Source: Myxococcota bacterium (lineage in GTDB: Bacteria > Myxococcota_A > UBA9160 > UBA6930). From it: DNA of 64,000 nucleotides. A model generated the notes under the pieces. The model was not told the origin of the DNA, ran no database searches, and saw nothing but the letters and a program-made list of their open reading frames with translations. Of the stretch, positions 1 through 64,000 are shown one piece after another (position 1 is the stretch's first letter; each line of letters begins with the position of its first letter). The DNA lies in the NCBI GenBank assembly GCA_030065975.1, contig JASJCN010000008.1, positions 1,047 through 65,046 of the forward strand, in the 5' to 3' direction. The position numbers and the translations under genes are program-made.

Positions 1-1
1 C

Positions 2-886
2 GATCTCTTCGGCTTCATCGACGCCGTCGAGCTGGGCGCCGCCGGCGAGCTGAACGGCGTGGCCGGGGCCTTCCAGCCCGACGCCGACTCGATCCTGCAG
101 ACGACGCCGATCTTCGGCGGCTTCCCGGTGAGCGTGCTGCTCTCGGCGACCATGACGAACCGGGCGCTCCCGGGCTTCTTCCTGGACGACGACTTCAGCA
201 CCAACGCGGCCTTCAGCGCGTCGATCGGCTTCAGCGCCAACGGCTCCAACGTCTTCAACACGTTGAGCGCCCTGGTGCCCGGCGACTTCTACCTGGCCGC
301 GGACGAGGGCTTCACCCGCACGTGGATCAACATCGACAGCCCGCGCTTCCAGTTCGGCGCCCAGGACGCCCTCACCTGCCCGCCTCTCGAGCCGCCGCCC
401 GCGCCCTTCCTGGTGGGCCAGGGCACGGGCTGCGCGATCATCAACAACGGCCCCAAGCCGGGGCCGGGTGAGCCCCCGGCCCGCTGGGGCCTCGAGCGCG
501 AGGTGACGGACATCGACGTCCTGATCCGCACCCTCTACGAGACGGGCAACGCGTCGGAGTGGTACTTCGTGAGCGGGCGCCCGGGCATGGACCTCGACTT
601 CGGGCGGGACGCCAGCGCGCTGGGACGCCCCGATCTCCTGAACACGACCCAGAACGCGAACGTCGACGTGCCCATCCTCGGGATCGGCGGTAGCAACGGA
701 CTGGCCCCGACCGAGAGCTCCTTCTCGAACTACCTGCAGTCGACCGCCAGCACGGACACCGAGGTCGTGATCCTCGAGGGCTACTCCCACGTGGATCCCC
801 TGAGCGCCCAGGACAACGAGGCCGTCCCGCCGATCGTCGACTGGGCGAATCGCCTGTTGCAGGAGAAGCTGCTGCAGAACTTCTAG
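2..886 (+). CDS. alpha/beta-hydrolase-fold protein, C-terminal part (5' end outside window)
   Basis: Frame is open from the window edge to TAG 884-886 with high GC3. The C-terminal GYSHVDPL segment resembles the catalytic-His region of lipase/esterase-type hydrolases. Confidence 0.55.
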   Translation, partial: DLFGFIDAVELGAAGELNGVAGAFQPDADSILQTTPIFGGFPVSVLLSATMTNRALPGFFLDDDFSTNAAFSASIGFSANGSNVFNTLSALVPGDFYLAADEGFTRTWINIDSPRFQFGAQDALTCPPLEPPPAPFLVGQGTGCAIINNGPKPGPGEPPARWGLEREVTDIDVLIRTLYETGNASEWYFVSGRPGMDLDFGRDASALGRPDLLNTTQNANVDVPILGIGGSNGLAPTESSFSNYLQSTASTDTEVVILEGYSHVDPLSAQDNEAVPPIVDWANRLLQEKLLQNF

Positions 887-925
887 ACGCAGCGAGTGCG
901 CAAGACCCCACGGGGCCCGACTCCA

Positions 926-944
926 GTTCCAGTGTCACTGGAAC
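926..944. promoter_or_regulatory. perfect 9-1-9 palindrome GTTCCAGTG-T-CACTGGAAC (candidate operator/enhancer site)
   Basis: Read directly. Intergenic, about 100 nt upstream of the PEP-CTERM gene, with no T-run after it. The half-site recurs at 59559-59580. Confidence 0.45.
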
Positions 945-1041
945 GAAGAGTCCGGTTGGATCAGTGGATGTGTGACGAAGGCCACCTCGGACCGCCGCCA
1001 CACCCTTCGAGCCTCCCGGACTCCCCGATCGGACCCTCCCC

Positions 1042-1713
1042 ATGCTGCGCACTCCCGACATCTTCCGCTTCGTGCTCGCGACGCTCGCGAGCCTCCTCCT
1101 CGCCGCGTCGGCCACCGCGCTGACGATCGACGTCTCCTTCACCGCCTCCACCTACGCCACCACCGGAACGGACGATCACGCGAGCCTGCTGGTGGAGCAC
1201 GGCCGCGGTGCCGCTCTCGGGTCGGCGCGGGTCACCACGCTCGAGGGCGTCTCGACCAGCGTCTACGCGAGCGGGGAGCGCAACGACTACAGCCTCTGGA
1301 TGACCTCGACCTTCACCGTCGCCCGCGCGGGCAACTACACCTTCCAGGTCGGCACCGACTGGGGCCGGGGCGGAGCCGCCTCGCTCTTCGACGACAGCCG
1401 CGGCGTCTCGGTCGCGGAGCTGGTGCGCACCGACGACATCTGGTGGGCCAACGACTTCGGCCACGCCGACGTCTTCACGCTCTCCGGCAACCTCGACGCC
1501 GGGATGACGTACACCCTCTCGCTCGTGGGCTTCGAGGGTTGCTGCGGCGGCGCGAGCACCGTCCGCTTCTCCCACGAGGGATCCGCCTTCGCGGTCTTCA
1601 ACGAGCCGAACCTGCGCGCCTTCGTGGTGCCGGAGCTGGCCTCGGCGGTGCTGCTTCCGACGGCGGTGGCGGGCCTGTTCGCGGCGCGACGCCGCCGAGA
1701 CGCGACCTCCTAG
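1042..1713 (+). CDS. secreted PEP-CTERM sorting-domain protein with a GCCGG (CCxG-like) motif
   Basis: N-terminal signal peptide (LLLAASATA). C-terminal VPELASAVLLPTAVAGLFAARRRR matches the PEP-CTERM pattern of VPEP-like motif, TM helix and Arg cluster. Confidence 0.85.
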   Translation: MLRTPDIFRFVLATLASLLLAASATALTIDVSFTASTYATTGTDDHASLLVEHGRGAALGSARVTTLEGVSTSVYASGERNDYSLWMTSTFTVARAGNYTFQVGTDWGRGGAASLFDDSRGVSVAELVRTDDIWWANDFGHADVFTLSGNLDAGMTYTLSLVGFEGCCGGASTVRFSHEGSAFAVFNEPNLRAFVVPELASAVLLPTAVAGLFAARRRRDATS

Positions 1714-2090
1714 GGCAGGAGCACGAAGCCGGTACCGAAGGCCGCCGCGGAGAGCAGCGCCGCGACCAGCGCGAGGATCGCGTGACGATCCCGGACGCCG
1801 TGGTCGTGGGCGCGCAGGCGTCGGCCGAGCCACGCCGTCCCGAGGAAGGCCGCGATCGCGAGCAGCCCCACGAAGGCGTGGGCGGTGGCGAAGGGCGGCT
1901 GACCGCGGAGCAACACCATCGAGATCGGGCCCCCGGCAGCGCCGATCACGAGGAGCGGGATCACGAGCTTCGCCCGGCGCAGGTGGCGCGGGCGCAGGTC
2001 GGGCGCGCGACGCAGGCGGCGCAGGCGCGCACTGCGGATCTCGAGCCCGGAGCGCAGGGTGAGTCCCGCGAGGGCCAGCGAGGCCAGCAT
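1710..2090 (-). CDS. DUF4079-like small integral membrane protein (start uncertain, may extend to 2150)
   Basis: Hydrophobic helices and high GC3. The 20 codons upstream (LDPTGHDDVAWWLAHLHPVW) look like the missing part of TM1 but contain no ATG, GTG or TTG. Confidence 0.6.
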   Translation of the reverse strand: MLASLALAGLTLRSGLEIRSARLRRLRRAPDLRPRHLRRAKLVIPLLVIGAAGGPISMVLLRGQPPFATAHAFVGLLAIAAFLGTAWLGRRLRAHDHGVRDRHAILALVAALLSAAAFGTGFVLLP

Positions 2091-2150
2091 CCAGACCGGG
2101 TGGAGGTGGGCGAGCCACCAGGCGACGTCGTCGTGGCCGGTGGGGTCCAG

Positions 2151-2876
2151 TCACTCGACCTTGGTCACCGACTCCTTCGGGAGCCGGGACAGCAGCGAGT
2201 CGAGCGCCTCCTGCAGGTAGCCCGCGTCGCGCGATTCCAGGGTGAGGAGCACGTGGAAGGACTCTTCGCCGATCTTCGGATACGAGCCCAGCATCAGCTC
2301 GGGGAACTCCTCGAGCAGCTCGTTCAGCGAGTGGGCGATGTCGCTCTCGCGCAGCTTCACGTAGACCCGCTTGAGCAGCACGGGCACGCCCCGGAACCGC
2401 GCCCGGATCGACTCGAACTTCTTGCGCAGCAGCTCGGGGATGCCCGGGAAGATGTGCACGTTCTCGACGATCACCACCGGGAACCACAGGTCGCCGGCGT
2501 CGACCAGACGCGAGTCCTCGGGGACCATGGCCATCTTGAGCTGGCTCTCGTTGGGCGGCTTTCCCTGGGCCCGCTCCATGCGCCCCGCGATCGACTCGCT
2601 GCGCTCGATCTTGCGGCCGAAGGCCAGCGCGATGCCGTCCATGGTGAGATCGTCATGGGTCGGGCCGATCCCGCCGGAGGTGAACACGTAGTCGTACGCT
2701 TCGCTCATCGCGCGGGTCTCCGCGGCGATCGTCTCGATCACGTCGGGGATGGTCAGGATCCGTTCGACGTCCACTCCGAGGGCACGCAGCTCGCGGCACA
2801 GGTAGGGCGAGTTGGTGTCGGTGACCTTCCCGGAGAGGATCTCGTTTCCGATGATGAGGATTCCGGCCGTCGACAT
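2151..2876 (-). CDS. CinA-like molybdopterin-binding (MoCF biosynthesis) domain protein
   Basis: MSTAGILIIGNEILSGKVTDTNSPYL and SGGIGPTHDDLT motifs are typical of the CinA/MoaB-fold N-terminal domain. ATG at 2876. Confidence 0.85.
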   Translation of the reverse strand: MSTAGILIIGNEILSGKVTDTNSPYLCRELRALGVDVERILTIPDVIETIAAETRAMSEAYDYVFTSGGIGPTHDDLTMDGIALAFGRKIERSESIAGRMERAQGKPPNESQLKMAMVPEDSRLVDAGDLWFPVVIVENVHIFPGIPELLRKKFESIRARFRGVPVLLKRVYVKLRESDIAHSLNELLEEFPELMLGSYPKIGEESFHVLLTLESRDAGYLQEALDSLLSRLPKESVTKVE

Positions 2877-2940
2877 CGGGCCGAGGGTATCCGATCGGCG
2901 CGCCCCGCACCGCACGCGGATTCCGGGGTATGCTCCGGGC

Positions 2941-3246
2941 GTGCCCAAGCTCGAGCTCGTGCGACGGATCGACGGAGAGGCCCGGATCCTCGAGATCCAG
3001 GTGCTCGGGGGGACCTCGCTGCTCTCCGCCGCACGAAGCGCCGGCCTGCCGGTCGCCCGGGCCTGCGGCGAACGCACCCTGTGCGGACGCTGCGCCATGC
3101 GCGTGATCGAAGGAGAAGAGGCCCTCTCGCCCGAGTCCGACGGCGAACGATGGGCCAAGCGAAGGAACCGCGTCGACCCCGAAGAACGCCTCTCCTGCTG
3201 CAGCCAGGTGCACGGCGACGCGCGGGTGACGGCGACGTACTGGTAG
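2941..3246 (+). CDS. [2Fe-2S] ferredoxin-like protein
   Basis: Cys pattern ACGERTLCGRC ... SCCSQV. GTG 2941 was chosen because earlier starts would overlap the divergent CinA-like gene. Confidence 0.6.
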   Translation: MPKLELVRRIDGEARILEIQVLGGTSLLSAARSAGLPVARACGERTLCGRCAMRVIEGEEALSPESDGERWAKRRNRVDPEERLSCCSQVHGDARVTATYW

Positions 3247-3271
3247 GCGAGAGCCTCCGAAGGAGACCCAG

Positions 3272-4204
3272 GTGGACGGAATCCGCATCGGCATCGGCGT
3301 GGGGGACGGCGGCGTCGCCGGCAGCTTCGAGTCGATCCTGCAGCGCTATCGGGCGGCCGAGGAGGCGGGCTTCCACACCGCCTGGACCGCCAACATCTTC
3401 GGCGAGGACGCCCTGACCCTGCTCGCGCTCGCGGGCCGCGAGACGGAACGCATCGAGCTCGGGAGCGCGGTCGTCCCGACCTTCTCGCGCCATCCCTTCT
3501 ACATGGCGCAGCAGGCGCTCACCACCCAGCGCGCCACGGGAGGGCGCTTCCTCTGCGGGCTCGGCCCGAGCCACAAGATCGTGATCGAGAACATGCTCGG
3601 GCTCTCCTACGACAAGCCGGCCCGCCACGTCCGCGAGTACGTGAGCGTGATGCGCCAGCTCTTCGACACCGGGCGCGTCGAGTTCCAGGGCGACACCTAC
3701 GGCGTGAACGGGACCCTCACCGGCAGCTCCTGCGAAGCCCCGCCGCTCCTGATCGGGGCGCTCGGGCCGCTGATGCGGCGCATCGCGGGGCAGCTGTGCG
3801 ACGGCACCATCACCTGGATGACGGGTCCGCGCACGCTCGGCGACGCCATCGGCCCCGACGTGCGCAAGGCCGCGAGCGAGGCGGGACGCGGCGAGCCGCG
3901 CATCGTCGCCGGCTTCCCCGTGTGCCTGACCGACGACGCCGCGGGCGCACGCGAGTCCGCCAACAAGGAGTTCGCGATCTACGGCACGCTGCCCTCCTAC
4001 CGCGCCATGCTCGATGCCGAGGGCGCGGAAGGGCCCGGCGACATCGCGCTGATCGGCGACGAGAGCCAGCTCGAGGCGTCGCTCCGCGAGCTCGCCGCGG
4101 CCGGCGTGACCGACTTCAACGGCGCGATCATGCCCCACGGCGACGACCGGCAGGCCTCGATGCAGCGCACCTGGGACTTCCTCTCGAGCGTCTCCAAGGC
4201 ATGA
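3272..4204 (+). CDS. luciferase-like monooxygenase (LLM) family oxidoreductase, probably F420-dependent
   Basis: LLM-class sequence (FHTAWTANIFGEDALT, GLGPSH, PLLIGALGP). GTG start 8 nt after AAGGAG. F420 dependence is inferred from family resemblance and from cofG/cofH in the window. Confidence 0.8.
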   Translation: MDGIRIGIGVGDGGVAGSFESILQRYRAAEEAGFHTAWTANIFGEDALTLLALAGRETERIELGSAVVPTFSRHPFYMAQQALTTQRATGGRFLCGLGPSHKIVIENMLGLSYDKPARHVREYVSVMRQLFDTGRVEFQGDTYGVNGTLTGSSCEAPPLLIGALGPLMRRIAGQLCDGTITWMTGPRTLGDAIGPDVRKAASEAGRGEPRIVAGFPVCLTDDAAGARESANKEFAIYGTLPSYRAMLDAEGAEGPGDIALIGDESQLEASLRELAAAGVTDFNGAIMPHGDDRQASMQRTWDFLSSVSKA

Positions 4205-4578
4205 GCGGGGTCGACGAGCCGGCTCTCGTGCTCGTCGACCACGGGAGCCGGGCCGAAGAGGCGAATCAGCTGATCGGGGCGGTGGCGGAAGCCGTGCGCG
4301 AGCGGATGCCTGGCCGCACGGTGCTCGGCGCGCACATGGAGCTCGCCGAGCCGAGCCTCGACGCCGCCATCGACGACTGCGTCGCATCGGGCGCCCGACG
4401 CATCGTGGTGCACCCCTACTTCCTGGCGCCGGGGCGGCACAGTCGCGACGACATCCCGCGCATGGTCGAGGAGGCGGCGCGCCGCCACCCGGGCGTTTCG
4501 ATCCGGGTGAGCCCGCCGCTCGGCCTCCACCCGGGGCTGATCGACGCCGTGCTGGACCGGGTCGAAGAGGCCTCGTGA
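4201..4578 (+). CDS. short CbiX-type (sirohydrochlorin) chelatase
   Basis: LVLVDHGSR ... RIVVHPYFLAPGRH motifs of the CbiX/SirB family. Only 125 aa (short form). ATGA overlap with the upstream LLM gene. Confidence 0.8.
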   Translation: MSGVDEPALVLVDHGSRAEEANQLIGAVAEAVRERMPGRTVLGAHMELAEPSLDAAIDDCVASGARRIVVHPYFLAPGRHSRDDIPRMVEEAARRHPGVSIRVSPPLGLHPGLIDAVLDRVEEAS

Positions 4579-4648
4579 TCGGTCGATCGCCTCGACGTCG
4601 AAGTGCCCGGCCGCGGCTGCGGTGTTCGCCGCGCCGGGGCCCCCGCAA

Positions 4649-4716
4649 ACGGAATGGAGTCCCTGACGGAATGGATCTCCAGAGGGAATGGAGTTCCAGA
4701 GGGAATGGAGGTTCAG
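4649..4716 (+). repeat. four tandem 17-bp repeats (core GGAATGGA) ending exactly at a start codon
   Basis: ACGGAATGGAGTCCCTG / ACGGAATGGATCTCCAG / AGGGAATGGAGTTCCAG / AGGGAATGGAGGTTCAG, then ATG 4717. The last unit supplies the GGAGG Shine-Dalgarno. Confidence 0.9.
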
Positions 4717-5790
4717 ATGGCGATTCGCGTGATCCAGTGGAGTACGGGCAACGTCGGGCACTATGCCCTGCGAGCGATCCTGAACCACCCCGAGCTCGAG
4801 CTCGTGGGCCTCTACGTCCACTCGGAGAAGAAGGCCGGGCGCGACGCCGGAGAGCTCGCGGGGCGGCCCCCCTGCGGCGTCCTCGCGACCAACGACGCCG
4901 ACGCCCTGCTCGCCATGGACGCCGACTGCGTCTGCTACACCGCGACGGCCGACCTCCGCCCCCTCGAGGCCGTCGAGGACCTGGCCCGCATCCTGCGCAG
5001 CGGCAAGAACGTGGTCTCCTCCTCGCTGGTGCCCCTGGTGCATCCCAAGAGCCTCGGGCCGCAGTTCTCGGATCCGCTCGCCGAGGCCGCCCGCGAAGGC
5101 GGGAGCTCCTTCTTCACCTCGGGCATCGACCCGGGCTTCGCCAACGACGTGCTGCCGCTGGTGCTCTCGAGCATGTCCGAGCACTTCACCCAGATCCGCA
5201 TCCAGGAGATCGTCAACTACGCCACCTACGACCAGCCCGAGGTCGTGCTCGGCACCATGGGCTTCGGCAAGCCGCTCGACCACACGCCCATCATCCTCGC
5301 GCCGGGCGCGCTCAAGTTCGCCTGGGGCGGGACCATCCGGCTGCTCGCCGAGGGGCTCGGCATCGAGCTGGACGAGATCCGCGAGGAGTTCGAGCGACTG
5401 CCCGCGGCGCGCGACTACGAGACGCCGATGGGCACCATCGAGAAGGACACCATGGCAGGCCTGCGCTTCGAGGTGCAGGGCATCGTGGACGGCGAGCCCG
5501 TGCTCGTGGTGGAGCACGTGACGCGCATGCACGACGAGGTCGCGCCGGACTGGCCCCAGCCGGAGGGCGAGGGCGGCTACAAGGTCTTCGTCGAGGGCGT
5601 GCCGCGCATGGTGTGCAGCCTCGAGATGGAGGACGAGAACGGCGACCACGCCAACGGCGGCGTGGTGCTCACGGCCACGCGGCTCGTCAACGCGATCCCG
5701 GCCGTGTGTGCCGCGGAGCCCGGGCTGATCTCGCCGCTCGACCTGCCGCTGATCGCGGGCAAGGGGCTCCTCGCCCGGCGCGGCGCCTGA
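4717..5790 (+). CDS. NAD(P)-binding dihydrodipicolinate-reductase-like / amine-dehydrogenase-family protein
   Basis: MAIRVIQWSTGNVGHYALRAIL N-terminal Rossmann motif of this family. GGAGG lies 5 nt upstream of ATG 4717. Confidence 0.75.
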   Translation: MAIRVIQWSTGNVGHYALRAILNHPELELVGLYVHSEKKAGRDAGELAGRPPCGVLATNDADALLAMDADCVCYTATADLRPLEAVEDLARILRSGKNVVSSSLVPLVHPKSLGPQFSDPLAEAAREGGSSFFTSGIDPGFANDVLPLVLSSMSEHFTQIRIQEIVNYATYDQPEVVLGTMGFGKPLDHTPIILAPGALKFAWGGTIRLLAEGLGIELDEIREEFERLPAARDYETPMGTIEKDTMAGLRFEVQGIVDGEPVLVVEHVTRMHDEVAPDWPQPEGEGGYKVFVEGVPRMVCSLEMEDENGDHANGGVVLTATRLVNAIPAVCAAEPGLISPLDLPLIAGKGLLARRGA

Positions 5791-5793
5791 GCC

Positions 5794-7611
5794 TCACTCC
5801 ACGGTCACGCTCTTGGCCAGGTTGCGCGGCTGATCCACGTCGCGACCGAGGGCCACGGCCGTGTGGTAGGCCAGCAGCTGCAGCGGGACCCCCATCAGGA
5901 TGGGGTCGAGCTCGGGCTCGCTCTTCGGCACGACGAGCGTGGCGTCGACGTCGACCGGGAGCTCCTCGCGGTGGCACAGCGCCACCACCGGACCGCGCCG
6001 CGCCCGGATCTCCTGGATGCACGAGACGTTCTTCTCGAACAGGTCGTCGTCGGGGATCACCATCAGACACGGCGTCTCGGGCGAGACGAGCGCGAGCGGG
6101 CCGTGCTTGAGCTCCGACGCGGCGTACGCCTCGGCGTGGATGTAGCTCACCTCCTTGAACTTGAGCGCGCCCTCCTGGGCGACGGGATGCCCGGCCGCCC
6201 GCCCGATGAAGTAGGCGTGCTCGGCCTGGGCGAGACGTGTCGCCAGGGCCTCGATCTCGGCCTCGCGGTCCAGCACCGACTGGATCTGCGCGGGGAGCGC
6301 CGAGAGGCCCTCGATCAGGCGCCGACCCGCCGCGGGCGAGAGGTCGCGCACGCGGCCCACGTGCAGGGCGAGGAGCGCAAGCGCCACGGCCGTGGAGGTG
6401 AAGGTCTTGGTGGAGACGACGGCCACCTCGGGCCCGGCGTGCAGGTAGATCCCGCCGTCGCACTCCCGCGCGATGGTGCTGCCCACGCTGTTGACGATGC
6501 CCAGCACCCGGCCGCCCTTGCGTCGCACCTCCTGCACGGCGGCCAGGGTGTCGAAGGTCTCGCCGGACTGGCTCACGGCCACGTAGAGCGTGTCCTTCTC
6601 GATCACCGGATTGCGGTAGCGGAACTCCGAGGCCGGCTCGGCGTCGGTGGGGACGCGCGTCAGCTGCTCGAGCAGGTGGGCGCCGATGCGGGCCGAGTAG
6701 TAGGCCGAGCCACAGCCGAGGAGCTTGATGCGCCGCACGTCGAGCAGCTCGCGCGGCCCGAGCTCGAGACCGCCGAGGTGGGCCGTCTGGAAGCGGCCGT
6801 CGAGACGCCCCTGCAGCGTGCGGGCCACGGACTCGGGCTGCTCGAAGATCTCCTTGCGGGTGAAGTGGGCGAAGCCCCCCTTGTCGTAGGCCTCGGCGCC
6901 CCAGTCCACGATCGACGGCGTCTTGGTGGTGGGCTGCGCGTCGAGAGTGCTCGTCTGGAAGCCGTCCTGGGTGAGCACCGCGAGCTCGCCGTCGTCGAGG
7001 TGCACGACCTGCTGGGTGTGACGCACCAGGGCGGAAGCGTCGGAGGCCGCGAACATCTCGCGCTCCCCGATGCCGAGCAGCACCGGACTCCCGTTGCGCG
7101 CCACCACGAGACGGTCGGGCCGCTCGGAGTCGACGACGGCGAGGCCGTAGGTTCCCTCGACGGCGAGGAGTGCCAGACGCACGTCCTCCTCGAGCGAGTC
7201 GCCGCCCGCTCGCGCGATCAGGTGGGCGAGCACCTCGCTGTCGGTGTCCGAGCGCAGCACGGCGCCCTCGGCCTCGAGCCGCAGGCGCAGCGCGGCCGCG
7301 TTCTCGATGATGCCGTTGTGCACGACCGCGATGCGGCCGCTCTCGTCGCAGTGGGGATGGGCGTTGTCGTCGGAAGGCTCGCCGTGGGTCGCCCAGCGGG
7401 TGTGGGCGATGGCGGGCGCGCCCTTGAAGCGCTTGGGAAGCGTGGCCTCGAGCTCGCGGATGCGGCCCTTTGCCTTGTGCACCTTGAGTCCGCTGCCTCG
7501 CGCGACCGCGAGCCCGGCCGAGTCGTAGCCGCGGTACTCGAGGCGCTTGAGCCCGTCCACCAGGATCGGCACCGCGTCGCGCTTGCCCACGTATCCGACG
7601 ATTCCGCACAT
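5794..7611 (-). CDS. glmS: glutamine--fructose-6-phosphate aminotransferase (isomerizing)
   Basis: MCGIVGYVG N-terminal nucleophile, two SIS domains, C-terminal NLAKSVTVE. Full-length, 605 aa. Confidence 0.97.
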   Translation of the reverse strand: MCGIVGYVGKRDAVPILVDGLKRLEYRGYDSAGLAVARGSGLKVHKAKGRIRELEATLPKRFKGAPAIAHTRWATHGEPSDDNAHPHCDESGRIAVVHNGIIENAAALRLRLEAEGAVLRSDTDSEVLAHLIARAGGDSLEEDVRLALLAVEGTYGLAVVDSERPDRLVVARNGSPVLLGIGEREMFAASDASALVRHTQQVVHLDDGELAVLTQDGFQTSTLDAQPTTKTPSIVDWGAEAYDKGGFAHFTRKEIFEQPESVARTLQGRLDGRFQTAHLGGLELGPRELLDVRRIKLLGCGSAYYSARIGAHLLEQLTRVPTDAEPASEFRYRNPVIEKDTLYVAVSQSGETFDTLAAVQEVRRKGGRVLGIVNSVGSTIARECDGGIYLHAGPEVAVVSTKTFTSTAVALALLALHVGRVRDLSPAAGRRLIEGLSALPAQIQSVLDREAEIEALATRLAQAEHAYFIGRAAGHPVAQEGALKFKEVSYIHAEAYAASELKHGPLALVSPETPCLMVIPDDDLFEKNVSCIQEIRARRGPVVALCHREELPVDVDATLVVPKSEPELDPILMGVPLQLLAYHTAVALGRDVDQPRNLAKSVTVE

Positions 7612-7663
7612 GTCGCGTCTCCCTGCCTCGTGCTCGAGGCTCGTACTCGAGGGGTCGGCCGGC

Positions 7664-7948
7664 TCAGCCGTAGATCAGCCGCCGGATCTGCCGCTCGCTG
7701 AGTGGCGGGGTCTTGAAGCGGCGCAGGCCGAGCTCGCCGGCGATGCGCGCGAAGATCTCGGCGTTGGCCAGCTGCCGGGCGCGCAGCTCCGCGTGCCGGC
7801 GAACGACGAAGTCCTCGAGACCCTCACCGAAGAACTCGAGCACCTCGGCCACCACCCGTGCCGCCTCGGATCGCTCGAGGCGGGTGCTGGCGACCAGGTG
7901 GTCGAGCAGGGCCTCCAGGTCCTCGGGCGCTTCCGGCTCCTCGTTCAT
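7664..7948 (-). CDS. hypothetical small acidic/helical protein (94 aa)
   Basis: ATG start, high GC3, non-repetitive composition. No family recognised. Confidence 0.55.
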   Translation of the reverse strand: MNEEPEAPEDLEALLDHLVASTRLERSEAARVVAEVLEFFGEGLEDFVVRRHAELRARQLANAEIFARIAGELGLRRFKTPPLSERQIRRLIYG

Positions 7949-8014
7949 GGCCGGAGTTCAGCGCCAAGCGCCCGAGAACGCCAATTTTTTGCCCGAAATC
8001 GGGCAAGAATCGAC

Positions 8015-8749
8015 TCAATCGATGCGCAGGATCGTCCCGAAGGCCTCGAACGGAGAGGGACAGCCCGAATCGGCGCCCGGAATCAGGCCGAGCGGGCAGG
8101 CCCCACGCTCCCTCTGGGCCCGGACCCAGGCCGAGAGCACGCCCGCCTCGAGCCCGAGCCCCTCGAAGCCCGGAAGCGTCGCGAGCCCGGCGAGCACACC
8201 GGCCGGCTCCTCTCCATCCCCTGCCTGGGTGGCACACCATGCCAGCGAGACGAGTCGCTCGGACGCGACCGCCGCGAAGGCGGGAAGACATCCGGGCAGC
8301 GGCAGGTCGTGCGGCAGCAGCTCGACCACGCGCTCGGCGTCGTCGGGGCCGAGCTCGACCACGCCCTCGCTCCCGGCGTCCGCGCCGACGGGACCGAGGC
8401 GACACGCCATAGCGATCCTCTCACGCTCGATCGGCGCGTGCGATGCGAGCCGCTCGCGCAGCGTCGCCAGCCGCTCGGGCAGGCGGCCGACCCGTTCGGA
8501 CGGGGGCTCGGAACCGGGCTCGAGCGGGCGCTCGGCGCCGAGCAGCCGCGCCAGCTCACGGACCCCCGTCTCCGGAAGGTCGGCGCGCAGCCGCCAGCAG
8601 AGCCCTTCGCGCGCGAGTCCGACGAGGAGCCGCGGCACCGAGGCGTCGCCGCCCATCCGCGACGCGACGAGACGGCCGCGCTCGTCGCAGGCGTACAAGG
8701 TGCTCGACAGCAGGGACATCCAGCCGAGATCGGTGCGCGGCTCGTTCAC
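8015..8749 (-). CDS. hypothetical protein, possible GNAT-fold C-terminal half
   Basis: High GC3 and non-shadow composition. GTG start (ATG alternative 10 codons in). The function call is weak. Confidence 0.5.
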   Translation of the reverse strand: MNEPRTDLGWMSLLSSTLYACDERGRLVASRMGGDASVPRLLVGLAREGLCWRLRADLPETGVRELARLLGAERPLEPGSEPPSERVGRLPERLATLRERLASHAPIERERIAMACRLGPVGADAGSEGVVELGPDDAERVVELLPHDLPLPGCLPAFAAVASERLVSLAWCATQAGDGEEPAGVLAGLATLPGFEGLGLEAGVLSAWVRAQRERGACPLGLIPGADSGCPSPFEAFGTILRID

Positions 8750-8758
8750 GCCCCTCGA

Positions 8759-9544
8759 CTACGCCCCGGAGTTCGAGTCGAACGGATCGAAGGGCCGGAA
8801 GGCGCGGTCCTCGAAGCGCGCCGCCACGCCGATCGCGTCGAGGCAGGCGGCGGATGCGGGATCCTCCGGATAGCCGGCCGCGCGGAGCTCCCGGCCGCTG
8901 CCGCACTCGTGCAGGGTGTTCGCGATCTCGCCGCGCAGGGCCTCGAAGGAGAGGGCCGCCGCGCGCGCCTCGGGCGAGAGCGAGTCCCCGAGCCCCGAGA
9001 GCACGGCGCCCGCGCCGAGCCAGTCCTCGAGGGCGAAGCGCAGGGGGCCGTCCTCGTGATCGTCCTTGTGGCGCTCGCCGCAGGCGAGCACGGTCGCGCA
9101 AAGGGAAGGGTCGGCCGCGAGCTCGGCCCGGACGGCCGCGGCCGTCGCCTTCGCGTTCAACAGGCTCGCGGCGTAGAGCGCGCGGACCTCGCCCGCGCGC
9201 CGCGCGCAGGTGGCGCCGTTCGGCGAGGCCAGCACGATGCGCTCGCCGGGGCTCGCCGCCTCGAGGGTCGGAGGCGAGAGGGAGTAGCGGCCGGCTTCGG
9301 GGACGCGCTCGCGGCGCACGGCCGCCACCGCCCGTTCCCGCTCGGCCACGGCGAAGGGATCGTCGCTCCAGTCGCAGGGGAGGATCACGGCGCCGCGCCC
9401 CATGGCAACGGAGACGGCCGAGGAGAAGCTCAGCACGTCCACCACCACCAGCAAGTCGCCCCGCTCGGCGGCGAGCGCCGCGCCACGTCGCCCCCACTCG
9501 AGGCGCGCTCGCGCGCCGGCCTGGGAGAAGGGCCCGTCGGTCAA
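8759..9544 (-). CDS. 2-phosphosulfolactate phosphatase (ComB) family protein
   Basis: LLVVVDVLSFSSAVSVAM ... LASPNGA ... ACGERHKDDHEDG pattern resembles the ComB family. The proposed TTG start at 9544 forms a TTGA overlap with the upstream gene stop. Confidence 0.65.
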   Translation of the reverse strand: MTDGPFSQAGARARLEWGRRGAALAAERGDLLVVVDVLSFSSAVSVAMGRGAVILPCDWSDDPFAVAERERAVAAVRRERVPEAGRYSLSPPTLEAASPGERIVLASPNGATCARRAGEVRALYAASLLNAKATAAAVRAELAADPSLCATVLACGERHKDDHEDGPLRFALEDWLGAGAVLSGLGDSLSPEARAAALSFEALRGEIANTLHECGSGRELRAAGYPEDPASAACLDAIGVAARFEDRAFRPFDPFDSNSGA

Positions 9545-9852
9545 CGCGAGGCGGAGCCCGAGTCGCCCACGCCGCGGTCCGCGTAGCCGTGGCGTCGCTC
9601 GTGCACGGACCAGTTGGCCTGGGCGCCGAGGCTCCCGCTCAGCGTGAAGACGGCCACTGCGAGGAGGGTGCGAAGCAGGAAGCCCGTGTCCTGGAGGGCG
9701 TCGGGAAAGACGCCCCCGCGCATGATCTCGACGACGACCGCCACCAGCACACCGAAGGGAAGCCCACGCCCGAGGAACCCGGTCCGGAACATGAACACGG
9801 GCTTCCCGCGCTCCCGGACCTCCTTCCACTGCTCTGCGCTGTAGTTCCTCAT
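9541..9852 (-). CDS. small two-TM membrane protein
   Basis: ATG start and two hydrophobic segments (LPFGVLVAVVVEI, LLRTLLAVAVFTL). Coupled to the ComB-like gene. Confidence 0.6.
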   Translation of the reverse strand: MRNYSAEQWKEVRERGKPVFMFRTGFLGRGLPFGVLVAVVVEIMRGGVFPDALQDTGFLLRTLLAVAVFTLSGSLGAQANWSVHERRHGYADRGVGDSGSASR

Positions 9853-9899
9853 GCTGCGAGCATGGCGCGGCCGACGGCAGGTGTCATCCTGCGGCGTCC

Positions 9900-11096
9900 A
9901 TGCGACCCGTCATTCCGCTCGCGAGCTTCTGGCTCCTCTGGATGGGCGGGATGGGCCTCGTGTTCCCCTTCCAGAGCCTGTACTTCAAGGAGAACGCGGG
10001 CCTCACGGGGTTCGAGCTCGGGCTCGTGCTGGCCATCCGGCCCCTGCTCGGAATGATCTTCCAGCCCATCTGGGGCCAGGTCTCCGACCGCACGGGCCGA
10101 CGCAGCCTGATGCTCGGCCTGCTCTGCCTGGGCGCGGCACTCGGCCTCTCCCTCATCCCGCTCGCGGGCGGGCTCCTCCCCCTCATGGGGGTGATCGGGC
10201 TGACGGCCGCGTTCGGCGCGTCGGTGATGAGCGTGGGGAGCGCGGTCTCGATGGCCGCGCTCTCACCGGCCACGGAACGCTTCGGGCAGGTGCGAAGCTT
10301 CGGGACCCTGGGCTTCGCAGTGATGGTGCTGGGCTTCCCCTTCCTGCTCGATCGCTTCCAGGAGCACCGGGGGCTGGTGGCCGAGCCCGGCGGCCCGAGC
10401 GAGCCCGGGCTCGGCATCATCTTCACCATCAACGCCGCGTTCGCCGTGCTCGCCGCCATCTCCGCGTTCCGGCTGCCGGGCAGCGCGAGCCTCTCGGTGC
10501 GGTCGCGCCGGGGAGACCTGGCCCAGCTGATGCGCCACGGGCCCTTCCTCCGGCTGCTGGCCTTCTGCTTCCTCGCCTACTTCTTCAACCACGCGACGAT
10601 CCTCTTGATGCCGCTGCTGGTCGAGTCGCGCGGCGGCGGCCTCACCGAGCTCTCGCTGATGTGGATCCCGATGCTGCTCCTCGAGGTGCCGCTCGTGTTC
10701 TACTCGGGCCGGGTGCTCGGGCGCCTGGGCGGACGCGGGCTGTTGGCCCTCGGCGTCGGCGCCGACGGGCTCCGCTGGGTGCTCTGCGTGGCGGCCCCCT
10801 CGCTCGGCTGGATGTACGGCTTCCAGCTGCTCCACGGCGTCGTCGTGGTGGGCCTGATCATCGGCGTCTCGCTCTACGTGGATGCCGTCGTGCCGGAGCG
10901 CTTGCGCGCAACGGGCCAGACCGTCGTCGGCATGATCGGCATCTCGCTGGCCAGCACCCTCTCGGCCCTCACCCAGGGCGCCCTCCTGGATCGCTTCGGG
11001 ATCGATGCGCCCTACTGGTTCGGCGGGATCGGCGGAGTCGTGCTGGCCTGCCTGATCCCGGTCCTGCTCCCCAAGGCGCGCCGACCGGAGGACTAG
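9900..11096 (+). CDS. MFS transporter
   Basis: About 12 predicted TM segments and a WGQVSDRTGRR loop 2-3 motif typical of the MFS. Confidence 0.88.
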   Translation: MRPVIPLASFWLLWMGGMGLVFPFQSLYFKENAGLTGFELGLVLAIRPLLGMIFQPIWGQVSDRTGRRSLMLGLLCLGAALGLSLIPLAGGLLPLMGVIGLTAAFGASVMSVGSAVSMAALSPATERFGQVRSFGTLGFAVMVLGFPFLLDRFQEHRGLVAEPGGPSEPGLGIIFTINAAFAVLAAISAFRLPGSASLSVRSRRGDLAQLMRHGPFLRLLAFCFLAYFFNHATILLMPLLVESRGGGLTELSLMWIPMLLLEVPLVFYSGRVLGRLGGRGLLALGVGADGLRWVLCVAAPSLGWMYGFQLLHGVVVVGLIIGVSLYVDAVVPERLRATGQTVVGMIGISLASTLSALTQGALLDRFGIDAPYWFGGIGGVVLACLIPVLLPKARRPED

Positions 11097-11100
11097 CCGG

Positions 11101-12765
11101 TCAGGACGCGCCCTTCGCCCGCGCCTTGCGCGCGCTCTCGCGGATGTACTTGCTCGAGATGGGTGAGAGGTCGTCGCGGGGGACGCGGCACTCGATCAGG
11201 ACGAAGCCCTTCACCTCGTGGGCGGCACGCAGCGCGTCGCGATAGGCGCCCGCCGTCTCGGCCACGAAGCCGACGCCGCCCCACTCCTGCGCGAGCTCCG
11301 CGTAGGGCCAGTTCGGGATGTCGAGCAGCTCCTGCTTCGGCGTCACGGGGCGGAAGATCCCCCAGCCGCCGTTGTTCACGAGCACCACGATGGGGGAGAG
11401 GCCACGGCGGGGCGCGTGGGAGATCTCCATGCCCGTCATCTGGAAGGCGCCGTCGCCGCACAGCACGATGGGACGCTTGCCCGTACCGATCTGCGCGCCC
11501 ATCGCCGCGGGCACGCCGAAGCCCATCGAGGCGTAGTAGCCCTGGGCGAAGTAGAGCCCGTCGCGCAGGCGGATCTCGAGCCCGCCGAAGAGCAGGTCGC
11601 CCGACTCGGCCACCACGTGGTAGCCGCTGCGATCGGCGAGGAAGGCGTTGAGCTCGCCCAGCACGTCGTTGACCCGGAGCTTGCGCTCGGGCTTCCCGCG
11701 CAGCGGCTTCAGGCTGTCGCAGTAGGGAACCTTCTCGCCGAAGGACGGCAGCTTCTCCCCGGCCAGGGCCGTCACGAAGTCGCCGAGGCCGACGTCGGTG
11801 TAGGTGTGGAAGGAGACGTTCACGCGTCCCTCGGCCGCCCAGATGGACTTGTCGCGCTGGACCTGGGGCCGGGCGGCGCCGAGGTTCATGTCCGTGAGCT
11901 GGGTGCCGAGCGCGAGGACGAGGTCGGCCTTGCGCACGCGGTCCTGGATCGGCTTGGGGCTGAACGGGCCGATGTGGATGCCCATGTGGAGCGGGTGGTG
12001 CATGGGAAAGACGCCCTTGGCGAGCGGCGTCGTGGCGACCGGGACGCCGAGCTTCTCCGACAGGCGCAGGAAGCTCCGTTCGGCGCGCTCGCGGAAGACC
12101 TCGACGCCGCCGATCACCATCGGGCGTTTCGCCTTGCGCAGGCGCGTCACCGCGTCGGCCACGGCCTCGCCGAGCTTGCGCTTGTCCGAGGCCGGACGCG
12201 GGAAGCGCCCCTTCCAGGCACGGATCTCGGGCGGAACCGGGATCGGCACGTCGACCTTGTCGCGGTGGATCTGGAGGTAGCCCGGCCGCGACTCCGAGAG
12301 CACCCGTTCCACCACCTCGTGGACCTGCCGCGCCGCGAGCTCGGGATGCTCGACGAGCTGCGCGGTGCAGGTCACCTCGGACATGAGCCGCAGCTGGCTC
12401 CCGACGTCCTTCACCTGGTGGTGCACGCCGCCGATGCTGGCCTCGGCCTCGCCGGGGCCGCCGGAGACGACGAGGAGCGGCACCTTCTCGGCGTAGGCGC
12501 CGGCCACGGCGTTCACCACGTTGTTGGCGCCGGCGCCGTAGGTGACGCACACGACCCCCAGCCGCCTCGTGCTGCGAGCGTAGCCGTCGGCGGCGAAGCC
12601 CACGGCGGGCTCGTGGGAGAAGGTCACGATCTCGAGCCCGCGATCCCGGCCGAACTGGTGGAAGAGCGAGAGCACCAGGTCTCCCGGCAGACCGAAGATG
12701 TGCTCGACTCCGGCGCGATTCAGGTAGGCCACCAGGAACTCGCCCAGCGGCATGGTCGCCTTCAT
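11101..12765 (-). CDS. thiamine-diphosphate-dependent 2-keto-acid decarboxylase (indolepyruvate/phenylpyruvate decarboxylase-like)
   Basis: N-terminal EFLVAYLNRAGVEHIFGLPGD and TPP-binding GDGAFQMT ... NNGGW motif. Start at 12765 or 12753. Confidence 0.85.
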   Translation of the reverse strand: MKATMPLGEFLVAYLNRAGVEHIFGLPGDLVLSLFHQFGRDRGLEIVTFSHEPAVGFAADGYARSTRRLGVVCVTYGAGANNVVNAVAGAYAEKVPLLVVSGGPGEAEASIGGVHHQVKDVGSQLRLMSEVTCTAQLVEHPELAARQVHEVVERVLSESRPGYLQIHRDKVDVPIPVPPEIRAWKGRFPRPASDKRKLGEAVADAVTRLRKAKRPMVIGGVEVFRERAERSFLRLSEKLGVPVATTPLAKGVFPMHHPLHMGIHIGPFSPKPIQDRVRKADLVLALGTQLTDMNLGAARPQVQRDKSIWAAEGRVNVSFHTYTDVGLGDFVTALAGEKLPSFGEKVPYCDSLKPLRGKPERKLRVNDVLGELNAFLADRSGYHVVAESGDLLFGGLEIRLRDGLYFAQGYYASMGFGVPAAMGAQIGTGKRPIVLCGDGAFQMTGMEISHAPRRGLSPIVVLVNNGGWGIFRPVTPKQELLDIPNWPYAELAQEWGGVGFVAETAGAYRDALRAAHEVKGFVLIECRVPRDDLSPISSKYIRESARKARAKGAS

Positions 12766-12806
12766 GGCCGAGCGGCCGACCCCTTCCCGTCCCCTGGATC
12801 GCGCGG

Positions 12807-13358
12807 TCATTCGAGACCTCCTTGGAGCTCCCACCAGTAGAGGGCGGCGGCGACGAGCGCGTGGTCGATCTCGCCGCGCCGCAGGCGATCGCGCACCTGG
12901 CCCATCGGCACGAGCTCGACCTTGGTCTCCTCGTGCCCGGAGTTCGAGACCGGGCCGACCCGGCGCGCGTCCGGCGCCACGTAGGTGTAGACCCGGTTGG
13001 TGAACAGCGCCGGGTTCGGGTTGAGCTCGCCGATCGGAACCGCGCGCTCGGAGCGATAGCCCGTCTCCTCGAGCAGCTCGCGGAGGGCCGCGTCTTCGGG
13101 CGCCTCACCGGGATCGACCAGCCCGCCCGGGATCTCGAGGGTCAGGGCCTGCGCGCCGTGGCGCCACTGATGGACCATGACGATCTCGCCCTCGGCCGTG
13201 ACCGGCACGACGTTGACCCAGTCCGATGACTCGAGCCGGTAGAAGGGCACGCGCTCTCCCGAGTGGGGTGAGCGCGTCCAGGCACGACTCACGGAGAAGA
13301 CGGCGCAGTCCTGGAGCGCCTCGGTCTCGAGGACCTCCCAGGGCTTGGGTCGACTCAT
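12807..13358 (-). CDS. NUDIX hydrolase (ADP-ribose pyrophosphatase-like)
   Basis: Nudix box GGLVDPGEAPEDAALRELLEETG. Only the last 183 codons of the 927-aa ORF are credible; ATG at 13358. Confidence 0.9.
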   Translation of the reverse strand: MSRPKPWEVLETEALQDCAVFSVSRAWTRSPHSGERVPFYRLESSDWVNVVPVTAEGEIVMVHQWRHGAQALTLEIPGGLVDPGEAPEDAALRELLEETGYRSERAVPIGELNPNPALFTNRVYTYVAPDARRVGPVSNSGHEETKVELVPMGQVRDRLRRGEIDHALVAAALYWWELQGGLE

Positions 13359-13472
13359 GCGGCAGAGCCTAGGTGTCCCTTCGAGCCGCCGCCCGGGCGC
13401 GGAAGTGCGTCGCCCGGGACCACGCTTCAGGCTAGTGTCCTTGCCGCCTCCGACGGACAGGACGACCCCCTC

Positions 13473-15554
13473 ATGGCCACGGATCTGAAGCTCCCGGGCA
13501 CCGCGCAGTGGCGGCGTGGGGGGCATCTGTTCACGGTCGGCGTCGCCATCGCCTGCGGCCTCGCGGGAGCGGCCGGCGCGGTCGTCTTCCGCCTGTTGAT
13601 CCGCGTGTTCCAGGCGCTCTTCTTCGAGGGCACCGAGGGCATCAACGGCGTGATCGAAGAGGGGCTGCTGGCCGAGGCCGGCGACCCGCGCGAGATCGCG
13701 CGCGAGCTGCCATGGCAGCGCGTGATCTGGGTGCCGGCCCTCGGCGGCCTGATCGTCGGTCCGCTGGTCTGGTTCTTCGCGCGCGAGGCCAAGGGACACG
13801 GCGTCCCCGAGGTGATGGAGGCCGTCGCCCTGCGCGGCGGCATCATGCGCACCCGCGTGGTGGTGGCGAAGACGCTGGCGTCCGCTCTCTCGATCGGATC
13901 CGGCGGCTCGGTGGGCCGCGAGGGCCCGATCGTGCAGATCGGCTCGGCGATCGGGTCGGTGATCGGCCAGTGGCTGCGCGTCCCGCCGCGACAGCTGCGC
14001 ACCATCGTCGGCTGCGGTGCGGCGGCGGGCATCTCGGCGACGTTCAACGCGCCGATCGCCGGGGCGCTGTTCGCCGTCGAGGTGATCGTCGGCGACTTCG
14101 CCGTCACCCAGTTCAGCCCCATCGTGATCTCCGCCGTCGTCGCGACGGTCGCCTCGCGCTGGGCCCTCGGCAACCACCCCGCCTTCGAGGTACCGGACTT
14201 CACCCTGGGTGGGCCGCTCGAGATCCTGCCCTTCATGGCCGTGGGAATCCTGGCCGGCCTGATCGGCACGGCCTTCGTGCGCATCCTCTACGCCACCGAG
14301 GACGGCTTCAACGCGATCCCGGTCCCCGAGTGGTCGAAGGCCGCGCTCGGCGGTCTGATGATCGGCTGCATCGGGCTCGTCTTCCCCCACGCCTTCGGCG
14401 TCGGCTACAGCACCATCACCGACGCCCTGCACGGCTCGCTCCCGCTCACCCTGCTGGCCGTGCTGCTCGGCGTGAAGGTCGTCGCCACCTCGATCACCAT
14501 CGGGAGCGGCGGATCCGGCGGCGTCTTCGCGCCCTCGCTCTTCCTCGGTGCGATGACCGGCGGCTTCTTCGGCACGCTGATGAACCAGTGGTTCCCGAAC
14601 GGCTCGTCGGCTTCGGGCGCCTACGCGCTCGTGACCATGGGCGCCATGGTCGCCGCCACCACCCACGCGCCGCTCTCGGCGATCATCATCATCTTCGAGC
14701 TCACCCAGCACATCGACATCATCCCGCCCGTGATGGCCGCCTGCGTCATGTCGAGCCTGATCGCGATGTTCCTCTCGGAGGACTCGATCTACACCCTGAA
14801 GCTCAAGCGCCGCGGCGTCGACCTGCACCGCGAGGACGACCCCAACGTCCTGAAGAGCCTCTACGTGCACGAGATCATCGACAGCGAGCCGGGCGTGGTG
14901 CGCGCCAGCGCGCCGCTCGACGAGATCCTGACCCTGCTGCTCGAGGGCGACCACACCGAGGTATTCGTCACCAACGAGTTCGACGAGCTGCTCGGAGCCA
15001 TCCACTTCAGCGAGCTCCGGCGCATCGTGCTCGAACGCGAGCACCTGATGGGCGTGGTCGTCGCCGGCGACCTGCTCGAGCCGCGGCTCCCGAGCGCCAC
15101 CGAGGACGACGACCTCGACCTGGTGATGAACCTCTTCGCCAAGGGCGACTACGAGGAGATCGCCGTCGTCGACCGCGAGCACCCGCGCAAGCTCGTCGGC
15201 AGCGTCCACAAGCGCGAGGTGCTCGCCGCCTACAACCAGGAGGTGATGCGACGCGACCTGGCCGGCGGCGTGCGCACCAGCGTCGCGGTCGTGGATCGCG
15301 TGCATCAGGTCGCCCTCGGCGGAGGCTACGTGCTCCAGGACGTGGAGGCGCCGCGCAGCTTCCACGGCCGGAGCCTGCGCGACCTCGACATCCGCCATCG
15401 CACGGGCGTGCAGGTCATCCTGATCCGCCGGCCCGCCGACGGTGCCGGACGCGGAACCATCACGGTCCCCGGTCCGGACGACCGGGTCTCGGCCGGCGAC
15501 AAGCTCGTCGTCGCGGGCAGCAAGGCGGCGGTCGACGCCCTTTCCGCCCACTAG
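13473..15554 (+). CDS. ClC-family chloride channel/antiporter with C-terminal CBS pair and RCK_C (TrkA-C)-like domain
   Basis: GSGGSVGREGP, GISATFNAPIAG and GSGGSGGVFAPS selectivity motifs, followed by CBS-like and TrkA-C-like C-terminal regions. Confidence 0.92.
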   Translation: MATDLKLPGTAQWRRGGHLFTVGVAIACGLAGAAGAVVFRLLIRVFQALFFEGTEGINGVIEEGLLAEAGDPREIARELPWQRVIWVPALGGLIVGPLVWFFAREAKGHGVPEVMEAVALRGGIMRTRVVVAKTLASALSIGSGGSVGREGPIVQIGSAIGSVIGQWLRVPPRQLRTIVGCGAAAGISATFNAPIAGALFAVEVIVGDFAVTQFSPIVISAVVATVASRWALGNHPAFEVPDFTLGGPLEILPFMAVGILAGLIGTAFVRILYATEDGFNAIPVPEWSKAALGGLMIGCIGLVFPHAFGVGYSTITDALHGSLPLTLLAVLLGVKVVATSITIGSGGSGGVFAPSLFLGAMTGGFFGTLMNQWFPNGSSASGAYALVTMGAMVAATTHAPLSAIIIIFELTQHIDIIPPVMAACVMSSLIAMFLSEDSIYTLKLKRRGVDLHREDDPNVLKSLYVHEIIDSEPGVVRASAPLDEILTLLLEGDHTEVFVTNEFDELLGAIHFSELRRIVLEREHLMGVVVAGDLLEPRLPSATEDDDLDLVMNLFAKGDYEEIAVVDREHPRKLVGSVHKREVLAAYNQEVMRRDLAGGVRTSVAVVDRVHQVALGGGYVLQDVEAPRSFHGRSLRDLDIRHRTGVQVILIRRPADGAGRGTITVPGPDDRVSAGDKLVVAGSKAAVDALSAH

Positions 15555-15579
15555 GTACGGGTTGCGATAGCCTCCCTTC

Positions 15580-16338
15580 GTGGGAGCCATCTACGACGAG
15601 ATCGGCGTCGGCTACGCCGAGCTGAGACGCCCGGACCCGCGCATCGGCCGGCAGATCCAGCGGGCCCTGGGAGAGCCTCGGAGCCTGCTGAACGTGGGGG
15701 CGGGCACGGGCTCCTACGAGCCGCGGCCCGCGGAAGGTGGAAGCGCTGCGGGCCCGATGGAAGTGGTGGCCGTCGAGCCCTCGCGCGAGATGATCCGCCA
15801 GCGCTCTCCGCAGGCGGCGCCGGTGGTCCAGGCGAGCGCCACCGCCCTGCCCTTCGACGACGCGAGCTTCGAGGCGAGCCTCGCCATCCTCACGGTGCAC
15901 CACTGGCCCGATCAGACGCAGGGGCTCACCGAGATGCGCCGCACGACGCGGGGGCGGGTGGTGATCCTCACCTGGGATCCCGATCGCAAGAGCTTCTGGC
16001 TCGACGACTACTTCCCGGAGATCCGGGAGCTCGACGCCCCGGTCTCCACGCGCTTCGCGGACCTGCGCGATGCCCTGGGCCCGATCGAGACCGTCGACGT
16101 CCCCGTCCCCCACGACTGCACCGACGGGTTCCTCGGCTGCTACTGGCGTCGGCCGGAGGCCTACCTGAACGAGCGCGTGCGCGGCGCGATCTCCACGTTC
16201 AGCAAGATGTCCCACACCGGGTCCGGGCTCGCGCGGCTTCGCGACGATCTCGCCTCGGGCGAGTGGGATCGGCGCTATGGCCACCTGCGTTCCCAGGAGG
16301 AGCTCGACATCGGCTACCGGCTGGTGATCGCGGGCTAG
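15580..16338 (+). CDS. class I SAM-dependent methyltransferase
   Basis: LLNVGAGTGSY motif I and VVAVEPSREM motif II. GTG start. Confidence 0.8.
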   Translation: MGAIYDEIGVGYAELRRPDPRIGRQIQRALGEPRSLLNVGAGTGSYEPRPAEGGSAAGPMEVVAVEPSREMIRQRSPQAAPVVQASATALPFDDASFEASLAILTVHHWPDQTQGLTEMRRTTRGRVVILTWDPDRKSFWLDDYFPEIRELDAPVSTRFADLRDALGPIETVDVPVPHDCTDGFLGCYWRRPEAYLNERVRGAISTFSKMSHTGSGLARLRDDLASGEWDRRYGHLRSQEELDIGYRLVIAG

Positions 16339-16384
16339 TCTCCACCCCTCCCTCTCCCCTCCCACCGTCTGCGAAGAGGACCCC

Positions 16385-17524
16385 ATGACCACGACCATCC
16401 ATGGACACTGCGACCCGCGCTTCGAAGGCGCCCGTCAGGCCTTCGGACAGAACTTCGAGAACGGTCTCGAGGTCGGCGCGAGCGCCTGCGCCGTGGTCGA
16501 CGGCGAGGTCGTGCTCGACGTCTGGGCCGGCCACGCCGACGCGGCGGGCACCCGACCCTGGGAAGAGGACACCATCGTCAACGTCTACTCGACGACCAAG
16601 GCGATGGCCGCGCTCACGACCCTGATGCAGGTGGATCGCGGCAAGCTCGACCTGGATGCGCCGGTCGCCTCGATCTGGCCCGAGTTCGGTGCCGCGGGGA
16701 AGGAAGGCGTGCTCGTGCGCCACCTGCTGAGCCACACCTCGGGGGTGCCCGGCTGGGAGCAGCCCGTCGACGTCGGCGCCATCCTCGACTGGGATCACTC
16801 GACCGCCCTGCTCGCCGCCCAGGAGCCGTGGTGGGAGCCCGGCACCAAGAGCGGCTATCACGCCCTGAACCAGGGCCATCTGCTCGGTGAGGTGGTGCGC
16901 CGCGTGGCCGACCGAAGCCTCGGCAGCTTCTTCCGCGAAGAGGTCGCGGAGCCCCTGGGCGCCGACTTCCACATCGGACTCGACGAGTCCCACGAGCCCC
17001 GAGTCGCGGAGATGGTCCCGCCCGTCGCCGGGCTCACCGATCAGCCGACCGAGCCCGGCTCCGTCGCGGAGCGGGTGCTCGGCAACCCCGGCCTCACCGG
17101 CGACGTGGCCAACCTGCGCGAGTGGCACGCGGGCGAGGTGCCCGCCGCCAACGGACAGGGCAACGCCCGCTCCGTCGCGCGGGTCGCCGGCGTCGTGGCC
17201 CAGGGCGGAAGCGCCGAGGGCGTACGGCTGCTCGGCGAGGACACCCTGGCGCGCGCACTCGAGGAGCAGAGCTACGGGACCGATCTCGTGCTCGGCGTCC
17301 CGATCCGCTTCGGGCTGGGCTTCGGGCTGCGCTCGGAGGAGATGCCGATCGGCCAGAGCGACTCGGTGCTCTTCTGGGGCGGCTGGGGCGGGAGCCTGGT
17401 GGTGATCGACCTCGAGGCCAGGCTCGGGTTCTCCTACGTGATGAACCGCATGGGCGAAGGCACCCTGGGCGACGTACGCGGGGGGTCGATCCTCCTGCAC
17501 GTCTACGCCGGGCTCGCGTCTTGA
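16385..17524 (+). CDS. serine hydrolase of the beta-lactamase/esterase (class C-like) family
   Basis: The SxxK motif (YSTTKAM) and overall family resemblance. Confidence 0.85.
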   Translation: MTTTIHGHCDPRFEGARQAFGQNFENGLEVGASACAVVDGEVVLDVWAGHADAAGTRPWEEDTIVNVYSTTKAMAALTTLMQVDRGKLDLDAPVASIWPEFGAAGKEGVLVRHLLSHTSGVPGWEQPVDVGAILDWDHSTALLAAQEPWWEPGTKSGYHALNQGHLLGEVVRRVADRSLGSFFREEVAEPLGADFHIGLDESHEPRVAEMVPPVAGLTDQPTEPGSVAERVLGNPGLTGDVANLREWHAGEVPAANGQGNARSVARVAGVVAQGGSAEGVRLLGEDTLARALEEQSYGTDLVLGVPIRFGLGFGLRSEEMPIGQSDSVLFWGGWGGSLVVIDLEARLGFSYVMNRMGEGTLGDVRGGSILLHVYAGLAS

Positions 17525-17895
17525 TGGGCGCGCGCCTGCTCTTGCTCCTGGGCGTCGCCGCCCTCCTGGCGGGTTGCGTCGGTGGCAGTGCAAAGCGCGC
17601 CGCCGACCCCGCGGGCCTGGTGCCCAAGGACTTCGCCGGCTGCGTGCGCGGCGGCGGCCGGCTCGATTCGACGGGCCTCGTCTGCCAGCTGCAGATCAAC
17701 GAGCGCCTCGCGCCCACCGCCTTCGCCTACTGCCGCGGCACAGGCGGCGATCAGCGAGCGGTGGGCTCCGTCTCGGGCCTGCGCTCGGGAAACACCCGCG
17801 GCGACGTCTGCACGTTGACGTACCAGCGGTCCGAGGACGAGATGATCGACTCGCAGGGACGCCAGATCATCCAGGGCGAAGGGGCGCCCAACTGA
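17524..17895 (+). CDS. lipoprotein, function unknown
   Basis: Signal peptide with lipobox LLAGC. The ATG shares one base with the upstream stop. Confidence 0.65.
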   Translation: MGARLLLLLGVAALLAGCVGGSAKRAADPAGLVPKDFAGCVRGGGRLDSTGLVCQLQINERLAPTAFAYCRGTGGDQRAVGSVSGLRSGNTRGDVCTLTYQRSEDEMIDSQGRQIIQGEGAPN

Positions 17896-17903
17896 CGGGG
17901 ACC

Positions 17904-18470
17904 ATGACCGGGACCCATGGGCCGGGCGCGAACCTCGGGCTCCCGCCCGATCGGGTCACGCTGCTCGACCACGATCCGGACTGGGCCGCGGCCTTCGAGC
18001 GCGATGCCCACGAGATCCGGGCGGCCCTCGAAGGAATCCTGCTCGACGTGCAGCACATCGGGAGCACGGCCGTCCCCGGGCTCCCGGCCAAGCCCATCCT
18101 CGACATCGCCGTCGCACTCTCGCGCGCCGAGGACGGGACGCGCTGCATAGAGCCCCTCGCGGCGCTCGCCTACCAGTACGTGGGTGACACGGGCGCCTTC
18201 GGCGGGCACCTGTTCCAGCGCGTGGCCGAGCGCGACGGCGAGACGGTCACCACCCACCATCTCCACGCGGTGGCCCGGGACGATCCCCAGTGGATCGGCT
18301 ACCTGACCCTGCGCGACCACCTGCGCAGCAGCCCCGCGGCGCGCGACGCCTATCGGGCAAGGAAGCTCGACCTCGCGGCGCGCCACCCGGACGACCGCCA
18401 GGCCTACCTCGAAGGCAAGACCCGCGTGATCCTCGAGCTGATCGCCGAAGGGCTGAAGGAGAAGCCATGA
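17904..18470 (+). CDS. GrpB family protein
   Basis: HIGSTAVPGLPAKPILDI and later His motifs typical of GrpB/DUF98. Confidence 0.85.
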   Translation: MTGTHGPGANLGLPPDRVTLLDHDPDWAAAFERDAHEIRAALEGILLDVQHIGSTAVPGLPAKPILDIAVALSRAEDGTRCIEPLAALAYQYVGDTGAFGGHLFQRVAERDGETVTTHHLHAVARDDPQWIGYLTLRDHLRSSPAARDAYRARKLDLAARHPDDRQAYLEGKTRVILELIAEGLKEKP

Positions 18471-18949
18471 ACGACTTCGCAACGACCGCACAGGCCTTCG
18501 TCGAGATGGCCCACCGGATCGTCTGGTGCAGCGCGGCCACGGTGGATGCCAAGGGACGCCCGCGCTCCCGGGTGCTGCACCCGATCTGGCGCTTCTCCGG
18601 GGAGCGCCTCGAGGGCTTCATCGGGACCGGCCCGACGAAGGTCAAGCGCGCCCACCTGGAGGCGAGCCCCTTCGTCTCGCTCAACTACTGGGATCCGAGC
18701 CAGGACACCTGCGTCGCCGAGTGCGCCGCGAGCTGGGCCTTCGACGACGAGACCTGCACCGAGATCTGGAACGCCTACAAGGAGGCGCCACCGCCGGTCG
18801 GCTACGACCCGGCCATGATCCCGGTCTGGGAGCAGCCAACGGACGAGAGCTTCGCCGTGCTCCGGCTCGAGCCGTGGCGGCTGCGCGTATTCCCGGGCTC
18901 GGTGCTGATGGGCCAGGGTGGCGACGTGCTCACCTGGCAGGCGCGCTGA
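18467..18949 (+). CDS. pyridoxamine 5'-phosphate oxidase-fold (PPOX-class, possibly F420/FMN-binding) protein
   Basis: Family-like N-terminal segment (WCSAATVDAKGRPRSRVLHP) and size. ATGA overlap with the GrpB gene. Confidence 0.7.
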   Translation: MNDFATTAQAFVEMAHRIVWCSAATVDAKGRPRSRVLHPIWRFSGERLEGFIGTGPTKVKRAHLEASPFVSLNYWDPSQDTCVAECAASWAFDDETCTEIWNAYKEAPPPVGYDPAMIPVWEQPTDESFAVLRLEPWRLRVFPGSVLMGQGGDVLTWQAR

Positions 18950-19413
18950 TCCTGGAGCGGCCGATCCGCGGCTTCCATCGCGACGACGAGGGGCACTTCG
19001 TGGCCGAGCTCTCGTGCGGACACGGCCAGCACCTGCGTCACGACCCGCCCTTCGTCGAGCGCGAATGGGTGCTCGACCCGCGGGAGCGGGAGCGGCGCCT
19101 GGGCTCGATGCTCGACTGCCCGGGCTGCGACCGGGCCGAGATTCCCGAGGGCTATGCGCCGGCCAGCCGCACGAGGGAGTTCGACCAGGACACGATCCCC
19201 GAGGCCCTGAAGCGCGACCACGACACCAAGCCCGGCGTCTGGGGCGTGATCCACGTGAGCGAAGGACGCCTCGCCTATCGCGTCCGCCCTCCCCTCGAGA
19301 GCCACCGGGAGGTCGCCGCAGGCGATACGGCGGTGGTGGTGCCGGAGGTCCTCCACAGCGTCGAGGCGCTCGGCCCGGTGCGCTTCCACGTGGAGTTCCT
19401 GCGTCGCAGCTGA
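18946..19413 (+). CDS. DUF3565-DUF1971 fusion protein (TehB N-terminal-like); start codon uncertain
   Basis: RGFHRDDEGHFVAELSCGHGQHLRHDPPF matches the DUF3565 signature. The C-terminal half resembles DUF1971. No canonical start lies near the conserved N-terminus (CTG 18946 or GTG about 18872). Confidence 0.65.
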   Translation: MILERPIRGFHRDDEGHFVAELSCGHGQHLRHDPPFVEREWVLDPRERERRLGSMLDCPGCDRAEIPEGYAPASRTREFDQDTIPEALKRDHDTKPGVWGVIHVSEGRLAYRVRPPLESHREVAAGDTAVVVPEVLHSVEALGPVRFHVEFLRRS

Positions 19414-19491
19414 CGCCGCGTTGGGCGCAGGCTGCCCGGCGCCGGCCGCGGACCGGACGCGAGGCCTCCCCCGGTCTGTATCCTGTGCGCC

Positions 19492-20034
19492 ATGCCTCCT
19501 CGCATCGTCTGCGTCGCCAGCAGCCCGGTACACGAGTTCCAGAAGGAGCCGCTCGAGGCGATCCGCCTGCTCGAGGGCCTCGGTGTGGAGGGCGACGCCC
19601 ACCTCGGCGAGACGGTGCAGCACCGCTCGCGGGTGGCGCGCGACCCGAGCCAGCCGAACCTGCGCCAGGTCCACCTGATCCACGCGGAGCTCCACGACGA
19701 GCTGCGCGCCGCGGGCTTCGACGTGGGCTCGGCCGAGATGGGCGAGAACGTGACGACCCGTGACGTCGAGCTGCTGGCGCTCCCGCGCGGCACGCGCCTG
19801 CGTCTCGGCGAACGGGCGGTCGTGGAGATCACGGGCCTACGCAACCCGTGCAAGCAGCTCGACGGACTCGCGCCGGGGCTGATGGCCGCCACCCTCGAGC
19901 GCGACGGCGACGGCAAGCTCGTGCGCAAGGCGGGGGTGATGGGCATCGTGATCAACGGCGGCGAGGTTCGCGTCGGAGACGCCATCGGGATCGAGCTCCC
20001 GCCCGAGCCCCACCAGCCGCTCGAGCCCGTCTGA
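19492..20034 (+). CDS. MOSC domain-containing protein
   Basis: GLGVEGDAH ... VHLIHAELHDEL ... GENVTT ... EITGLRNPC pattern of MOSC proteins. Confidence 0.85.
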   Translation: MPPRIVCVASSPVHEFQKEPLEAIRLLEGLGVEGDAHLGETVQHRSRVARDPSQPNLRQVHLIHAELHDELRAAGFDVGSAEMGENVTTRDVELLALPRGTRLRLGERAVVEITGLRNPCKQLDGLAPGLMAATLERDGDGKLVRKAGVMGIVINGGEVRVGDAIGIELPPEPHQPLEPV

Positions 20035-20037
20035 GCC

Positions 20038-20502
20038 GTGGCGAGCCTCGCGGCGTTCGAGCGGGACGCTCCGGAGTTCGCGGCGGCCGCCCGCCGCCTG
20101 ATGATCGGGGACGACGGCATCGCCATCGCCTTCCTCGCGACGGTCTCGGGGGGCGGCGAGCCGCACCTGGGCCCCGTCTGTCCGATCTTCGGCGAGGCTG
20201 CGCTCTACCTCTCGGCGGGGAAGCGGACGCCCAAGGTGCGCGACCTGCGCGACTCCGGGCGCTACGTCCTCCACGCGTTCCTCGCCGCCAACGACGAGGA
20301 GCTGCAGCTGGCCGGCGCGGCGCAGGAGGTGGCGGACGCCGACGAGCGCGCGGCCGCCCAGGCCGCAATCCCCTTCCCGGCCTTCGACGCGACCGACCCG
20401 ATCTTCCGCTTCGACTTCGAGCGCGCTCTCTGGGTGTACTGGGAGCGCGTCGGCCAGCCCGATACGAAGGCGGTGCGGCGTCGCTGGGTCGAGAGCCGCT
20501 AG
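20038..20502 (+). CDS. pyridoxamine 5'-phosphate oxidase-like FMN/F420-binding fold protein
   Basis: Size and split-barrel-like sequence. GTG start 3 nt after the MOSC stop. Confidence 0.6.
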   Translation: MASLAAFERDAPEFAAAARRLMIGDDGIAIAFLATVSGGGEPHLGPVCPIFGEAALYLSAGKRTPKVRDLRDSGRYVLHAFLAANDEELQLAGAAQEVADADERAAAQAAIPFPAFDATDPIFRFDFERALWVYWERVGQPDTKAVRRRWVESR

Positions 20503-20511
20503 AGGAGTGCC

Positions 20512-20925
20512 ATGTCTGCCGAGCGCGTCGCCGGAGTCAACGAGTTCGCCCGGGATCGCCATCCGGGGATGGTCGGCGTGGAGGTGCTCCACGTCGACAA
20601 GGACGAGGTGCGCGGCCGCGTCCCCGTAAAGCGCGAGCTGGTCGCCGGCACGGGCTTCCTGTGGGCGCCGGTCGTCATCACCCTGGCCGACTGGCTCTGC
20701 GCCGTCGGCATCGGCGAGCATCTGCCCGAGGGCGCCGGCTTCACGACCATCGAGATCAAGACCAACTTCCTCGGCACCGTGCGCGAGGGCGGCGCCATCG
20801 CCGGGCGCGCCTGGCCCGTCCACACCGGCCGCACGACCCACGTCTGGGACGTCGAGGTCCGCGACGAGTCGAACGACCGAGTGATCGCCCTCTTCCGCTG
20901 CACCCAGATGATCCTCCGAAAGTAG
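20512..20925 (+). CDS. PaaI-family hotdog-fold thioesterase
   Basis: Pattern GVEVLHVDKDEVRGRVPV ... TIEIKTNFL ... GRTTHVWDVEV. AGGAG RBS. Confidence 0.88.
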   Translation: MSAERVAGVNEFARDRHPGMVGVEVLHVDKDEVRGRVPVKRELVAGTGFLWAPVVITLADWLCAVGIGEHLPEGAGFTTIEIKTNFLGTVREGGAIAGRAWPVHTGRTTHVWDVEVRDESNDRVIALFRCTQMILRK

Positions 20926-20928
20926 GAA

Positions 20929-20966
20929 GGGGACGGTCCTTGCCCTCCGGGGCAAGGCCCGTCCCC
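20929..20966. terminator. 17-bp-stem hairpin between convergent genes (candidate bidirectional terminator)
   Basis: GGGGACGGTCCTTGCCC-TCCG-GGGCAAGGCCCGTCCCC pairs 16 of 17. It lies between the thioesterase stop (20925) and the symporter stop (20978). No clear U-tract. Confidence 0.55.
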
Positions 20967-20977
20967 ACCCCTTGGGG

Positions 20978-22669
20978 TCAGTCGTCTTGGCTGGGGAGGC
21001 GGATCTCGGTGACCAGGGCCTGGACCTCTTGGGGGGGTGGGGGCGTCATCGCGGTGACGGCGAGGGTCACGGCGAAGTTGATCAGCATGCCGAGGGAGCC
21101 GATGCCCTCGGGGCTGATGCCGAACCACCAGTCCTCGGGCCCGCCATACCCGAGGATCTTGAACCAGAGGATGTAGCCGGCGGTGAAGGCGATCCCGACG
21201 AGCATGCCCGCGATGGCGCCCTCGCGGGTCACCCGTTTCGAGAACACGCCGAGCACGAGTACCGGGAAGAAGCTCGCTGCCGCCAGACCGAAGGCGAACG
21301 CCACCACCGCCGCGACGTAGTCGGGCGGATTGATTCCGAAATAGCCGGCGACCAGCACGGCGGCGCCGGCCGAGACGCGCGCAATCGTGAGCTCGCGATC
21401 GTCGGTGATGCGCGCCCCCATCCACGACTTCACGAGGTCGTGGGACACGGAGCTCGAGATCACGAGCAGGAGCCCCGCGGCCGTGGAGAGCGCCGCCGCG
21501 AGCCCACCCGCCGCCACCAGCGCCACCACCCAGGCGGGGAGCTCGGCGATCTCGGGGTTGGCGAGCACCATGATGTCGCGGTCGATCTCGAGCTCGCGAG
21601 TGGCCGGGTCCTCGCCGTACTGGATGCGCCCGTCGCCGTTGCGGTCCTCGAAGCGGATCAGGCCGGTCTGCTCCCAGCTCGTGAACCAGGCGGGCACCTC
21701 GGCGATGGGGCGATCGTGGAGGGTCTGGATCAGGTTCACCCGGGCGAAGGCGGCCACGGCCGGGGCCGTGGTGTAGAGCAGCGCGATGAAGATCAGCGCC
21801 CACATCACGCTCCAGCGCGCGAGGCGTGCGCTCTTCACCGTGTAGAAGCGGATCAGCACGTGGGGCAGGCCGGCCGTCCCGACCATCAGCGCCAGGGTGA
21901 TGGCGAGCACGTCGATCATCGACTTCTTGCCCGCCACGAAGGCCGCGGTGTACTCGGGCAGGCCGAGCTCGCGGTGGATGCCGTCGATCGCCTCGAGCAG
22001 GAAGACGCCAGCGCGCTCGCCCTCCACCAGCGCGCCCCCGAAGCCGAGCTGGGGGATCGGGCTGCCCGTCATCTTGAGTGAGATCGCCACCGCCGGGATC
22101 AGGTACGCGACGATCAGCACGCAGTACTGGGCCACCTGCGTGTAGGTGATCCCGCGCATGCCCCCGAGCGTCGCGTAGAGGAACACGATCCCCATCCCGA
22201 TGTAGACGCCGGTGTCGATCTCGACCTCGAGGAAGCGCGAGAACACGACGCCCACGCCGCGCATCTGGCCGGCGATGTAGGTGAACGAGACGAAGATCGC
22301 GCACACCACCGCCACGACCCGGGCCGTCTGGGAGTAGAAGCGATCGCCCACGAACTCGGGGATCGTGAACTTGCCGTACTTCCGCAGGTAGGGCGCGAGC
22401 AGCAGCGCCAGCAGCACGTAGCCGCCCGTCCAGCCCATCAGGTAGATGGCGCCGTCGTAGCCCATGAACGAGATCAGCCCGGCCATGGAGATGAACGAAG
22501 CCGCGCTCATCCAGTCGGCCCCGGTCGCCATCCCGTTGGCGACCGGATGCACGCCCCGGCCCGCGACGTAGAAGCCCTGGGTGGTCCGCACCCGGCTCCA
22601 GATCGCGATCCCGATGTAGAGCGCGAAGGTCGCCGCGACGATGACGTAGGTCCAGGCCTGGATGCTCAT
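20978..22669 (-). CDS. sodium:solute symporter large subunit (ActP/VC_2705-like SSS family)
   Basis: 563 aa, about 13 TM. N-terminal FYVAGRGVHPVANGMATGADWMSAASFISMAG is typical of acetate/cation symporter-like SSS proteins. Confidence 0.9.
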   Translation of the reverse strand: MSIQAWTYVIVAATFALYIGIAIWSRVRTTQGFYVAGRGVHPVANGMATGADWMSAASFISMAGLISFMGYDGAIYLMGWTGGYVLLALLLAPYLRKYGKFTIPEFVGDRFYSQTARVVAVVCAIFVSFTYIAGQMRGVGVVFSRFLEVEIDTGVYIGMGIVFLYATLGGMRGITYTQVAQYCVLIVAYLIPAVAISLKMTGSPIPQLGFGGALVEGERAGVFLLEAIDGIHRELGLPEYTAAFVAGKKSMIDVLAITLALMVGTAGLPHVLIRFYTVKSARLARWSVMWALIFIALLYTTAPAVAAFARVNLIQTLHDRPIAEVPAWFTSWEQTGLIRFEDRNGDGRIQYGEDPATRELEIDRDIMVLANPEIAELPAWVVALVAAGGLAAALSTAAGLLLVISSSVSHDLVKSWMGARITDDRELTIARVSAGAAVLVAGYFGINPPDYVAAVVAFAFGLAAASFFPVLVLGVFSKRVTREGAIAGMLVGIAFTAGYILWFKILGYGGPEDWWFGISPEGIGSLGMLINFAVTLAVTAMTPPPPQEVQALVTEIRLPSQDD

Positions 22670-22678
22670 CCCGCCGGC

Positions 22679-22969
22679 CTAGCGCCCTTCGCCGCCCTGC
22701 GCGTCCGGGCCCTGCCCCGACGGACGCCGCCGCTCCAGGCGATCCATCGCGAGCGCGTAGACCAGTACCAGGACGACGAAGACGAGGATCGCGCCCTGCT
22801 GGGAGAACCAGAACCCGAGCGGGAAGCCCCCGAGACGGATCTCGTTGAGGGGCACCACGAGCAGGATGCCGAGGCCGAAGGAGACGGCGAACCAGATGGC
22901 GAGCAGCACCGCCAGGAGCCGCAGGTTGGCGCGCCAGTAGCTCGCTTCGCGGGACTCCTCGCCCTTCAT
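22679..22969 (-). CDS. DUF4212 small subunit of solute:sodium symporter
   Basis: YWRANLRLLAVLLAIWFAVSF ... FPLGFWFSQQGAILVFVVL signature. Sits directly upstream of the SSS large subunit. Confidence 0.85.
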   Translation of the reverse strand: MKGEESREASYWRANLRLLAVLLAIWFAVSFGLGILLVVPLNEIRLGGFPLGFWFSQQGAILVFVVLVLVYALAMDRLERRRPSGQGPDAQGGEGR

Positions 22970-24006
22970 GCGGCGGGGTCCAGGAGGACCTTCATCACGC
23001 CGTCGCGCCGGTGGGCGAAGAGATCGTAGGCGGCCCCGCCCTCGGACAGCCCCATGTGGTGGGTGAACACGACCTCCGGCGAGAGCCGGCCCGCCGCCAC
23101 GAGCGGTACGAGGAAGGGCCACAGCTCGGGGATGGGACACACCCCGATGCGGAACGTGATGCCCTTCATCAAGGCCAACGCCATGTTGAAGGGGAAGACG
23201 GGGTTCACGTTCACGCCGACGACGCTCACGAATCCGCCGGGGCGCACGATCTCGACGGCGCTCTGGATCGCGCCGTCGGAGCCCACCGCCTCGATCACCG
23301 CGTTCGGCCCGATCCCGCCGGTGGCCTCGAGCAGACGCTCGCGCCCGTCGCCCGAGACGTCGCAGGGAATCGCTCCCAGCTCCTCGGCCTGCTTCAGCCG
23401 GTGGGGCACGCTGTCGAGCGCGAACACCCGGGCCGGGCCGAAGAGCTGGGCGCACAGGATCGACATGATGCCGACCGGCCCGGTGCCGACGACGGCCACG
23501 TCCTGGCCGGGCTGGATCTCGGCCCCCCGCGCCCCGAAGTAGCCGGTGGGGAGGATGTCGGTGAGCAGCACGGCCTGCTCGGCGCTCACGCCCTCGGGAA
23601 TCCGCTTCAGCACGAGGTCCGCGCCGGGGACGGCGACCGCCTCGGCCTGGCCTCCGTCGAGCCCCTGGTTCGTACCGAAGACCCGGCTCTGCCCGCGCTC
23701 GCAGATCGTGACCGAGCCGCGCCGGCAGGGCGCGCAGCTCCCACAGCCGTGGGCACCCGAGACCAGCACGCGGTCGCCGCTTCGGAAGTCGTGTACGCCG
23801 CTCCCGGTCTCCGCCACCTCGCCGATGAACTCGTGGCCGATGCTGAAGCCACCCTCGGCGGCCAGGTGCCCGTGGTAGATGTGGAGGTCGGAGCCGCAGA
23901 TGGCGGTCCGCTCGACCTTGACGACGCAGCCGTCGGTGGGCGGAGTCGGGTCGGGGACCGTGTCGCAGCGAACGTCTTCGGGCCCGTGGTAGACCAGTGC
24001 GCGCAT
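22966..24006 (-). CDS. zinc-dependent alcohol dehydrogenase family protein
   Basis: GHEFIGEV zinc motif, structural-zinc Cys cluster (CGSCAPCRRG) and GTGPVG Rossmann motif. ATGA overlap with the DUF4212 gene. Confidence 0.9.
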   Translation of the reverse strand: MRALVYHGPEDVRCDTVPDPTPPTDGCVVKVERTAICGSDLHIYHGHLAAEGGFSIGHEFIGEVAETGSGVHDFRSGDRVLVSGAHGCGSCAPCRRGSVTICERGQSRVFGTNQGLDGGQAEAVAVPGADLVLKRIPEGVSAEQAVLLTDILPTGYFGARGAEIQPGQDVAVVGTGPVGIMSILCAQLFGPARVFALDSVPHRLKQAEELGAIPCDVSGDGRERLLEATGGIGPNAVIEAVGSDGAIQSAVEIVRPGGFVSVVGVNVNPVFPFNMALALMKGITFRIGVCPIPELWPFLVPLVAAGRLSPEVVFTHHMGLSEGGAAYDLFAHRRDGVMKVLLDPAA

Positions 24007-24056
24007 GGCGACACGCTACCGCAACTGGTCCGCGAAGCGGCGGCGCGGGGGACCGC

Positions 24057-24674
24057 CTAGAGGACCTCGTCGATCAGGACCTCGATGCCCTCTTCCCCAG
24101 GCAGGTGCCCTTCGCTCGAGCCCTGGAGATCCCCCGGGTTGCGCGTCATCGCGTTTCCGTCCGCGTCGATCCGGGCGTTGATGGTGAACGGCCCCTCGAA
24201 GGGGAACTGCGCGATCATCCGATCCTCGGGCCCCAGCGAGAAGGTGAGCGGGAAGCTCGCGCCGTCGATCTTCTTGGCCGCGGTGGGCGGCATGCCGGGC
24301 TGGGTCCGCGCGAACACGAACAGGGTGGCGCCGGGCGGAATCCGCGAGGCGAGCTCGTCCGATACGCGCACCGTCCCGAGCATGGGCTCGGCGTCGTCGC
24401 CGGGGACGGCTCCCGCCGTGCCGGCCCCTCCTGCAGCCCCGGCAGGTCGGGCCGCCGCGCTGCCGCGGGTGCCCGGCGGCGGCTCGGGCATCTGCACCGC
24501 ACCGCCGGGCGCACCCGACGCATCCGCCTGGGCGCCCTCGGGGAAGATGCGCGAGAGGTCCGGAGCCTCGACGGCCTCCTCGGAATAGTCCTCCACGTTG
24601 CGGTGGCAGCCGGCGGAAAGGACCAGGAGCGCGCCGACCGAGACGGCGAGGAGCGGACGGACGAGGTGCTTCAT
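24057..24674 (-). CDS. lipoprotein, function unknown
   Basis: Signal peptide with lipobox LSAGC, a low-complexity Ala/Gly/Pro linker, then a globular C-terminal domain. Confidence 0.65.
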   Translation of the reverse strand: MKHLVRPLLAVSVGALLVLSAGCHRNVEDYSEEAVEAPDLSRIFPEGAQADASGAPGGAVQMPEPPPGTRGSAAARPAGAAGGAGTAGAVPGDDAEPMLGTVRVSDELASRIPPGATLFVFARTQPGMPPTAAKKIDGASFPLTFSLGPEDRMIAQFPFEGPFTINARIDADGNAMTRNPGDLQGSSEGHLPGEEGIEVLIDEVL

Positions 24675-24732
24675 GGCCGGATCCTAGCCGGCGGAGCGAC
24701 CCACGCGCCGCCTCCGCGCTATGATCCGCAGG

Positions 24733-24832
24733 AGCCTAGGGGTGGCCCGAATTCGCCGAATCCACCAGATCGGTGAAGGGCCTGAGAGAAGACCCTCGGA
24801 ACCTGATCTCGTTCGCGCGAGCGTAGGAAAGG
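24733..24832 (+). promoter_or_regulatory. TPP (THI-box) riboswitch
   Basis: CCUAGGGGUG ... CCUGAGAGAAGACCCUCGGAACCUGAUC ... GCGUAGGAAAGG matches the conserved THI element (GGGGUG, CUGAGA, ACCC, AACCUGAUC, GCGUAGGAA). About 95 nt upstream of thiC. Confidence 0.9.
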
Positions 24833-24927
24833 CTCTCCGCACCGGGCGCCGGCCCGGAGGCCGCGGAGCTCCTCCCACCCGTCGCGCTCTTCGATCGAGA
24901 CGGACGCCGGGGTAGACAGGAGCCCGC

Positions 24928-26673
<1,746 letters not shown>

Positions 26674-26749
26674 GCCCGGGGCCGCGGGCGCAAACGCCGG
26701 CGCTGGACGGAACGTCCGAGGCCACCGAGCATCTGAACCCCGAAAGCAG

Positions 26750-26779
26750 ATCGCCCCGGAGCGTGAGCCCCGGGGCGAT
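26750..26779 (+). terminator. 10-bp GC-rich hairpin downstream of thiC (weak terminator candidate)
   Basis: ATCGCCCCGG-(10 nt)-CCGGGGCGAT, about 75 nt after the thiC stop. No U-tract. Confidence 0.35.
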
Positions 26780-26886
26780 GCGACCTCGAGCTTTGGCCCC
26801 CCCTGCCTCCACTCGGATCTGATATCCAACGTTTCGGGCGCGGGGCCGCCAGGCTTGAGCACTTTTTGCCGTTGGGGTGCCTACCC

Positions 26887-27957
26887 ATGAGTGCGCAGCT
26901 CGTCCTGAACGACACCAACCTGCCGGATTACTTGAGGAACCTCGGCCTCTTCGAGGCCTTCGAGGAGGTCCAGGTCGAGAAGGCGGGGGACGGGAACATC
27001 AACTGGGTCCGGAGAGCCTCTTCCCGGGCGGTCGCAGGCGGCGAATCGCTGGAGGGAAAGAGCTACGTCATCAAGCAGGCCCGGCCGGCCCTCGAGCGCT
27101 TCCCGGAGTATCAGGCGCCCACGGAGCGGCTGGTCTTCGAGGCCCGCTACTACGAGCTGGCCCGCGCCTTCGACCACGACCACGTCTGCCCGGCGATCCA
27201 CGGCTTCGACTCGGACAACCGGGTGCTGGTGCTCGAGGACCTGGGCAGCGCCGAGCGTCTCGACGTCCGCCTCGCCCGCGGTGCCGCGAGCCCGGTCACG
27301 GCGGCAAGGCTGGCGGCGTTCCTCGGGCGCGTCCACGCCGGGACCCGCGACGACCCGAGCCTGTCCGCCCGCTTCGAGAACGGCCCGATGCGCGAGCTCC
27401 ACGGCGAGCACATCTTCCGGCTCCCGCTCCAGGCCAACGACTTCCCGCTGCCGACTGCAACCCGCGCCCGCGCCGACGCGCTGGCCGGAGACGAGGCGCT
27501 GGTGCGGACCGCCGAGGCCGCGTATGCGCGCTACGGCGAGCCGCGCGGCGCGCTCGTCCACGGGGACGTGCAGGCAGGCAACGTGCTGCTCCCCGAAGAG
27601 GAGCAGCCGAAGCTGCTCGATGCCGAGATCGCCCACGTGGGCGACCCGGCCTTCGACCTCGCGACCCTGGTGGCGCACCTGGCCTTGCCGCGCGTCGCGG
27701 CCGGCGATGCCGCCGCGTCGAGCGAGTCGGTGGAGACCGCCTGGGACGCTTACGCGGAGGCCCACGGCAAGGCGGCGCTGTGCGACTTCCCCGACGTGGC
27801 GCGCTACGCCGGGCTCGAGATGCTGAGGCGCACCATCGGCGCGGCGCGCGTACCCTGCGTCGAGAGCGACGAGGCGGGTCTGCGCGTCATCGACGCGGCC
27901 CTTTGCTGGATCCTCACTCCGCCCGAGCGGGCTTCGGAGCTTCTGGCTCGACGCTGA
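26887..27957 (+). CDS. APH-fold phosphotransferase, S-methyl-5-thioribose kinase (MtnK)-like
   Basis: GDGNINWVRR near the N-terminus and a HGDVQAGNVL catalytic-loop-like segment. Confidence 0.7.
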   Translation: MSAQLVLNDTNLPDYLRNLGLFEAFEEVQVEKAGDGNINWVRRASSRAVAGGESLEGKSYVIKQARPALERFPEYQAPTERLVFEARYYELARAFDHDHVCPAIHGFDSDNRVLVLEDLGSAERLDVRLARGAASPVTAARLAAFLGRVHAGTRDDPSLSARFENGPMRELHGEHIFRLPLQANDFPLPTATRARADALAGDEALVRTAEAAYARYGEPRGALVHGDVQAGNVLLPEEEQPKLLDAEIAHVGDPAFDLATLVAHLALPRVAAGDAAASSESVETAWDAYAEAHGKAALCDFPDVARYAGLEMLRRTIGAARVPCVESDEAGLRVIDAALCWILTPPERASELLARR

Positions 27958-29038
27958 GCGCGGCCACCGCCGACGCGGGGGGCTCGGCCCCGTAGGGCCG
28001 TTCGTGCTCGGGCTCGGGCGCCGGCTCCTCTTCCCGCTCCGGCGCCCAGTTGATGCGCTGGTAGTCGAAGCCCCCGTCCGCGACGACGTTGAACTTGACC
28101 ACCTCGAAGTAGGGCGAGAGGTCGAAGTCCGCGGGCGTGAGCAGCGTCGGATGACGCATGCGGAAGATGCCGGTGTAGGCGGCGCTGTCGTGACCGAAGA
28201 TGCGTCGCAGCATGCGCCGGCGCAGGCCGACGCGCTGCAGGGGGCGCTGGGTATCGAAGCCCTCGGGGAACTCGACGGCCGGCCGGATCGGGAAGCCCAC
28301 CCGTTGGAACAGGCGGCCCAGCAGGCTCGAGCAGATCACCTCGGTGGGCATGCCGCTGCCGAAGTGCAGGGCCGTCCGCCGGTAGCGCGCCGGAACCAGA
28401 CGGACCGGGATCAGGTAGCGGGCGAGGTCGAGGATGTTGCGCAGGTCGTACTTCCATCCGATCGACGCCACCGCCTCGGCCACGATCTTCGAGGTGTGCT
28501 CCGGACGGAGCCGGTGGGCGCGGACCAGCCGCACGTTGTAGTCGACGTACTTCTCGAGGGGGGCCGCCACGACGCCTTCCGGGAGCGCCTCGACCATGAG
28601 CCGGCTGGCTCCCTCGCCGTAGAGTGCGCGCGCTCGCTCGGCCGTCTCCCCACCCTGACGCAGCAGCTCGTCGCCGACGTAGAGCGCCGCGTGAGACCAG
28701 CAGCTCTGGGTGAGGTACTTCACGATGGCGGCCACGCGGGTGTCGCCCTCGACGAGCAGTACGTCGCCCTTGCGGACGTGGCGAGCCAGCGCCGCCGGAT
28801 CGTTCCAGCTCCGCCGCTCGTAGCCCGGAATCGGCTGGAGCAGCCACTCGACGATCCAGCGCGTCACCCGCCCGCGGAGGCCGGGGATCTCCGGAAGCGG
28901 GTCGGGTCCGCCGGGCATGCCCCCCGGCGCGATCGGCTCCGCCGGGCCCGAATGGCTTCGGACCGGATCCTGGTCGTGTCGAGCCCTCTCTCCGTGCGCC
29001 TCCTGGGCGCCGTCGGCCTCGGGCAGCTCGGACGCCAA
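27914..29038 (-). CDS. YiiX-like permuted papain/NlpC-P60-fold protein (putative hydrolase)
   Basis: GDVLLVEG ... YLTQSCWSHAALYVG segment resembles the YiiX/DUF830-type Cys-His core. TTG start at 29038 (ATG alternative at 28918). Confidence 0.55.
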   Translation of the reverse strand: MASELPEADGAQEAHGERARHDQDPVRSHSGPAEPIAPGGMPGGPDPLPEIPGLRGRVTRWIVEWLLQPIPGYERRSWNDPAALARHVRKGDVLLVEGDTRVAAIVKYLTQSCWSHAALYVGDELLRQGGETAERARALYGEGASRLMVEALPEGVVAAPLEKYVDYNVRLVRAHRLRPEHTSKIVAEAVASIGWKYDLRNILDLARYLIPVRLVPARYRRTALHFGSGMPTEVICSSLLGRLFQRVGFPIRPAVEFPEGFDTQRPLQRVGLRRRMLRRIFGHDSAAYTGIFRMRHPTLLTPADFDLSPYFEVVKFNVVADGGFDYQRINWAPEREEEPAPEPEHERPYGAEPPASAVAALSVEPEAPKPARAE

Positions 29039-29305
29039 TGTCCCTCGCCTCCTCGAAGACTCATCGGCCGGAGCCGGCCGGCGACTGACCGGGCCGAACC
29101 CCGGGCGCCTGGGAAGCTGCCAATCGGGCCCGAAAACCGCTGGATTTGATGGATTCGCCCCTTCCTCTTGTGTATCCTCTGGGGCCTCGATCAGGGAAAA
29201 CCCTTTATTTTCGGGTACTTAGGGGCATAGATACCCCAACCCAAGCGCTCTACGAGTGGAATCGACAACACTCGCGGCGGGTGTGAAGCGGGAGACCGGG
29301 CAGCC

Positions 29306-29518
29306 ATGGACGTCAGGATCGCCGCCAATCTTTCTTTCACCGTCACCGGGACGGGCCTCGAGGATGCCCTCGCCGAGTTCGACGAGCTGACGGTGACGGG
29401 GCTGATCAAGGAAGTCCTGGACAAGGCGATCGACTGCGACGACATCCAGATCGCGATCACCGAGGGCCCGAACACCCTCGAAGAGTACGACTCCGTCTCC
29501 GGCGGCGGGGAAGGCTGA
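29306..29518 (+). CDS. hypothetical small acidic protein (70 aa)
   Basis: ATG start and high GC3 despite a lower-GC upstream region. No family recognised. Confidence 0.5.
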   Translation: MDVRIAANLSFTVTGTGLEDALAEFDELTVTGLIKEVLDKAIDCDDIQIAITEGPNTLEEYDSVSGGGEG

Positions 29519-29591
29519 GCCGAGGCCGCGGCCCCACGCCGAGCTCCCGAAGGCTTTCTGCGGCTCGACAGCACGCGGTTATGCTCCGGCC

Positions 29592-30239
29592 GTGGAAGAA
29601 GCGCAGATCCCCCTCTTTCCGCTCTCGAACGTCGTTCTTTTCCCGGGATGCCTCACGCCGCTCCACGTCTTCGAGCCGCGCTATCGGCAGATGACCGAGT
29701 CGGCCCTCGAGGGCCAGCGGCTGATCGGGATGGTCACCGTCCTCCCGTCAGAGCAGGACGAGATGGCGGGAAACCCGGGAATCTTCCCGATCGGCTGCGC
29801 CGGCTTCATCACCGACCACGAGCAGCTCGACGACGGCCGCTACAACATCGTGTTGCGCGGAACCCGCTGCTTCCGCGTGACCCACGAGATCCCCACCGAC
29901 GCCGAGCGGCTCTACCGCCTGGCCGACGTCGGATTCCTCGACGAGCCTACGAGCCCGCCGAAGCCGGGGGTGCGGGCGGCCGTGCTCGCGCACCTCGAGG
30001 CCATCGCGAAGCGCAGCGGACAGAGCCAGGAGCTGTCGCTCTCGCAGCTCGAGGGGCTCGACGACGCCTCCTTCGCCAACGTCCTGTGCCAGGCCCTCGG
30101 CTTCCCTCCCGAGGAGAAGCAGGGGCTGCTCGAGGCCGGCGTCTCGGGCGAGCGGCTCGATCGTCTGGAGGGACTGCTGGCCTTCCATCAAGCGGCCATG
30201 CAGTCGCCCGATCCGGGCGGCTCGGGCGTCGTCCACTAG
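29592..30239 (+). CDS. stand-alone LON substrate-binding (Lon N-terminal) domain protein
   Basis: IPLFPLSNVVLFPGCLTPLHVFEPRYRQM is the classic Lon N-domain opening. GTG start. Confidence 0.85.
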   Translation: MEEAQIPLFPLSNVVLFPGCLTPLHVFEPRYRQMTESALEGQRLIGMVTVLPSEQDEMAGNPGIFPIGCAGFITDHEQLDDGRYNIVLRGTRCFRVTHEIPTDAERLYRLADVGFLDEPTSPPKPGVRAAVLAHLEAIAKRSGQSQELSLSQLEGLDDASFANVLCQALGFPPEEKQGLLEAGVSGERLDRLEGLLAFHQAAMQSPDPGGSGVVH

Positions 30240-30245
30240 GGGACA

Positions 30246-30278
30246 CGAGGGGGGCGCGAGGGGGGCGCGAGGGGGCGA
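30246..30278 (+). repeat. three tandem 11-bp G-rich repeats (CGAGGGGGGCG), G-quadruplex-type motif
   Basis: Read directly. Together with GGGG at 30239-30242 this gives four G-runs of 4 to 6 separated by 5-6 nt. Confidence 0.85.
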
Positions 30279-30551
30279 GACCGGCCCAGATGCCCGAAAT
30301 CGGGGCTTTGGAGCGGGCTCTTCGAGCGTCTCGAAAATCGGCGAAATCGGTCGAAAAGAGTCGGTTTCGGCAGCAATCCGCAGATCAGCGACTGCCTCCG
30401 AACTCGCAGGTGACACGCGATCGCGACACCTGACCGAGCCTCAGGAATGGCGCGGAACCCCGCGGAAAGCGTGGGCGATCCGGGTTGCAAACAGCGGTTC
30501 CCCCCCACCCGAACGCGCTCTGCGACTGAACCGCGTGCGTGTCGGCTTCTC

Positions 30552-30573
30552 GTGACGATCGGGTGACGATCGG
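30552..30573 (+). repeat. perfect tandem 11-bp direct repeat GTGACGATCGG x2 upstream of dnaA
   Basis: Read directly. A degenerate third copy CGACGATCAGG lies at 30612-30622. Confidence 0.85.
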
Positions 30574-30676
30574 TTTGCGGGAGCGCTTCGGGAGTGGTCT
30601 ATTCCCGGGTCCGACGATCAGGGTGAGAGGGTCCTCTCGGGTTCCCCCCCAGCTGGACCAGAGATTCAGGACATTG

Positions 30677-32101
30677 ATGCAACCCCCCCCGACGGTGTGG
30701 GACGGCGTTTTGCGCCGGCTTCACTCCGAGATGCCCGAGTACGCTCTGGACGCGTGGATCCGTCCTTTGACGCCGATCCAGCTTCCCGACGAGCTCGTCC
30801 TCCAGTCTCCGAGCGCATTCCACCAGCATCGCGTGGAGACGCGCTTCCTGGGCGAGATCGAGCGCGCGCTGGCCGCCGAGATCGGTCATCCGCTCGGGGT
30901 GCGCCTCGAGGTGGGAGCGGCCGACGCCGGGCAGGCGGCGCCTTCACCGGACGCCCCCGAAGAGGCGCCCGCGAGCACCCGACCGGAGCCGGAGCTACCG
31001 GTTCCCATCCAGCCAGATCCCGCCGAATCCACCAGGAACCGCGGAATTCTCCGGACCCAGCCGGCGCCGGTCGAGCAGCTGCCCCTGCTCCACACCTTCG
31101 AGAGCTTCGTCGTGGGCCCCAACAACGCCCTGGCGCGCGAGGCCGCCCTCGCCGTCTCCCAGGGGATGCAGCCAGGAGCCACGCCGCTCTTCCTCGCGGG
31201 GCCCTCGGGCACCGGGAAGTCCCATCTGGCCCGCGCCATCGCCAGCGAGGCCCGCCAGCGGGGCCGGACGGTCTACGCCTCGGCCGAGTCGTTCACGAGC
31301 CTCCTGGTCCAGTCGATCCGGACCGGGAAGCAGACGCGCTTCAAGCAGCGCTTCCGCGACCAGTGCGACTTCCTCGTCCTCGAGGACGTCCAGTTCCTGG
31401 AGGGCAAGAGCTCCTCCCAGCTCGAGCTCTTCCACACCATCGAGCATCTGCGCCTGGTGGGCCGGCCGGTGGTGCTCACCGGCGATCGTCTGCCCTGCGA
31501 GATCCCGCGCCTCGACGCGCGTCTCTCCTCGGAGATGGCGAGCGGTCTGGTCGCCCTGCTCGAGCCGCCGGATGCGGCGCTTCGCCGCGGCATCCTGCGT
31601 CAGAAGGCGGCGAGCTGGGGCGTGCGGCTGCCCGACGCCGGCCTCGACCTGCTGGTCGAGCGCGTCCGGGGAAGCGCGCGCGATCTCGACGGCGTGCTGC
31701 GGCAGATCGTGGTGAGCGCATCCCTGCTCGGCCGGCGCATCGACACCGCGCTGATCGAGCAGGCCCTCCTCAAGGTCGCACCGTCGGGAAGCGCCGGCGG
31801 CGGCGTCTCGGTGACGCGGGTGATCGACACCGTCTCGGCCTTCTTCGGCCTGGCCCCGCACCTCCTGGCCTCGCCGGCGCGCAACCACCGGGTGCTGCTA
31901 CCGCGGCAGATCGCGATGTTCCTGTGCCACCGCTACACCGACGCGAGCTACGCCGAGATCGGCCGCGCCCTGGGACGCGAGCACCCCGCGGTACGCAACG
32001 CCATCCGCAAGATCGACCGCGAGATCGCGGAGCGCGCGCCCCTCCGCTACCAGGTCGAGGCGATCGCCGAGCGACTGCAGGCGGACGGGGACCCGACGTA
32101 G
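30677..32101 (+). CDS. dnaA: chromosomal replication initiator protein DnaA
   Basis: Domain I (VWDGVLRRLHSEMPEYALDAWIRPL), AAA+ Walker A (GPSGTGKSHL) and a C-terminal DNA-binding domain (GREHPAVRNAIRKI). ATG 30677 is preferred over GTG 30539. Confidence 0.95.
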   Translation: MQPPPTVWDGVLRRLHSEMPEYALDAWIRPLTPIQLPDELVLQSPSAFHQHRVETRFLGEIERALAAEIGHPLGVRLEVGAADAGQAAPSPDAPEEAPASTRPEPELPVPIQPDPAESTRNRGILRTQPAPVEQLPLLHTFESFVVGPNNALAREAALAVSQGMQPGATPLFLAGPSGTGKSHLARAIASEARQRGRTVYASAESFTSLLVQSIRTGKQTRFKQRFRDQCDFLVLEDVQFLEGKSSSQLELFHTIEHLRLVGRPVVLTGDRLPCEIPRLDARLSSEMASGLVALLEPPDAALRRGILRQKAASWGVRLPDAGLDLLVERVRGSARDLDGVLRQIVVSASLLGRRIDTALIEQALLKVAPSGSAGGGVSVTRVIDTVSAFFGLAPHLLASPARNHRVLLPRQIAMFLCHRYTDASYAEIGRALGREHPAVRNAIRKIDREIAERAPLRYQVEAIAERLQADGDPT

Positions 32102-32103
32102 CG

Positions 32104-32730
32104 ATGGACCCGGCGGCCCGGGACGCCCCGGCCACCCGACGCAATCGCGACGCGATCCTCGAGGTGCTGGCAGCGCGCCTCACCTCGGACGCCCGGGTGC
32201 TCGAGGTCTCGAGCGGCACGGGGCAGCACGCCGCGCACTTCGGCTCGGCGATGCCCGGCGTGCACTGGCAGCCGACCGAGGCCGATGCCGGTGCCTTCGC
32301 CTCGATCTCGGCGTGGGCCCGGGAGGCCCGTGCGACGAACGTCGCCGAGCCGCTCCTCCTCGATGCGACGGCGCCCTCGTGGTCGCTCCCCGAGCCGGCC
32401 CGCTTCGATGCGGTCTTCAACGCGAACCTGATCCACATCGCACCGTGGGAGGTCGCCCTGGGCCTGCTCGCCGGAACCGCGCGCCATCTCCTCCCGGACG
32501 GCCAGCTCCTGCTCTACGGGCCCTTCCTCGAGGACGAGGTCGAGACGGCGCCGAGCAACCTCGCCTTCGATGCCTCGCTCCGCGAGCGCGACCCGCGCTT
32601 CGGGATCCGCCGTCGCGAGAACGTCGAGCGCGCAGCGGCCGAGCGCGGCCTGCGCCTCGAGGAGCGGATCATCATGCCGGCCAACAACCTGATGCTGTGC
32701 TTCCGGCGAACCGGGGGCGGCGCCGCCTAG
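32104..32730 (+). CDS. DUF938 family (SAM-dependent methyltransferase-fold) protein
   Basis: RNRDAILEVL ... VLEVSSGTGQHAAHF ... NLIHIAPW pattern of DUF938. ATG 2 nt after the dnaA stop. Confidence 0.8.
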   Translation: MDPAARDAPATRRNRDAILEVLAARLTSDARVLEVSSGTGQHAAHFGSAMPGVHWQPTEADAGAFASISAWAREARATNVAEPLLLDATAPSWSLPEPARFDAVFNANLIHIAPWEVALGLLAGTARHLLPDGQLLLYGPFLEDEVETAPSNLAFDASLRERDPRFGIRRRENVERAAAERGLRLEERIIMPANNLMLCFRRTGGGAA

Positions 32731-33971
32731 CGCGAGGGCGAGCTCGCGATGCGCAGACGAGTCCCCGCCTCGGCCTCGCGGAAGCGGCGCGGGCCGGAGA
32801 TCTCGGGGCCCGACTCGGGCTCGAGCGAGGGCGGATCGAGGGCCGGATCGTCGAAGCGGCGCAGCACGCCGTAGGTGGTGTTGCGTTCGATGGGCGTGCG
32901 GCCCATGCCCCGGATCAGCCGGCGGATCTCCTCGGGCGGCAGGTTCTCGCCGTGGTCGGCGCCGGACTCGCGGCTGATGGACTCCTCCATCAGGGTACCG
33001 CCGAAATCGTTGGCGCCGGCGGTCAGCGCGACCTGGGAGAGCTTCGGCCCCATCTTCACCCACGACATCTGGACGTTGGTGATCAGCGGGCGCAGGAAGA
33101 GCCGCGCCAGGGCGATGATGCGGAGGTCGTCCGCGGCCGAGGGCCCGGGCGCCTCGAGACTCTTCCCGAGGTGGTTGCGCTCGTAGATGAAGCCGAGCGG
33201 CACGAACTCGGTGAAGCCGCCGGTGCGCTTCTGCAGGTCGCGCAGCAGCTCGAGGTGGGTCGCCACGTGCTCGGGCCGCTCGATGTGCCCGTACATGATC
33301 GTGGCGCTCGAGCGCAGGCCCACCTCGTGGGCGGCGGTCACGATCTCGACCCAGCGGTCGGTGCGCAGCTTCTGGTGCGAGATGGCCTCGCGCACGTCGT
33401 CGGAGAGGATCTCGGCGGCGGTACCGGGGATCGTTCCGAGGCCCGCATCCTTGTACCAGGTGAGCAGCTCGCGCAGCTCCATCCCGCTCTTCTTGTGCGC
33501 GAAGTCGATCTCCTCGGGCGAGAAGGCGTGGATGTGGAGGTCCGGATGCACCGCCTTCAACGAGGTGAGGATCTCGTGGTAGTGGGTGTGGTCCTTGCGC
33601 GGATCGATGCCGCCCTGGATGCAGACCTCGGTGGCGCCCCGGGAGATCGCATCCGTCGCCTTGGCGATGATCTCCTCCATCGTCCGGTCGTAGGCGTCGG
33701 GGTCGTCGCGATGGCGCGAGAAGCCGCAGAAGGTGCAGCCGACGTAGCAGACGTTGGTGAAGTTGATGTTCCGGTTCACGACGAAGGAGACGTCGTCCCC
33801 GTTGTCGTCGCTGCGGGCCACGTCGGCCGTCCGGCACAGGGCGTGGAGGTCCGGGCCCTGGGTCGCGAGCAGGCGCAGGGCGTCGTCCCGCGTCAGCTCC
33901 CGGCCGCTGAGTGCACCGTCCAGGATCTTCGCCACGTCGGGAGAGACGTCGCCGAGCAGTCGCTCCAGCAT
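32727..33971 (-). CDS. cofH: FO synthase subunit 2 (5-amino-6-(D-ribitylamino)uracil--L-tyrosine 4-hydroxyphenyl transferase)
   Basis: Radical-SAM segment VVNRNINFTNVCYVGCTFCGF and EVCIQGGIDP closely resemble the C-terminal half of FbiC. Adjacent to cofG. Confidence 0.85.
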   Translation of the reverse strand: MLERLLGDVSPDVAKILDGALSGRELTRDDALRLLATQGPDLHALCRTADVARSDDNGDDVSFVVNRNINFTNVCYVGCTFCGFSRHRDDPDAYDRTMEEIIAKATDAISRGATEVCIQGGIDPRKDHTHYHEILTSLKAVHPDLHIHAFSPEEIDFAHKKSGMELRELLTWYKDAGLGTIPGTAAEILSDDVREAISHQKLRTDRWVEIVTAAHEVGLRSSATIMYGHIERPEHVATHLELLRDLQKRTGGFTEFVPLGFIYERNHLGKSLEAPGPSAADDLRIIALARLFLRPLITNVQMSWVKMGPKLSQVALTAGANDFGGTLMEESISRESGADHGENLPPEEIRRLIRGMGRTPIERNTTYGVLRRFDDPALDPPSLEPESGPEISGPRRFREAEAGTRLRIASSPSR

Positions 33972-34023
33972 CAGCAGGACTCCAGTCTGGGGCGCAGGGG
34001 GTGAGGCGAGGGGACGTTACGCA

Positions 34024-35223
34024 TCAGGCGGCCTCGCTCGGCGCGCCGGAGCTTCGCGGCCGGGCGTAGCCGTCCTCGGTCGCGAGGCGCAGCGCCGCCT
34101 CCCGCACCAGAGGATCGGTGAAGCGCGGGTCGTTCAGGTGGCGCGGATAGATCGGGAGCCGCTCGACCAGGCGCTGCCCGCCGGCCTCGGTGTGGCCACG
34201 CAGCTCGTCGAGGGCGGGCCAGGGCGCCTCGGGGTTGATGTAGTCGACGGTCACCGGCGAGACGCCGCCCCAATCCGACACGCCGCCGTGCAGCAGCTCG
34301 CCGAGCACCTCGGGTGCCAGGTTCGGCGGCGCCTGCACCTCGATGTCCGGGCCGAGGATCAGGCGCGCGAGCGCCACCCAGCCGGCCACCTCGGCGTCGG
34401 TGAGCGCCACCGCGGCGCGCATGCGGATGCCGGGCTTGGGATGGAAGGGCTGGATGATCGCCTCCTGGATGTGTCCGAAGCGATCGTCGAGGGAGCGGAT
34501 GGTGAGCAGCGTGTCGATCCGCTCTTCGTCGTTCTCGCCGATCCCGAGCAGGATGCCGCTGGTGAACGGGATCGCGAGCTCCCCGGCCTCCTCGTGCATG
34601 CGGATGCGCACGGCCGGGTCCTTGTCCGGCGCGTACTGGTGCGCCATCCCCTTGCCGCGCAGGCGAGGGCTCGTGGACTCGAGCATCAGGCCCATGGAGA
34701 CGTTGAAGCGGCGAAGCGCCGTCATCTCGTCAGCCGACAGGATCCCGGCGTTCGTGTGCGGGAGCATGCCGGCCTCGAAGGACACCCGGCAGGCCTCGAT
34801 CAGGTACTCGGCGGTGGTCTCGAAGCCGCGCGCCTGCAGCCACTTCTTGTGGCTCTGGTAGGCGATCTCGGGCTTGTCGCCGAGGCAGAAGAGCGCCTCG
34901 ATGCAGCCCATCGACGCGGCGGCTCGGGACAACGACGCGACCTCGTCGAGGGCCCAGGTCTTCGCCTCGGGCGAGTCGGGCTGCTTCGCAAAGGTGCAGT
35001 AGGCGCAGCGATCCCGGCACAGGTTCGTGAGCGGGATGAACACGTTGCGCGAGACGGTGACGACGTCGCCGCGGAGCTCACGCTTGAGCTCAGAGGCCAC
35101 CTCGAGCAGGGGACGACGCACGGCGTCGTCTCCGAGGCGGGTGGCCAGCCACAGGGCGTCTTCGGCTTCGAGGCGACGGGAGTCGCGTGCCGTCTGGAGG
35201 ATGGACTCGGCGGGGGAAGCCAC
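34024..35223 (-). CDS. cofG: FO synthase subunit 1 (7,8-didemethyl-8-hydroxy-5-deazariboflavin synthase)
   Basis: RNVFIPLTNLCRDRCAYCTF and CIEALFCLGDKPE closely resemble the N-terminal half of FbiC. GTG start. Confidence 0.85.
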   Translation of the reverse strand: MASPAESILQTARDSRRLEAEDALWLATRLGDDAVRRPLLEVASELKRELRGDVVTVSRNVFIPLTNLCRDRCAYCTFAKQPDSPEAKTWALDEVASLSRAAASMGCIEALFCLGDKPEIAYQSHKKWLQARGFETTAEYLIEACRVSFEAGMLPHTNAGILSADEMTALRRFNVSMGLMLESTSPRLRGKGMAHQYAPDKDPAVRIRMHEEAGELAIPFTSGILLGIGENDEERIDTLLTIRSLDDRFGHIQEAIIQPFHPKPGIRMRAAVALTDAEVAGWVALARLILGPDIEVQAPPNLAPEVLGELLHGGVSDWGGVSPVTVDYINPEAPWPALDELRGHTEAGGQRLVERLPIYPRHLNDPRFTDPLVREAALRLATEDGYARPRSSGAPSEAA

Positions 35224-35291
35224 GGTCTACCGAGGATGGCGCCTTTCCATGGGGGTTGCACCCGACCCCGGCGGGGGAGTCGGGTTGCGGA

Positions 35292-37025
35292 CTAGACCTC
35301 GACTCCCACCCAGCCCCGGAGGGTGTCGGGATCGGTCCGGTGCAGGAAGTCGCCGGCCGGAAGGCCTTCGGGGTTGTGATCGCGGATGGCCCGGCAGATG
35401 CCGACCAGCGCCTCGGTGATCTTCTCGCCCGAGATGCGGGGATAGAGCGGGGTGGCCAGCCGGCTGCCCTCGCGGGCCCCGCCCACGAGCACCACGTGGT
35501 CGTTCTTGCCGTACCCGTAGATGCCGATCTCGGCGCTCGGCGGGCGGGCGCAGTTGTTGGGGCAGCCGGTCACCCGGATCACCACGTCGGTGTCGCCGAG
35601 GCCCGCTTCTTCGATGGCATCGCACCAGACCGGCAGGATGTTCTCCGCGTCGGTCATGGCGAGGCCGCAGGTGGGCTTCGCCGGGCACGCCATGGCGTTG
35701 GCCCGCACGGTGGACACCTGTTCGGGTCGGACCGCCCCGTGGCGATCCAGGATGGCCTCGAGGGCCGCCCGGTCCTGCACGCCCGAGAGGATCAGGTCCT
35801 GCTGGGGCGTGAGCGTCACCGAGAGGCCGAGGGTCTCGACGGCCTCGCGCACGGCGGCCCGCTGGGCCCCCTTGAGGCGCCCGGACTCGACCGAGAGCCC
35901 GTAGTAGTGGCCGCCGCCGCGCTGCTCGTGCCAGCCCAGGTGGAGCTGCATGGGCGGGAGCGGCGCCGCCGGGACGTCCTCCACCTCGATGCCGTGCACG
36001 CTGCGCAGCGCCGCGGTGACGGCGTCGGCTCCGATGCGGCGGATCGTGTACTTCCAGCGCGCCTGCTTGCGGTCCTTGCGCTCGCCGTGGGTCTTCTGGA
36101 GCAGCACGATCGCGCGGCAGGCCTCGACGATCTGGTCGCGCGGGATGCGGCCGATGTAGAGGCCCAGATGCGGGGCGGTCTTCGGGTTGTTGTGGGTCAT
36201 CCCGAGGCCGCCGCCGGTGTAGAAGTCGAAGCTCTCTCCATCGGCGTCGGCGGGCACGAGCCCGATGTCCTGGGTCAGCACGTCCACGGAGTTGTCGCCC
36301 GGATGGGCGATCCCGATCTTGAACTTGCGGGGCAGGTAGTGCTCGCCGTAGAGCGGCTCCTCGGGGTTCACCGGCCCGGCGTTGCGGCCCTCCTCGTCGG
36401 AGACGAAGACCTGGAAGTAGGCGCTCGACTGCGGCGCCAGGGCATCGGCGATCTCGACCGCCAGCTCGGAGAGGCGCGGTTTGGCGGCGGGGTCGAGCCC
36501 ATCGACGGGCGACGCCATCACGTTGCGGTTCACGTCGCCGCAGGCCGAGAGCGTGCCGCGATCGGCGTAGCTGCGGTTCAGGTGGCGGATCAGCGGCGCG
36601 AGCGACGGGCCGTAGACGTGGTGGTACTGCACGGCCTGGCGCGAGGTGATGCGCACGGTGCCGTCGGCGAACTGCTCGGCGGCATCGTCGATCGCCAGCC
36701 ACTGGGCCGGCGAGAGGCGCCCGCCGCCCGGGTTGCGGATGCGCACCATGAAGAAGTAGTCGTCGGTCTTCTTGCCGCGCTCGCCGCGCCCTTGCTGCTT
36801 GTAGACGCCGAAGAACTTCGAGAGCTCCTTGGCGGTGCTGCCCAGGGTCTCGGCCTCGCCCTTCTCGAGTGCCTCCACCTCGTCGAGGAAGCTGTGGCGG
36901 CTCTTGCCGTCGTCGACGTAGAAGAGCCCCCGGCTCGCGACCTTGATTCGCTCGTTCTTGGACATCTCCGAGAGGGACGACTCGGCCAGGGTGACGGCCG
37001 GTCGCGCCTCGACATCGCGGGCCAT
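35292..37025 (-). CDS. assimilatory sulfite reductase hemoprotein (siroheme/[4Fe-4S] nitrite-sulfite reductase family)
   Basis: SKNERIK opening, KFFGVYKQ and RITSRQAVQYHHV repeats, and a C-terminal Cys cluster (CPAKPTCGLA ... TGCPNNCARP). Confidence 0.88.
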   Translation of the reverse strand: MARDVEARPAVTLAESSLSEMSKNERIKVASRGLFYVDDGKSRHSFLDEVEALEKGEAETLGSTAKELSKFFGVYKQQGRGERGKKTDDYFFMVRIRNPGGGRLSPAQWLAIDDAAEQFADGTVRITSRQAVQYHHVYGPSLAPLIRHLNRSYADRGTLSACGDVNRNVMASPVDGLDPAAKPRLSELAVEIADALAPQSSAYFQVFVSDEEGRNAGPVNPEEPLYGEHYLPRKFKIGIAHPGDNSVDVLTQDIGLVPADADGESFDFYTGGGLGMTHNNPKTAPHLGLYIGRIPRDQIVEACRAIVLLQKTHGERKDRKQARWKYTIRRIGADAVTAALRSVHGIEVEDVPAAPLPPMQLHLGWHEQRGGGHYYGLSVESGRLKGAQRAAVREAVETLGLSVTLTPQQDLILSGVQDRAALEAILDRHGAVRPEQVSTVRANAMACPAKPTCGLAMTDAENILPVWCDAIEEAGLGDTDVVIRVTGCPNNCARPPSAEIGIYGYGKNDHVVLVGGAREGSRLATPLYPRISGEKITEALVGICRAIRDHNPEGLPAGDFLHRTDPDTLRGWVGVEV

Positions 37026-37160
37026 GGGGTCCTCCAGAGGAGTAGGGGTCGATGGGTGGGGTTCGGGTCGGTCCGCGGGCAGGAGGTGCGCGGAACGGGG
37101 TGCGCTGGCGTTCGGGCAGACGCAGCGGAGGTCCGGCGTGGGAGAAACCAGAGTAGCGGG

Positions 37161-37187
37161 CCCGGAAATTGGCCACCAATTCCCGGG
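37161..37187 (-). terminator. 12-bp-stem hairpin 20 nt after the aminotransferase stop (candidate terminator or operator)
   Basis: CCCGGAAATTGG-CCA-CCAATTCCCGGG pairs 11 of 12. It lies between the aminotransferase stop (37208) and the sulfite reductase start (37025). Confidence 0.45.
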
Positions 37188-37207
37188 TCTACGGATCGGT
37201 TTCTCTC

Positions 37208-38386
37208 TCAGATCAGCTCGAGGAGTCGCTCCACGCTCTCGAAGAGCTCGTCCTCGGGGATGTTGAGCGCCGGGAAGAGGCGCATCACGTTGCCGGCCGT
37301 CACGTTGACGAGCATGCCCGACTCGAGCGCACGCAGCGGCAGGCCGGCGGCGCGCTCGGTGTCGGCGAGCACCAGGCCCTGGAGCAGCCCGCGGCCGCGT
37401 GCCGCCTCCGCCTTCTCCGGATGCTCCGCGGCGAAGCGCGCGAGGCGCGCGTGCAGGCGCTCACCGACGTCGGCCGCCCGCTCCGCGAGCTTCTCCCGCG
37501 TCACCACCTCGAGCACGGCGCGCACCGCGGCCGCAGCGAGGGGATTGCCGGCGTAGGTGCCCCCGTGGTCGCCGAGGGAGACCGTGCCCGCCACCGTCTC
37601 GGTGCACAGGAACGCCGCCACCGGGAAGCCGCCCCCGAGCCCCTTGCCGAGGGTGAGGATGTCCGGCTCCACCGCGTCGTGCTCGAGCGCCAGCATGCGG
37701 CCCGTGCGGCCGATGCCCGTCTGGATCTCGTCGAGGATGAAGAGCGCGCCGTGCTCGTGACACAGACCGCGGACACCGGCGAGGTATCCCGAGGGTGCGA
37801 CGTTCACGCCGCCCTCGCCCTGCACCGGCTCGACGATGAACGCCGCGGTCTCGCCGTCGATGGCGGCGCGCGCCGCGGAAAGATCGCCGAAGGGCACCAC
37901 TACGGGCTCCGCAAGCAGGTCGCGATAGGCATCGCGATGCTTGGGCTGCCCGATCACGGCCAGGGCGCCCAGGGTGCGGCCGTGGAACGACTGGTTCGTC
38001 GACACGAACTTGCGTCGGCCGGTGGCCCGATGGGCCATCTTCAGGGCGCCCTCGACGGCCTCGGCGCCCGAGCTCACCAGGAAGCTCCGGGTGACGCCCG
38101 CCGGGGTCAGCTGGGCCAGCTGATCCGCCACGTCGAGCTGGGGCAGCGTGTAGAAGAGGTTGGTCGTCTGCATCAGCCGACCCGCCTGGTCGCGGATGGC
38201 GTCGACCAGCTCCGGGTGGCAGTGCCCGATGCAGCAGACGCCCCAGCCCGCCGTGAGATCGACGTACTCGCGCCCGTCCACGTCGAACACACGCGAGCCC
38301 AGGCCGCGCTCGATGGCGATGGGCATGCGGTTCACGACGGGAAGGAAATGCGCCGCCTCCCTTCTAGCGAGGGCATCGAGAGACAT
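37208..38386 (-). CDS. class-III (acetylornithine/GABA-type) pyridoxal-phosphate aminotransferase
   Basis: GREYVDLTAGWGVCCIGHCHPELV ... FILDEIQTGIGRTG ... DILTLGKGLGGG (PLP lysine motif). Confidence 0.88.
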   Translation of the reverse strand: MSLDALARREAAHFLPVVNRMPIAIERGLGSRVFDVDGREYVDLTAGWGVCCIGHCHPELVDAIRDQAGRLMQTTNLFYTLPQLDVADQLAQLTPAGVTRSFLVSSGAEAVEGALKMAHRATGRRKFVSTNQSFHGRTLGALAVIGQPKHRDAYRDLLAEPVVVPFGDLSAARAAIDGETAAFIVEPVQGEGGVNVAPSGYLAGVRGLCHEHGALFILDEIQTGIGRTGRMLALEHDAVEPDILTLGKGLGGGFPVAAFLCTETVAGTVSLGDHGGTYAGNPLAAAAVRAVLEVVTREKLAERAADVGERLHARLARFAAEHPEKAEAARGRGLLQGLVLADTERAAGLPLRALESGMLVNVTAGNVMRLFPALNIPEDELFESVERLLELI

Positions 38387-38454
38387 CCGGGGGGTCCTCC
38401 AGTTGGCGGAGCTTCGAACCTCCCTGGCCGGGCGTCAATGGCTACCCTCCCGGG

Positions 38455-38859
38455 ATGGCCGACTCCCCCGACCGCCCGGACGCCGTTCCCCACGTCGTCC
38501 CCGACGTCATCCTGTTGGAGGGGATCCAGATCCCCGCCGCCCTCGGCGTGACCGCCGCCGAGCGCCGCATGCGCCGGCCCGTGACCCTGGACCTCGAGGT
38601 CGAGACCGACCTCCACGCGTCGGGTCGCAGCGATCGCATCGGCCAGACCATCCACTACAAGCACATCTTCGAGGTGGTCGAGGACATCGCCGCGAACCAG
38701 GACCACAAGCTGGTCGAGGCCCTGGCGGCGCGCATCGCCGACGCCGTGCTGGGCAAGTTCGGCGCCGATGCCATCACCGTCACCGTGCGGAAGCCGAAGC
38801 CGATCTCGGGCGTGCTCGAGTACGCGGGCGTACGCATCCGTCGCGAGCGGCAGGGCTAG
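38455..38859 (+). CDS. folB: dihydroneopterin aldolase
   Basis: GVTAAERRMRRPVTLDLEV ... TIHYKHIFEVV ... KLVEALAARIA pattern of FolB. Confidence 0.85.
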   Translation: MADSPDRPDAVPHVVPDVILLEGIQIPAALGVTAAERRMRRPVTLDLEVETDLHASGRSDRIGQTIHYKHIFEVVEDIAANQDHKLVEALAARIADAVLGKFGADAITVTVRKPKPISGVLEYAGVRIRRERQG

Positions 38860-38904
38860 CGCTCCCTGTCCGACCAGCGAGCCCAGGAGGCCCCGCGAAG
38901 TCCG

Positions 38905-39825
38905 GTGAGCCTCGCGGCCGGCGCGACCCTGGACCTCCTGGCCCGGCTGCCCGAGGAGTTCTCGATGCAGGCCGCGAGCGCGTTCGGCGCGGCGTGGTCG
39001 ACGCTCGGTGCACCGCGAGTGGCGACCGCGCTCGCGAACCTGCGCGTGGCGTTTCCCGAGTGGAGCGAGGACGAGCGCCAGCGCGTCTGCGCGGCGTCGT
39101 TCGCCAACGCCGCGCGCTGCGTGGTGGAGTTCGCGCTGCTCGGTCGCATCGCCGAGGAGTCGCTCGGCGAGCGGGTCGAGGCCCAGGGGATCGAGCACTA
39201 CGCCCCGGCCCGCGAGGCCTCGCCCACTGGAGGCGTCGTCCTCATCACGGCCCACCTCGGCAACTGGGAGCTCCTGGCGGTGGCGATGAGCGCCGCGGGC
39301 TTCCCGCTCTCGATCGTCCAGCGCGATCGCGACGACTCGGGGCTCGGGGCCCTGGTGGAGCGCCATCGCGGAGCCGGCGGCGCCGAGCTGCTCGGCCGCG
39401 GAAACGCCGCACGTGCCGCGCTCCGCGCGATCAAGGACGGTCGACTGCTGGTGGCACCCCTCGACCAGAACACGCCGCGCAACGAGGGCGTCTTCGTCCC
39501 CTTCTTCGGCCGGCTCGCCTGCACGCGCAGCGGGCCGATCCGCATCGCCATGCGCACGGGCGCGCCGGTGATGACGGCCTTCCTGTTCCGCAAGCCCGAC
39601 GGCCGGCACCACCTGGTCCGCGTGAGCCCGCCCCTCGACCTGCTCCGCGGCAAGGAGGCGGCATCCGACCCCGAGGCCATCCGCGAGAACGTGGCCCGGG
39701 TGACCCGCGTGATCGAGGCGGCCATCCGCGAGGCGCCCGAGCAGTGGACCTGGAGCCACCGACGCTGGCGCACCCAGCCCGAGGGCGAGCCCCGGCCCTA
39801 TGCCTCGCGGCGCCGAGGCGCCTAG
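38905..39825 (+). CDS. lysophospholipid/lipid A biosynthesis acyltransferase (LpxL/HtrB family)
   Basis: ANLRVAFPEWSEDE ... ITAHLGNWELL (HX4-type motif) ... PLDQN pattern of the family. GTG start. Confidence 0.8.
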   Translation: MSLAAGATLDLLARLPEEFSMQAASAFGAAWSTLGAPRVATALANLRVAFPEWSEDERQRVCAASFANAARCVVEFALLGRIAEESLGERVEAQGIEHYAPAREASPTGGVVLITAHLGNWELLAVAMSAAGFPLSIVQRDRDDSGLGALVERHRGAGGAELLGRGNAARAALRAIKDGRLLVAPLDQNTPRNEGVFVPFFGRLACTRSGPIRIAMRTGAPVMTAFLFRKPDGRHHLVRVSPPLDLLRGKEAASDPEAIRENVARVTRVIEAAIREAPEQWTWSHRRWRTQPEGEPRPYASRRRGA

Positions 39826-39873
39826 GCCTCGCGGCGCCGGGGCGCCTAGGCCTCGCGTCGGCGGGGCACCGAG
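39802..39873. repeat. three tandem 24-bp repeats spanning the LpxL-like stop codon
   Basis: GCCTCGCGGCGCCGAGGCGCCTAG / GCCTCGCGGCGCCGGGGCGCCTAG / GCCTCGCGTCGGCGGGGCACCGAG. The first two units each carry a TAG; the first is the gene stop. Confidence 0.9.
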
Positions 39874-39889
39874 GCCTGATCCGGTCGAC

Positions 39890-40342
39890 TCAGGGAGCGA
39901 CCAGGATCTGGCTCCGAGGCCTCCGGGGCGGGCGCGCCGCCCTCCCCCCGAAGACGCGCACCGCGTGGTAGACGTAGTCGGCCCGCGGCTTGGGCATCCC
40001 GTCCTCGAGGCAGATCAGCCACAAGAGCACGTCCGCCGGCTTGCGCCGTCGCCCCGGGAGGAGCCGCTCGCGCATGAGCTGGTAGCAGGCATCGTGGACC
40101 AGCGAGCCGCGCAGGAAGTCCTTCGTGTCGATGGTCGGGCCGCTCGGGCCGTCCCATGCGTAGCCCTTCTTCAGGGTGAGGCGCCCGCTCCGCGTGAGCG
40201 AGACCCAGCCGCCGGGGCTCACCACCCGCTCCGGGAGCTCCCAGCCCGTCTCGTGGACGTAGCGCTCCATGAGCTGGTACTTGTAGTCGCCGAGCTCGCG
40301 ATACCGGATGGATGCCGCCAAGGCTGCGCCCTCCCCTTCCAA
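39890..40342 (-). CDS. DUF1353 domain protein
   Basis: LTLKKGYAWDGPSGP ... SLVHDACYQL resembles the DUF1353 core. TTG start (ATG alternative downstream). Confidence 0.6.
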   Translation of the reverse strand: MEGEGAALAASIRYRELGDYKYQLMERYVHETGWELPERVVSPGGWVSLTRSGRLTLKKGYAWDGPSGPTIDTKDFLRGSLVHDACYQLMRERLLPGRRRKPADVLLWLICLEDGMPKPRADYVYHAVRVFGGRAARPPRRPRSQILVAP

Positions 40343-40419
40343 CGACTAGCAGAGCGAGCGGGAGAGCGCTCCATCGCAAGCGAAGGACGGTGCGGGCGAA
40401 GCCGCTGTTAGGCGAGCCC

Positions 40420-41265
40420 TCAGGCCGGAGGCTGCTCGTCCTTGCCCAGGGTCAGCACCTCGACCCCGTCCTCGGTCACCAGGCAGGAGTGCTCCCACTG
40501 GGCCGAGAGGCTGCCGTCGCTCGTGAGCGCCGTCCAGCCGTCGTCCTGGATCTCGGTCTTCCAGTGGCCGAGGTTGATCATCGGCTCGACGGTGAAGGCC
40601 ATCCCGGGGCGCAGCTCGTCGCCCGAGCCGGGCGTCCCGTAGTGGAGGATGGTCGGCGCCGTGTGGAACTCGCGGCCGAGCCCGTGTCCGGTGAACTCGC
40701 GAACCACCGAGTAGCCCTGGGCCTCGGCGAAGGACTGGATGGCGTGGCCGATGTCGCCCGTGCGCGCGCCGGGCTTGATGGCGCGGATGCCGAGCCACAT
40801 GGCGTGCCAGGTGTCGGCGGCCAGGCGACGCGCCTTCGGGGCCACGTCGCCGATCAGGAACGTGCGCGAGGTGTCGCCGTGGAAGCCGTCGACCACCGGG
40901 GTGACGTCCACGTTCACCATGTCGCCGTCACGGAGCACGTGGCCCTCGTCCGGAATGCCGTGGCAGACCACGTCGTTCACCGAGGTACAGCAGTGGCCCG
41001 GGAAGGGCGGCGTCCCGCCGAAGCGGCCGCCGTAGCCGTGGGGGGCGCTGCGCGCGCCGCGGGCGCGGGTCGCCTCGTCCACGATGCGATCGATCTCCGC
41101 CGTGGTCATGCCCACGCGGATCTCGCTGGCCACGATGTCGAGCAGGCCCGACGCGAAGCTCCCCGCCTCGCGCATGGCGTCCTGCTCTCCCGGAGTCAGG
41201 ATCGGCGCGATCTCACCGGATCCAACGGATCGGCGGCTCTTGCTCTTGCGGCGGTTTCGCTTCAT
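40420..41265 (-). CDS. map: type I methionine aminopeptidase
   Basis: CHGIP, DMVNVDV, HGDTS, FTGHGLG, TVEPMI and WEHS metal-ligand motifs. Only the last 281 codons of the 2091-aa ORF are credible. Confidence 0.95.
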   Translation of the reverse strand: MKRNRRKSKSRRSVGSGEIAPILTPGEQDAMREAGSFASGLLDIVASEIRVGMTTAEIDRIVDEATRARGARSAPHGYGGRFGGTPPFPGHCCTSVNDVVCHGIPDEGHVLRDGDMVNVDVTPVVDGFHGDTSRTFLIGDVAPKARRLAADTWHAMWLGIRAIKPGARTGDIGHAIQSFAEAQGYSVVREFTGHGLGREFHTAPTILHYGTPGSGDELRPGMAFTVEPMINLGHWKTEIQDDGWTALTSDGSLSAQWEHSCLVTEDGVEVLTLGKDEQPPA

Positions 41266-41284
41266 GGGAACTCGGAGGATAGGC

Positions 41285-41305
41285 GTCGCAGGGGAGCCCT
41301 GCGAC
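41285..41305 (-). other. 9-bp-stem hairpin between the carboxylase stop and the map start
   Basis: GTCGCAGGG-GAG-CCCTGCGAC, perfectly paired. No U-tract. Possible processing or termination element. Confidence 0.4.
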
Positions 41306-41366
41306 CCGGCACCCGAACTGGTATCGGCACCCCTGGCCGCTTCCTGTCGGGTTCCGCAGGGCTTCC

Positions 41367-44300
41367 TCAGGGCCCCTCGTCCAGCCTCTCGATCAGCCAG
41401 CGGCGCATCTCGGCCGGCGGCACCAGGGTCTCGATGGACCCGACGTCGCGGGCCCGCTCCACGGAGTGGATGGCGTCGAACTCGGCGGCGAGCTCCGCCT
41501 GCTTCTCGAGCGTCACCCCGGCGAGCTTCTGGGCGAGCTCCGCCTGATCCTCGCTGCGTCGGCTGCGCGCCGCCCGGGCGCGGAGCTCGCGCACGCGGGG
41601 GTCGGCTTCGGCCCGGGCCTTCACCTCCCGGCCGAAGACGGCGGTCGCGGCCGCGCTGCCTCCGATCACCGATGCGTAGGATCCCGTGAGTGCCGCCACG
41701 CGCAGGCGCGGGTTCAGCGAGCGCGAGAAGACCACGTAGGCGCCGCCGTGGTAGCGGGACACGACCAGGAAGAGGATCGGCCCGCGGAACTCCGTCACGG
41801 CCCGCGCGATCTCGGCGCCGTACTCGAGCTGCAGCTTGCGCATCGACTCGGGGGAGCCGTCGAAGCCGGAGAGGTTCGCGAGCACCACGGCCGGGCGGCT
41901 GCCGCTCGCCGAGCGCAGGGCGCGCGCCACCTTCTTCGACGAGCCGGGGAAGAGGGTTCCGCCGTTCCACTCGGCGGGGCCGTCCACCGGCCGGTGTCCC
42001 TGGCGAGCGATCGCCTGGCTCTCGATCCCGATGAGCGAGACGGCGTGGCCGCCGAGCCGCGTCTCCCACACGATGGCCGTCTCGGCCCCGACCCAGTCCT
42101 CCCAGCGCTCGAGGCGCGGCGCGTCCTCGTCGACCACCGCCGCCATCACCGAACGCATGGGGAAGGGGCGCTTGCGCGCCGGGTTCGTCTCGTCGTCGAA
42201 GATCTCGCCCACGGTGCGGAAGCCGCAGGCCGCGTCTTCGACGGGCGCGAGGCAGGGATCGCGGTCGATCGGGTCGACGCTCTCCTGACGGCGCGGCCCG
42301 GACTCGCCGGGCACCACGTAGGTGATCTCGTGGTGGGCGTGGAGGATCCGCAGCGCCTCTCGCAGGTCGCGTGCGCGCACCTGGGCCTCGCCGTTCGGGC
42401 CCATCACCCGCTCGTGCCCACCGATCGCGATCTCGTCCTCGGCCGAGACCGACCCCGAAGCCTCGAGGGCCGCTCGCCCGGTCAGCACCATGGAGCCGCC
42501 CTCGGTCATGATCAGGATGCCCTTGGTGGTCTGACCCATCGTCGCCAGGGCGTCGAAGTAGCTCTGGGCGCCCACGTTCACGCCGGAGACGATCACGTGG
42601 ATCACGCCGCCGCGGCCGGTGAACTCGACGATGCGGCGCACCACACGGGCGGTGGCGTCGAGGTTCTCGGTCCCGCTGTCGAGCGCGATCCTGGCGCCGC
42701 TCGAGATCGGCACCCAGTCGACGGGAACGCCACGCTCCTCGGCGAGATCGAGGGCGGCCACGATGCGGTCGCACTCGGCGTCGGCGAGGGAGCCCATGCC
42801 CCGGGTCGGATCCGACAGCAGCAGCACGCGTTCCATGCCTTCGGGGATCCCCTCGGTGGGCGTCCGGATCAGGCCGAACACGACGCCCGCCTCGTTTCCG
42901 CCGTAGGAGCGCTCGGCCACGCTGCGCGGGCGGTTCGAGGGCGCGTCCTCGTCGAGGTCGTACTCCTCGAAGCTTCCGGCCGGGATCCCGGCACCGGTCT
43001 CCGGCGCCGTGCCGACGGCGTTCTGGCCGGCGGCGCCGGTGAGCATGCGGATGATCTCGTAGGGATACACGAGGCGGCGACGGCGGGCCTCGGCGACCCG
43101 ACGCTCGCTCTCGTCGGCCGGCTCGAGCGGCGCGTCGCGCGCGTCGCGCCAGTCGACCGTCAGGTTCTGCCCGCTCACGTCCGAGATCACGACCTCGAGA
43201 TCGCGCGCGGGACGCTCGGGCGCCTCGGGGTCGAGCAGGTGCAGCCGCACCAGCACCTTCTCGAGGCCCAGGTTGCGCGTGGCCGGCGCCAGCCTCGAGA
43301 TCAGCTGGGAGACCGTCTCGCGGGGGAGCTCGATGTCCGGGATCACGTGGATCGCGATGCGGTTCCACTGCAGCCGCCGCTTCGGGTCGCGCAGGCCGAG
43401 CTGCAGACGCAGCGTACGGGTCGCCTCGTTGAAGACGTGCTCGAAGGCCGGCACGTGGAGCCGCGCCTCGGTTCCGAGGTCGGGCGTCCGGCTCCGTACC
43501 TCGGCCAGCACCACGATGCGCTCGTCCGAGGGCAGTGCACGGCTTCGCGCCGCGAAGCCGTAGACGTCGTCGCGAGCGCTCAGGAGCTCGAGATCGAACT
43601 CGGCGAGCCGTCCCAGGCCGACCCGTTCGCTGGCCGCCGGGTGCACGCCCCGGAGCGTCTCCTCCAGCCGGTAGCCCTCGGGCGAGGGCACCAGGGTCTG
43701 GTGGGGCGGCTCGCCGGCGGGCGCCACCAGGGTGCGGGTGAAGCGCGCGCACGGAAGCCCGTGACCGAGGGCCACGGCGCAGTCGGAGAGCGAAGTCGCC
43801 GCCTCGGGATCGCCCCGCACGAAGAGCTCGATGGCGAAGGCGGCCGGCCACTCGTGGTTCTCGCGCTCGCGCTCGGCCGCCTGGACCAGGCCCGCGAGCG
43901 CGTTCTTCTCGTTGCCGGCCTCGCACGTGCCGGCCAGGATGGTGCGTCCGCCGGGCAGATCGAGCCGCTCGATCCAGCCGCCCTCGACCTGCACCGCGGC
44001 CTCGCGCGAGGGGATCGCGGGCGCATAGAGCCTTCGCACGTGGACCGAGAGCGCGATCGAGCGGCGCCGCGGGTCGGGGTCGGCGAGCCAGCGACCGACC
44101 CGCTCGAACACCGGCGCCGGCGCATCGGCCAGCTCCCGCAGCACGAGATCGGGCGGCGCCGTGGGCTCGGCCTCGGCCGCCTCGAGCCAGCTCGCCAGGG
44201 CCTTGCTCGCGTGCTCGGCGCGATGGCTGGCCTGGGGCCCGTCGAAGATCACGTAGCGCGCCTCGATGGCCGCATCGGCGACCTCGTGGCCCACCGTTCC

Positions 44301-46970
44301 GCGCAGCGTCGCGATCCGACCGAGCGCCGCCTCGAGAGCGCGCGCGTCCTCCAGGTGCTGCCCGCTCCGCGCGAGCGCGGTCACGTGGCGCAAGAGCGAC
44401 GCCACCAGCCGGTCGCGTCGCTGGGGCACGCGCTGGGAGGCCAGCAGGCGCAGGAAGGCGCGCTCGAGGGCGTCGCTCGGCTCGAGGCTGTCGACGCCGT
44501 AGTGGGCGAGCGCGCAGCGCACGCGATCGAGGAACGCCTCGTCGACGCCCGAGCCCGCCGCGTGGATGCGGCGCGCCACCTGCTGCAGACGCGCGTAGTT
44601 GGACGGGCCGGTCGATCCGGAGACCGAGGTCTCCGGCGAGCGGACGAAGAGGCTCGCCACGTCGGCGAAGAGCACGAGCTCCTCGCGCAGGCCCGAGAGC
44701 TGGCTGCCGAAGCGCTCGGGCAACGACTCGGGGAGCGGCGCATCGAGGAGCCGGGCCAGGCTCTCGGTGCGCTCGGGGTCCGCGTCGTAGCCCATCAGCA
44801 CCCGGCGGATCTCGTCGCGCATGGCCGACACGGCCGCGCGCCGCGCGTCCTCGCCCAGGCCACAGGCCGAGGCGAGATCCGGCGTGCCGAGGGGGTTCTC
44901 GTCCGCGGGCCGGAACAGCGCCGCGATGGGATCCGCCTCCTGATGGAGCTCGAGGGCCTGTGCCTTCGGCGCCTCGGCGTCGGTCTGACTCTCGGCGGCG
45001 TCGATCACCAACACCACCTCGCCAGCCGCCACCTGTTGGCCGCGAGAGACGCGGATCTCGCTGACCACGCCGGTGATCGGCGCGTCGAAGCCGACCTCGA
45101 CCTTCATCGCCTCGAGCAGCCCCAGGCGCTGGCCCGCCCGCACGCTGTCGCCGGGCTGCACGTGGATGGCCACCACCAGGGCGGGCGCGGCCGCGCGGAC
45201 CTGCCCGGCGGACTGGAAGCCGAAGCGGTAGGGCACGCCCTCGATCTCGACGCGGACGCCGGCCTCGCTCACGTCGTGCAGCACCCGATGGGAGGCCCCC
45301 ATGGCCTCGAGGCGGGCGGCGTGTGCGTCCTCCTCGCGCAGCCGGACGTGCACGACGCGGTCGTCGAGCCGGACGCGGTAGCGCCAGGCTCCGAGCGCCA
45401 GCACCTGGAGACGCACCTGCTGGCCGCCCTGCTCGAGGTCGACGTCGAGGCCGCTCGACACCGGGATGCGATCGCCCGAGGCCAGGCTCGGGTCGGCGTA
45501 GAAGTTGATGCGCTGGGCGGCGCGGCGCTGCTGGTAACGCAGGATTGCGGCGGTCACGAGGGCGAGGGCCTGGCGCTCGGGGTCGGCGGCGACCACCGGC
45601 GTGCGGTCGAGCCAGGCGACGTCGACGCCGCCGGCGCGGAAGTCCGCGTGGTCCAGGATCGCGGCCAGGTAGCCGCGATTGGTGGTGCCTCCCTCGACCA
45701 CCACCTCGGTGTCGGAGAGCGCGGCCGCGAGACGTGCGCGCGCGGCCTCGCGCGTGTCGCCGACGGCGATGATCTTCGCGATCAGCGAGTCGAACGCCGC
45801 GGGCACGACGCTGCCGGCCACCACGCCCGTGTCGATGCGCAGGCGCGGCCCGAAGGCGGGATCGAAGCGCGCCACGCGGCCCGGCGCCGGCAGGAAGCCC
45901 GCGGCCGGATCCTCGGCACACAGCCGTACCTCCATGGCCGCGCCGGACTCGCGGATCTCGAGATCCGCCAGGCTCTCGCCCCTCCCGATGCGGATCTGCA
46001 GCTCGACGAGATCGAGGCCGGTGAGCGCCTCGGTGACGCCGTGCTCGACCTGCAGGCGCGGATTCATCTCGAGCAGGTAGTAGTCGTCGCCGGCCACGAG
46101 GAACTCGACGGTCCCGGCGCCCTGATAGTCGACGGCCCGCGCGAGCTGCACGGCCGACTCCTCGAGCCGTGCGCGCAATCCCGCGGAGAGCCCCGGCGGC
46201 GGCGCCTCCTCGACCACCTTCTGGTGTCGCCGCTGGACCGAGCAGTCGCGGCAGCCGAGAGCGTGCACGTTCCCGTGGGCGTCCGCGACGATCTGCACCT
46301 CGACGTGGCGCCCGCCGTCGATGCGGCGCTCGAGGAAGAGGCGGTCGTCCCCGAACGCGGTGCGGGCCTCCGAGGCGGCCGACCGGAACGCCTCTTCCAG
46401 GCCCTCGGACGTCTCGACCATCCGGATCCCGCGCCCTCCCCCGCCGGCGGCGGCCTTCACGACCAGGGGATGCCCGAGCCCGGCGGCGGCCTCGCGCGCC
46501 GCCTCGAAGTCGGACACCACCCCGCCGCTCCACGGGATCACGGGCACGCCGGCGGCCTCGGCGATCTCCTTCGAGCCCACCTTGTCGCCCAGGCCGCGCA
46601 TGGCCTCGGGAGAGGGGCCGAGGAACACGATGCCGGCCGCGCGGACCCGCTCGACGAAGCGCGCATCCTCGGAGACGAAGCCCCAGCCGGGCCACACGGC
46701 GTCGCAGCGCGCGCGCAGCAGCGCATCGATCAGTCCGTCGTGATCCAGCCAGGCGGCGGTGTCGCCGTCGGGCGCGTCGAGTCGGAAGGCGGCGTCCGCG
46801 TGGCGCACGAAGGGGGCGTCGCGATCCACGTCCGTGTGGAAGGCGATGCCTTCGAGCGGGAGGCCCTCCCTGCGCCGCAGTGCCTTCAGCGTGCGCAGAC
46901 AGCGCATGGCGGGCTCGCCGCGATTCAGGATCCCGACGCGGCGGAGCGTCCGCGTGCCGGAGTCACTCAT
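41367..46970 (-). CDS. single-chain multidomain biotin-dependent carboxylase (BC - BCCP - central region - carboxyltransferase), acetyl/acyl-CoA carboxylase-like, 1867 aa
   Basis: ATP-grasp biotin carboxylase motifs (VVKAAAGGGGRGIRMV, EMNPRLQVEH). Biotinyl motif LEAMKVE with Lys at codon 623 (45102-45104). Long linker region, then a two-lobed carboxyltransferase (SSGARIALDSG ... VSRYHGGAYVV). Confidence 0.9.
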   Translation of the reverse strand: MSDSGTRTLRRVGILNRGEPAMRCLRTLKALRRREGLPLEGIAFHTDVDRDAPFVRHADAAFRLDAPDGDTAAWLDHDGLIDALLRARCDAVWPGWGFVSEDARFVERVRAAGIVFLGPSPEAMRGLGDKVGSKEIAEAAGVPVIPWSGGVVSDFEAAREAAAGLGHPLVVKAAAGGGGRGIRMVETSEGLEEAFRSAASEARTAFGDDRLFLERRIDGGRHVEVQIVADAHGNVHALGCRDCSVQRRHQKVVEEAPPPGLSAGLRARLEESAVQLARAVDYQGAGTVEFLVAGDDYYLLEMNPRLQVEHGVTEALTGLDLVELQIRIGRGESLADLEIRESGAAMEVRLCAEDPAAGFLPAPGRVARFDPAFGPRLRIDTGVVAGSVVPAAFDSLIAKIIAVGDTREAARARLAAALSDTEVVVEGGTTNRGYLAAILDHADFRAGGVDVAWLDRTPVVAADPERQALALVTAAILRYQQRRAAQRINFYADPSLASGDRIPVSSGLDVDLEQGGQQVRLQVLALGAWRYRVRLDDRVVHVRLREEDAHAARLEAMGASHRVLHDVSEAGVRVEIEGVPYRFGFQSAGQVRAAAPALVVAIHVQPGDSVRAGQRLGLLEAMKVEVGFDAPITGVVSEIRVSRGQQVAAGEVVLVIDAAESQTDAEAPKAQALELHQEADPIAALFRPADENPLGTPDLASACGLGEDARRAAVSAMRDEIRRVLMGYDADPERTESLARLLDAPLPESLPERFGSQLSGLREELVLFADVASLFVRSPETSVSGSTGPSNYARLQQVARRIHAAGSGVDEAFLDRVRCALAHYGVDSLEPSDALERAFLRLLASQRVPQRRDRLVASLLRHVTALARSGQHLEDARALEAALGRIATLRGTVGHEVADAAIEARYVIFDGPQASHRAEHASKALASWLEAAEAEPTAPPDLVLRELADAPAPVFERVGRWLADPDPRRRSIALSVHVRRLYAPAIPSREAAVQVEGGWIERLDLPGGRTILAGTCEAGNEKNALAGLVQAAERERENHEWPAAFAIELFVRGDPEAATSLSDCAVALGHGLPCARFTRTLVAPAGEPPHQTLVPSPEGYRLEETLRGVHPAASERVGLGRLAEFDLELLSARDDVYGFAARSRALPSDERIVVLAEVRSRTPDLGTEARLHVPAFEHVFNEATRTLRLQLGLRDPKRRLQWNRIAIHVIPDIELPRETVSQLISRLAPATRNLGLEKVLVRLHLLDPEAPERPARDLEVVISDVSGQNLTVDWRDARDAPLEPADESERRVAEARRRRLVYPYEIIRMLTGAAGQNAVGTAPETGAGIPAGSFEEYDLDEDAPSNRPRSVAERSYGGNEAGVVFGLIRTPTEGIPEGMERVLLLSDPTRGMGSLADAECDRIVAALDLAEERGVPVDWVPISSGARIALDSGTENLDATARVVRRIVEFTGRGGVIHVIVSGVNVGAQSYFDALATMGQTTKGILIMTEGGSMVLTGRAALEASGSVSAEDEIAIGGHERVMGPNGEAQVRARDLREALRILHAHHEITYVVPGESGPRRQESVDPIDRDPCLAPVEDAACGFRTVGEIFDDETNPARKRPFPMRSVMAAVVDEDAPRLERWEDWVGAETAIVWETRLGGHAVSLIGIESQAIARQGHRPVDGPAEWNGGTLFPGSSKKVARALRSASGSRPAVVLANLSGFDGSPESMRKLQLEYGAEIARAVTEFRGPILFLVVSRYHGGAYVVFSRSLNPRLRVAALTGSYASVIGGSAAATAVFGREVKARAEADPRVRELRARAARSRRSEDQAELAQKLAGVTLEKQAELAAEFDAIHSVERARDVGSIETLVPPAEMRRWLIERLDEGP

Positions 46971-47620
46971 GCCGCGGCCTCGAGCGCGCCGATCGCGCAG
47001 GCCACGAAGCGGCCGTGATGCGAGAGCGAGAGCGGGACGCGGCAGACGTCCGGCTCGCGAGCGGAGCCCACGTCGTCGTTCGAGGCGGCGGTCGTTCGGA
47101 AGGGTGTCCGCACCAGGGTGGGAATCCGATCTTCGCGTTCGACGCGCAGAGCTTCGCCGGGAAATCGCGTCCTGGCCATGGCCAGCGCGAGAGCCCGGGC
47201 CGACTCGGAGGGGCAGGCGCCGGGCCGGATCCGCTCCGCGGCGACCTGGGTGGCGCCTCCGACCCAGGCGTGCACGCGCTCGGCGTCGATCCGGGCGAAG
47301 ACGGGGAGCGAGAGCCCCGACACGCGGACGTCGCCGCGAAGCAGCGAGGAGACCCGCGGGCGAAGCCGGCCCCGGAGCGACACCTCGAAGCCCCGTGGGT
47401 GGAAGGGAAGATCCGGGCGCTGGCGGCGTAGCGCCTTGAAGGCCGCCTCCTTCGCCGCCCAGTGCGCCCAGAGCGAACGCTCCCGGCAGGCGGACGCCTC
47501 GATCGAACGTCGTTCACGATCTCCGAAGACGCGCCGCTCGAAGCGCGGATGGCTCGCGCCCGGTCGCGCCTCGGGGTCGCGCAGATCCACCACGTCGTTT
47601 CCGATGAGCGGCCGGGTCAC
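46967..47620 (-). CDS. 4'-phosphopantetheinyl transferase (Sfp-type)
   Basis: IGNDVVDL and WAAKEAAFKAL signature motifs. GTGA overlap upstream and ATGA overlap downstream. Confidence 0.85.
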   Translation of the reverse strand: MTRPLIGNDVVDLRDPEARPGASHPRFERRVFGDRERRSIEASACRERSLWAHWAAKEAAFKALRRQRPDLPFHPRGFEVSLRGRLRPRVSSLLRGDVRVSGLSLPVFARIDAERVHAWVGGATQVAAERIRPGACPSESARALALAMARTRFPGEALRVEREDRIPTLVRTPFRTTAASNDDVGSAREPDVCRVPLSLSHHGRFVACAIGALEAAA

Positions 47621-48387
47621 GAGCCCGGCTCCGGGGCGCCGAGCACCTGCTCCTCCATCTCGGAGAGGCGCCGGGTGATCTGGCGCGCGACCTCGACCGA
47701 GGCGCGCAGCCCCCGGCGATCGCTCTTCGGCTCGAGGGTCACCGCGGAGACGTGAAAGCGCTCGCCCCTCTTCGGCAGGGACGACCAGCTCTGCTGGGAG
47801 TGGCCCCGCAGGTACAGGCACAGCACGCGGCAGTCGGGGACGGCGCGAACCAGTCGCCCGACCCCCCACGCGCCCGACTTCGGATCCACCCGCCCGCTGC
47901 GGCTGCGTCCGCCCTCGGGAAACATCAGCACCGGGTCGCCGCGCTCGAGCACGTAGCCCACGCGCGCCAGCGTCTTCGCCACGTCGCTGCGGTCGCCGCC
48001 GCGGGTCACGGGGAGACAGCGCGCCATCCAGGCGAGCGCCCGCTGCCAGAAGCCGTGGGCGAAGTTCCGCGTCTCGGGTGTGTTCCACGGAATCGAGGAC
48101 GGCCTGCGGAGGAAGCTCCCGAGATCACCGAGCGCCCAGGCGATCAGGAACGAGTCCACCAGGGTCAGGTGGTTCGCACACACCATGATCGGCTGGGACG
48201 ACTCGCGCCGCAGGCGTCGGAACAGCTCGCGGGTCTCGTCCGCGCCCTCGAGCTTCCAGCCGCGGCTCCGCATCCAGATCAGGCAGAGCGTGACCCAGAG
48301 CGGCGCCAGGACGGCGGAGGCGTGGCGTTGGATGGCCAGGGCTCGAAGCTCGCCCCGACCGAGGGGCTCGGTCATGGTGGATCCCAT
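47617..48387 (-). CDS. PlsC-type 1-acyl-sn-glycerol-3-phosphate/lysophospholipid acyltransferase
   Basis: NHLTLVD (HX4D) and FPEGGRSRSG motifs. Start at 48387 or 48375. Confidence 0.85.
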   Translation of the reverse strand: MGSTMTEPLGRGELRALAIQRHASAVLAPLWVTLCLIWMRSRGWKLEGADETRELFRRLRRESSQPIMVCANHLTLVDSFLIAWALGDLGSFLRRPSSIPWNTPETRNFAHGFWQRALAWMARCLPVTRGGDRSDVAKTLARVGYVLERGDPVLMFPEGGRSRSGRVDPKSGAWGVGRLVRAVPDCRVLCLYLRGHSQQSWSSLPKRGERFHVSAVTLEPKSDRRGLRASVEVARQITRRLSEMEEQVLGAPEPGS

Positions 48388-48447
48388 TGTCGGGAGGACG
48401 CGGGAGAAGGCGGAAGTCTAGGCTTTGCCGGGCGGCGCGCCCGGAGC

Positions 48448-48696
48448 CTACGAGAGACGGGCCGCGATCAGGCGCACGCAGTCGCCGAGGGTCTCGACGT
48501 CGTCGACGTCTTCGTCCGCGATCTCGATGTCGAACTCGTCCTCGAACGCCAGGATGACGTCCACCAGGCGCGCCGAGTTGACCTTGAGGTCGTCGAGGAT
48601 CTTCGTGGTGTCGGACCGCTTCGCGAACGCGTCGGTGTCCTTCACGTAGGGCTCCAGGATCTTCGCCACCCGCTCGCCGATCTGTGCAGACTCCAT
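48448..48696 (-). CDS. acyl carrier protein (atypical NSA in place of DSL around the phosphopantetheine serine)
   Basis: 82 aa, acidic. LDDLKVNSARLVDVILAFEDEFDIEI aligns with the ACP helix II region. AAGGAGAG RBS. Confidence 0.85.
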   Translation of the reverse strand: MESAQIGERVAKILEPYVKDTDAFAKRSDTTKILDDLKVNSARLVDVILAFEDEFDIEIADEDVDDVETLGDCVRLIAARLS

Positions 48697-48730
48697 CGTT
48701 CTCTCTCCTTGCTCTTCTGGTCGTTGGTTC

Positions 48731-48766
48731 GGACCCGTCGGGCCCGTCAGGCCCGTCGGGCCCGTC
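48731..48766. repeat. four tandem 9-bp repeats (minus strand CGACGGGCC-type) spanning the ketosynthase stop codon
   Basis: Plus strand GGACCCGTC GGGCCCGTC AGGCCCGTC GGGCCCGTC. It encodes the C-terminal RRARRA and continues past TGA 48747-48749. Confidence 0.9.
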
Positions 48767-50024
48767 GAAATGCCACTGCGGCGTTCACGTCTCCGAACCC
48801 GAAGCCCGCCTTCACGAGGACGGGGGCTTCCATGGGTCGCGTCTCGCGCACGATGCTCGACTCGAACGCGCCGAGCTCCGGGTGCAGGTCCTCGCAGTTC
48901 TGCGACGCGTGCACGAAGCCGTGCTCGAGCATCACCACCGAGGCCACGGCCTCGATCGCGCCGGCCGCGCCGAGGGCGTGGCCGATCAGCGACTTCGTCG
49001 CGGTGATCGGCGGCAGGTCCTCGGGCGCACACCCGATCGCATCGGCCCAGGCACGCACCTCGCTCGGATCCGCCGCCGTCGCGGTCAGGTGGCCGCTGAT
49101 GGCGCCGATCTCTTCGGCGGAAACGGCGCCGTCGGCGAGGGCTCCGGCGATGCAGCGGCGCACGCCCTCGGGGTTGGGTGCCGTCATGCTTCCGCCGCCA
49201 CGATGTCCGCCGCAGGTCGAGGCGACCCCGACCAGCTCCGCGTGGATGCGCGCGCCGCGCTGGGCGGCGCTCTCGAGGCTCTCGAGCAGCAGCACGCCGG
49301 CTCCGGCCGCCGGCACGAAGCCGCCAGCCGAGGCGCTCATCGGCCGCGAGGCGCGCGCGGGCTCGTCGTTGAAGCCGCGGCACAGCACGCGCATGGAGTC
49401 GAAGCCCGCCCAGATGTACTCGCTCGCCCCTTCCGAGCCGCCACACAGCATGCGCTCGGCCTGGCCGGAGCGGATGCGGTCCGCACCGAGCGCGATGGCC
49501 TCGACGCCCGTCGCACAGGCGCTCGAGTTGGTGGTCACGAGGTTGCCGAGGGCAAAGAGGCCGGAGAGCCGCGCCGAGACGCCGCTCGCCATCACCTGCT
49601 CGACGGCGGTGCTGCCGAGCCTCCGCGCCTTCCCCGCGGAGACGAGGGGCACGACGCGCTCGACGATGGTGTCCATGCCGCCGATCCCCGTCCCGAGGAT
49701 GGCCCCGGCCTCCCAGTCGACCCGGTCGTCGTCGGGATCCGGCCGTTCGAGGCCCGCGTCGGTCCAGGCCTCGAGGGCGGCGAGCGCCGCGTGCCGATGG
49801 GACGAGTTCATGGCCAGCAGCTCGTCCTCGGCGAAGCTCGCCTGGCACAGCTCGTCCACGCCCTGGGGCACGCCGGCGACCTGGCACGCGAGCGCGTGCT
49901 CGGCCATGCCCGGCTGATGGCGGATGCCCGAACGGCCCTTGCGAAGCGCCAGCTCGAAGTCGGCGACGCCGTTCGCGTTGGGCGCCACCACGCCGAGACC
50001 CGTCACGACCACGCGACGTCTCAT
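48747..50024 (-). CDS. beta-ketoacyl-ACP synthase, FabF/FabB-type elongating KS
   Basis: Active-site Cys (TTNSSACATG) and two His (SGHLTATAA, KSLIGHALGAAG). ATGA overlap with the dehydratase gene. Confidence 0.9.
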   Translation of the reverse strand: MRRRVVVTGLGVVAPNANGVADFELALRKGRSGIRHQPGMAEHALACQVAGVPQGVDELCQASFAEDELLAMNSSHRHAALAALEAWTDAGLERPDPDDDRVDWEAGAILGTGIGGMDTIVERVVPLVSAGKARRLGSTAVEQVMASGVSARLSGLFALGNLVTTNSSACATGVEAIALGADRIRSGQAERMLCGGSEGASEYIWAGFDSMRVLCRGFNDEPARASRPMSASAGGFVPAAGAGVLLLESLESAAQRGARIHAELVGVASTCGGHRGGGSMTAPNPEGVRRCIAGALADGAVSAEEIGAISGHLTATAADPSEVRAWADAIGCAPEDLPPITATKSLIGHALGAAGAIEAVASVVMLEHGFVHASQNCEDLHPELGAFESSIVRETRPMEAPVLVKAGFGFGDVNAAVAFRRARRA

Positions 50025-50464
50025 CGGGAGACCTCCATCCCGGAGAGCGTTCCGGAGCAGACGAGCGCGCCGTCCTCGGTTCGCATCTCGGACTCGGCGC
50101 GCAGCTTGCCGCGCCGGTAGAAGAGCTTCTTCGAACGCACGATCACCCGCGTGCCCGGCCGCACCACGCCGGAGAAGTCGACCGCGGCATCGGTGAAGAA
50201 GGGAAGCCCGGGCTTCTCGGACTCGGCACCCAGGTACAGGGCCAGGGGCACGACGCCGGTCTGGGCCATGCACTCGATCAAGAGCACTCCGGGCGTCACG
50301 GGCTCGCCGGGGAAGTGCCCGCGGTAGAAGTCGTGGTCCTCGCGCCAGGTATAGGCCCCCACCGCGTGGTCGGCGTCGATCTCGAGGATCTCGTCGACGA
50401 AGCGGAAGGGCTCCTGCTGGGGAATCCGGCCGAGGATCTCCGCAGGGGTCGGGGGACTAGCCAC
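50021..50464 (-). CDS. FabZ-like 3-hydroxyacyl-ACP dehydratase (hotdog fold)
   Basis: RIPQQEPFRFVDEI ... FYRGHFPGEPVTPGVLLIECMAQ motif. GTG start overlaps the FabG stop by 8 nt. Confidence 0.88.
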   Translation of the reverse strand: MASPPTPAEILGRIPQQEPFRFVDEILEIDADHAVGAYTWREDHDFYRGHFPGEPVTPGVLLIECMAQTGVVPLALYLGAESEKPGLPFFTDAAVDFSGVVRPGTRVIVRSKKLFYRRGKLRAESEMRTEDGALVCSGTLSGMEVSR

Positions 50465-51185
50465 CGAAGAGCCCTCCGTTCACGTGGAGCACGCTGCCCT
50501 GCACGTAGCTCGCGCCGGTGGCGAGCCAGCGCACGGCGTCCGCCACCTCCTCGGGCGTTCCCATGCGGCCCAGGGGCACCCGGGCGAGGATCGCCTCGCG
50601 CGCCGCCTCGGGGAGCTCGGCCGTCATGTCCGTCTCGATGAACCCGGGTGCCACGGAGTTGACCAGGATCGGACGCCCCGCGAGCTCCTGGGAGAGCGAC
50701 TTGGTGAAGGCGTCGAGCCCGGCCTTCGCCATGGTGTAGGCCGACTGGCCGGGATTTCCGGTGTGGCCCACCACGCTCGACAGATTGATGATGCGCCCGC
50801 TCTTCTGGCGCAGCATGAAGCGCCGGAGCACGAGCTTGGTGAGGTACCAGGTGCCTCGGGTCAGCCCCGCGACGGCGTCGTAGTCCTCGAGCTTCATCGA
50901 GGCGACGAGCGCGTTCTTGTTCACGCCCGCGTTGTTCACCAGCACGTCGACGCGCCCGCAGCGCTCCTTGAGCTCCGCGACGAGCCCTTCGACGGCCTCG
51001 GAGTCCGCGAGGTCGGCACCGATGGCGAACGCATCGGGCAGCTTGGCCGCGACCTCCTCGGCGGCGGCGGCGCTGCCGCGGTAGTGGACGGCGACCTGGA
51101 ACCCCTCGGCCCCGAGGGCACGGGCGCACGCGGCACCGATTCCTCGCCCCGCTCCGGTGACGAGTGCGACCTGGGTCTCGCTCAT
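50457..51185 (-). CDS. 3-oxoacyl-ACP reductase (FabG-type SDR)
   Basis: TGAGRGIG, NNAG and YTMAKAG (YxxxK) motifs. ATGA overlap with the KAS III gene. Confidence 0.9.
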   Translation of the reverse strand: MSETQVALVTGAGRGIGAACARALGAEGFQVAVHYRGSAAAAEEVAAKLPDAFAIGADLADSEAVEGLVAELKERCGRVDVLVNNAGVNKNALVASMKLEDYDAVAGLTRGTWYLTKLVLRRFMLRQKSGRIINLSSVVGHTGNPGQSAYTMAKAGLDAFTKSLSQELAGRPILVNSVAPGFIETDMTAELPEAAREAILARVPLGRMGTPEEVADAVRWLATGASYVQGSVLHVNGGLFGG

Positions 51186-52174
51186 GCCGACTCCTCGAAG
51201 CGCAGCAGCAGGCTCGCCCAGGTGAGGCCTCCGCCGACGCCGATCAGCGCCACGTCGTCGCGCGGCGTCCACTTCTCGAACGCCTGGGACACCACCGAGG
51301 CCGAGCCCGGTGCGCCGGTGTTGCCGAACAACGCCACGTTCGAGTGATGCAGCGCGGGATCGATCTCGCACTTGCGGCAGACGGCCTCGAGCATGCGCAG
51401 GTTCGCCTGATGGGCGACGAGATGGAGGCTCCGCTCGGGCGCCGCGTGGGCCTCGCGCAGGCGCTCGAAGCCCTCGGCCGTCTTGCGGATCGCGAACATC
51501 TGCACCGCGCGTCCGTCCTGGGAGAAGTGGCCCGTGCGTGGGACGCGCACCTTGTCGGCGCCCGCCGGGCTCGAGCAGACCTCGGTCGAGAGCACGCGGG
51601 CGCGGCCGCGCAGCCGCGGCGAGACGACGGCCGCCGCCGCCCCGTCACCCCACAGCACGGCCGCTGCGCGGTCGTCGTAGCTCGTGGTGGTGGTCAGCGT
51701 GTCGACGCCGACCACGAGCACGGCGTCGGGCAGGGTCGGCGCCATGCGGGAGAGCACGTCGAGCTGCACCAGGAACGAGGTGCACGCCGAGCTCACGTCG
51801 AAGGCCGGTGCCTCGATGCCGAGCTCCGCGGCGATGGTGCAGGCGTCGGCCGGCGTGAGCGAGCTCGGCGCGGACCCCCCGGCGACGACGAGGCCGATGT
51901 CGGACGGCGCGAGCCCCGCGCGCTCGAGGGCCATGCGGGCCGCCCGTGCGCCGAGGGCACCGTTGTCCTCGGCCGCGGCCTCGGGAGCCGCGCGCACGTC
52001 GCGATTGCGCGTCTCGCGCAGGTAGTCGAGGGGCAGCACGCTGCGGCGCGAGCGGATGCCCACGCGCTCGAGGATCCACGCGTCCGAGGTGCCGATGTCG
52101 AGCGACTCCAGGAAGGCGTTGCTGATCTCGGTCTCGGGATGGGCGTGGCCCAGGGAGAGGAGCTGCAGGCTCAA
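51182..52174 (-). CDS. beta-ketoacyl-ACP synthase III (FabH-like)
   Basis: Cys (DVSSACTSF), His (VAHQAN) and Asn (FGNTGAPG) triad. TTG start in a TTGA overlap with the reductase gene. Confidence 0.85.
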   Translation of the reverse strand: MSLQLLSLGHAHPETEISNAFLESLDIGTSDAWILERVGIRSRRSVLPLDYLRETRNRDVRAAPEAAAEDNGALGARAARMALERAGLAPSDIGLVVAGGSAPSSLTPADACTIAAELGIEAPAFDVSSACTSFLVQLDVLSRMAPTLPDAVLVVGVDTLTTTTSYDDRAAAVLWGDGAAAAVVSPRLRGRARVLSTEVCSSPAGADKVRVPRTGHFSQDGRAVQMFAIRKTAEGFERLREAHAAPERSLHLVAHQANLRMLEAVCRKCEIDPALHHSNVALFGNTGAPGSASVVSQAFEKWTPRDDVALIGVGGGLTWASLLLRFEESA

Positions 52175-53166
52175 GCGCTCACTCCCGAGACGTGCTCGCC
52201 GCCGTCGACGCGGATCACGGATCCGTTCACCCAGGCCGCCTCCGGACGCGAGAGCAGGAAGACCATGCCCGCGACGTCCTCGGGCGTGGTGAGCCGCCCC
52301 AGCGGGTTGCGCCGACGCGCGCCGGCCACGAGGCGGTCGCTGCCGGGGATCGCGGCGAGAGCCGGCGTCCTCGTCACGCCCGGCTGCAGCACGTTGCAGC
52401 GGATGCCGTGGGGGCCGAACTCCGCGGCGATCGATCGCGCGGCCGCTTCGAGGGCGACCTTCGCAGCCGAGACCGCGGCGTAGCCCTTCCAGGCCAGTGC
52501 GTTGCCCTCGCTGGTGAGGCCGAAGGTGCGTGCGTCGTCGGCGAACATCCCGCGCGCGTGCAGGTCCTGCACCCAGTCGACCAGGCTCGTTCCCATGGCG
52601 TGGATGGTGCGCGCGAAGTCCTCCGCCTCGAGCAGGCGCGGCGCGTAGCTCGGCGGCGTGGCGAGACCGTCGAGTGCGTCGTGGCCCTCACCGAAGAGCC
52701 GATCGGCCGCGGCGCGCAGGTCTTCGACCGGGATGCCCAGTGCGTCGGCGAGGGCGGGCGCCGCCTCGTCGCGAAGCGGCGCCTCGGGTGCCAGCAGCTT
52801 CAGGTTCCCGAAGGCGACCGAGTGAAGCAGCACCTTCACGCGACCGCTCTCGCCCAGTCGCTCCTCGAGGGCGTCGAGCACGCTCTCGCGGCCCTCGGCC
52901 GACAGGGCATCGACGTTGTGCGTCTGCACCACGATGCCCGCCGAGCGGAGCTTCTCGAACTCGGGCTCGACTTGACGCGCGACCGAGCGCCGGTCGCGAT
53001 GCACCAGACAGAGGTTCATGCCGTGGGCGGCGAGCTTGCGCGCGGTGGCCAGGCCGAACCCGCTCGAGCCTCCGAGCACCACGGCCCAATCGTTCTCGTC
53101 GAATCGCTGGTCCTCGAATCGGGCCGCCGGCTGGACGGCCGGACGCAGCTCGGGATCGGTCGACAA
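52171..53166 (-). CDS. enoyl-(ACP/CoA) reductase-like SDR-superfamily protein (FabV/FabL-like features)
   Basis: VVLGGSSGFGLATARKL nucleotide motif. GYAAVSAAK (Y-x6-K). The internal region resembles the FabV/TER family but the protein is shorter. TTG start. Confidence 0.7.
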   Translation of the reverse strand: MSTDPELRPAVQPAARFEDQRFDENDWAVVLGGSSGFGLATARKLAAHGMNLCLVHRDRRSVARQVEPEFEKLRSAGIVVQTHNVDALSAEGRESVLDALEERLGESGRVKVLLHSVAFGNLKLLAPEAPLRDEAAPALADALGIPVEDLRAAADRLFGEGHDALDGLATPPSYAPRLLEAEDFARTIHAMGTSLVDWVQDLHARGMFADDARTFGLTSEGNALAWKGYAAVSAAKVALEAAARSIAAEFGPHGIRCNVLQPGVTRTPALAAIPGSDRLVAGARRRNPLGRLTTPEDVAGMVFLLSRPEAAWVNGSVIRVDGGEHVSGVSA

Positions 53167-53192
53167 CTCTCAGTCCCCCTCGAAACTGACGG

Positions 53193-53251
53193 TGACTCAG
53201 AGTCAGTGACCACGAGTCATCTTTTGGTGCGGGAAAGATGACCAAGAGTCA
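53193..53251. promoter_or_regulatory. three copies of a 13-bp palindrome TGAC-N5-GTCA (candidate operator array) in the operon promoter region
   Basis: TGACTCAGAGTCA (53193-53205), TGACCACGAGTCA (53207-53219), TGACCAAGAGTCA (53239-53251). A minus-strand TTGACA hexamer at 53257-53262 abuts the third site. Confidence 0.6.
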
Positions 53252-53411
53252 CGCGCTGTCAACGCCCTGGCGCAATGCGTCACGAGAATGACCCAGGGCG
53301 AAAAACTCCAGCCATTCCAGACGCTTGACAGGGAATGGGCGCGTCAAGGCGCGCTCTCGCGCCTCCTCCGCGATCGAGAAGTCGCGTGGAACGGAGCCGG
53401 TTGGGCCCGGC

Positions 53412-54194
53412 TCAGCCCATCCAGGCGCCGTTGTTCGGGTCGAAGCTCTGGCCCGTGAAGGCCACGCCATCGGCGCTGCACAGGAAGGCGACCAGGCCGG
53501 CGATCTCCTCCGGCTCGCTGATGCGGTCGAGGGGCACCTGGGAGAGCAGCTCGGCGCGCACCTCCTCGTAGGGGCGCTGCATCTCGTCGGCCATCTCCTG
53601 CATGCGATCGACGGCCATCTGGGTGTCGACCCAGCCCGGGCAGATGGCGTTGACCAGCACGCGGGCCGGCGCCCACTCGGCCGCCATCGATCGCACCAGG
53701 CCGAGCTGGCCCGCCTTGGCCGCGCTGTAGGCCGCGATGCCCGGCACGCCGAAGCGCGCGACGCACGACGAGATCACGACGGCGTGGCGATAGGCGTCGG
53801 CCTGGGCCTCGCCCATCACCGACTCGAAGGCGCGCATGCAGAAGTACGCCCCGTCGAGGTTGGTGCGCACGATGGCGTCCCAGCGGTCCTCGCCGTCGAG
53901 CACGTCGGGCCCGCCGATCCCCGCATTGGCGACGAGGATGGAGGGGGCGCCGAGGCGCTCGGCCACCTGGGCGAAGGCCGCGTCCACCGCCGCGCGGTCG
54001 ACCACGTCGACGGGCTGCACCAGAGTCTTCTCGGTGCAGCCGTCGGCCGTCTCTTCGAGCGCCGAGACGGTGCGACCGAGGAGTGCGACGGCCGCACCCT
54101 CGGAGGCGAGCCGCTGTGCCACGGCCCGGCCGATGCCGGTGCCGGCGCCGGTCACCACGGCGATGCGTCCCGCCAGACTCGTCATGGTCGTCAT
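53412..54194 (-). CDS. SDR family oxidoreductase
   Basis: VTGAGTGIGRA, NAGIGG and YSAAKAG motifs. Confidence 0.88.
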   Translation of the reverse strand: MTTMTSLAGRIAVVTGAGTGIGRAVAQRLASEGAAVALLGRTVSALEETADGCTEKTLVQPVDVVDRAAVDAAFAQVAERLGAPSILVANAGIGGPDVLDGEDRWDAIVRTNLDGAYFCMRAFESVMGEAQADAYRHAVVISSCVARFGVPGIAAYSAAKAGQLGLVRSMAAEWAPARVLVNAICPGWVDTQMAVDRMQEMADEMQRPYEEVRAELLSQVPLDRISEPEEIAGLVAFLCSADGVAFTGQSFDPNNGAWMG

Positions 54195-54238
54195 GCTCGT
54201 CTCCTCGCTCGCGCGGCCGGGGGCTCGGCGCGGCCTGC

Positions 54239-57079
54239 TCAGCCCGGCTCGTCCGGCGCCGTCTCGATGCCCACCTCGCGGAGCAGGCGGGGCAGATCCT
54301 CCACCTGGGCCACGATGGGTCGCGAACCAGGGGGTAGCGCCTCGGCGAGGCGCCGGAAGTAGAACTTGTCGGGTCGGCTGTCGACGATCACCGCGATGCC
54401 GCGATCGTCCTCGGAGCGGATCAGACGCCCCACCATCTGCTTCAGGTTCAGCAGCATGCGACCCATGGAGACGCGCTGGAAGGGATTGGTCCCGGCCGCC
54501 TCGAGCCGGTCGTCGCGCCGCCTTCGCAGCTCCGTCGGCACCTCGAAGGGGAGCTTCTCGATCACCACGGCCTGCAGGGCGTCGCCGGGGATGTCCACGC
54601 CCTGCCAGAAGCGCCGCGCCCCGAGCAGCACGGCGGCGCCGCGCGTGAAGCGCGTCACGAGGGCGGCGGGATCGTCCGCGGCCCGGCGCGGCGTGAGCAC
54701 GTCGATGCCCTCGTCGCGCAGGCGCAGGGCCAGCTCGTCCGCCACGGCGTTCATGCGGCGCAGGCTGGTGAAGAGCCCGAGGGTGCGGCCGCCGAGCGTC
54801 CGGGCCAGGAGCTCGAGCACGTCGGCCGTCTGGCGCACCGGGTCGTCGCTCCCGCGCAGGCCCACCACGCGCATGTGCTCACGGTACGGGAACGGGCTCT
54901 CGACGCGGTCGCGCTGGAGGCGCTCGCCGGCGCGCTCCTCGAGCTCGAGATCTCCGAGCGACGCAAAGGCGTCGCCGCCGACGAAGAGGCTCGCCGACAC
55001 CCCGGCGAAGGAGCGCAGATCCTGCAGGAAGCCCGCGTGGAAGGGCTCGGCAGGCGAGACGGGACGCACGACGAGCCGCCAGCGGTCGTAGGGCGGCAGC
55101 ACCCCCTCGAAGGCAGCGACCGCATCCGGCGGATCCTCGAAGGCCAGTCGCAGGCCGCTCGCCGCCTCGAGGAGATCGGCCACCGCGCGCTGGAGCGCCG
55201 GCGCGCTCTCGTCGGCGGCGGGGATGCGGTCGGCGATGAGCTCGAGTCGGTCGGCGACGCGGCTCCCGACGCCCGCCGCCTGATCGAAGGCGGGCCGCCG
55301 GATCGGCTCGCGGCCGCCGCGCCCGTCGGCGCGCTGCGGGCCGCCCGGGATCTGCACCTCGCCGAAGTCTCCCGCCTCCTCGCGCAGGCAGCGCCCGAGG
55401 GCGGTGAGGTCCTGCTGCAGGTCGCGGCGCCAGGCGCGCGCGTCGGACTCGAGCCCCTTGCGCTGCTCCGCGCTGAGCAGCGACTCGCCCCGGCGACGCC
55501 GCGGCCCGGCCGGTCGACCGAAGATCTCGTCGAAGCGCTCGATCACGAGGTCGGGCCGCACCTCCTGGGCGTAGACCTCGTCGGCCACGTCGCCGAGCTC
55601 GTGGGCCTCGTCGGCCACCACGTGCTCGAAGGGCGGATAGTCCGGCGGCCAGCGCAAGAGCAGATCGTGGTTGGCGACGATCAGGTGGGCTTCGCCCAGG
55701 GCCTGGCGCTTGCGGCCGAGGGGGCAGTCGCGATTGCGCACGCACTGCTCGCGGGTGCATTGCTCCGCGCGTGCGGCCACCGCGCGACGCAGGAGGCCGC
55801 GCAGGGGCGGGTAGCGCCGGATCAACGCGGCGGGCACGTTTCCGATCTCGCCGTGGGGCCGCGTACGCGCGCAGGTCTCGAGCACGGCGTAGGCCATCCG
55901 GTCCTCGGCGAAGATGCTCTGCTCGCGGCCCTCGGCGAGCGCGCCGGAGAGCCGGCGCGCACAGGCGTAGTTGGCGCGCCCCTTGATCGAGGCGGCGCGC
56001 AGCTCCGGATAGCCGAGGAAGCGCGCGGCCGCGCCGATGTCGTTGTAGAGGAGCTGGTCCTGGAGCAGCTTCGTGCGCGTCGACACCACGAGCGGCCCCG
56101 ACTCGCCGGCCGCCTCGCGCTCCATGGCGAAGGGAATCAGCGCCGCGAGATACGCCAGCGACTTCCCCACCCCCGTTCCGCCTTCGAGCAGCAGCACCTC
56201 CTCGTCGGCCAGGTTGCGCGCGAAGCGCCGGGCCAGCTGGATCTGCTGCTCGCGCACCCGGTAGCCCGGGAAGTGCCGGCGACCGCGCGACTCGTCGCGC
56301 AGCACCTCTGCGATCGCGTCCTCGTGGAAGGGGACGGGCGGCTCGTCGCTGTGCCCGACCGCGATGAAGGCGCCCTGCTCGACCGGATCGGGCGCCACCT
56401 CGGCCTCGGGCTTGGCCAGGAGCTCGAGCCAGGGCGACTCGTGGGCGTACGACTCGAGGGCCCGGCGGGCGGTGACGAAGCGCAGCTCGCCGCGACGGGC
56501 ACCGCGGCCCGCGGCCGAGACGACCCGGGTCGTGTCGAGCGCGTCCGACAGCGCGCGGTGGCGCTCCTCGGTCTCGAACATCATCCGCGTGAACGACTCG
56601 AGCCGCAGGTCCGGCGCGTCGGGGTGGGTCAGCGAGAGCAGGTCGAGCGTGTCGAGGAAGGTCGCGCGCGCGAAGTCCGGAGACAGGTCCCGCGTGAGGA
56701 AGGCCTGCTCGAACTCGGCGTTGTGGGCGATCAGCACCCGACCGCGGAGCGCACGGCGGAGCTCGTCGGCCACGTCCTCGAGGGCCGGCGCGCCCTCGAG
56801 GTCGCTCTCGTCGATACCCGTCAGCCGCTTGACGGCACGGGGCACGGCGCGGCCGGGATCGACCAGCACCGAGAGCGTCGTCAGGTGGTCGGCACCCGGG
56901 TCGATCAGGACCGCGCCGAACTCGAGGATGTTCGCCTCGGGATCCTCGGACAGACCCGTGGTCTCGAGGTCCACCACGGCCAGGGGGCCGAGGCGCGCGG
57001 CGAGGGTGCCGAGCACCTCGGCGTCCAGGCCGAAGGTCTCGGGACCCCGCTCTTCGCGAACCAGCCCGGAGGCGCTCAT
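54239..57079 (-). CDS. DinG-family (XPD-like) helicase with N-terminal DnaQ-type 3'-5' exonuclease domain
   Basis: Exo I motif VVDLETTGL near the N-terminus. Helicase Walker A (GGTGVGKS), DEAH box (VVADEAHEL), and C-terminal RLIRSEDDRG typical of DinG. Confidence 0.88.
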   Translation of the reverse strand: MSASGLVREERGPETFGLDAEVLGTLAARLGPLAVVDLETTGLSEDPEANILEFGAVLIDPGADHLTTLSVLVDPGRAVPRAVKRLTGIDESDLEGAPALEDVADELRRALRGRVLIAHNAEFEQAFLTRDLSPDFARATFLDTLDLLSLTHPDAPDLRLESFTRMMFETEERHRALSDALDTTRVVSAAGRGARRGELRFVTARRALESYAHESPWLELLAKPEAEVAPDPVEQGAFIAVGHSDEPPVPFHEDAIAEVLRDESRGRRHFPGYRVREQQIQLARRFARNLADEEVLLLEGGTGVGKSLAYLAALIPFAMEREAAGESGPLVVSTRTKLLQDQLLYNDIGAAARFLGYPELRAASIKGRANYACARRLSGALAEGREQSIFAEDRMAYAVLETCARTRPHGEIGNVPAALIRRYPPLRGLLRRAVAARAEQCTREQCVRNRDCPLGRKRQALGEAHLIVANHDLLLRWPPDYPPFEHVVADEAHELGDVADEVYAQEVRPDLVIERFDEIFGRPAGPRRRRGESLLSAEQRKGLESDARAWRRDLQQDLTALGRCLREEAGDFGEVQIPGGPQRADGRGGREPIRRPAFDQAAGVGSRVADRLELIADRIPAADESAPALQRAVADLLEAASGLRLAFEDPPDAVAAFEGVLPPYDRWRLVVRPVSPAEPFHAGFLQDLRSFAGVSASLFVGGDAFASLGDLELEERAGERLQRDRVESPFPYREHMRVVGLRGSDDPVRQTADVLELLARTLGGRTLGLFTSLRRMNAVADELALRLRDEGIDVLTPRRAADDPAALVTRFTRGAAVLLGARRFWQGVDIPGDALQAVVIEKLPFEVPTELRRRRDDRLEAAGTNPFQRVSMGRMLLNLKQMVGRLIRSEDDRGIAVIVDSRPDKFYFRRLAEALPPGSRPIVAQVEDLPRLLREVGIETAPDEPG

Positions 57080-57130
57080 CGCTCGTTGCTCGGTGCGGCT
57101 GCTCTCGACCCGACGCGGGCCGCGACGGGG

Positions 57131-58777
57131 CTAGACGTAGATCCCGCCCTTGTACTCGCGGTCCTGGCGGATCTCGACGTTGATCAGCGCGGGCTTGCCC
57201 GAGGCCTTGGCGCGCTCGAGAGCGCCCTGCATCTGGCCCGGCTCGGTCACGTACTCGCCGTGGCCGCCGAGGGCCTCGACCACCTTGTCGTAGCGGGTGC
57301 GGTTGAGCAGCACGCCCTCGAGGCGATCCCAGCCGTAGACGGCACCCTGGGGCCGCATCATCTGCCCCCAGGCCCCGTCGTTCCCGACGATCCCGATGAT
57401 CGGCAGGTCGAAGCGCACGGCGGTGTCGAACTCGAAGCCGTTGAACCCGAAGGACCCGTCGCCGTAGATGATCACGACCGGGCGATCCGGGTGGGCGAGC
57501 TGGGCCGCCAGCGCGAAGGGCATGCCCACGCCGAGGGTGCCGAGGGGGCCGGGATCCATCCAGGCGCCCTCGCCCTTCACGGGGATGATCTTCGCGGCCG
57601 TCGCCACGATGTCGCCGCCGTCGCCGATCACGATGGGATCGTTCAGGGTGTCGAGCCAGTCGCGCACCTCGCGGCACATGCGCTGGGGATCGAGGGGCGA
57701 CTCGTCGCTGTTGAGCGCGGCCTCGACCTTGGCCTCGGCCTCGGTCTCGATCTCGCGCAGCTGGTCGCGCCAGCCCGAGAAGTCGAGCTGCACGCCCTGG
57801 TGCTTCATCTCGTCGAGGAGCAGCTCGAAGGAGCAGGCCAGGTTGCCCACCAGCGGGACGTCGGTCTGTCGGTTCTGTCCGATCAGCGTGGCGTCCATGT
57901 CGAGCTGGATGATCTTGGCGTCGGCCGGGATCGTCTGGCCGAAGCGCATGCGGAAGTCGAGCAGCGTCCCCGCGAGCAGGATGCAGTCGATCTGCTTCAG
58001 CGCGTCGCGCCGCGAGCGGTTCAGGAACTCGGGCGAGTCCGGCGGCACGGTGCCGCGACCCATGCCGTTGGTGAAGGTCGGGATGTGGGTCTCGGAGATG
58101 AAGCGGTTCATCTCGGGCGAGGCCTTCGACCACTTGACGCTCGTGCCGGCCATCAGCATCGGGCGCTCGGAGCTGCGCAGGATCTCGATCGCCTTGCGCA
58201 CCTCGTCGCGGTCGGGGGAGATGCGCGGCGGCTCGGTGCGGATGCGCGGCACCGGCGACTCGGCCTCTTCGGCCTGGCCCATGAACACGTCCATGGGAAT
58301 CTCGAGGTACGCCGGGCCGGGAATGCCCGAGACCGCGTGGCGGATCGCCAGCTCCACGTACTCGGGAATCCGCTTGGTCTGGTAGATGGCGTCGCAGTAC
58401 TTCGTGATGGGCCGCACCACGCCGAGGTGGTCCATCTCCTGGAGCGAGCCGCGGCGCAGGTTCTCGAACGGGCCCTGGCCGCCGAAGACCAGGATCGGTG
58501 AGTTGGCGCGCCAGGCATTGGCGATGCCGGTCACGCCGTCGGTGACGCCGGGCCCGGCGGTGATGGCAGCGACACCGATCTTGCCGGGGTTGCAGCGCGC
58601 CCAGGAGTCGGCCGCGTGGACGGCGGCCTGCTCGTGACGGACGTCGACGATCTTGATGCCTTCGTCGATGCATCCGTCGTAGAGCGGCATGATGTGGCCG
58701 CCCGAGAGCGTGAACACGACCTCGACGCCGGCTTCCTTGAGAGCCTTGGCGGCGAGCTTTCCACCATGAAGGGACAT
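57131..58777 (-). CDS. thiamine-diphosphate-dependent enzyme (acetolactate synthase large-subunit / oxalyl-CoA decarboxylase-like)
   Basis: N-terminal GVEVVFTLSGGHIMPLYD, RHEQAAVHAAD, and TPP motif GDGSFGFNG ... GNDGAWG. Confidence 0.88.
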   Translation of the reverse strand: MSLHGGKLAAKALKEAGVEVVFTLSGGHIMPLYDGCIDEGIKIVDVRHEQAAVHAADSWARCNPGKIGVAAITAGPGVTDGVTGIANAWRANSPILVFGGQGPFENLRRGSLQEMDHLGVVRPITKYCDAIYQTKRIPEYVELAIRHAVSGIPGPAYLEIPMDVFMGQAEEAESPVPRIRTEPPRISPDRDEVRKAIEILRSSERPMLMAGTSVKWSKASPEMNRFISETHIPTFTNGMGRGTVPPDSPEFLNRSRRDALKQIDCILLAGTLLDFRMRFGQTIPADAKIIQLDMDATLIGQNRQTDVPLVGNLACSFELLLDEMKHQGVQLDFSGWRDQLREIETEAEAKVEAALNSDESPLDPQRMCREVRDWLDTLNDPIVIGDGGDIVATAAKIIPVKGEGAWMDPGPLGTLGVGMPFALAAQLAHPDRPVVIIYGDGSFGFNGFEFDTAVRFDLPIIGIVGNDGAWGQMMRPQGAVYGWDRLEGVLLNRTRYDKVVEALGGHGEYVTEPGQMQGALERAKASGKPALINVEIRQDREYKGGIYV

Positions 58778-58919
58778 TGCGGGTCTCCCGATTCCTAGGC
58801 CGCCGGCGCCGGTCGGCAGAAGGCCGACCGCGCCCGACGGGAAATCGGGGACATGCTAGCGGAGGTTGGTGGGAGACGGACCCAGGGCCGAAGGCCGCCG
58901 GAATCCGTCTCTCGGGGCG

Positions 58920-59462
58920 CTAGCGAAGGACGCGGAACTCCGCCCGGCGGTTCCAGCGCCAGGCCGACTCGTCGTGACCCTGCACCGAGGGCTTGGACTC
59001 GCCGAAGCTCACCGTGTCGAGGCGCGAGGCCGAGACCCCGGAATCGATCAGGTACTGCTTGGCGGCGTTGGCCCGGCGCTCGCCGAGGGCGAGGTTGTAC
59101 TCCTCGCTGCCGCGCTCGTCGCAGTGGCCCTCGATCACGACCGTGCTCCAGGAGCCGGCGCTGATGGCCTGGGCGTTGGAGTGAAGCTTGGGCTTCTGAT
59201 CGTCGCGGACGAGCGAGCGATCGAAGTCGAAGTAGACCGCCTCGAGCTCGGCGACGGCCGCACCCGTTGCGAGCTGGTCGGTCGAGTCGAGACCGCCACC
59301 GCCGCCCATGGTGCCGCCTCCGCTGTCGAAGCCGCCGCTCGTGCTGCTGCCCGCCGTTCCGGCGGACTCGTCGTCCCCGCCTCCGAACAGGGCGCAGCCG
59401 CTGGCCAGCGTGCTGCTCAGAAGTGCGACGATCAAGAAGCGCGAAACCTGTGCTCGCTCCAT
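58920..59462 (-). CDS. pal: peptidoglycan-associated lipoprotein (OmpA-family C-terminal domain)
   Basis: Lipobox LASGC, Gly/Ser linker, then YFDFDRS ... IEGHCDERGSEEYNLALGERRA ... SFGESKP OmpA-like motif. ATG at 59462. Confidence 0.9.
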   Translation of the reverse strand: MERAQVSRFLIVALLSSTLASGCALFGGGDDESAGTAGSSTSGGFDSGGGTMGGGGGLDSTDQLATGAAVAELEAVYFDFDRSLVRDDQKPKLHSNAQAISAGSWSTVVIEGHCDERGSEEYNLALGERRANAAKQYLIDSGVSASRLDTVSFGESKPSVQGHDESAWRWNRRAEFRVLR

Positions 59463-59558
59463 GTGGTGCTCAACCCCTCTGCGGACTGGCAGCGCATCTC
59501 GAGCGTGACCCCTCCGGACCCGCTCTCGCTGCGCCTCCCGGTATGCCGTTGCCCCCCC

Positions 59559-59580
59559 TGTTCCAGTTCTGTTCCAGTGC
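59559..59580. promoter_or_regulatory. tandem 11-bp direct repeat TGTTCCAGTTC / TGTTCCAGTGC upstream of pal
   Basis: Read directly, about 100 nt upstream of the pal start. Shares GTTCCAGTG with the 926-944 palindrome. Confidence 0.5.
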
Positions 59581-59789
59581 TGGACTTCGGGGCGGGCGGT
59601 TTCCACGTACGGCTGAGGCGGCTGCGAGCCCCCCAGCGGCAGTCCTCGAACAGTTTGGGAACCGGATTCGCCCCGCGCAAGGCGAATGATGCGATTTCCC
59701 AGCGCCAGACGAGGGGTTATGGGCACGCCGACACGCCCGGGGCGCGGAGGCGAGCCGCCTGGGCCCTTCCGGCCCGAGCAGGGGCCGGC

Positions 59790-60575
59790 TCAGCGGCCCC
59801 GGAAGACCGGAGCGCGCTTCTCCAGGAAGGCCCGGACGCCTTCCTGGTAGTCCTCGCTCTCGAAGCAGCGCCGGATCGACGCCTCGATCCCCTCGGCGTC
59901 CCGCTGCGCCGGGTCCTTCCCGAGCTCGAGGATCACGCGCTTGACCGACTCCATGGGCAGCGGCGCGTTGGCGGCGATGCGCCCGGCGAGCTCGGCGACC
60001 CGCTCCTCCAGCTCGGCCTTGGGGTGCACCGCGTTGAGCAGCCCGAGCGCCAGAGCCTCGGGAGCCTGGATCCGGCGAGCGGTGAAGAAGAGCTCCTTGG
60101 CGACCGAGGGGCCGACCAGATCGACCAGGGCCGCCACGCCGCTGGCGTGGTAGCCGAGGCCCAGGCGGGCCGCCGGGATCGCGAAGACCCCATCGTCGGC
60201 CGAGATCCGCAGGTCGGCGGTCAGGGCCAGGGCCATGCCTCCCCCCACGCAGAAGCCGTGCACCATGGCGATCACGGGCTTCCTGCAGCTCGTGAGCGCC
60301 GCGAAGGCCTGGGCCGTCCCGGTGTCGTAGAGCGCGGAGGCGTCGCCGCCCGTGCGGCTGCGCTCGAACTCCGAGATGTCGGCGCCCGAGACGAACGCCA
60401 CGTCTCCGGCTCCCCGCAGCACCAGGACGCGCACGTCCGGGTCGGCCACGAGCGTGGCGACCGCATCGGGGATCGCCTTCCACATGTCGACGGTGATGGC
60501 GTTGCGCCGCTCGGCGTGGTCCATGACCAGCCAGCCAATGGCGTCCTCGGTGTGCGTGGTGATGCGGCCCGGCAT
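59790..60575 (-). CDS. enoyl-CoA hydratase/isomerase (crotonase) family protein
   Basis: LRGAGDVAFVSGADISEF and VHGFCVGGGMALAL oxyanion-hole motifs. Confidence 0.9.
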   Translation of the reverse strand: MPGRITTHTEDAIGWLVMDHAERRNAITVDMWKAIPDAVATLVADPDVRVLVLRGAGDVAFVSGADISEFERSRTGGDASALYDTGTAQAFAALTSCRKPVIAMVHGFCVGGGMALALTADLRISADDGVFAIPAARLGLGYHASGVAALVDLVGPSVAKELFFTARRIQAPEALALGLLNAVHPKAELEERVAELAGRIAANAPLPMESVKRVILELGKDPAQRDAEGIEASIRRCFESEDYQEGVRAFLEKRAPVFRGR

Positions 60576-60709
60576 GGCTTCCGATCCTAGGGAAGCTCTG
60601 CAGCAATCGACTACACGTGGCTCTCGGGCCTCAGCGGCCCGTGTAGAGAACCCGGTGCAGAGCCTCCCGGGGCCAACTCGGGACCAGCCAGGCGAGCTAC
60701 GCTCGACCG

Positions 60710-62341
60710 ATGCTGTCGACCCGGCGCGGAACCACGAGCTCGCCGCTCAAGAGCGAGCGCTCCTGTGTGCTCTCCAGGGGAGGCATGGTCTGCGCCAGCG
60801 TTCCCGCGGCCGCCGAGGCCGGCCGCTCCATCCTCGCCCGGGGCGGCAACGCGATCGACGCGGCGCTCGCCACGTCCGCCGCCCTCTGCGTGGTCGAGCC
60901 GATGTCGACCGGCATCGGCGGCGACGCCTTCGCGCTCTTCTGGTCCGCTCGCGAGGGTGGTCTGGTCGGCCTGAACGGCAGTGGCCGGGCGCCGGCAAGA
61001 GCCACCCTCGAGGCCTACCGGAGCCGCGGGCTCGAGCGCATCGAGCCGCGCGGGATCCTCTCGGCGACGGTGCCCGGGGCCGTCCACGCCTGGCAGACGC
61101 TCTCCGAGCGCTACGGCTCGCTGCCGCTCTGCGACGTGCTCGAGCCCGCCATCCGGCTCGCGGAAGAGGGCTTCCCCGTGACCGAGCTGGTGGCCCACTA
61201 CTGGTGGGGCCTCGAGCGCTCGGGCGTCTTCCGCAACGACGCCGCAAGGCGGGCGCTTTCGCCCGAGGGCCGCACGCCCCGGGCGGGCGAGTGGTTCCGC
61301 TCGCCGGATCTCGCGGGCACCCTGCGCCGCATCGCGGACAAGGGCGCGGCCGGCTTCTACACCGGGCCGGTGGCCGACGCGATCGTCGAGACCTCGCGGG
61401 AGCTCGGCGGCTACTTCGAGCCGGAGGACCTTGCGAGTCACGAGTCCACCTGGGTCGACCCCATCGAGACGGACTATCGCGGGACCCGCGTGGTGGAGCT
61501 CCCGCCCAACGGGCAGGGCCTGGCCGCCCTGATCGGGCTCAACGTGCTCGAGTGCTTCGACCCCGAGGAGGCGCAGCCCGGCTCCGCCCTCGAGTGGCAC
61601 CGCCGCATCGAGGCCACCAAGCTGGCCTTCGCCGATCGCAACGCCTACATCGCCGACCCCGAGCACGCCGACGTGCCGACCCCTGCCCTGCTCGACAAGA
61701 GCTACGCGAAGCGCCGCGCTGCGCTCGTCGGCGAGCGCGCCCTGCCCGGCCCGGATCCCGGTCTCGCGAGCGACACCGTCTACCTCTGCACCGCCGACGC
61801 CGAGGGCAATCTCGTCTCGTTCATCCAGAGCCTCTTCACCGGCTTCGGGAGCGGCGTGTGCTGCGGTGACACGGGCGTGGTGCTCCAGAGTCGCGGAGCG
61901 GGCTTCCGCCTCGACCCGGACCACCCGAGCGCGCTGGCTCCGCGCAAGCGGCCCTTCCACACGATCATCCCGGGCATGCTGATGCGCGGCGACGAGCCGT
62001 GGATGGCGTTCGGGATCATGGGCGGCGACGTCCAGCCCCAGGCGCACCTGGCCTTCGCGTCCAACGTGATCGACCATGGCCTGAACCCCCAGGAGGCCCT
62101 CGACCGCGCGCGCTTCCGCGTCGAGGGCGGCGCCTCGGTGCGGGTGGAGACGCCGGATGCCCCCGCCAGCGAGGGCGGAACGATCGGCCAGCAGCTGCGC
62201 GAGCGCGGCCACGACGTCGGCGACCCCGGCGCGATGATGGCCGACGTCTTCGGGGGCGGGCAGGCGATCCAGCGCCTCGACAACGGCGTGCTCGCCGGCG
62301 GCAGCGACCGGCGCAAGGACGGGCTGGCCCTCGGCCTCTAG
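60710..62341 (+). CDS. ggt: gamma-glutamyltransferase family protein (no obvious signal peptide)
   Basis: GGNAIDAALA ... EPMSTGIGGD ... nucleophile region SDTVYLCTAD ... MGGDVQPQ pattern of Ntn-hydrolase GGTs. Confidence 0.85.
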   Translation: MLSTRRGTTSSPLKSERSCVLSRGGMVCASVPAAAEAGRSILARGGNAIDAALATSAALCVVEPMSTGIGGDAFALFWSAREGGLVGLNGSGRAPARATLEAYRSRGLERIEPRGILSATVPGAVHAWQTLSERYGSLPLCDVLEPAIRLAEEGFPVTELVAHYWWGLERSGVFRNDAARRALSPEGRTPRAGEWFRSPDLAGTLRRIADKGAAGFYTGPVADAIVETSRELGGYFEPEDLASHESTWVDPIETDYRGTRVVELPPNGQGLAALIGLNVLECFDPEEAQPGSALEWHRRIEATKLAFADRNAYIADPEHADVPTPALLDKSYAKRRAALVGERALPGPDPGLASDTVYLCTADAEGNLVSFIQSLFTGFGSGVCCGDTGVVLQSRGAGFRLDPDHPSALAPRKRPFHTIIPGMLMRGDEPWMAFGIMGGDVQPQAHLAFASNVIDHGLNPQEALDRARFRVEGGASVRVETPDAPASEGGTIGQQLRERGHDVGDPGAMMADVFGGGQAIQRLDNGVLAGGSDRRKDGLALGL

Positions 62342-62385
62342 GGCCCGAAGCCAGGCCTCGAGCGCGTAAGCGAAGGAGACCCGAC

Positions 62386-63024
62386 ATGACCGAAGCCACC
62401 CTCGACGCCGAGCAGGCGGCGGCCCTCGAAGACGCCGCCCGCGCGATCGACCGCGAGCGCATGAAGCAGATCGGGAGCTTCCACTTCGCGATGGTCATGG
62501 GCGCGCTCACCCTCTGGGGCGCAGCGGTGACCTGGGCCCAGGTGACGGGCCTGGGCATCGCCCAGTTCGCGGCGATCGCCAACGCGCTCATTGCGGCCTA
62601 CGTGATCTCCTCGACGATCCACGAGTGGGGTCACTTCGCCGGTGCCCGCCTGTCCGGCTCGGTCTCGCCCGTCCTCGAGAAGCCCAGGCGACACTTCTTC
62701 ATGTTCGACTTCGCCATGGACCGGAACGACTCGCGGCAGTTCCTGTGGATGAGCTGGGGCGGCATCCTCGCTCCCTGGGCCGCCGTCCTCCTGGCCGCGG
62801 CGCTGGTTCCCCTGGCTCTCACCAGCGGGGCCGTGCTCGTCGCGACCCTGACGAGCCGCGCCGCCGCGACGGCGAAGTTCGAGGTCCCGATCGCGCTCGG
62901 CGTCTCCCGCGGTGGCCAGCCCGGAGCCGAGCTCGCCCGGCAGCTCCCGAACCTGGCCGGGAGCCGCCCCTTCGGCATGGCCGTGGGCGCCGCGACCTTC
63001 GTGGTGCTCTGGCTCGCGGCCTGA
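62386..63024 (+). CDS. integral membrane protein with HExxH motif (putative membrane metallopeptidase)
   Basis: AAGGAG RBS, four or more hydrophobic helices, and IHEWGH within or adjacent to a helix. Confidence 0.6.
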   Translation: MTEATLDAEQAAALEDAARAIDRERMKQIGSFHFAMVMGALTLWGAAVTWAQVTGLGIAQFAAIANALIAAYVISSTIHEWGHFAGARLSGSVSPVLEKPRRHFFMFDFAMDRNDSRQFLWMSWGGILAPWAAVLLAAALVPLALTSGAVLVATLTSRAAATAKFEVPIALGVSRGGQPGAELARQLPNLAGSRPFGMAVGAATFVVLWLAA

Positions 63025-63050
63025 GGCCCGGGCTCAGCCGACTGCACTCC

Positions 63051-63073
63051 GAATGAGGCTTTTCGCCTCATTC
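63051..63073 (+). terminator. 9-bp-stem hairpin after the HExxH membrane protein gene
   Basis: GAATGAGGC-TTTTC-GCCTCATTC, perfectly paired, 27 nt after the stop. The T-content after it is modest. Confidence 0.5.
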
Positions 63074-63125
63074 TCGCCTCGTGTCGGTTGCGAGACGGCC
63101 GCGGCTGATATATGAACTGAACTTC

Positions 63126-63728
63126 ATGTCAGAAATCCTCGCGGAGCGCCCGGCCTCTCGGAACGGGCACACCACGCGCCGCCTCGAGACCCGCCGCCGG
63201 CTGCTCGAGGCCGGGACCGAGCTCTTTGCCGAGGAGGGAGTCCGCGCCGCCACGAGCAGCGCCATCGCGCGCCGGGCCGGAGTGGCCACCGGCACCTTCT
63301 ATCTCCACTTCCCCGACAAGCACGCGCTGTTCGAGGAGCTGGTCGATGCGGCCCTCGAAGAGATGCGCCCGACGCCCGACCCCGAGCGTTCGGACGGCGG
63401 GAGCGCGGAGGCGCTCCGCCGGGATCTCGAGCGCATGGTCGAGGTGGCCGTGCGCCGCCGGAACCTGATCCGCGCCGTCTTCGATCGCGGCGAGAGCTCG
63501 GGGCTCGCCGAGCGGATCCAGGATCGGATCGCGGGCTCGCTCGAGGAGCGGTACGCGAGCGTGTTTCCCGAGCGCGGCATCGCGCTGCACCCGGGCGCGG
63601 CGGCCCAGGCGCGTGCCGCGCTGCTCGTCCGCGTCATCGCGTGGTGGGTGGAGGACCCCGACCGCGCGAGCCGCGAAGAGATCATCCAAGTCCTGATGGA
63701 GCTGGCCCCGGGCCGGACCAAGGAGTGA
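63126..63728 (+). CDS. TetR/AcrR family transcriptional regulator
   Basis: N-terminal HTH RRRLLEAGTELFAEEGVRAATSSAIARRAGVATGTFYLHFPDKHALF. Confidence 0.9.
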   Translation: MSEILAERPASRNGHTTRRLETRRRLLEAGTELFAEEGVRAATSSAIARRAGVATGTFYLHFPDKHALFEELVDAALEEMRPTPDPERSDGGSAEALRRDLERMVEVAVRRRNLIRAVFDRGESSGLAERIQDRIAGSLEERYASVFPERGIALHPGAAAQARAALLVRVIAWWVEDPDRASREEIIQVLMELAPGRTKE

Positions 63729-63732
63729 GACC

Positions 63733-64000
63733 ATGAGCGAGACCGCCATCCAGCAGAGCCAGCCGTACACCGGGATCATCACCCCCGAGAAGGAGCAGGC
63801 GATCAAGGGCGAGGGCGTCGCCCCGGCCCACGAGCTCGCGCTCGAGGACATCAACCCGCTCAACGCCCACCTCTTCCGCGAGAACCGCTGGCACGACTAC
63901 TTCGCGCGCCTGCGCAAGGAAGACCCGGTCCACTTCAACGAGATCGAGACCGCGGGCCGCTACTGGTCGATCACGAAGTACGACGACATCAAGACGGTCA
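63733..64000 (+). CDS. cytochrome P450, N-terminal part (CYP153-like; 3' end outside window)
   Basis: My own translation: MSETAIQQSQPYTGIITPEKEQAIKGEGVAPAHELALEDINPLNAHLFRENRWHDYFARLRKEDPVHFNEIETAGRYWSITKYDDIKTV. The LFxxxxWHDYFARLRxEDPVHF ... YWSITKYDDI pattern resembles CYP153-type P450 N-termini. Confidence 0.7.
   Translation, partial: MSETAIQQSQPYTGIITPEKEQAIKGEGVAPAHELALEDINPLNAHLFRENRWHDYFARLRKEDPVHFNEIETAGRYWSITKYDDIKTV

What the first reader, a model, noticed from the sequence alone, without database searches (positions are those of the whole stretch)
41367..46970. 1867-aa single-polypeptide biotin carboxylase-BCCP-central-carboxyltransferase, an ACC of eukaryote-like architecture
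Bacterial acetyl-CoA carboxylases are normally made of four separate subunits (AccA-D). Actinobacterial acyl-CoA carboxylases have two subunits. Here one ORF carries a complete ATP-grasp BC domain (about aa 1-450), a BT-like linker, and a biotinyl domain with LEAMKVE (Lys 623, nt 45102-45104). A non-catalytic region of roughly 450-500 aa follows, then a two-lobed CT domain at the C-terminus. This is the domain order of eukaryotic homomeric ACC with a shorter central region. It ends a fatty-acid-synthase-like operon, which suggests a dedicated malonyl- or alkylmalonyl-CoA supply. The substrate cannot be read from the sequence.
Basis: partly seen in the sequence, partly recalled or inferred. Interest (0 to 1): 0.62.

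Follow-up and report, generated by a model that had tools for sequence, protein, structure and literature searches.

The report
Bacterial single-chain eukaryote-type acetyl-CoA carboxylase
This is a real, intact 1867-residue bacterial enzyme that carries all the parts of acetyl-CoA carboxylase, including the large "central domain" long thought specific to eukaryotes; the kind has been known in bacteria since 2019, but this copy belongs to an undescribed deep branch and sits in a conserved second fatty-acid-synthase operon.

Summary
ORF 41367-46970 (-) is one uninterrupted 1867-aa gene with the order BC, BT-like linker, BCCP (Lys623), central domain, CT. Codon-position GC is uniform along it. 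Unitigs of a marine-sediment run tile it at even depth. More than 70 independent assemblies encode collinear ~1860-aa homologues, so it is not a fusion artefact.

The middle region is a complete ACC central domain of about 650-670 aa, not a shortened one. Its AlphaFold model (pLDDT 88.7) matches only eukaryotic ACC central domains in the PDB. The CT model matches eukaryotic ACC CT domains over both lobes (TM 0.75).

The architecture is not new. Livieri et al. 2019 characterised SACE_4237, an essential homodimeric ACC of this kind in an actinobacterium.

New here:
- The family is large (2184 clusters at 50% identity) and spans at least seven phyla.
- It splits into two deep clades. The window protein lies in clade I (Myxococcota, Binatota), not in the clade that holds the one Actinomycetota representative I could name.
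- In 27 related loci it ends a conserved operon: ER-KSIII-KR-DH-KS-ACP-PlsC-PPTase-ACC.
- These genomes keep a canonical FabF elsewhere, and those tested lack AccA.

Most likely it makes malonyl-CoA, probably for the whole cell as well as for the operon.

The parts
41367..46970 (-). Homomeric acetyl-CoA carboxylase gene, 1867 aa (P0001), stop codon included
45606..46946 (-). Biotin carboxylase (ATP-grasp) domain, aa 9-455
   Evidence: Pfam Biotin_carb_N, CPSase_L_D2 and Biotin_carb_C. The GGGGRGIR loop, EMNPRLQVEH and EVRLCAEDP motifs are conserved in the family. PDB phmmer gives E 1e-114 to MCC alpha and E 1e-99 to E. coli BC.
45201..45605 (-). BT-like linker between BC and BCCP, aa ~456-590
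   Evidence: The alignment to P. aeruginosa MCC alpha (3u9s_A) runs continuously over aa 7-657, through its BC-BT-BCCP. Similarity is weak in this stretch and the fold was not tested separately.
45003..45191 (-). Biotinyl (BCCP) domain, aa 594-656; biotin-accepting Lys623 at 45102-45104 in EAMKVE
   Evidence: Pfam Biotin_lipoyl, E 4e-13. The family consensus is EAMKME; Val, Ser or Thr after the Lys occurs in a few members.
42966..44990 (-). Central domain (CD), modelled segment aa 661-1335. It has a helical N half and then two alpha/beta subdomains. Invariant YPYEIIRM and WNR motifs.
   Evidence: AF2 pLDDT 88.7, pTM 0.86. All 31 Foldseek matches with E <= 0.001 (E 1e-20 to 9e-6) are yeast, Chaetomium or human ACC central domains. 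A profile search of the PDB finds only eukaryotic ACC CDs. Pfam ACC_central hit.
41370..42965 (-). Carboxyltransferase domain, both lobes, aa 1336-1867
   Evidence: Pfam Carboxyl_trans 1374-1856. AF2 pLDDT 83.5. The Foldseek top 50 are all eukaryotic ACC CT domains, TMq 0.68-0.75. NVGAQSY, ANLSGFDGSPES and SRYHGGAYVVFS are conserved.
46967..47620 (-). PPTase of Sfp-like length (217 aa); its stop overlaps the ACC start codon (ATGA)
   Evidence: Pfam ACPS. Overlap read directly. Conserved upstream of the ACC in 29 loci and in L108.
47617..48387 (-). PlsC-family acyltransferase, 256 aa, with HX4D (HLTLVD) and FPEGGRS motifs
48448..48696 (-). Dedicated acyl carrier protein, 82 aa, with an invariant LKVNSARLVDV site (Asn-Ser-Ala in place of Asp-Ser-Leu)
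48747..50024 (-). FabF/FabB-like ketosynthase, 425 aa, with the Cys-His-His triad; a divergent paralogue of the housekeeping FabF
   Evidence: It scores 278 bits against the fabF cut-off of 494, while the canonical FabF on another contig scores 545 bits.
50021..50464 (-). FabZ-like 3-hydroxyacyl-ACP dehydratase, 147 aa
50457..51185 (-). FabG-type 3-oxoacyl-ACP reductase, 242 aa
51182..52174 (-). FabH-like KSIII, 330 aa, with Cys-His-Asn
52171..53166 (-). SDR-type putative enoyl-ACP reductase, 331 aa, with the Y-x6-K motif; first gene of the operon
   Evidence: (nearest named families are FabL and FabI, below their cut-offs).

Best explanation
The gene encodes an intact, catalytically competent homomeric biotin-dependent carboxylase of the eukaryote type (BC, BT-like linker, BCCP, complete central domain, two-lobed CT).

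**Mechanism, inferred by homology.**
- The BC domain uses ATP and bicarbonate to carboxylate biotin on Lys623.
- The BCCP domain swings to the CT domain, which transfers the carboxyl group to a short-chain acyl-CoA. This is most probably acetyl-CoA, giving malonyl-CoA.
- The non-catalytic central domain holds BC and CT in place, probably within a homodimer, as in yeast ACC and SACE_4237.

**Placement and role.**
- It belongs to a large bacterial family of about 1800-1900-aa ACCs, in a deep clade (clade I) found mostly in uncultured Myxococcota and Binatota.
- It is translationally coupled to a PPTase gene and ends a conserved accessory FAS-II operon, which it feeds with malonyl-CoA.
- The tested genomes of this lineage lack AccA (G000 also AccD). 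Relatives keep this ACC where the FAS genes are absent. It is therefore probably also the cell's general acetyl-CoA carboxylase.

**Status of each step.** Shown: gene integrity, domain content, folds, family, operon conservation, and absence of AccA (and of AccD in G000). Inferred: substrate, oligomeric state, physiological role.
For: **Integrity.**

**Domains and motifs.**

**Central domain.**
- AF2 pLDDT 88.7. All 31 Foldseek matches with E <= 0.001 are eukaryotic ACC central domains over about 680-730 aligned columns; the next hit has E 6e-3.
- The CD profile finds only eukaryotic ACC CDs in the PDB.
- Alignment to yeast ACC is collinear: aa 833-983 with yeast 940-1090, and aa 1099-1430 with yeast 1261-1610.

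**CT.** The best sequence and fold matches are eukaryotic ACC CT (E 1e-22 against 1e-8 for PCC-beta types; TMq 0.75).

**Precedent for function.** SACE_4237 has the same architecture, is an essential homodimer and is active on acetyl- and propionyl-CoA (PMC6491548).

**Family.** 602 hits in the central-region search; 2184 clusters at 50% identity with E <= 1e-3; two clades.

**Operon.** The same gene order occurs in 27 related loci, with 4-8-nt overlaps between most genes.

**General role.**
- No AccA or AccD in G000.
- No AccA and a single homomeric ACC in the complete chromosome G001 and in G002-G005 and G008.
- The ACC is retained without the FAS genes in L005, L007, L012, L024, the Polyangiaceae clade, L108 and L109.
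Against: - No biochemical data exist for any clade I member, so substrate and oligomeric state rest on homology at about 24% identity to fungal ACC over CD and CT.
- The named Actinomycetota representative falls in clade II, not clade I, so transferring SACE_4237's properties is an extrapolation.
- G000 is only 85.5% complete, although the complete G001 supports the absence of AccA.
- G000 also encodes six PCC-beta-type CT proteins with BC-BCCP partners and a second homomeric ACC of clade II. Any of these could be the housekeeping ACC, leaving this one dedicated to the operon.
- The operon has no malonyl-CoA:ACP transacylase. Its use of malonyl-CoA would depend on the FabD-like genes found elsewhere; both score below the fabD cut-off.
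Confidence: 0.7

Rival explanations
1. The enzyme is a pathway-dedicated carboxylase. It serves only the co-encoded accessory FAS-II, possibly making an unusual extender such as methylmalonyl- or another alkylmalonyl-CoA for a special branched lipid. Housekeeping malonyl-CoA would come from a two-subunit PCC-type ACCase or, in this genome, from the clade II paralogue.
For: - The operon is tight, translationally coupled and conserved in 27 loci.
- The housekeeping fabD-acpP-fabF genes lie elsewhere.
- Six PCC-beta-type CTs and a second homomeric ACC are present in G000.
- SACE_4237 also accepts propionyl-CoA (PMC6491548).
- Precedent from established knowledge: the mycobacterial fabD-acpM-kasA-kasB-accD6 operon ends in an ACC component.
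Against: - The ACC is kept in the same synteny where the FAS genes are missing (L005, L007, L012, L024) and stands alone in Polyangiaceae and Holophaga.
- It is the only homomeric ACC, and AccA is absent, in six relatives including a closed chromosome.
- No dedicated acyltransferase for an unusual extender is present in the operon.
Confidence: 0.2
2. [quoted passage not shown] It would activate a finished acyl chain for a Claisen-type condensation, as LCC or the mycobacterial AccD4 system does, rather than make malonyl-CoA.
For: - Single-chain bacterial carboxylases with a long-chain preference exist (LCC, as cited in PMC6491548).
- The operon contains two condensing enzymes.
Against: - LCC is a 120-kDa hexamer without a central domain, and it groups apart from the multidomain ACCs in the CT tree (PMC6491548).
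- Here the CT matches eukaryotic ACC CT in sequence and fold ahead of all acyl-CoA carboxylase beta subunits.
- A full CD is present.
Confidence: 0.04
3. The long ORF is an artefact: a mis-assembly or frameshift fusion of separate alpha-type and beta-type carboxylase genes.
For: The window comes from a fragmented metagenome-assembled genome (369 contigs).
Against: - One frame carries the coding signal throughout.
- Unitigs span the domain borders at even depth.
- More than 70 independent assemblies encode full-length collinear homologues, including closed chromosomes and a RefSeq protein (WP_320131210.1).
- The 670-aa segment between the two halves folds confidently as an ACC central domain.
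Confidence: 0.01

Closest known systems
SACE_4237 of Saccharopolyspora erythraea and its actinobacterial orthologues (Livieri et al. 2019, Sci Rep 9:6725, PMC6491548)
   Same: - A single bacterial polypeptide of about 200 kDa with BC-BCCP-central region-CT.
- The central region is homologous to the eukaryotic CD.
- The CT groups with eukaryotic ACC rather than with PCC-beta or AccA/AccD.
- The host lacks a recognised essential heteromeric ACC.
   Different: - Different phylum: an uncultured Myxococcota-like MAG from marine sediment.
- The window protein lies in clade I, whereas the Actinomycetota representative I could name lies in clade II. Identity between the clades is about 41%.
- SACE_4237 itself was not available for comparison.
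- Here the gene ends a nine-gene FAS-II-like operon.
- No biochemistry exists for this clade.
Eukaryotic homomeric ACC (yeast Acc1, human ACC1/ACC2; PDB 5CSL, 5I6E, 6G2D, 8XL0)
   Same: - Same domain order.
- A complete CD with a helical N part and two alpha/beta subdomains.
- The same two-lobed CT fold (TMq 0.75).
- Conserved BC and CT motifs.
   Different: - 1867 aa against about 2200-2400.
- The CT lacks about 200 aa of eukaryotic insertions (TMt about 0.6).
- Shorter N-terminal region.
- Only about 22-25% identity over CD and CT.
- Fungal sequences join the bacterial tree by a branch of 4 substitutions per site, outside clade I.
[quoted passage not shown] 2015, as summarised in PMC6491548)
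   Same: A single-chain, multidomain bacterial biotin-dependent acyl-CoA carboxylase.
   Different: LCC is 120 kDa, forms a homohexamer, has no central domain, has a different domain order, prefers long chains and arose by an independent fusion (PMC6491548).
Mycobacterial FAS-II operon fabD-acpM-kasA-kasB-accD6 (established knowledge, not tested here)
   Same: A type II elongation operon with its own ACP that ends in an acetyl-CoA carboxylase component supplying malonyl-CoA.
   Different: - There only the CT subunit (AccD6) is encoded, and FabD is present.
- Here the whole carboxylase is one polypeptide, and FabD is absent.
- Here ER, KR, DH, KSIII, PlsC and PPTase are all included.
Rhizobial acpXL-fabZXL-fabF2XL-fabF1XL-lpxXL cluster for the very-long-chain acyl group of lipid A (established knowledge, not tested here)
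   Same: - A dedicated ACP, a FabZ-like dehydratase and a FabF-like synthase, with an acyltransferase that delivers the product to an envelope lipid.
- An LpxL-family gene lies directly downstream of the ACC in several operon variants and about 1.5 kb away in the window.
   Different: - No ACC, ER, KSIII or PPTase in the rhizobial cluster.
- The in-operon acyltransferase here is PlsC-type, not LpxL-type.
- The link to lipid A is only a positional hint.

Membership tests
Bacterial homomeric multidomain ACC (SACE_4237 type) | One polypeptide of about 200 kDa with the order BC, BCCP, central region, CT | tested here: met
   Pfam domain order on a 1867-aa ORF.
Bacterial homomeric multidomain ACC (SACE_4237 type) | Central region homologous to the eukaryotic ACC central domain | tested here: met
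   ACC_central hit; collinear phmmer pieces to yeast and Chaetomium CD; profile search finds only ACC CDs; Foldseek E 1e-20 over the whole model.
Bacterial homomeric multidomain ACC (SACE_4237 type) | CT domain of the eukaryotic ACC type (group V of Livieri et al.), not the PCC-beta or AccA/AccD type | tested here: met
   PDB phmmer gives eukaryotic ACC CT E 1e-22 to 1e-13 against acyl-CoA carboxylase beta subunits at E 5e-9 or weaker. The Foldseek top 50 are all eukaryotic ACC CT. No tree with SACE_4237 itself was made.
Bacterial homomeric multidomain ACC (SACE_4237 type) | Orthology with the characterised actinobacterial clade | tested here: inconclusive
   The window protein is in clade I. 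The only named Actinomycetota representative (Acidimicrobiia, P0184) is in clade II, together with this genome's second paralogue.
Bacterial homomeric multidomain ACC (SACE_4237 type) | Homodimer with acetyl- and propionyl-CoA carboxylase activity; essential for fatty acid synthesis | not testable with these tools
   Needs protein biochemistry and genetics. Indirect support only: AccA and AccD absent from G000, AccA absent from six relatives.
Eukaryotic ACC (ACC1/ACC2) | Membership of the eukaryotic clade; 2200-2400 aa with eukaryote-specific insertions | tested here: not met
   1867 aa; about 24% identity over CD and CT; clade I is monophyletic (SH-aLRT 99) and excludes the fungal sequences; the CT lacks about 200 aa.
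[quoted passage not shown] | About 120 kDa single chain without a central domain | tested here: not met
   A full central domain is present and the protein is 1867 aa.
Heteromeric AccABCD acetyl-CoA carboxylase | Separate AccA and AccD carboxyltransferase subunits | tested here: not met
   The CT is a fused two-lobe domain. The genome has no AccA (best 37 bits, on PCC-beta-type proteins) and no AccD (best 30 bits against a cut-off of 317).
Housekeeping type II FAS (for the operon around the gene) | Components reach the curated equivalog scores for FabH, FabF, FabZ, AcpP and FabI | tested here: not met
   Apart from FabG, which just reaches one broad FabG subfamily cut-off, all operon proteins score below the NCBIfam cut-offs. 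A canonical FabF (545 bits) lies on another contig next to a FabD-like gene and an ACP.

The most novel reading that the evidence does not exclude
In a large group of uncultured Myxococcota (and Binatota), a clade I homomeric ACC has displaced AccABCD as the only acetyl-CoA carboxylase. It is co-transcribed with a second, self-contained FAS-II: its own ACP with an Asn-Ser-Ala attachment site, its own PPTase, and a PlsC-type transferase. An LpxL-type transferase is often adjacent, and some variants carry a FabA-like gene. This FAS-II would build a special acyl chain for an envelope lipid. More widely, the ACC central domain would be an old bacterial invention spread over at least seven phyla, and eukaryotic ACC would derive from within bacterial clade II rather than from an actinobacterial ancestor specifically.
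Probability: 0.3. Interest if true: 0.6.

Novelty: new member of a known kind. Interest (0 to 1): 0.42.

Why it matters
Acetyl-CoA carboxylase is the committed step of fatty acid synthesis. The single-chain form with a central domain is the textbook eukaryotic version and a drug and herbicide target. One paper (2019) showed the form exists and is essential in an actinobacterium.

This locus and its relatives show three further things:
- The form is widespread in bacteria (Myxococcota, Binatota, Acidobacteriota, Chloroflexota, Planctomycetota, Actinomycetota).
- It falls into two deep clades.
- In one of them it is wired into a conserved second fatty-acid synthase operon, in genomes that lack AccA where tested.

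That gives compact (1867 aa), probably dimeric bacterial models for the structural role of the central domain. It gives candidates for a one-gene malonyl-CoA supply in metabolic engineering, and a better sampled bacterial outgroup for asking where eukaryotic ACC came from. Public annotation names these proteins only generically ("carboxyl transferase domain-containing protein", "ATP-grasp domain-containing protein", even "carbamoyl-phosphate synthase subunit L"), so a family model would improve many genome annotations.

Tried and rejected
- **Frameshift or mis-assembly fusion.** Rejected.
- **LCC-type enzyme.** Rejected, because a full CD is present and the CT is of the eukaryotic type.
- **Operon as the housekeeping FAS.** Rejected. 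A canonical FabF above the curated cut-off lies elsewhere in all six genomes tested, and the operon proteins are divergent paralogues.
- **Obtaining SACE_4237 or full-length eukaryotic ACC sequences for a proper tree.** Not possible with the tools. The homologue searches list only the closest 120-150 hits, all bacterial. I used partial yeast and Chaetomium sequences copied from PDB alignments. They attach by a branch of 4.0 substitutions per site inside clade II, next to a Myxococcota subgroup. I treat that placement as unreliable (long branch, partial data, two fungi only).
- **Literature on Myxococcota homomeric ACC.** Nothing found. The library does not cover subscription journals.
- **Promoter and terminator consensus scan of 40000-54500.** Found nothing, so the transcript ends are not defined.
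- **Substrate prediction from CT residues.** Not attempted beyond motif conservation, because no validated specificity rule exists for this CT type.
Full report
**1. Is it there?**

The minus-strand ORF 41367-46970 translates to 1867 residues without a stop. In this 71% G+C window many spurious long ORFs exist, so I used codon-position G+C. Third-position G+C is 0.89-0.98 in one and the same frame from 41400 to 46950, and the frame changes only at the gene's two ends. The ATG at 46970 overlaps the stop of the upstream gene as ATGA.

Logan unitigs of a marine-sediment metagenome run (X1, probably the source sample) tile the ORF at about 8-12x. The eight longest pieces show one mismatch in total. 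Single unitigs cross the BC-BT-BCCP-CD border (44341-46058) and the CD-CT border (42651-43060).

Independent assemblies settle the matter. Of 80 related loci from other genomes, nearly all encode a collinear protein matching residues ~4-1866 of this one.

**2. Domain content**

- Pfam gives Biotin_carb_N (9-124), CPSase_L_D2 (129-335, E 2e-65), Biotin_carb_C (347-455), Biotin_lipoyl (594-656), ACC_central (844-983, 41 bits against a gathering score of 23.2) and Carboxyl_trans (1374-1856, profile positions 52-468 of 493).
- The N-terminal 657 residues align end to end with MCC alpha and PCC alpha subunits (BC-BT-BCCP; 3u9s_A E 9e-114). This supports the "BT-like linker", though weakly within the linker itself.
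- Lys623 in LEAMKVE is at 45102-45104, as stated. The family consensus is EAMKME, and Val, Ser or Thr after the Lys occurs in a few members.
- The glycine-rich loop, EMNPRLQVEH and AEDP motifs of BC are conserved at 90% or more across 78 family members. So are the NVGAQSY, ANLSGFDGSPES and SRYHGGAYVVFS motifs of CT. The enzyme is therefore under selection for catalysis.

**3. The middle region is a complete ACC central domain**

The segment between BCCP and CT is about 650-670 residues, not 450-500.

- Its AlphaFold2 model, built on 67 homologues, is confident (mean pLDDT 88.7, pTM 0.86). It shows a helical N-terminal half followed by two alpha/beta subdomains.
- In Foldseek against the PDB, all 31 matches with E <= 0.001 are central domains of yeast, Chaetomium thermophilum and human ACC. 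E-values run from 1e-20 to 9e-6, with 630-780 aligned columns for the 26 full-length matches. TM normalised to the query is about 0.5, limited by hinge angles. The AC3-AC5 fragment 5cs4 gives TMt 0.60. The next hit is an unrelated repeat protein at E 6e-3.
- A sequence profile of the region finds only eukaryotic ACC CDs among 177,635 PDB sequences.
- Single-sequence phmmer gives collinear pieces: aa 833-983 with yeast 940-1090, and aa 1099-1430 with yeast 1261-1610.
- The yeast CD construct is 728 aa, so the bacterial CD is only slightly smaller.

The CT model (pLDDT 83.5) matches human, insect, bovine and yeast ACC CT domains in all top 50 places, with TMq 0.68-0.75 and E 1e-32 to 1e-27. TMt is about 0.6 because the eukaryotic CT carries about 200 extra residues. 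Both CT lobes are complete.

**4. What is known**

Livieri et al. 2019 (PMC6491548) characterised SACE_4237 of Saccharopolyspora erythraea. It is a ~200 kDa homodimeric multidomain ACC with end-to-end homology to eukaryotic ACC, including the central region. It is active on acetyl- and propionyl-CoA and essential for growth. It has orthologues in many actinobacterial families, and its CT clusters with eukaryotic ACC. They distinguish it from the 120-kDa hexameric LCC.

So the architecture as such is already known in bacteria. I found no paper on such enzymes in Myxococcota or in the other phyla below, within a library that lacks subscription journals. No bacterial member has a solved structure in the PDB copy searched; the best PDB matches to CD and CT are all eukaryotic.

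**5. The family and where this protein sits**

- A search with the central region found 602 homologues. The best 120 are almost all about 1840-1880 aa, 46-60% identical, and named, where named at all, from Myxococcota or "Deltaproteobacteria" MAGs.
- The CD profile matches 2184 clusters at 50% identity (629 at E <= 1e-30) among 1.84 billion representatives.
- Named members come from Myxococcota, Binatota, Acidobacteriota (Terriglobales, Holophaga), Chloroflexota (Ktedonobacteraceae), Actinomycetota (Acidimicrobiia) and Planctomycetota. All carry generic names.
- Trees of full-length proteins show two deep clades.
  - Clade I holds the window protein, which is at most 61-62% identical to any other member and sits on a long terminal branch. 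It also holds Myxococcota and Binatota sequences and, at the base, Holophaga and Planctomycetota sequences.
  - Clade II holds Acidobacteriota, Ktedonobacteraceae, Acidimicrobiia and a few Myxococcota. It is about 41% identical to the window protein.
- Both clades are equally distant from fungal ACC (22-25% identity over CD and CT).
- With partial fungal sequences taken from PDB alignments, the eukaryotic branch (4.0 substitutions per site) attaches inside clade II, and clade I stays monophyletic (SH-aLRT 99). I regard the exact attachment point as unreliable.

**6. Genomic context**

On the minus strand, upstream of the ACC, lie eight further genes:

| Gene | Coordinates | Note |
|---|---|---|
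| SDR-type enoyl reductase | 52171-53166 | Y-x6-K |
| FabH-like KSIII | 51182-52174 | Cys-His-Asn |
| FabG | 50457-51185 | |
| FabZ-like dehydratase | 50021-50464 | |
| FabF/B-like KS | 48747-50024 | Cys-His-His |
| ACP | 48448-48696 | |
| PlsC-family acyltransferase | 47617-48387 | HX4D, FPEGGRS |
| PPTase of Sfp-like length | 46967-47620 | |

- Six of the eight junctions are 4-8-nt overlaps.
- The same order is found in 27 related loci spanning the deep branches of the Myxococcota/Binatota part of clade I.
- Some variants add a FabA-like gene (133 bits) after KSIII. Several have an LpxL-family acyltransferase directly after the ACC.
- There is no FabD in the operon.
- Apart from FabG, which just reaches one broad FabG subfamily cut-off, all operon proteins score below the curated NCBIfam cut-offs for the housekeeping enzymes.
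- All six genomes tested carry a canonical FabF (545-593 bits) elsewhere. In this genome it lies next to a FabD-like gene and an ACP on contig C334.

The operon is thus an accessory, nearly self-sufficient FAS-II with its own carrier protein, activating enzyme and product-transferring acyltransferase.

**7. Dedicated or general?**

Several observations point to a broader role.

- This MAG (85.5% complete) has no AccA (best 37 bits, on PCC-beta-type proteins) and no AccD (best 30 bits against a cut-off of 317).
- Six relatives, including a closed 5.8-Mb chromosome, also lack AccA. Each has exactly one homomeric ACC, the clade I one.
- By contrast, an Acidobacteriota genome and a Binatota genome carrying a homomeric ACC do have AccA.
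- Four relatives keep the flanking synteny (TPP enzyme, DinG, SDR, FabG, ACC, map) but lack ER, KSIII, DH, KS, ACP, PlsC and PPTase.
- Polyangiaceae and Holophaga have the ACC alone. Other clade I members keep only PPTase-ACC or SDR-ACC pairs.

An enzyme retained where the pathway is gone has a function beyond that pathway.

Against this, G000 also has six PCC-beta-type CTs with BC-BCCP partners. Unusually, it also has a second homomeric ACC of clade II (1874 aa, EAMKME). That gene is split over contigs C302 and C335, whose ends overlap by 199 nt with one mismatch, and its depth in run X1 is similar to the window's. The second copy sits between a type I PKS-like KR-DH module and a PPTase plus WS/DGAT.

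So in this particular genome a division of labour is possible. I put the general-plus-operon reading at about 0.7 and the strictly dedicated reading at about 0.2.

**8. Mechanism**

Inferred from the family: ATP-dependent carboxylation of biotinyl-Lys623 at BC; swinging of BCCP to CT; carboxyl transfer to acetyl-CoA (propionyl-CoA probably tolerated, as in SACE_4237) to give malonyl-CoA. The CD acts as a scaffold, probably within a dimer. Malonyl-CoA would be loaded onto the operon's ACP by the cell's FabD-like enzyme. The chain would then be built by KSIII, KS, KR, DH and ER and handed by the PlsC-type enzyme to a lysolipid-type acceptor. None of these steps was tested here.

**9. Verdict**

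The interpretation as a eukaryote-like ACC is right, but the class is already described. This is a new member, from an undescribed deep clade and phylum and in a conserved operon context that is itself worth following. Interest is moderate.

Noticed in passing
Same genome, contigs C302 (L110:~2900-7691) and C335 (L111:1-924): There is a second homomeric ACC paralogue (1874 aa, clade II, EAMKME, 41% identical to the window protein), split by a contig break. The contig ends overlap by 199 nt with one mismatch. Its neighbours are the KR + PS-DH end of a type I PKS/PUFA-like synthase, a Crp-type regulator, a PPTase and a WS/DGAT wax-ester/triacylglycerol synthase. Both homomeric ACCs of this genome therefore sit next to a PPTase in lipid-synthesis clusters.
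   Followed up: partly
window 48448-48696 (-): The operon's ACP has Asn-Ser-Ala at the phosphopantetheine site in place of the usual Asp-Ser-Leu. In the 27 related operons the motif varies at only four positions (LKVNSARLVDV in 22 of them).
   Followed up: partly
L033:3232-3825; L019 within 3419-4633: More distant versions of the operon carry an extra FabA-like gene (Pfam FabA, 133 bits) between KSIII and FabG or the FabZ-like gene. This hints at anaerobic-type unsaturated fatty acid synthesis in the ancestral operon. The window's operon lacks it.
   Followed up: partly
window 38905-39825 (+); L028:8858-9712, L035:8552-9424, L033:13716-14573, L032:13737-14600: An LpxL-family lipid A acyltransferase gene lies directly downstream of the ACC, on the same strand, in several operon variants. 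In the window and its closest relatives it lies 1.5-4 kb away. This is a recurrent positional link between the accessory FAS and an envelope-lipid acyltransferase.
   Followed up: partly
P0220 (from; named): A 1995-aa protein filed under the green alga Mesostigma viride (EukProt) scores 362 bits against the bacterial CD profile and nests among bacterial clade II sequences in the tree. It is either contamination of the algal data set or a transferred bacterial-type ACC.
   Followed up: no
Tree (L069, L079, P0145, P0154): Partial fungal ACC sequences attach next to a small Myxococcota/Polyangiaceae subgroup of clade II (SH-aLRT 98 for the six-row set), but through a branch of 4 substitutions per site. 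This is likely to be affected by long-branch attraction and needs full-length, broadly sampled eukaryotic sequences.
   Followed up: partly
window 41285-41305 (-): A 9-bp G+C-rich hairpin (GTCGCAGGG-CTC-CCCTGCGAC), without a T tract, lies in the 101-nt spacer between the ACC stop and the map start codon, 20 nt upstream of the map ATG.
   Followed up: no
L107:17310-18245 (Holophaga locus): In Holophaga the clade I ACC stands alone. A biotin synthase-like gene (Radical_SAM + BATS) lies two genes downstream.
   Followed up: no
window 53412-54194 (-): A further SDR gene (260 aa) lies upstream of the operon, across a 245-nt gap. It is conserved in that position (58-70% identity) in the closer relatives, including those that have lost the FAS genes.
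   Followed up: partly
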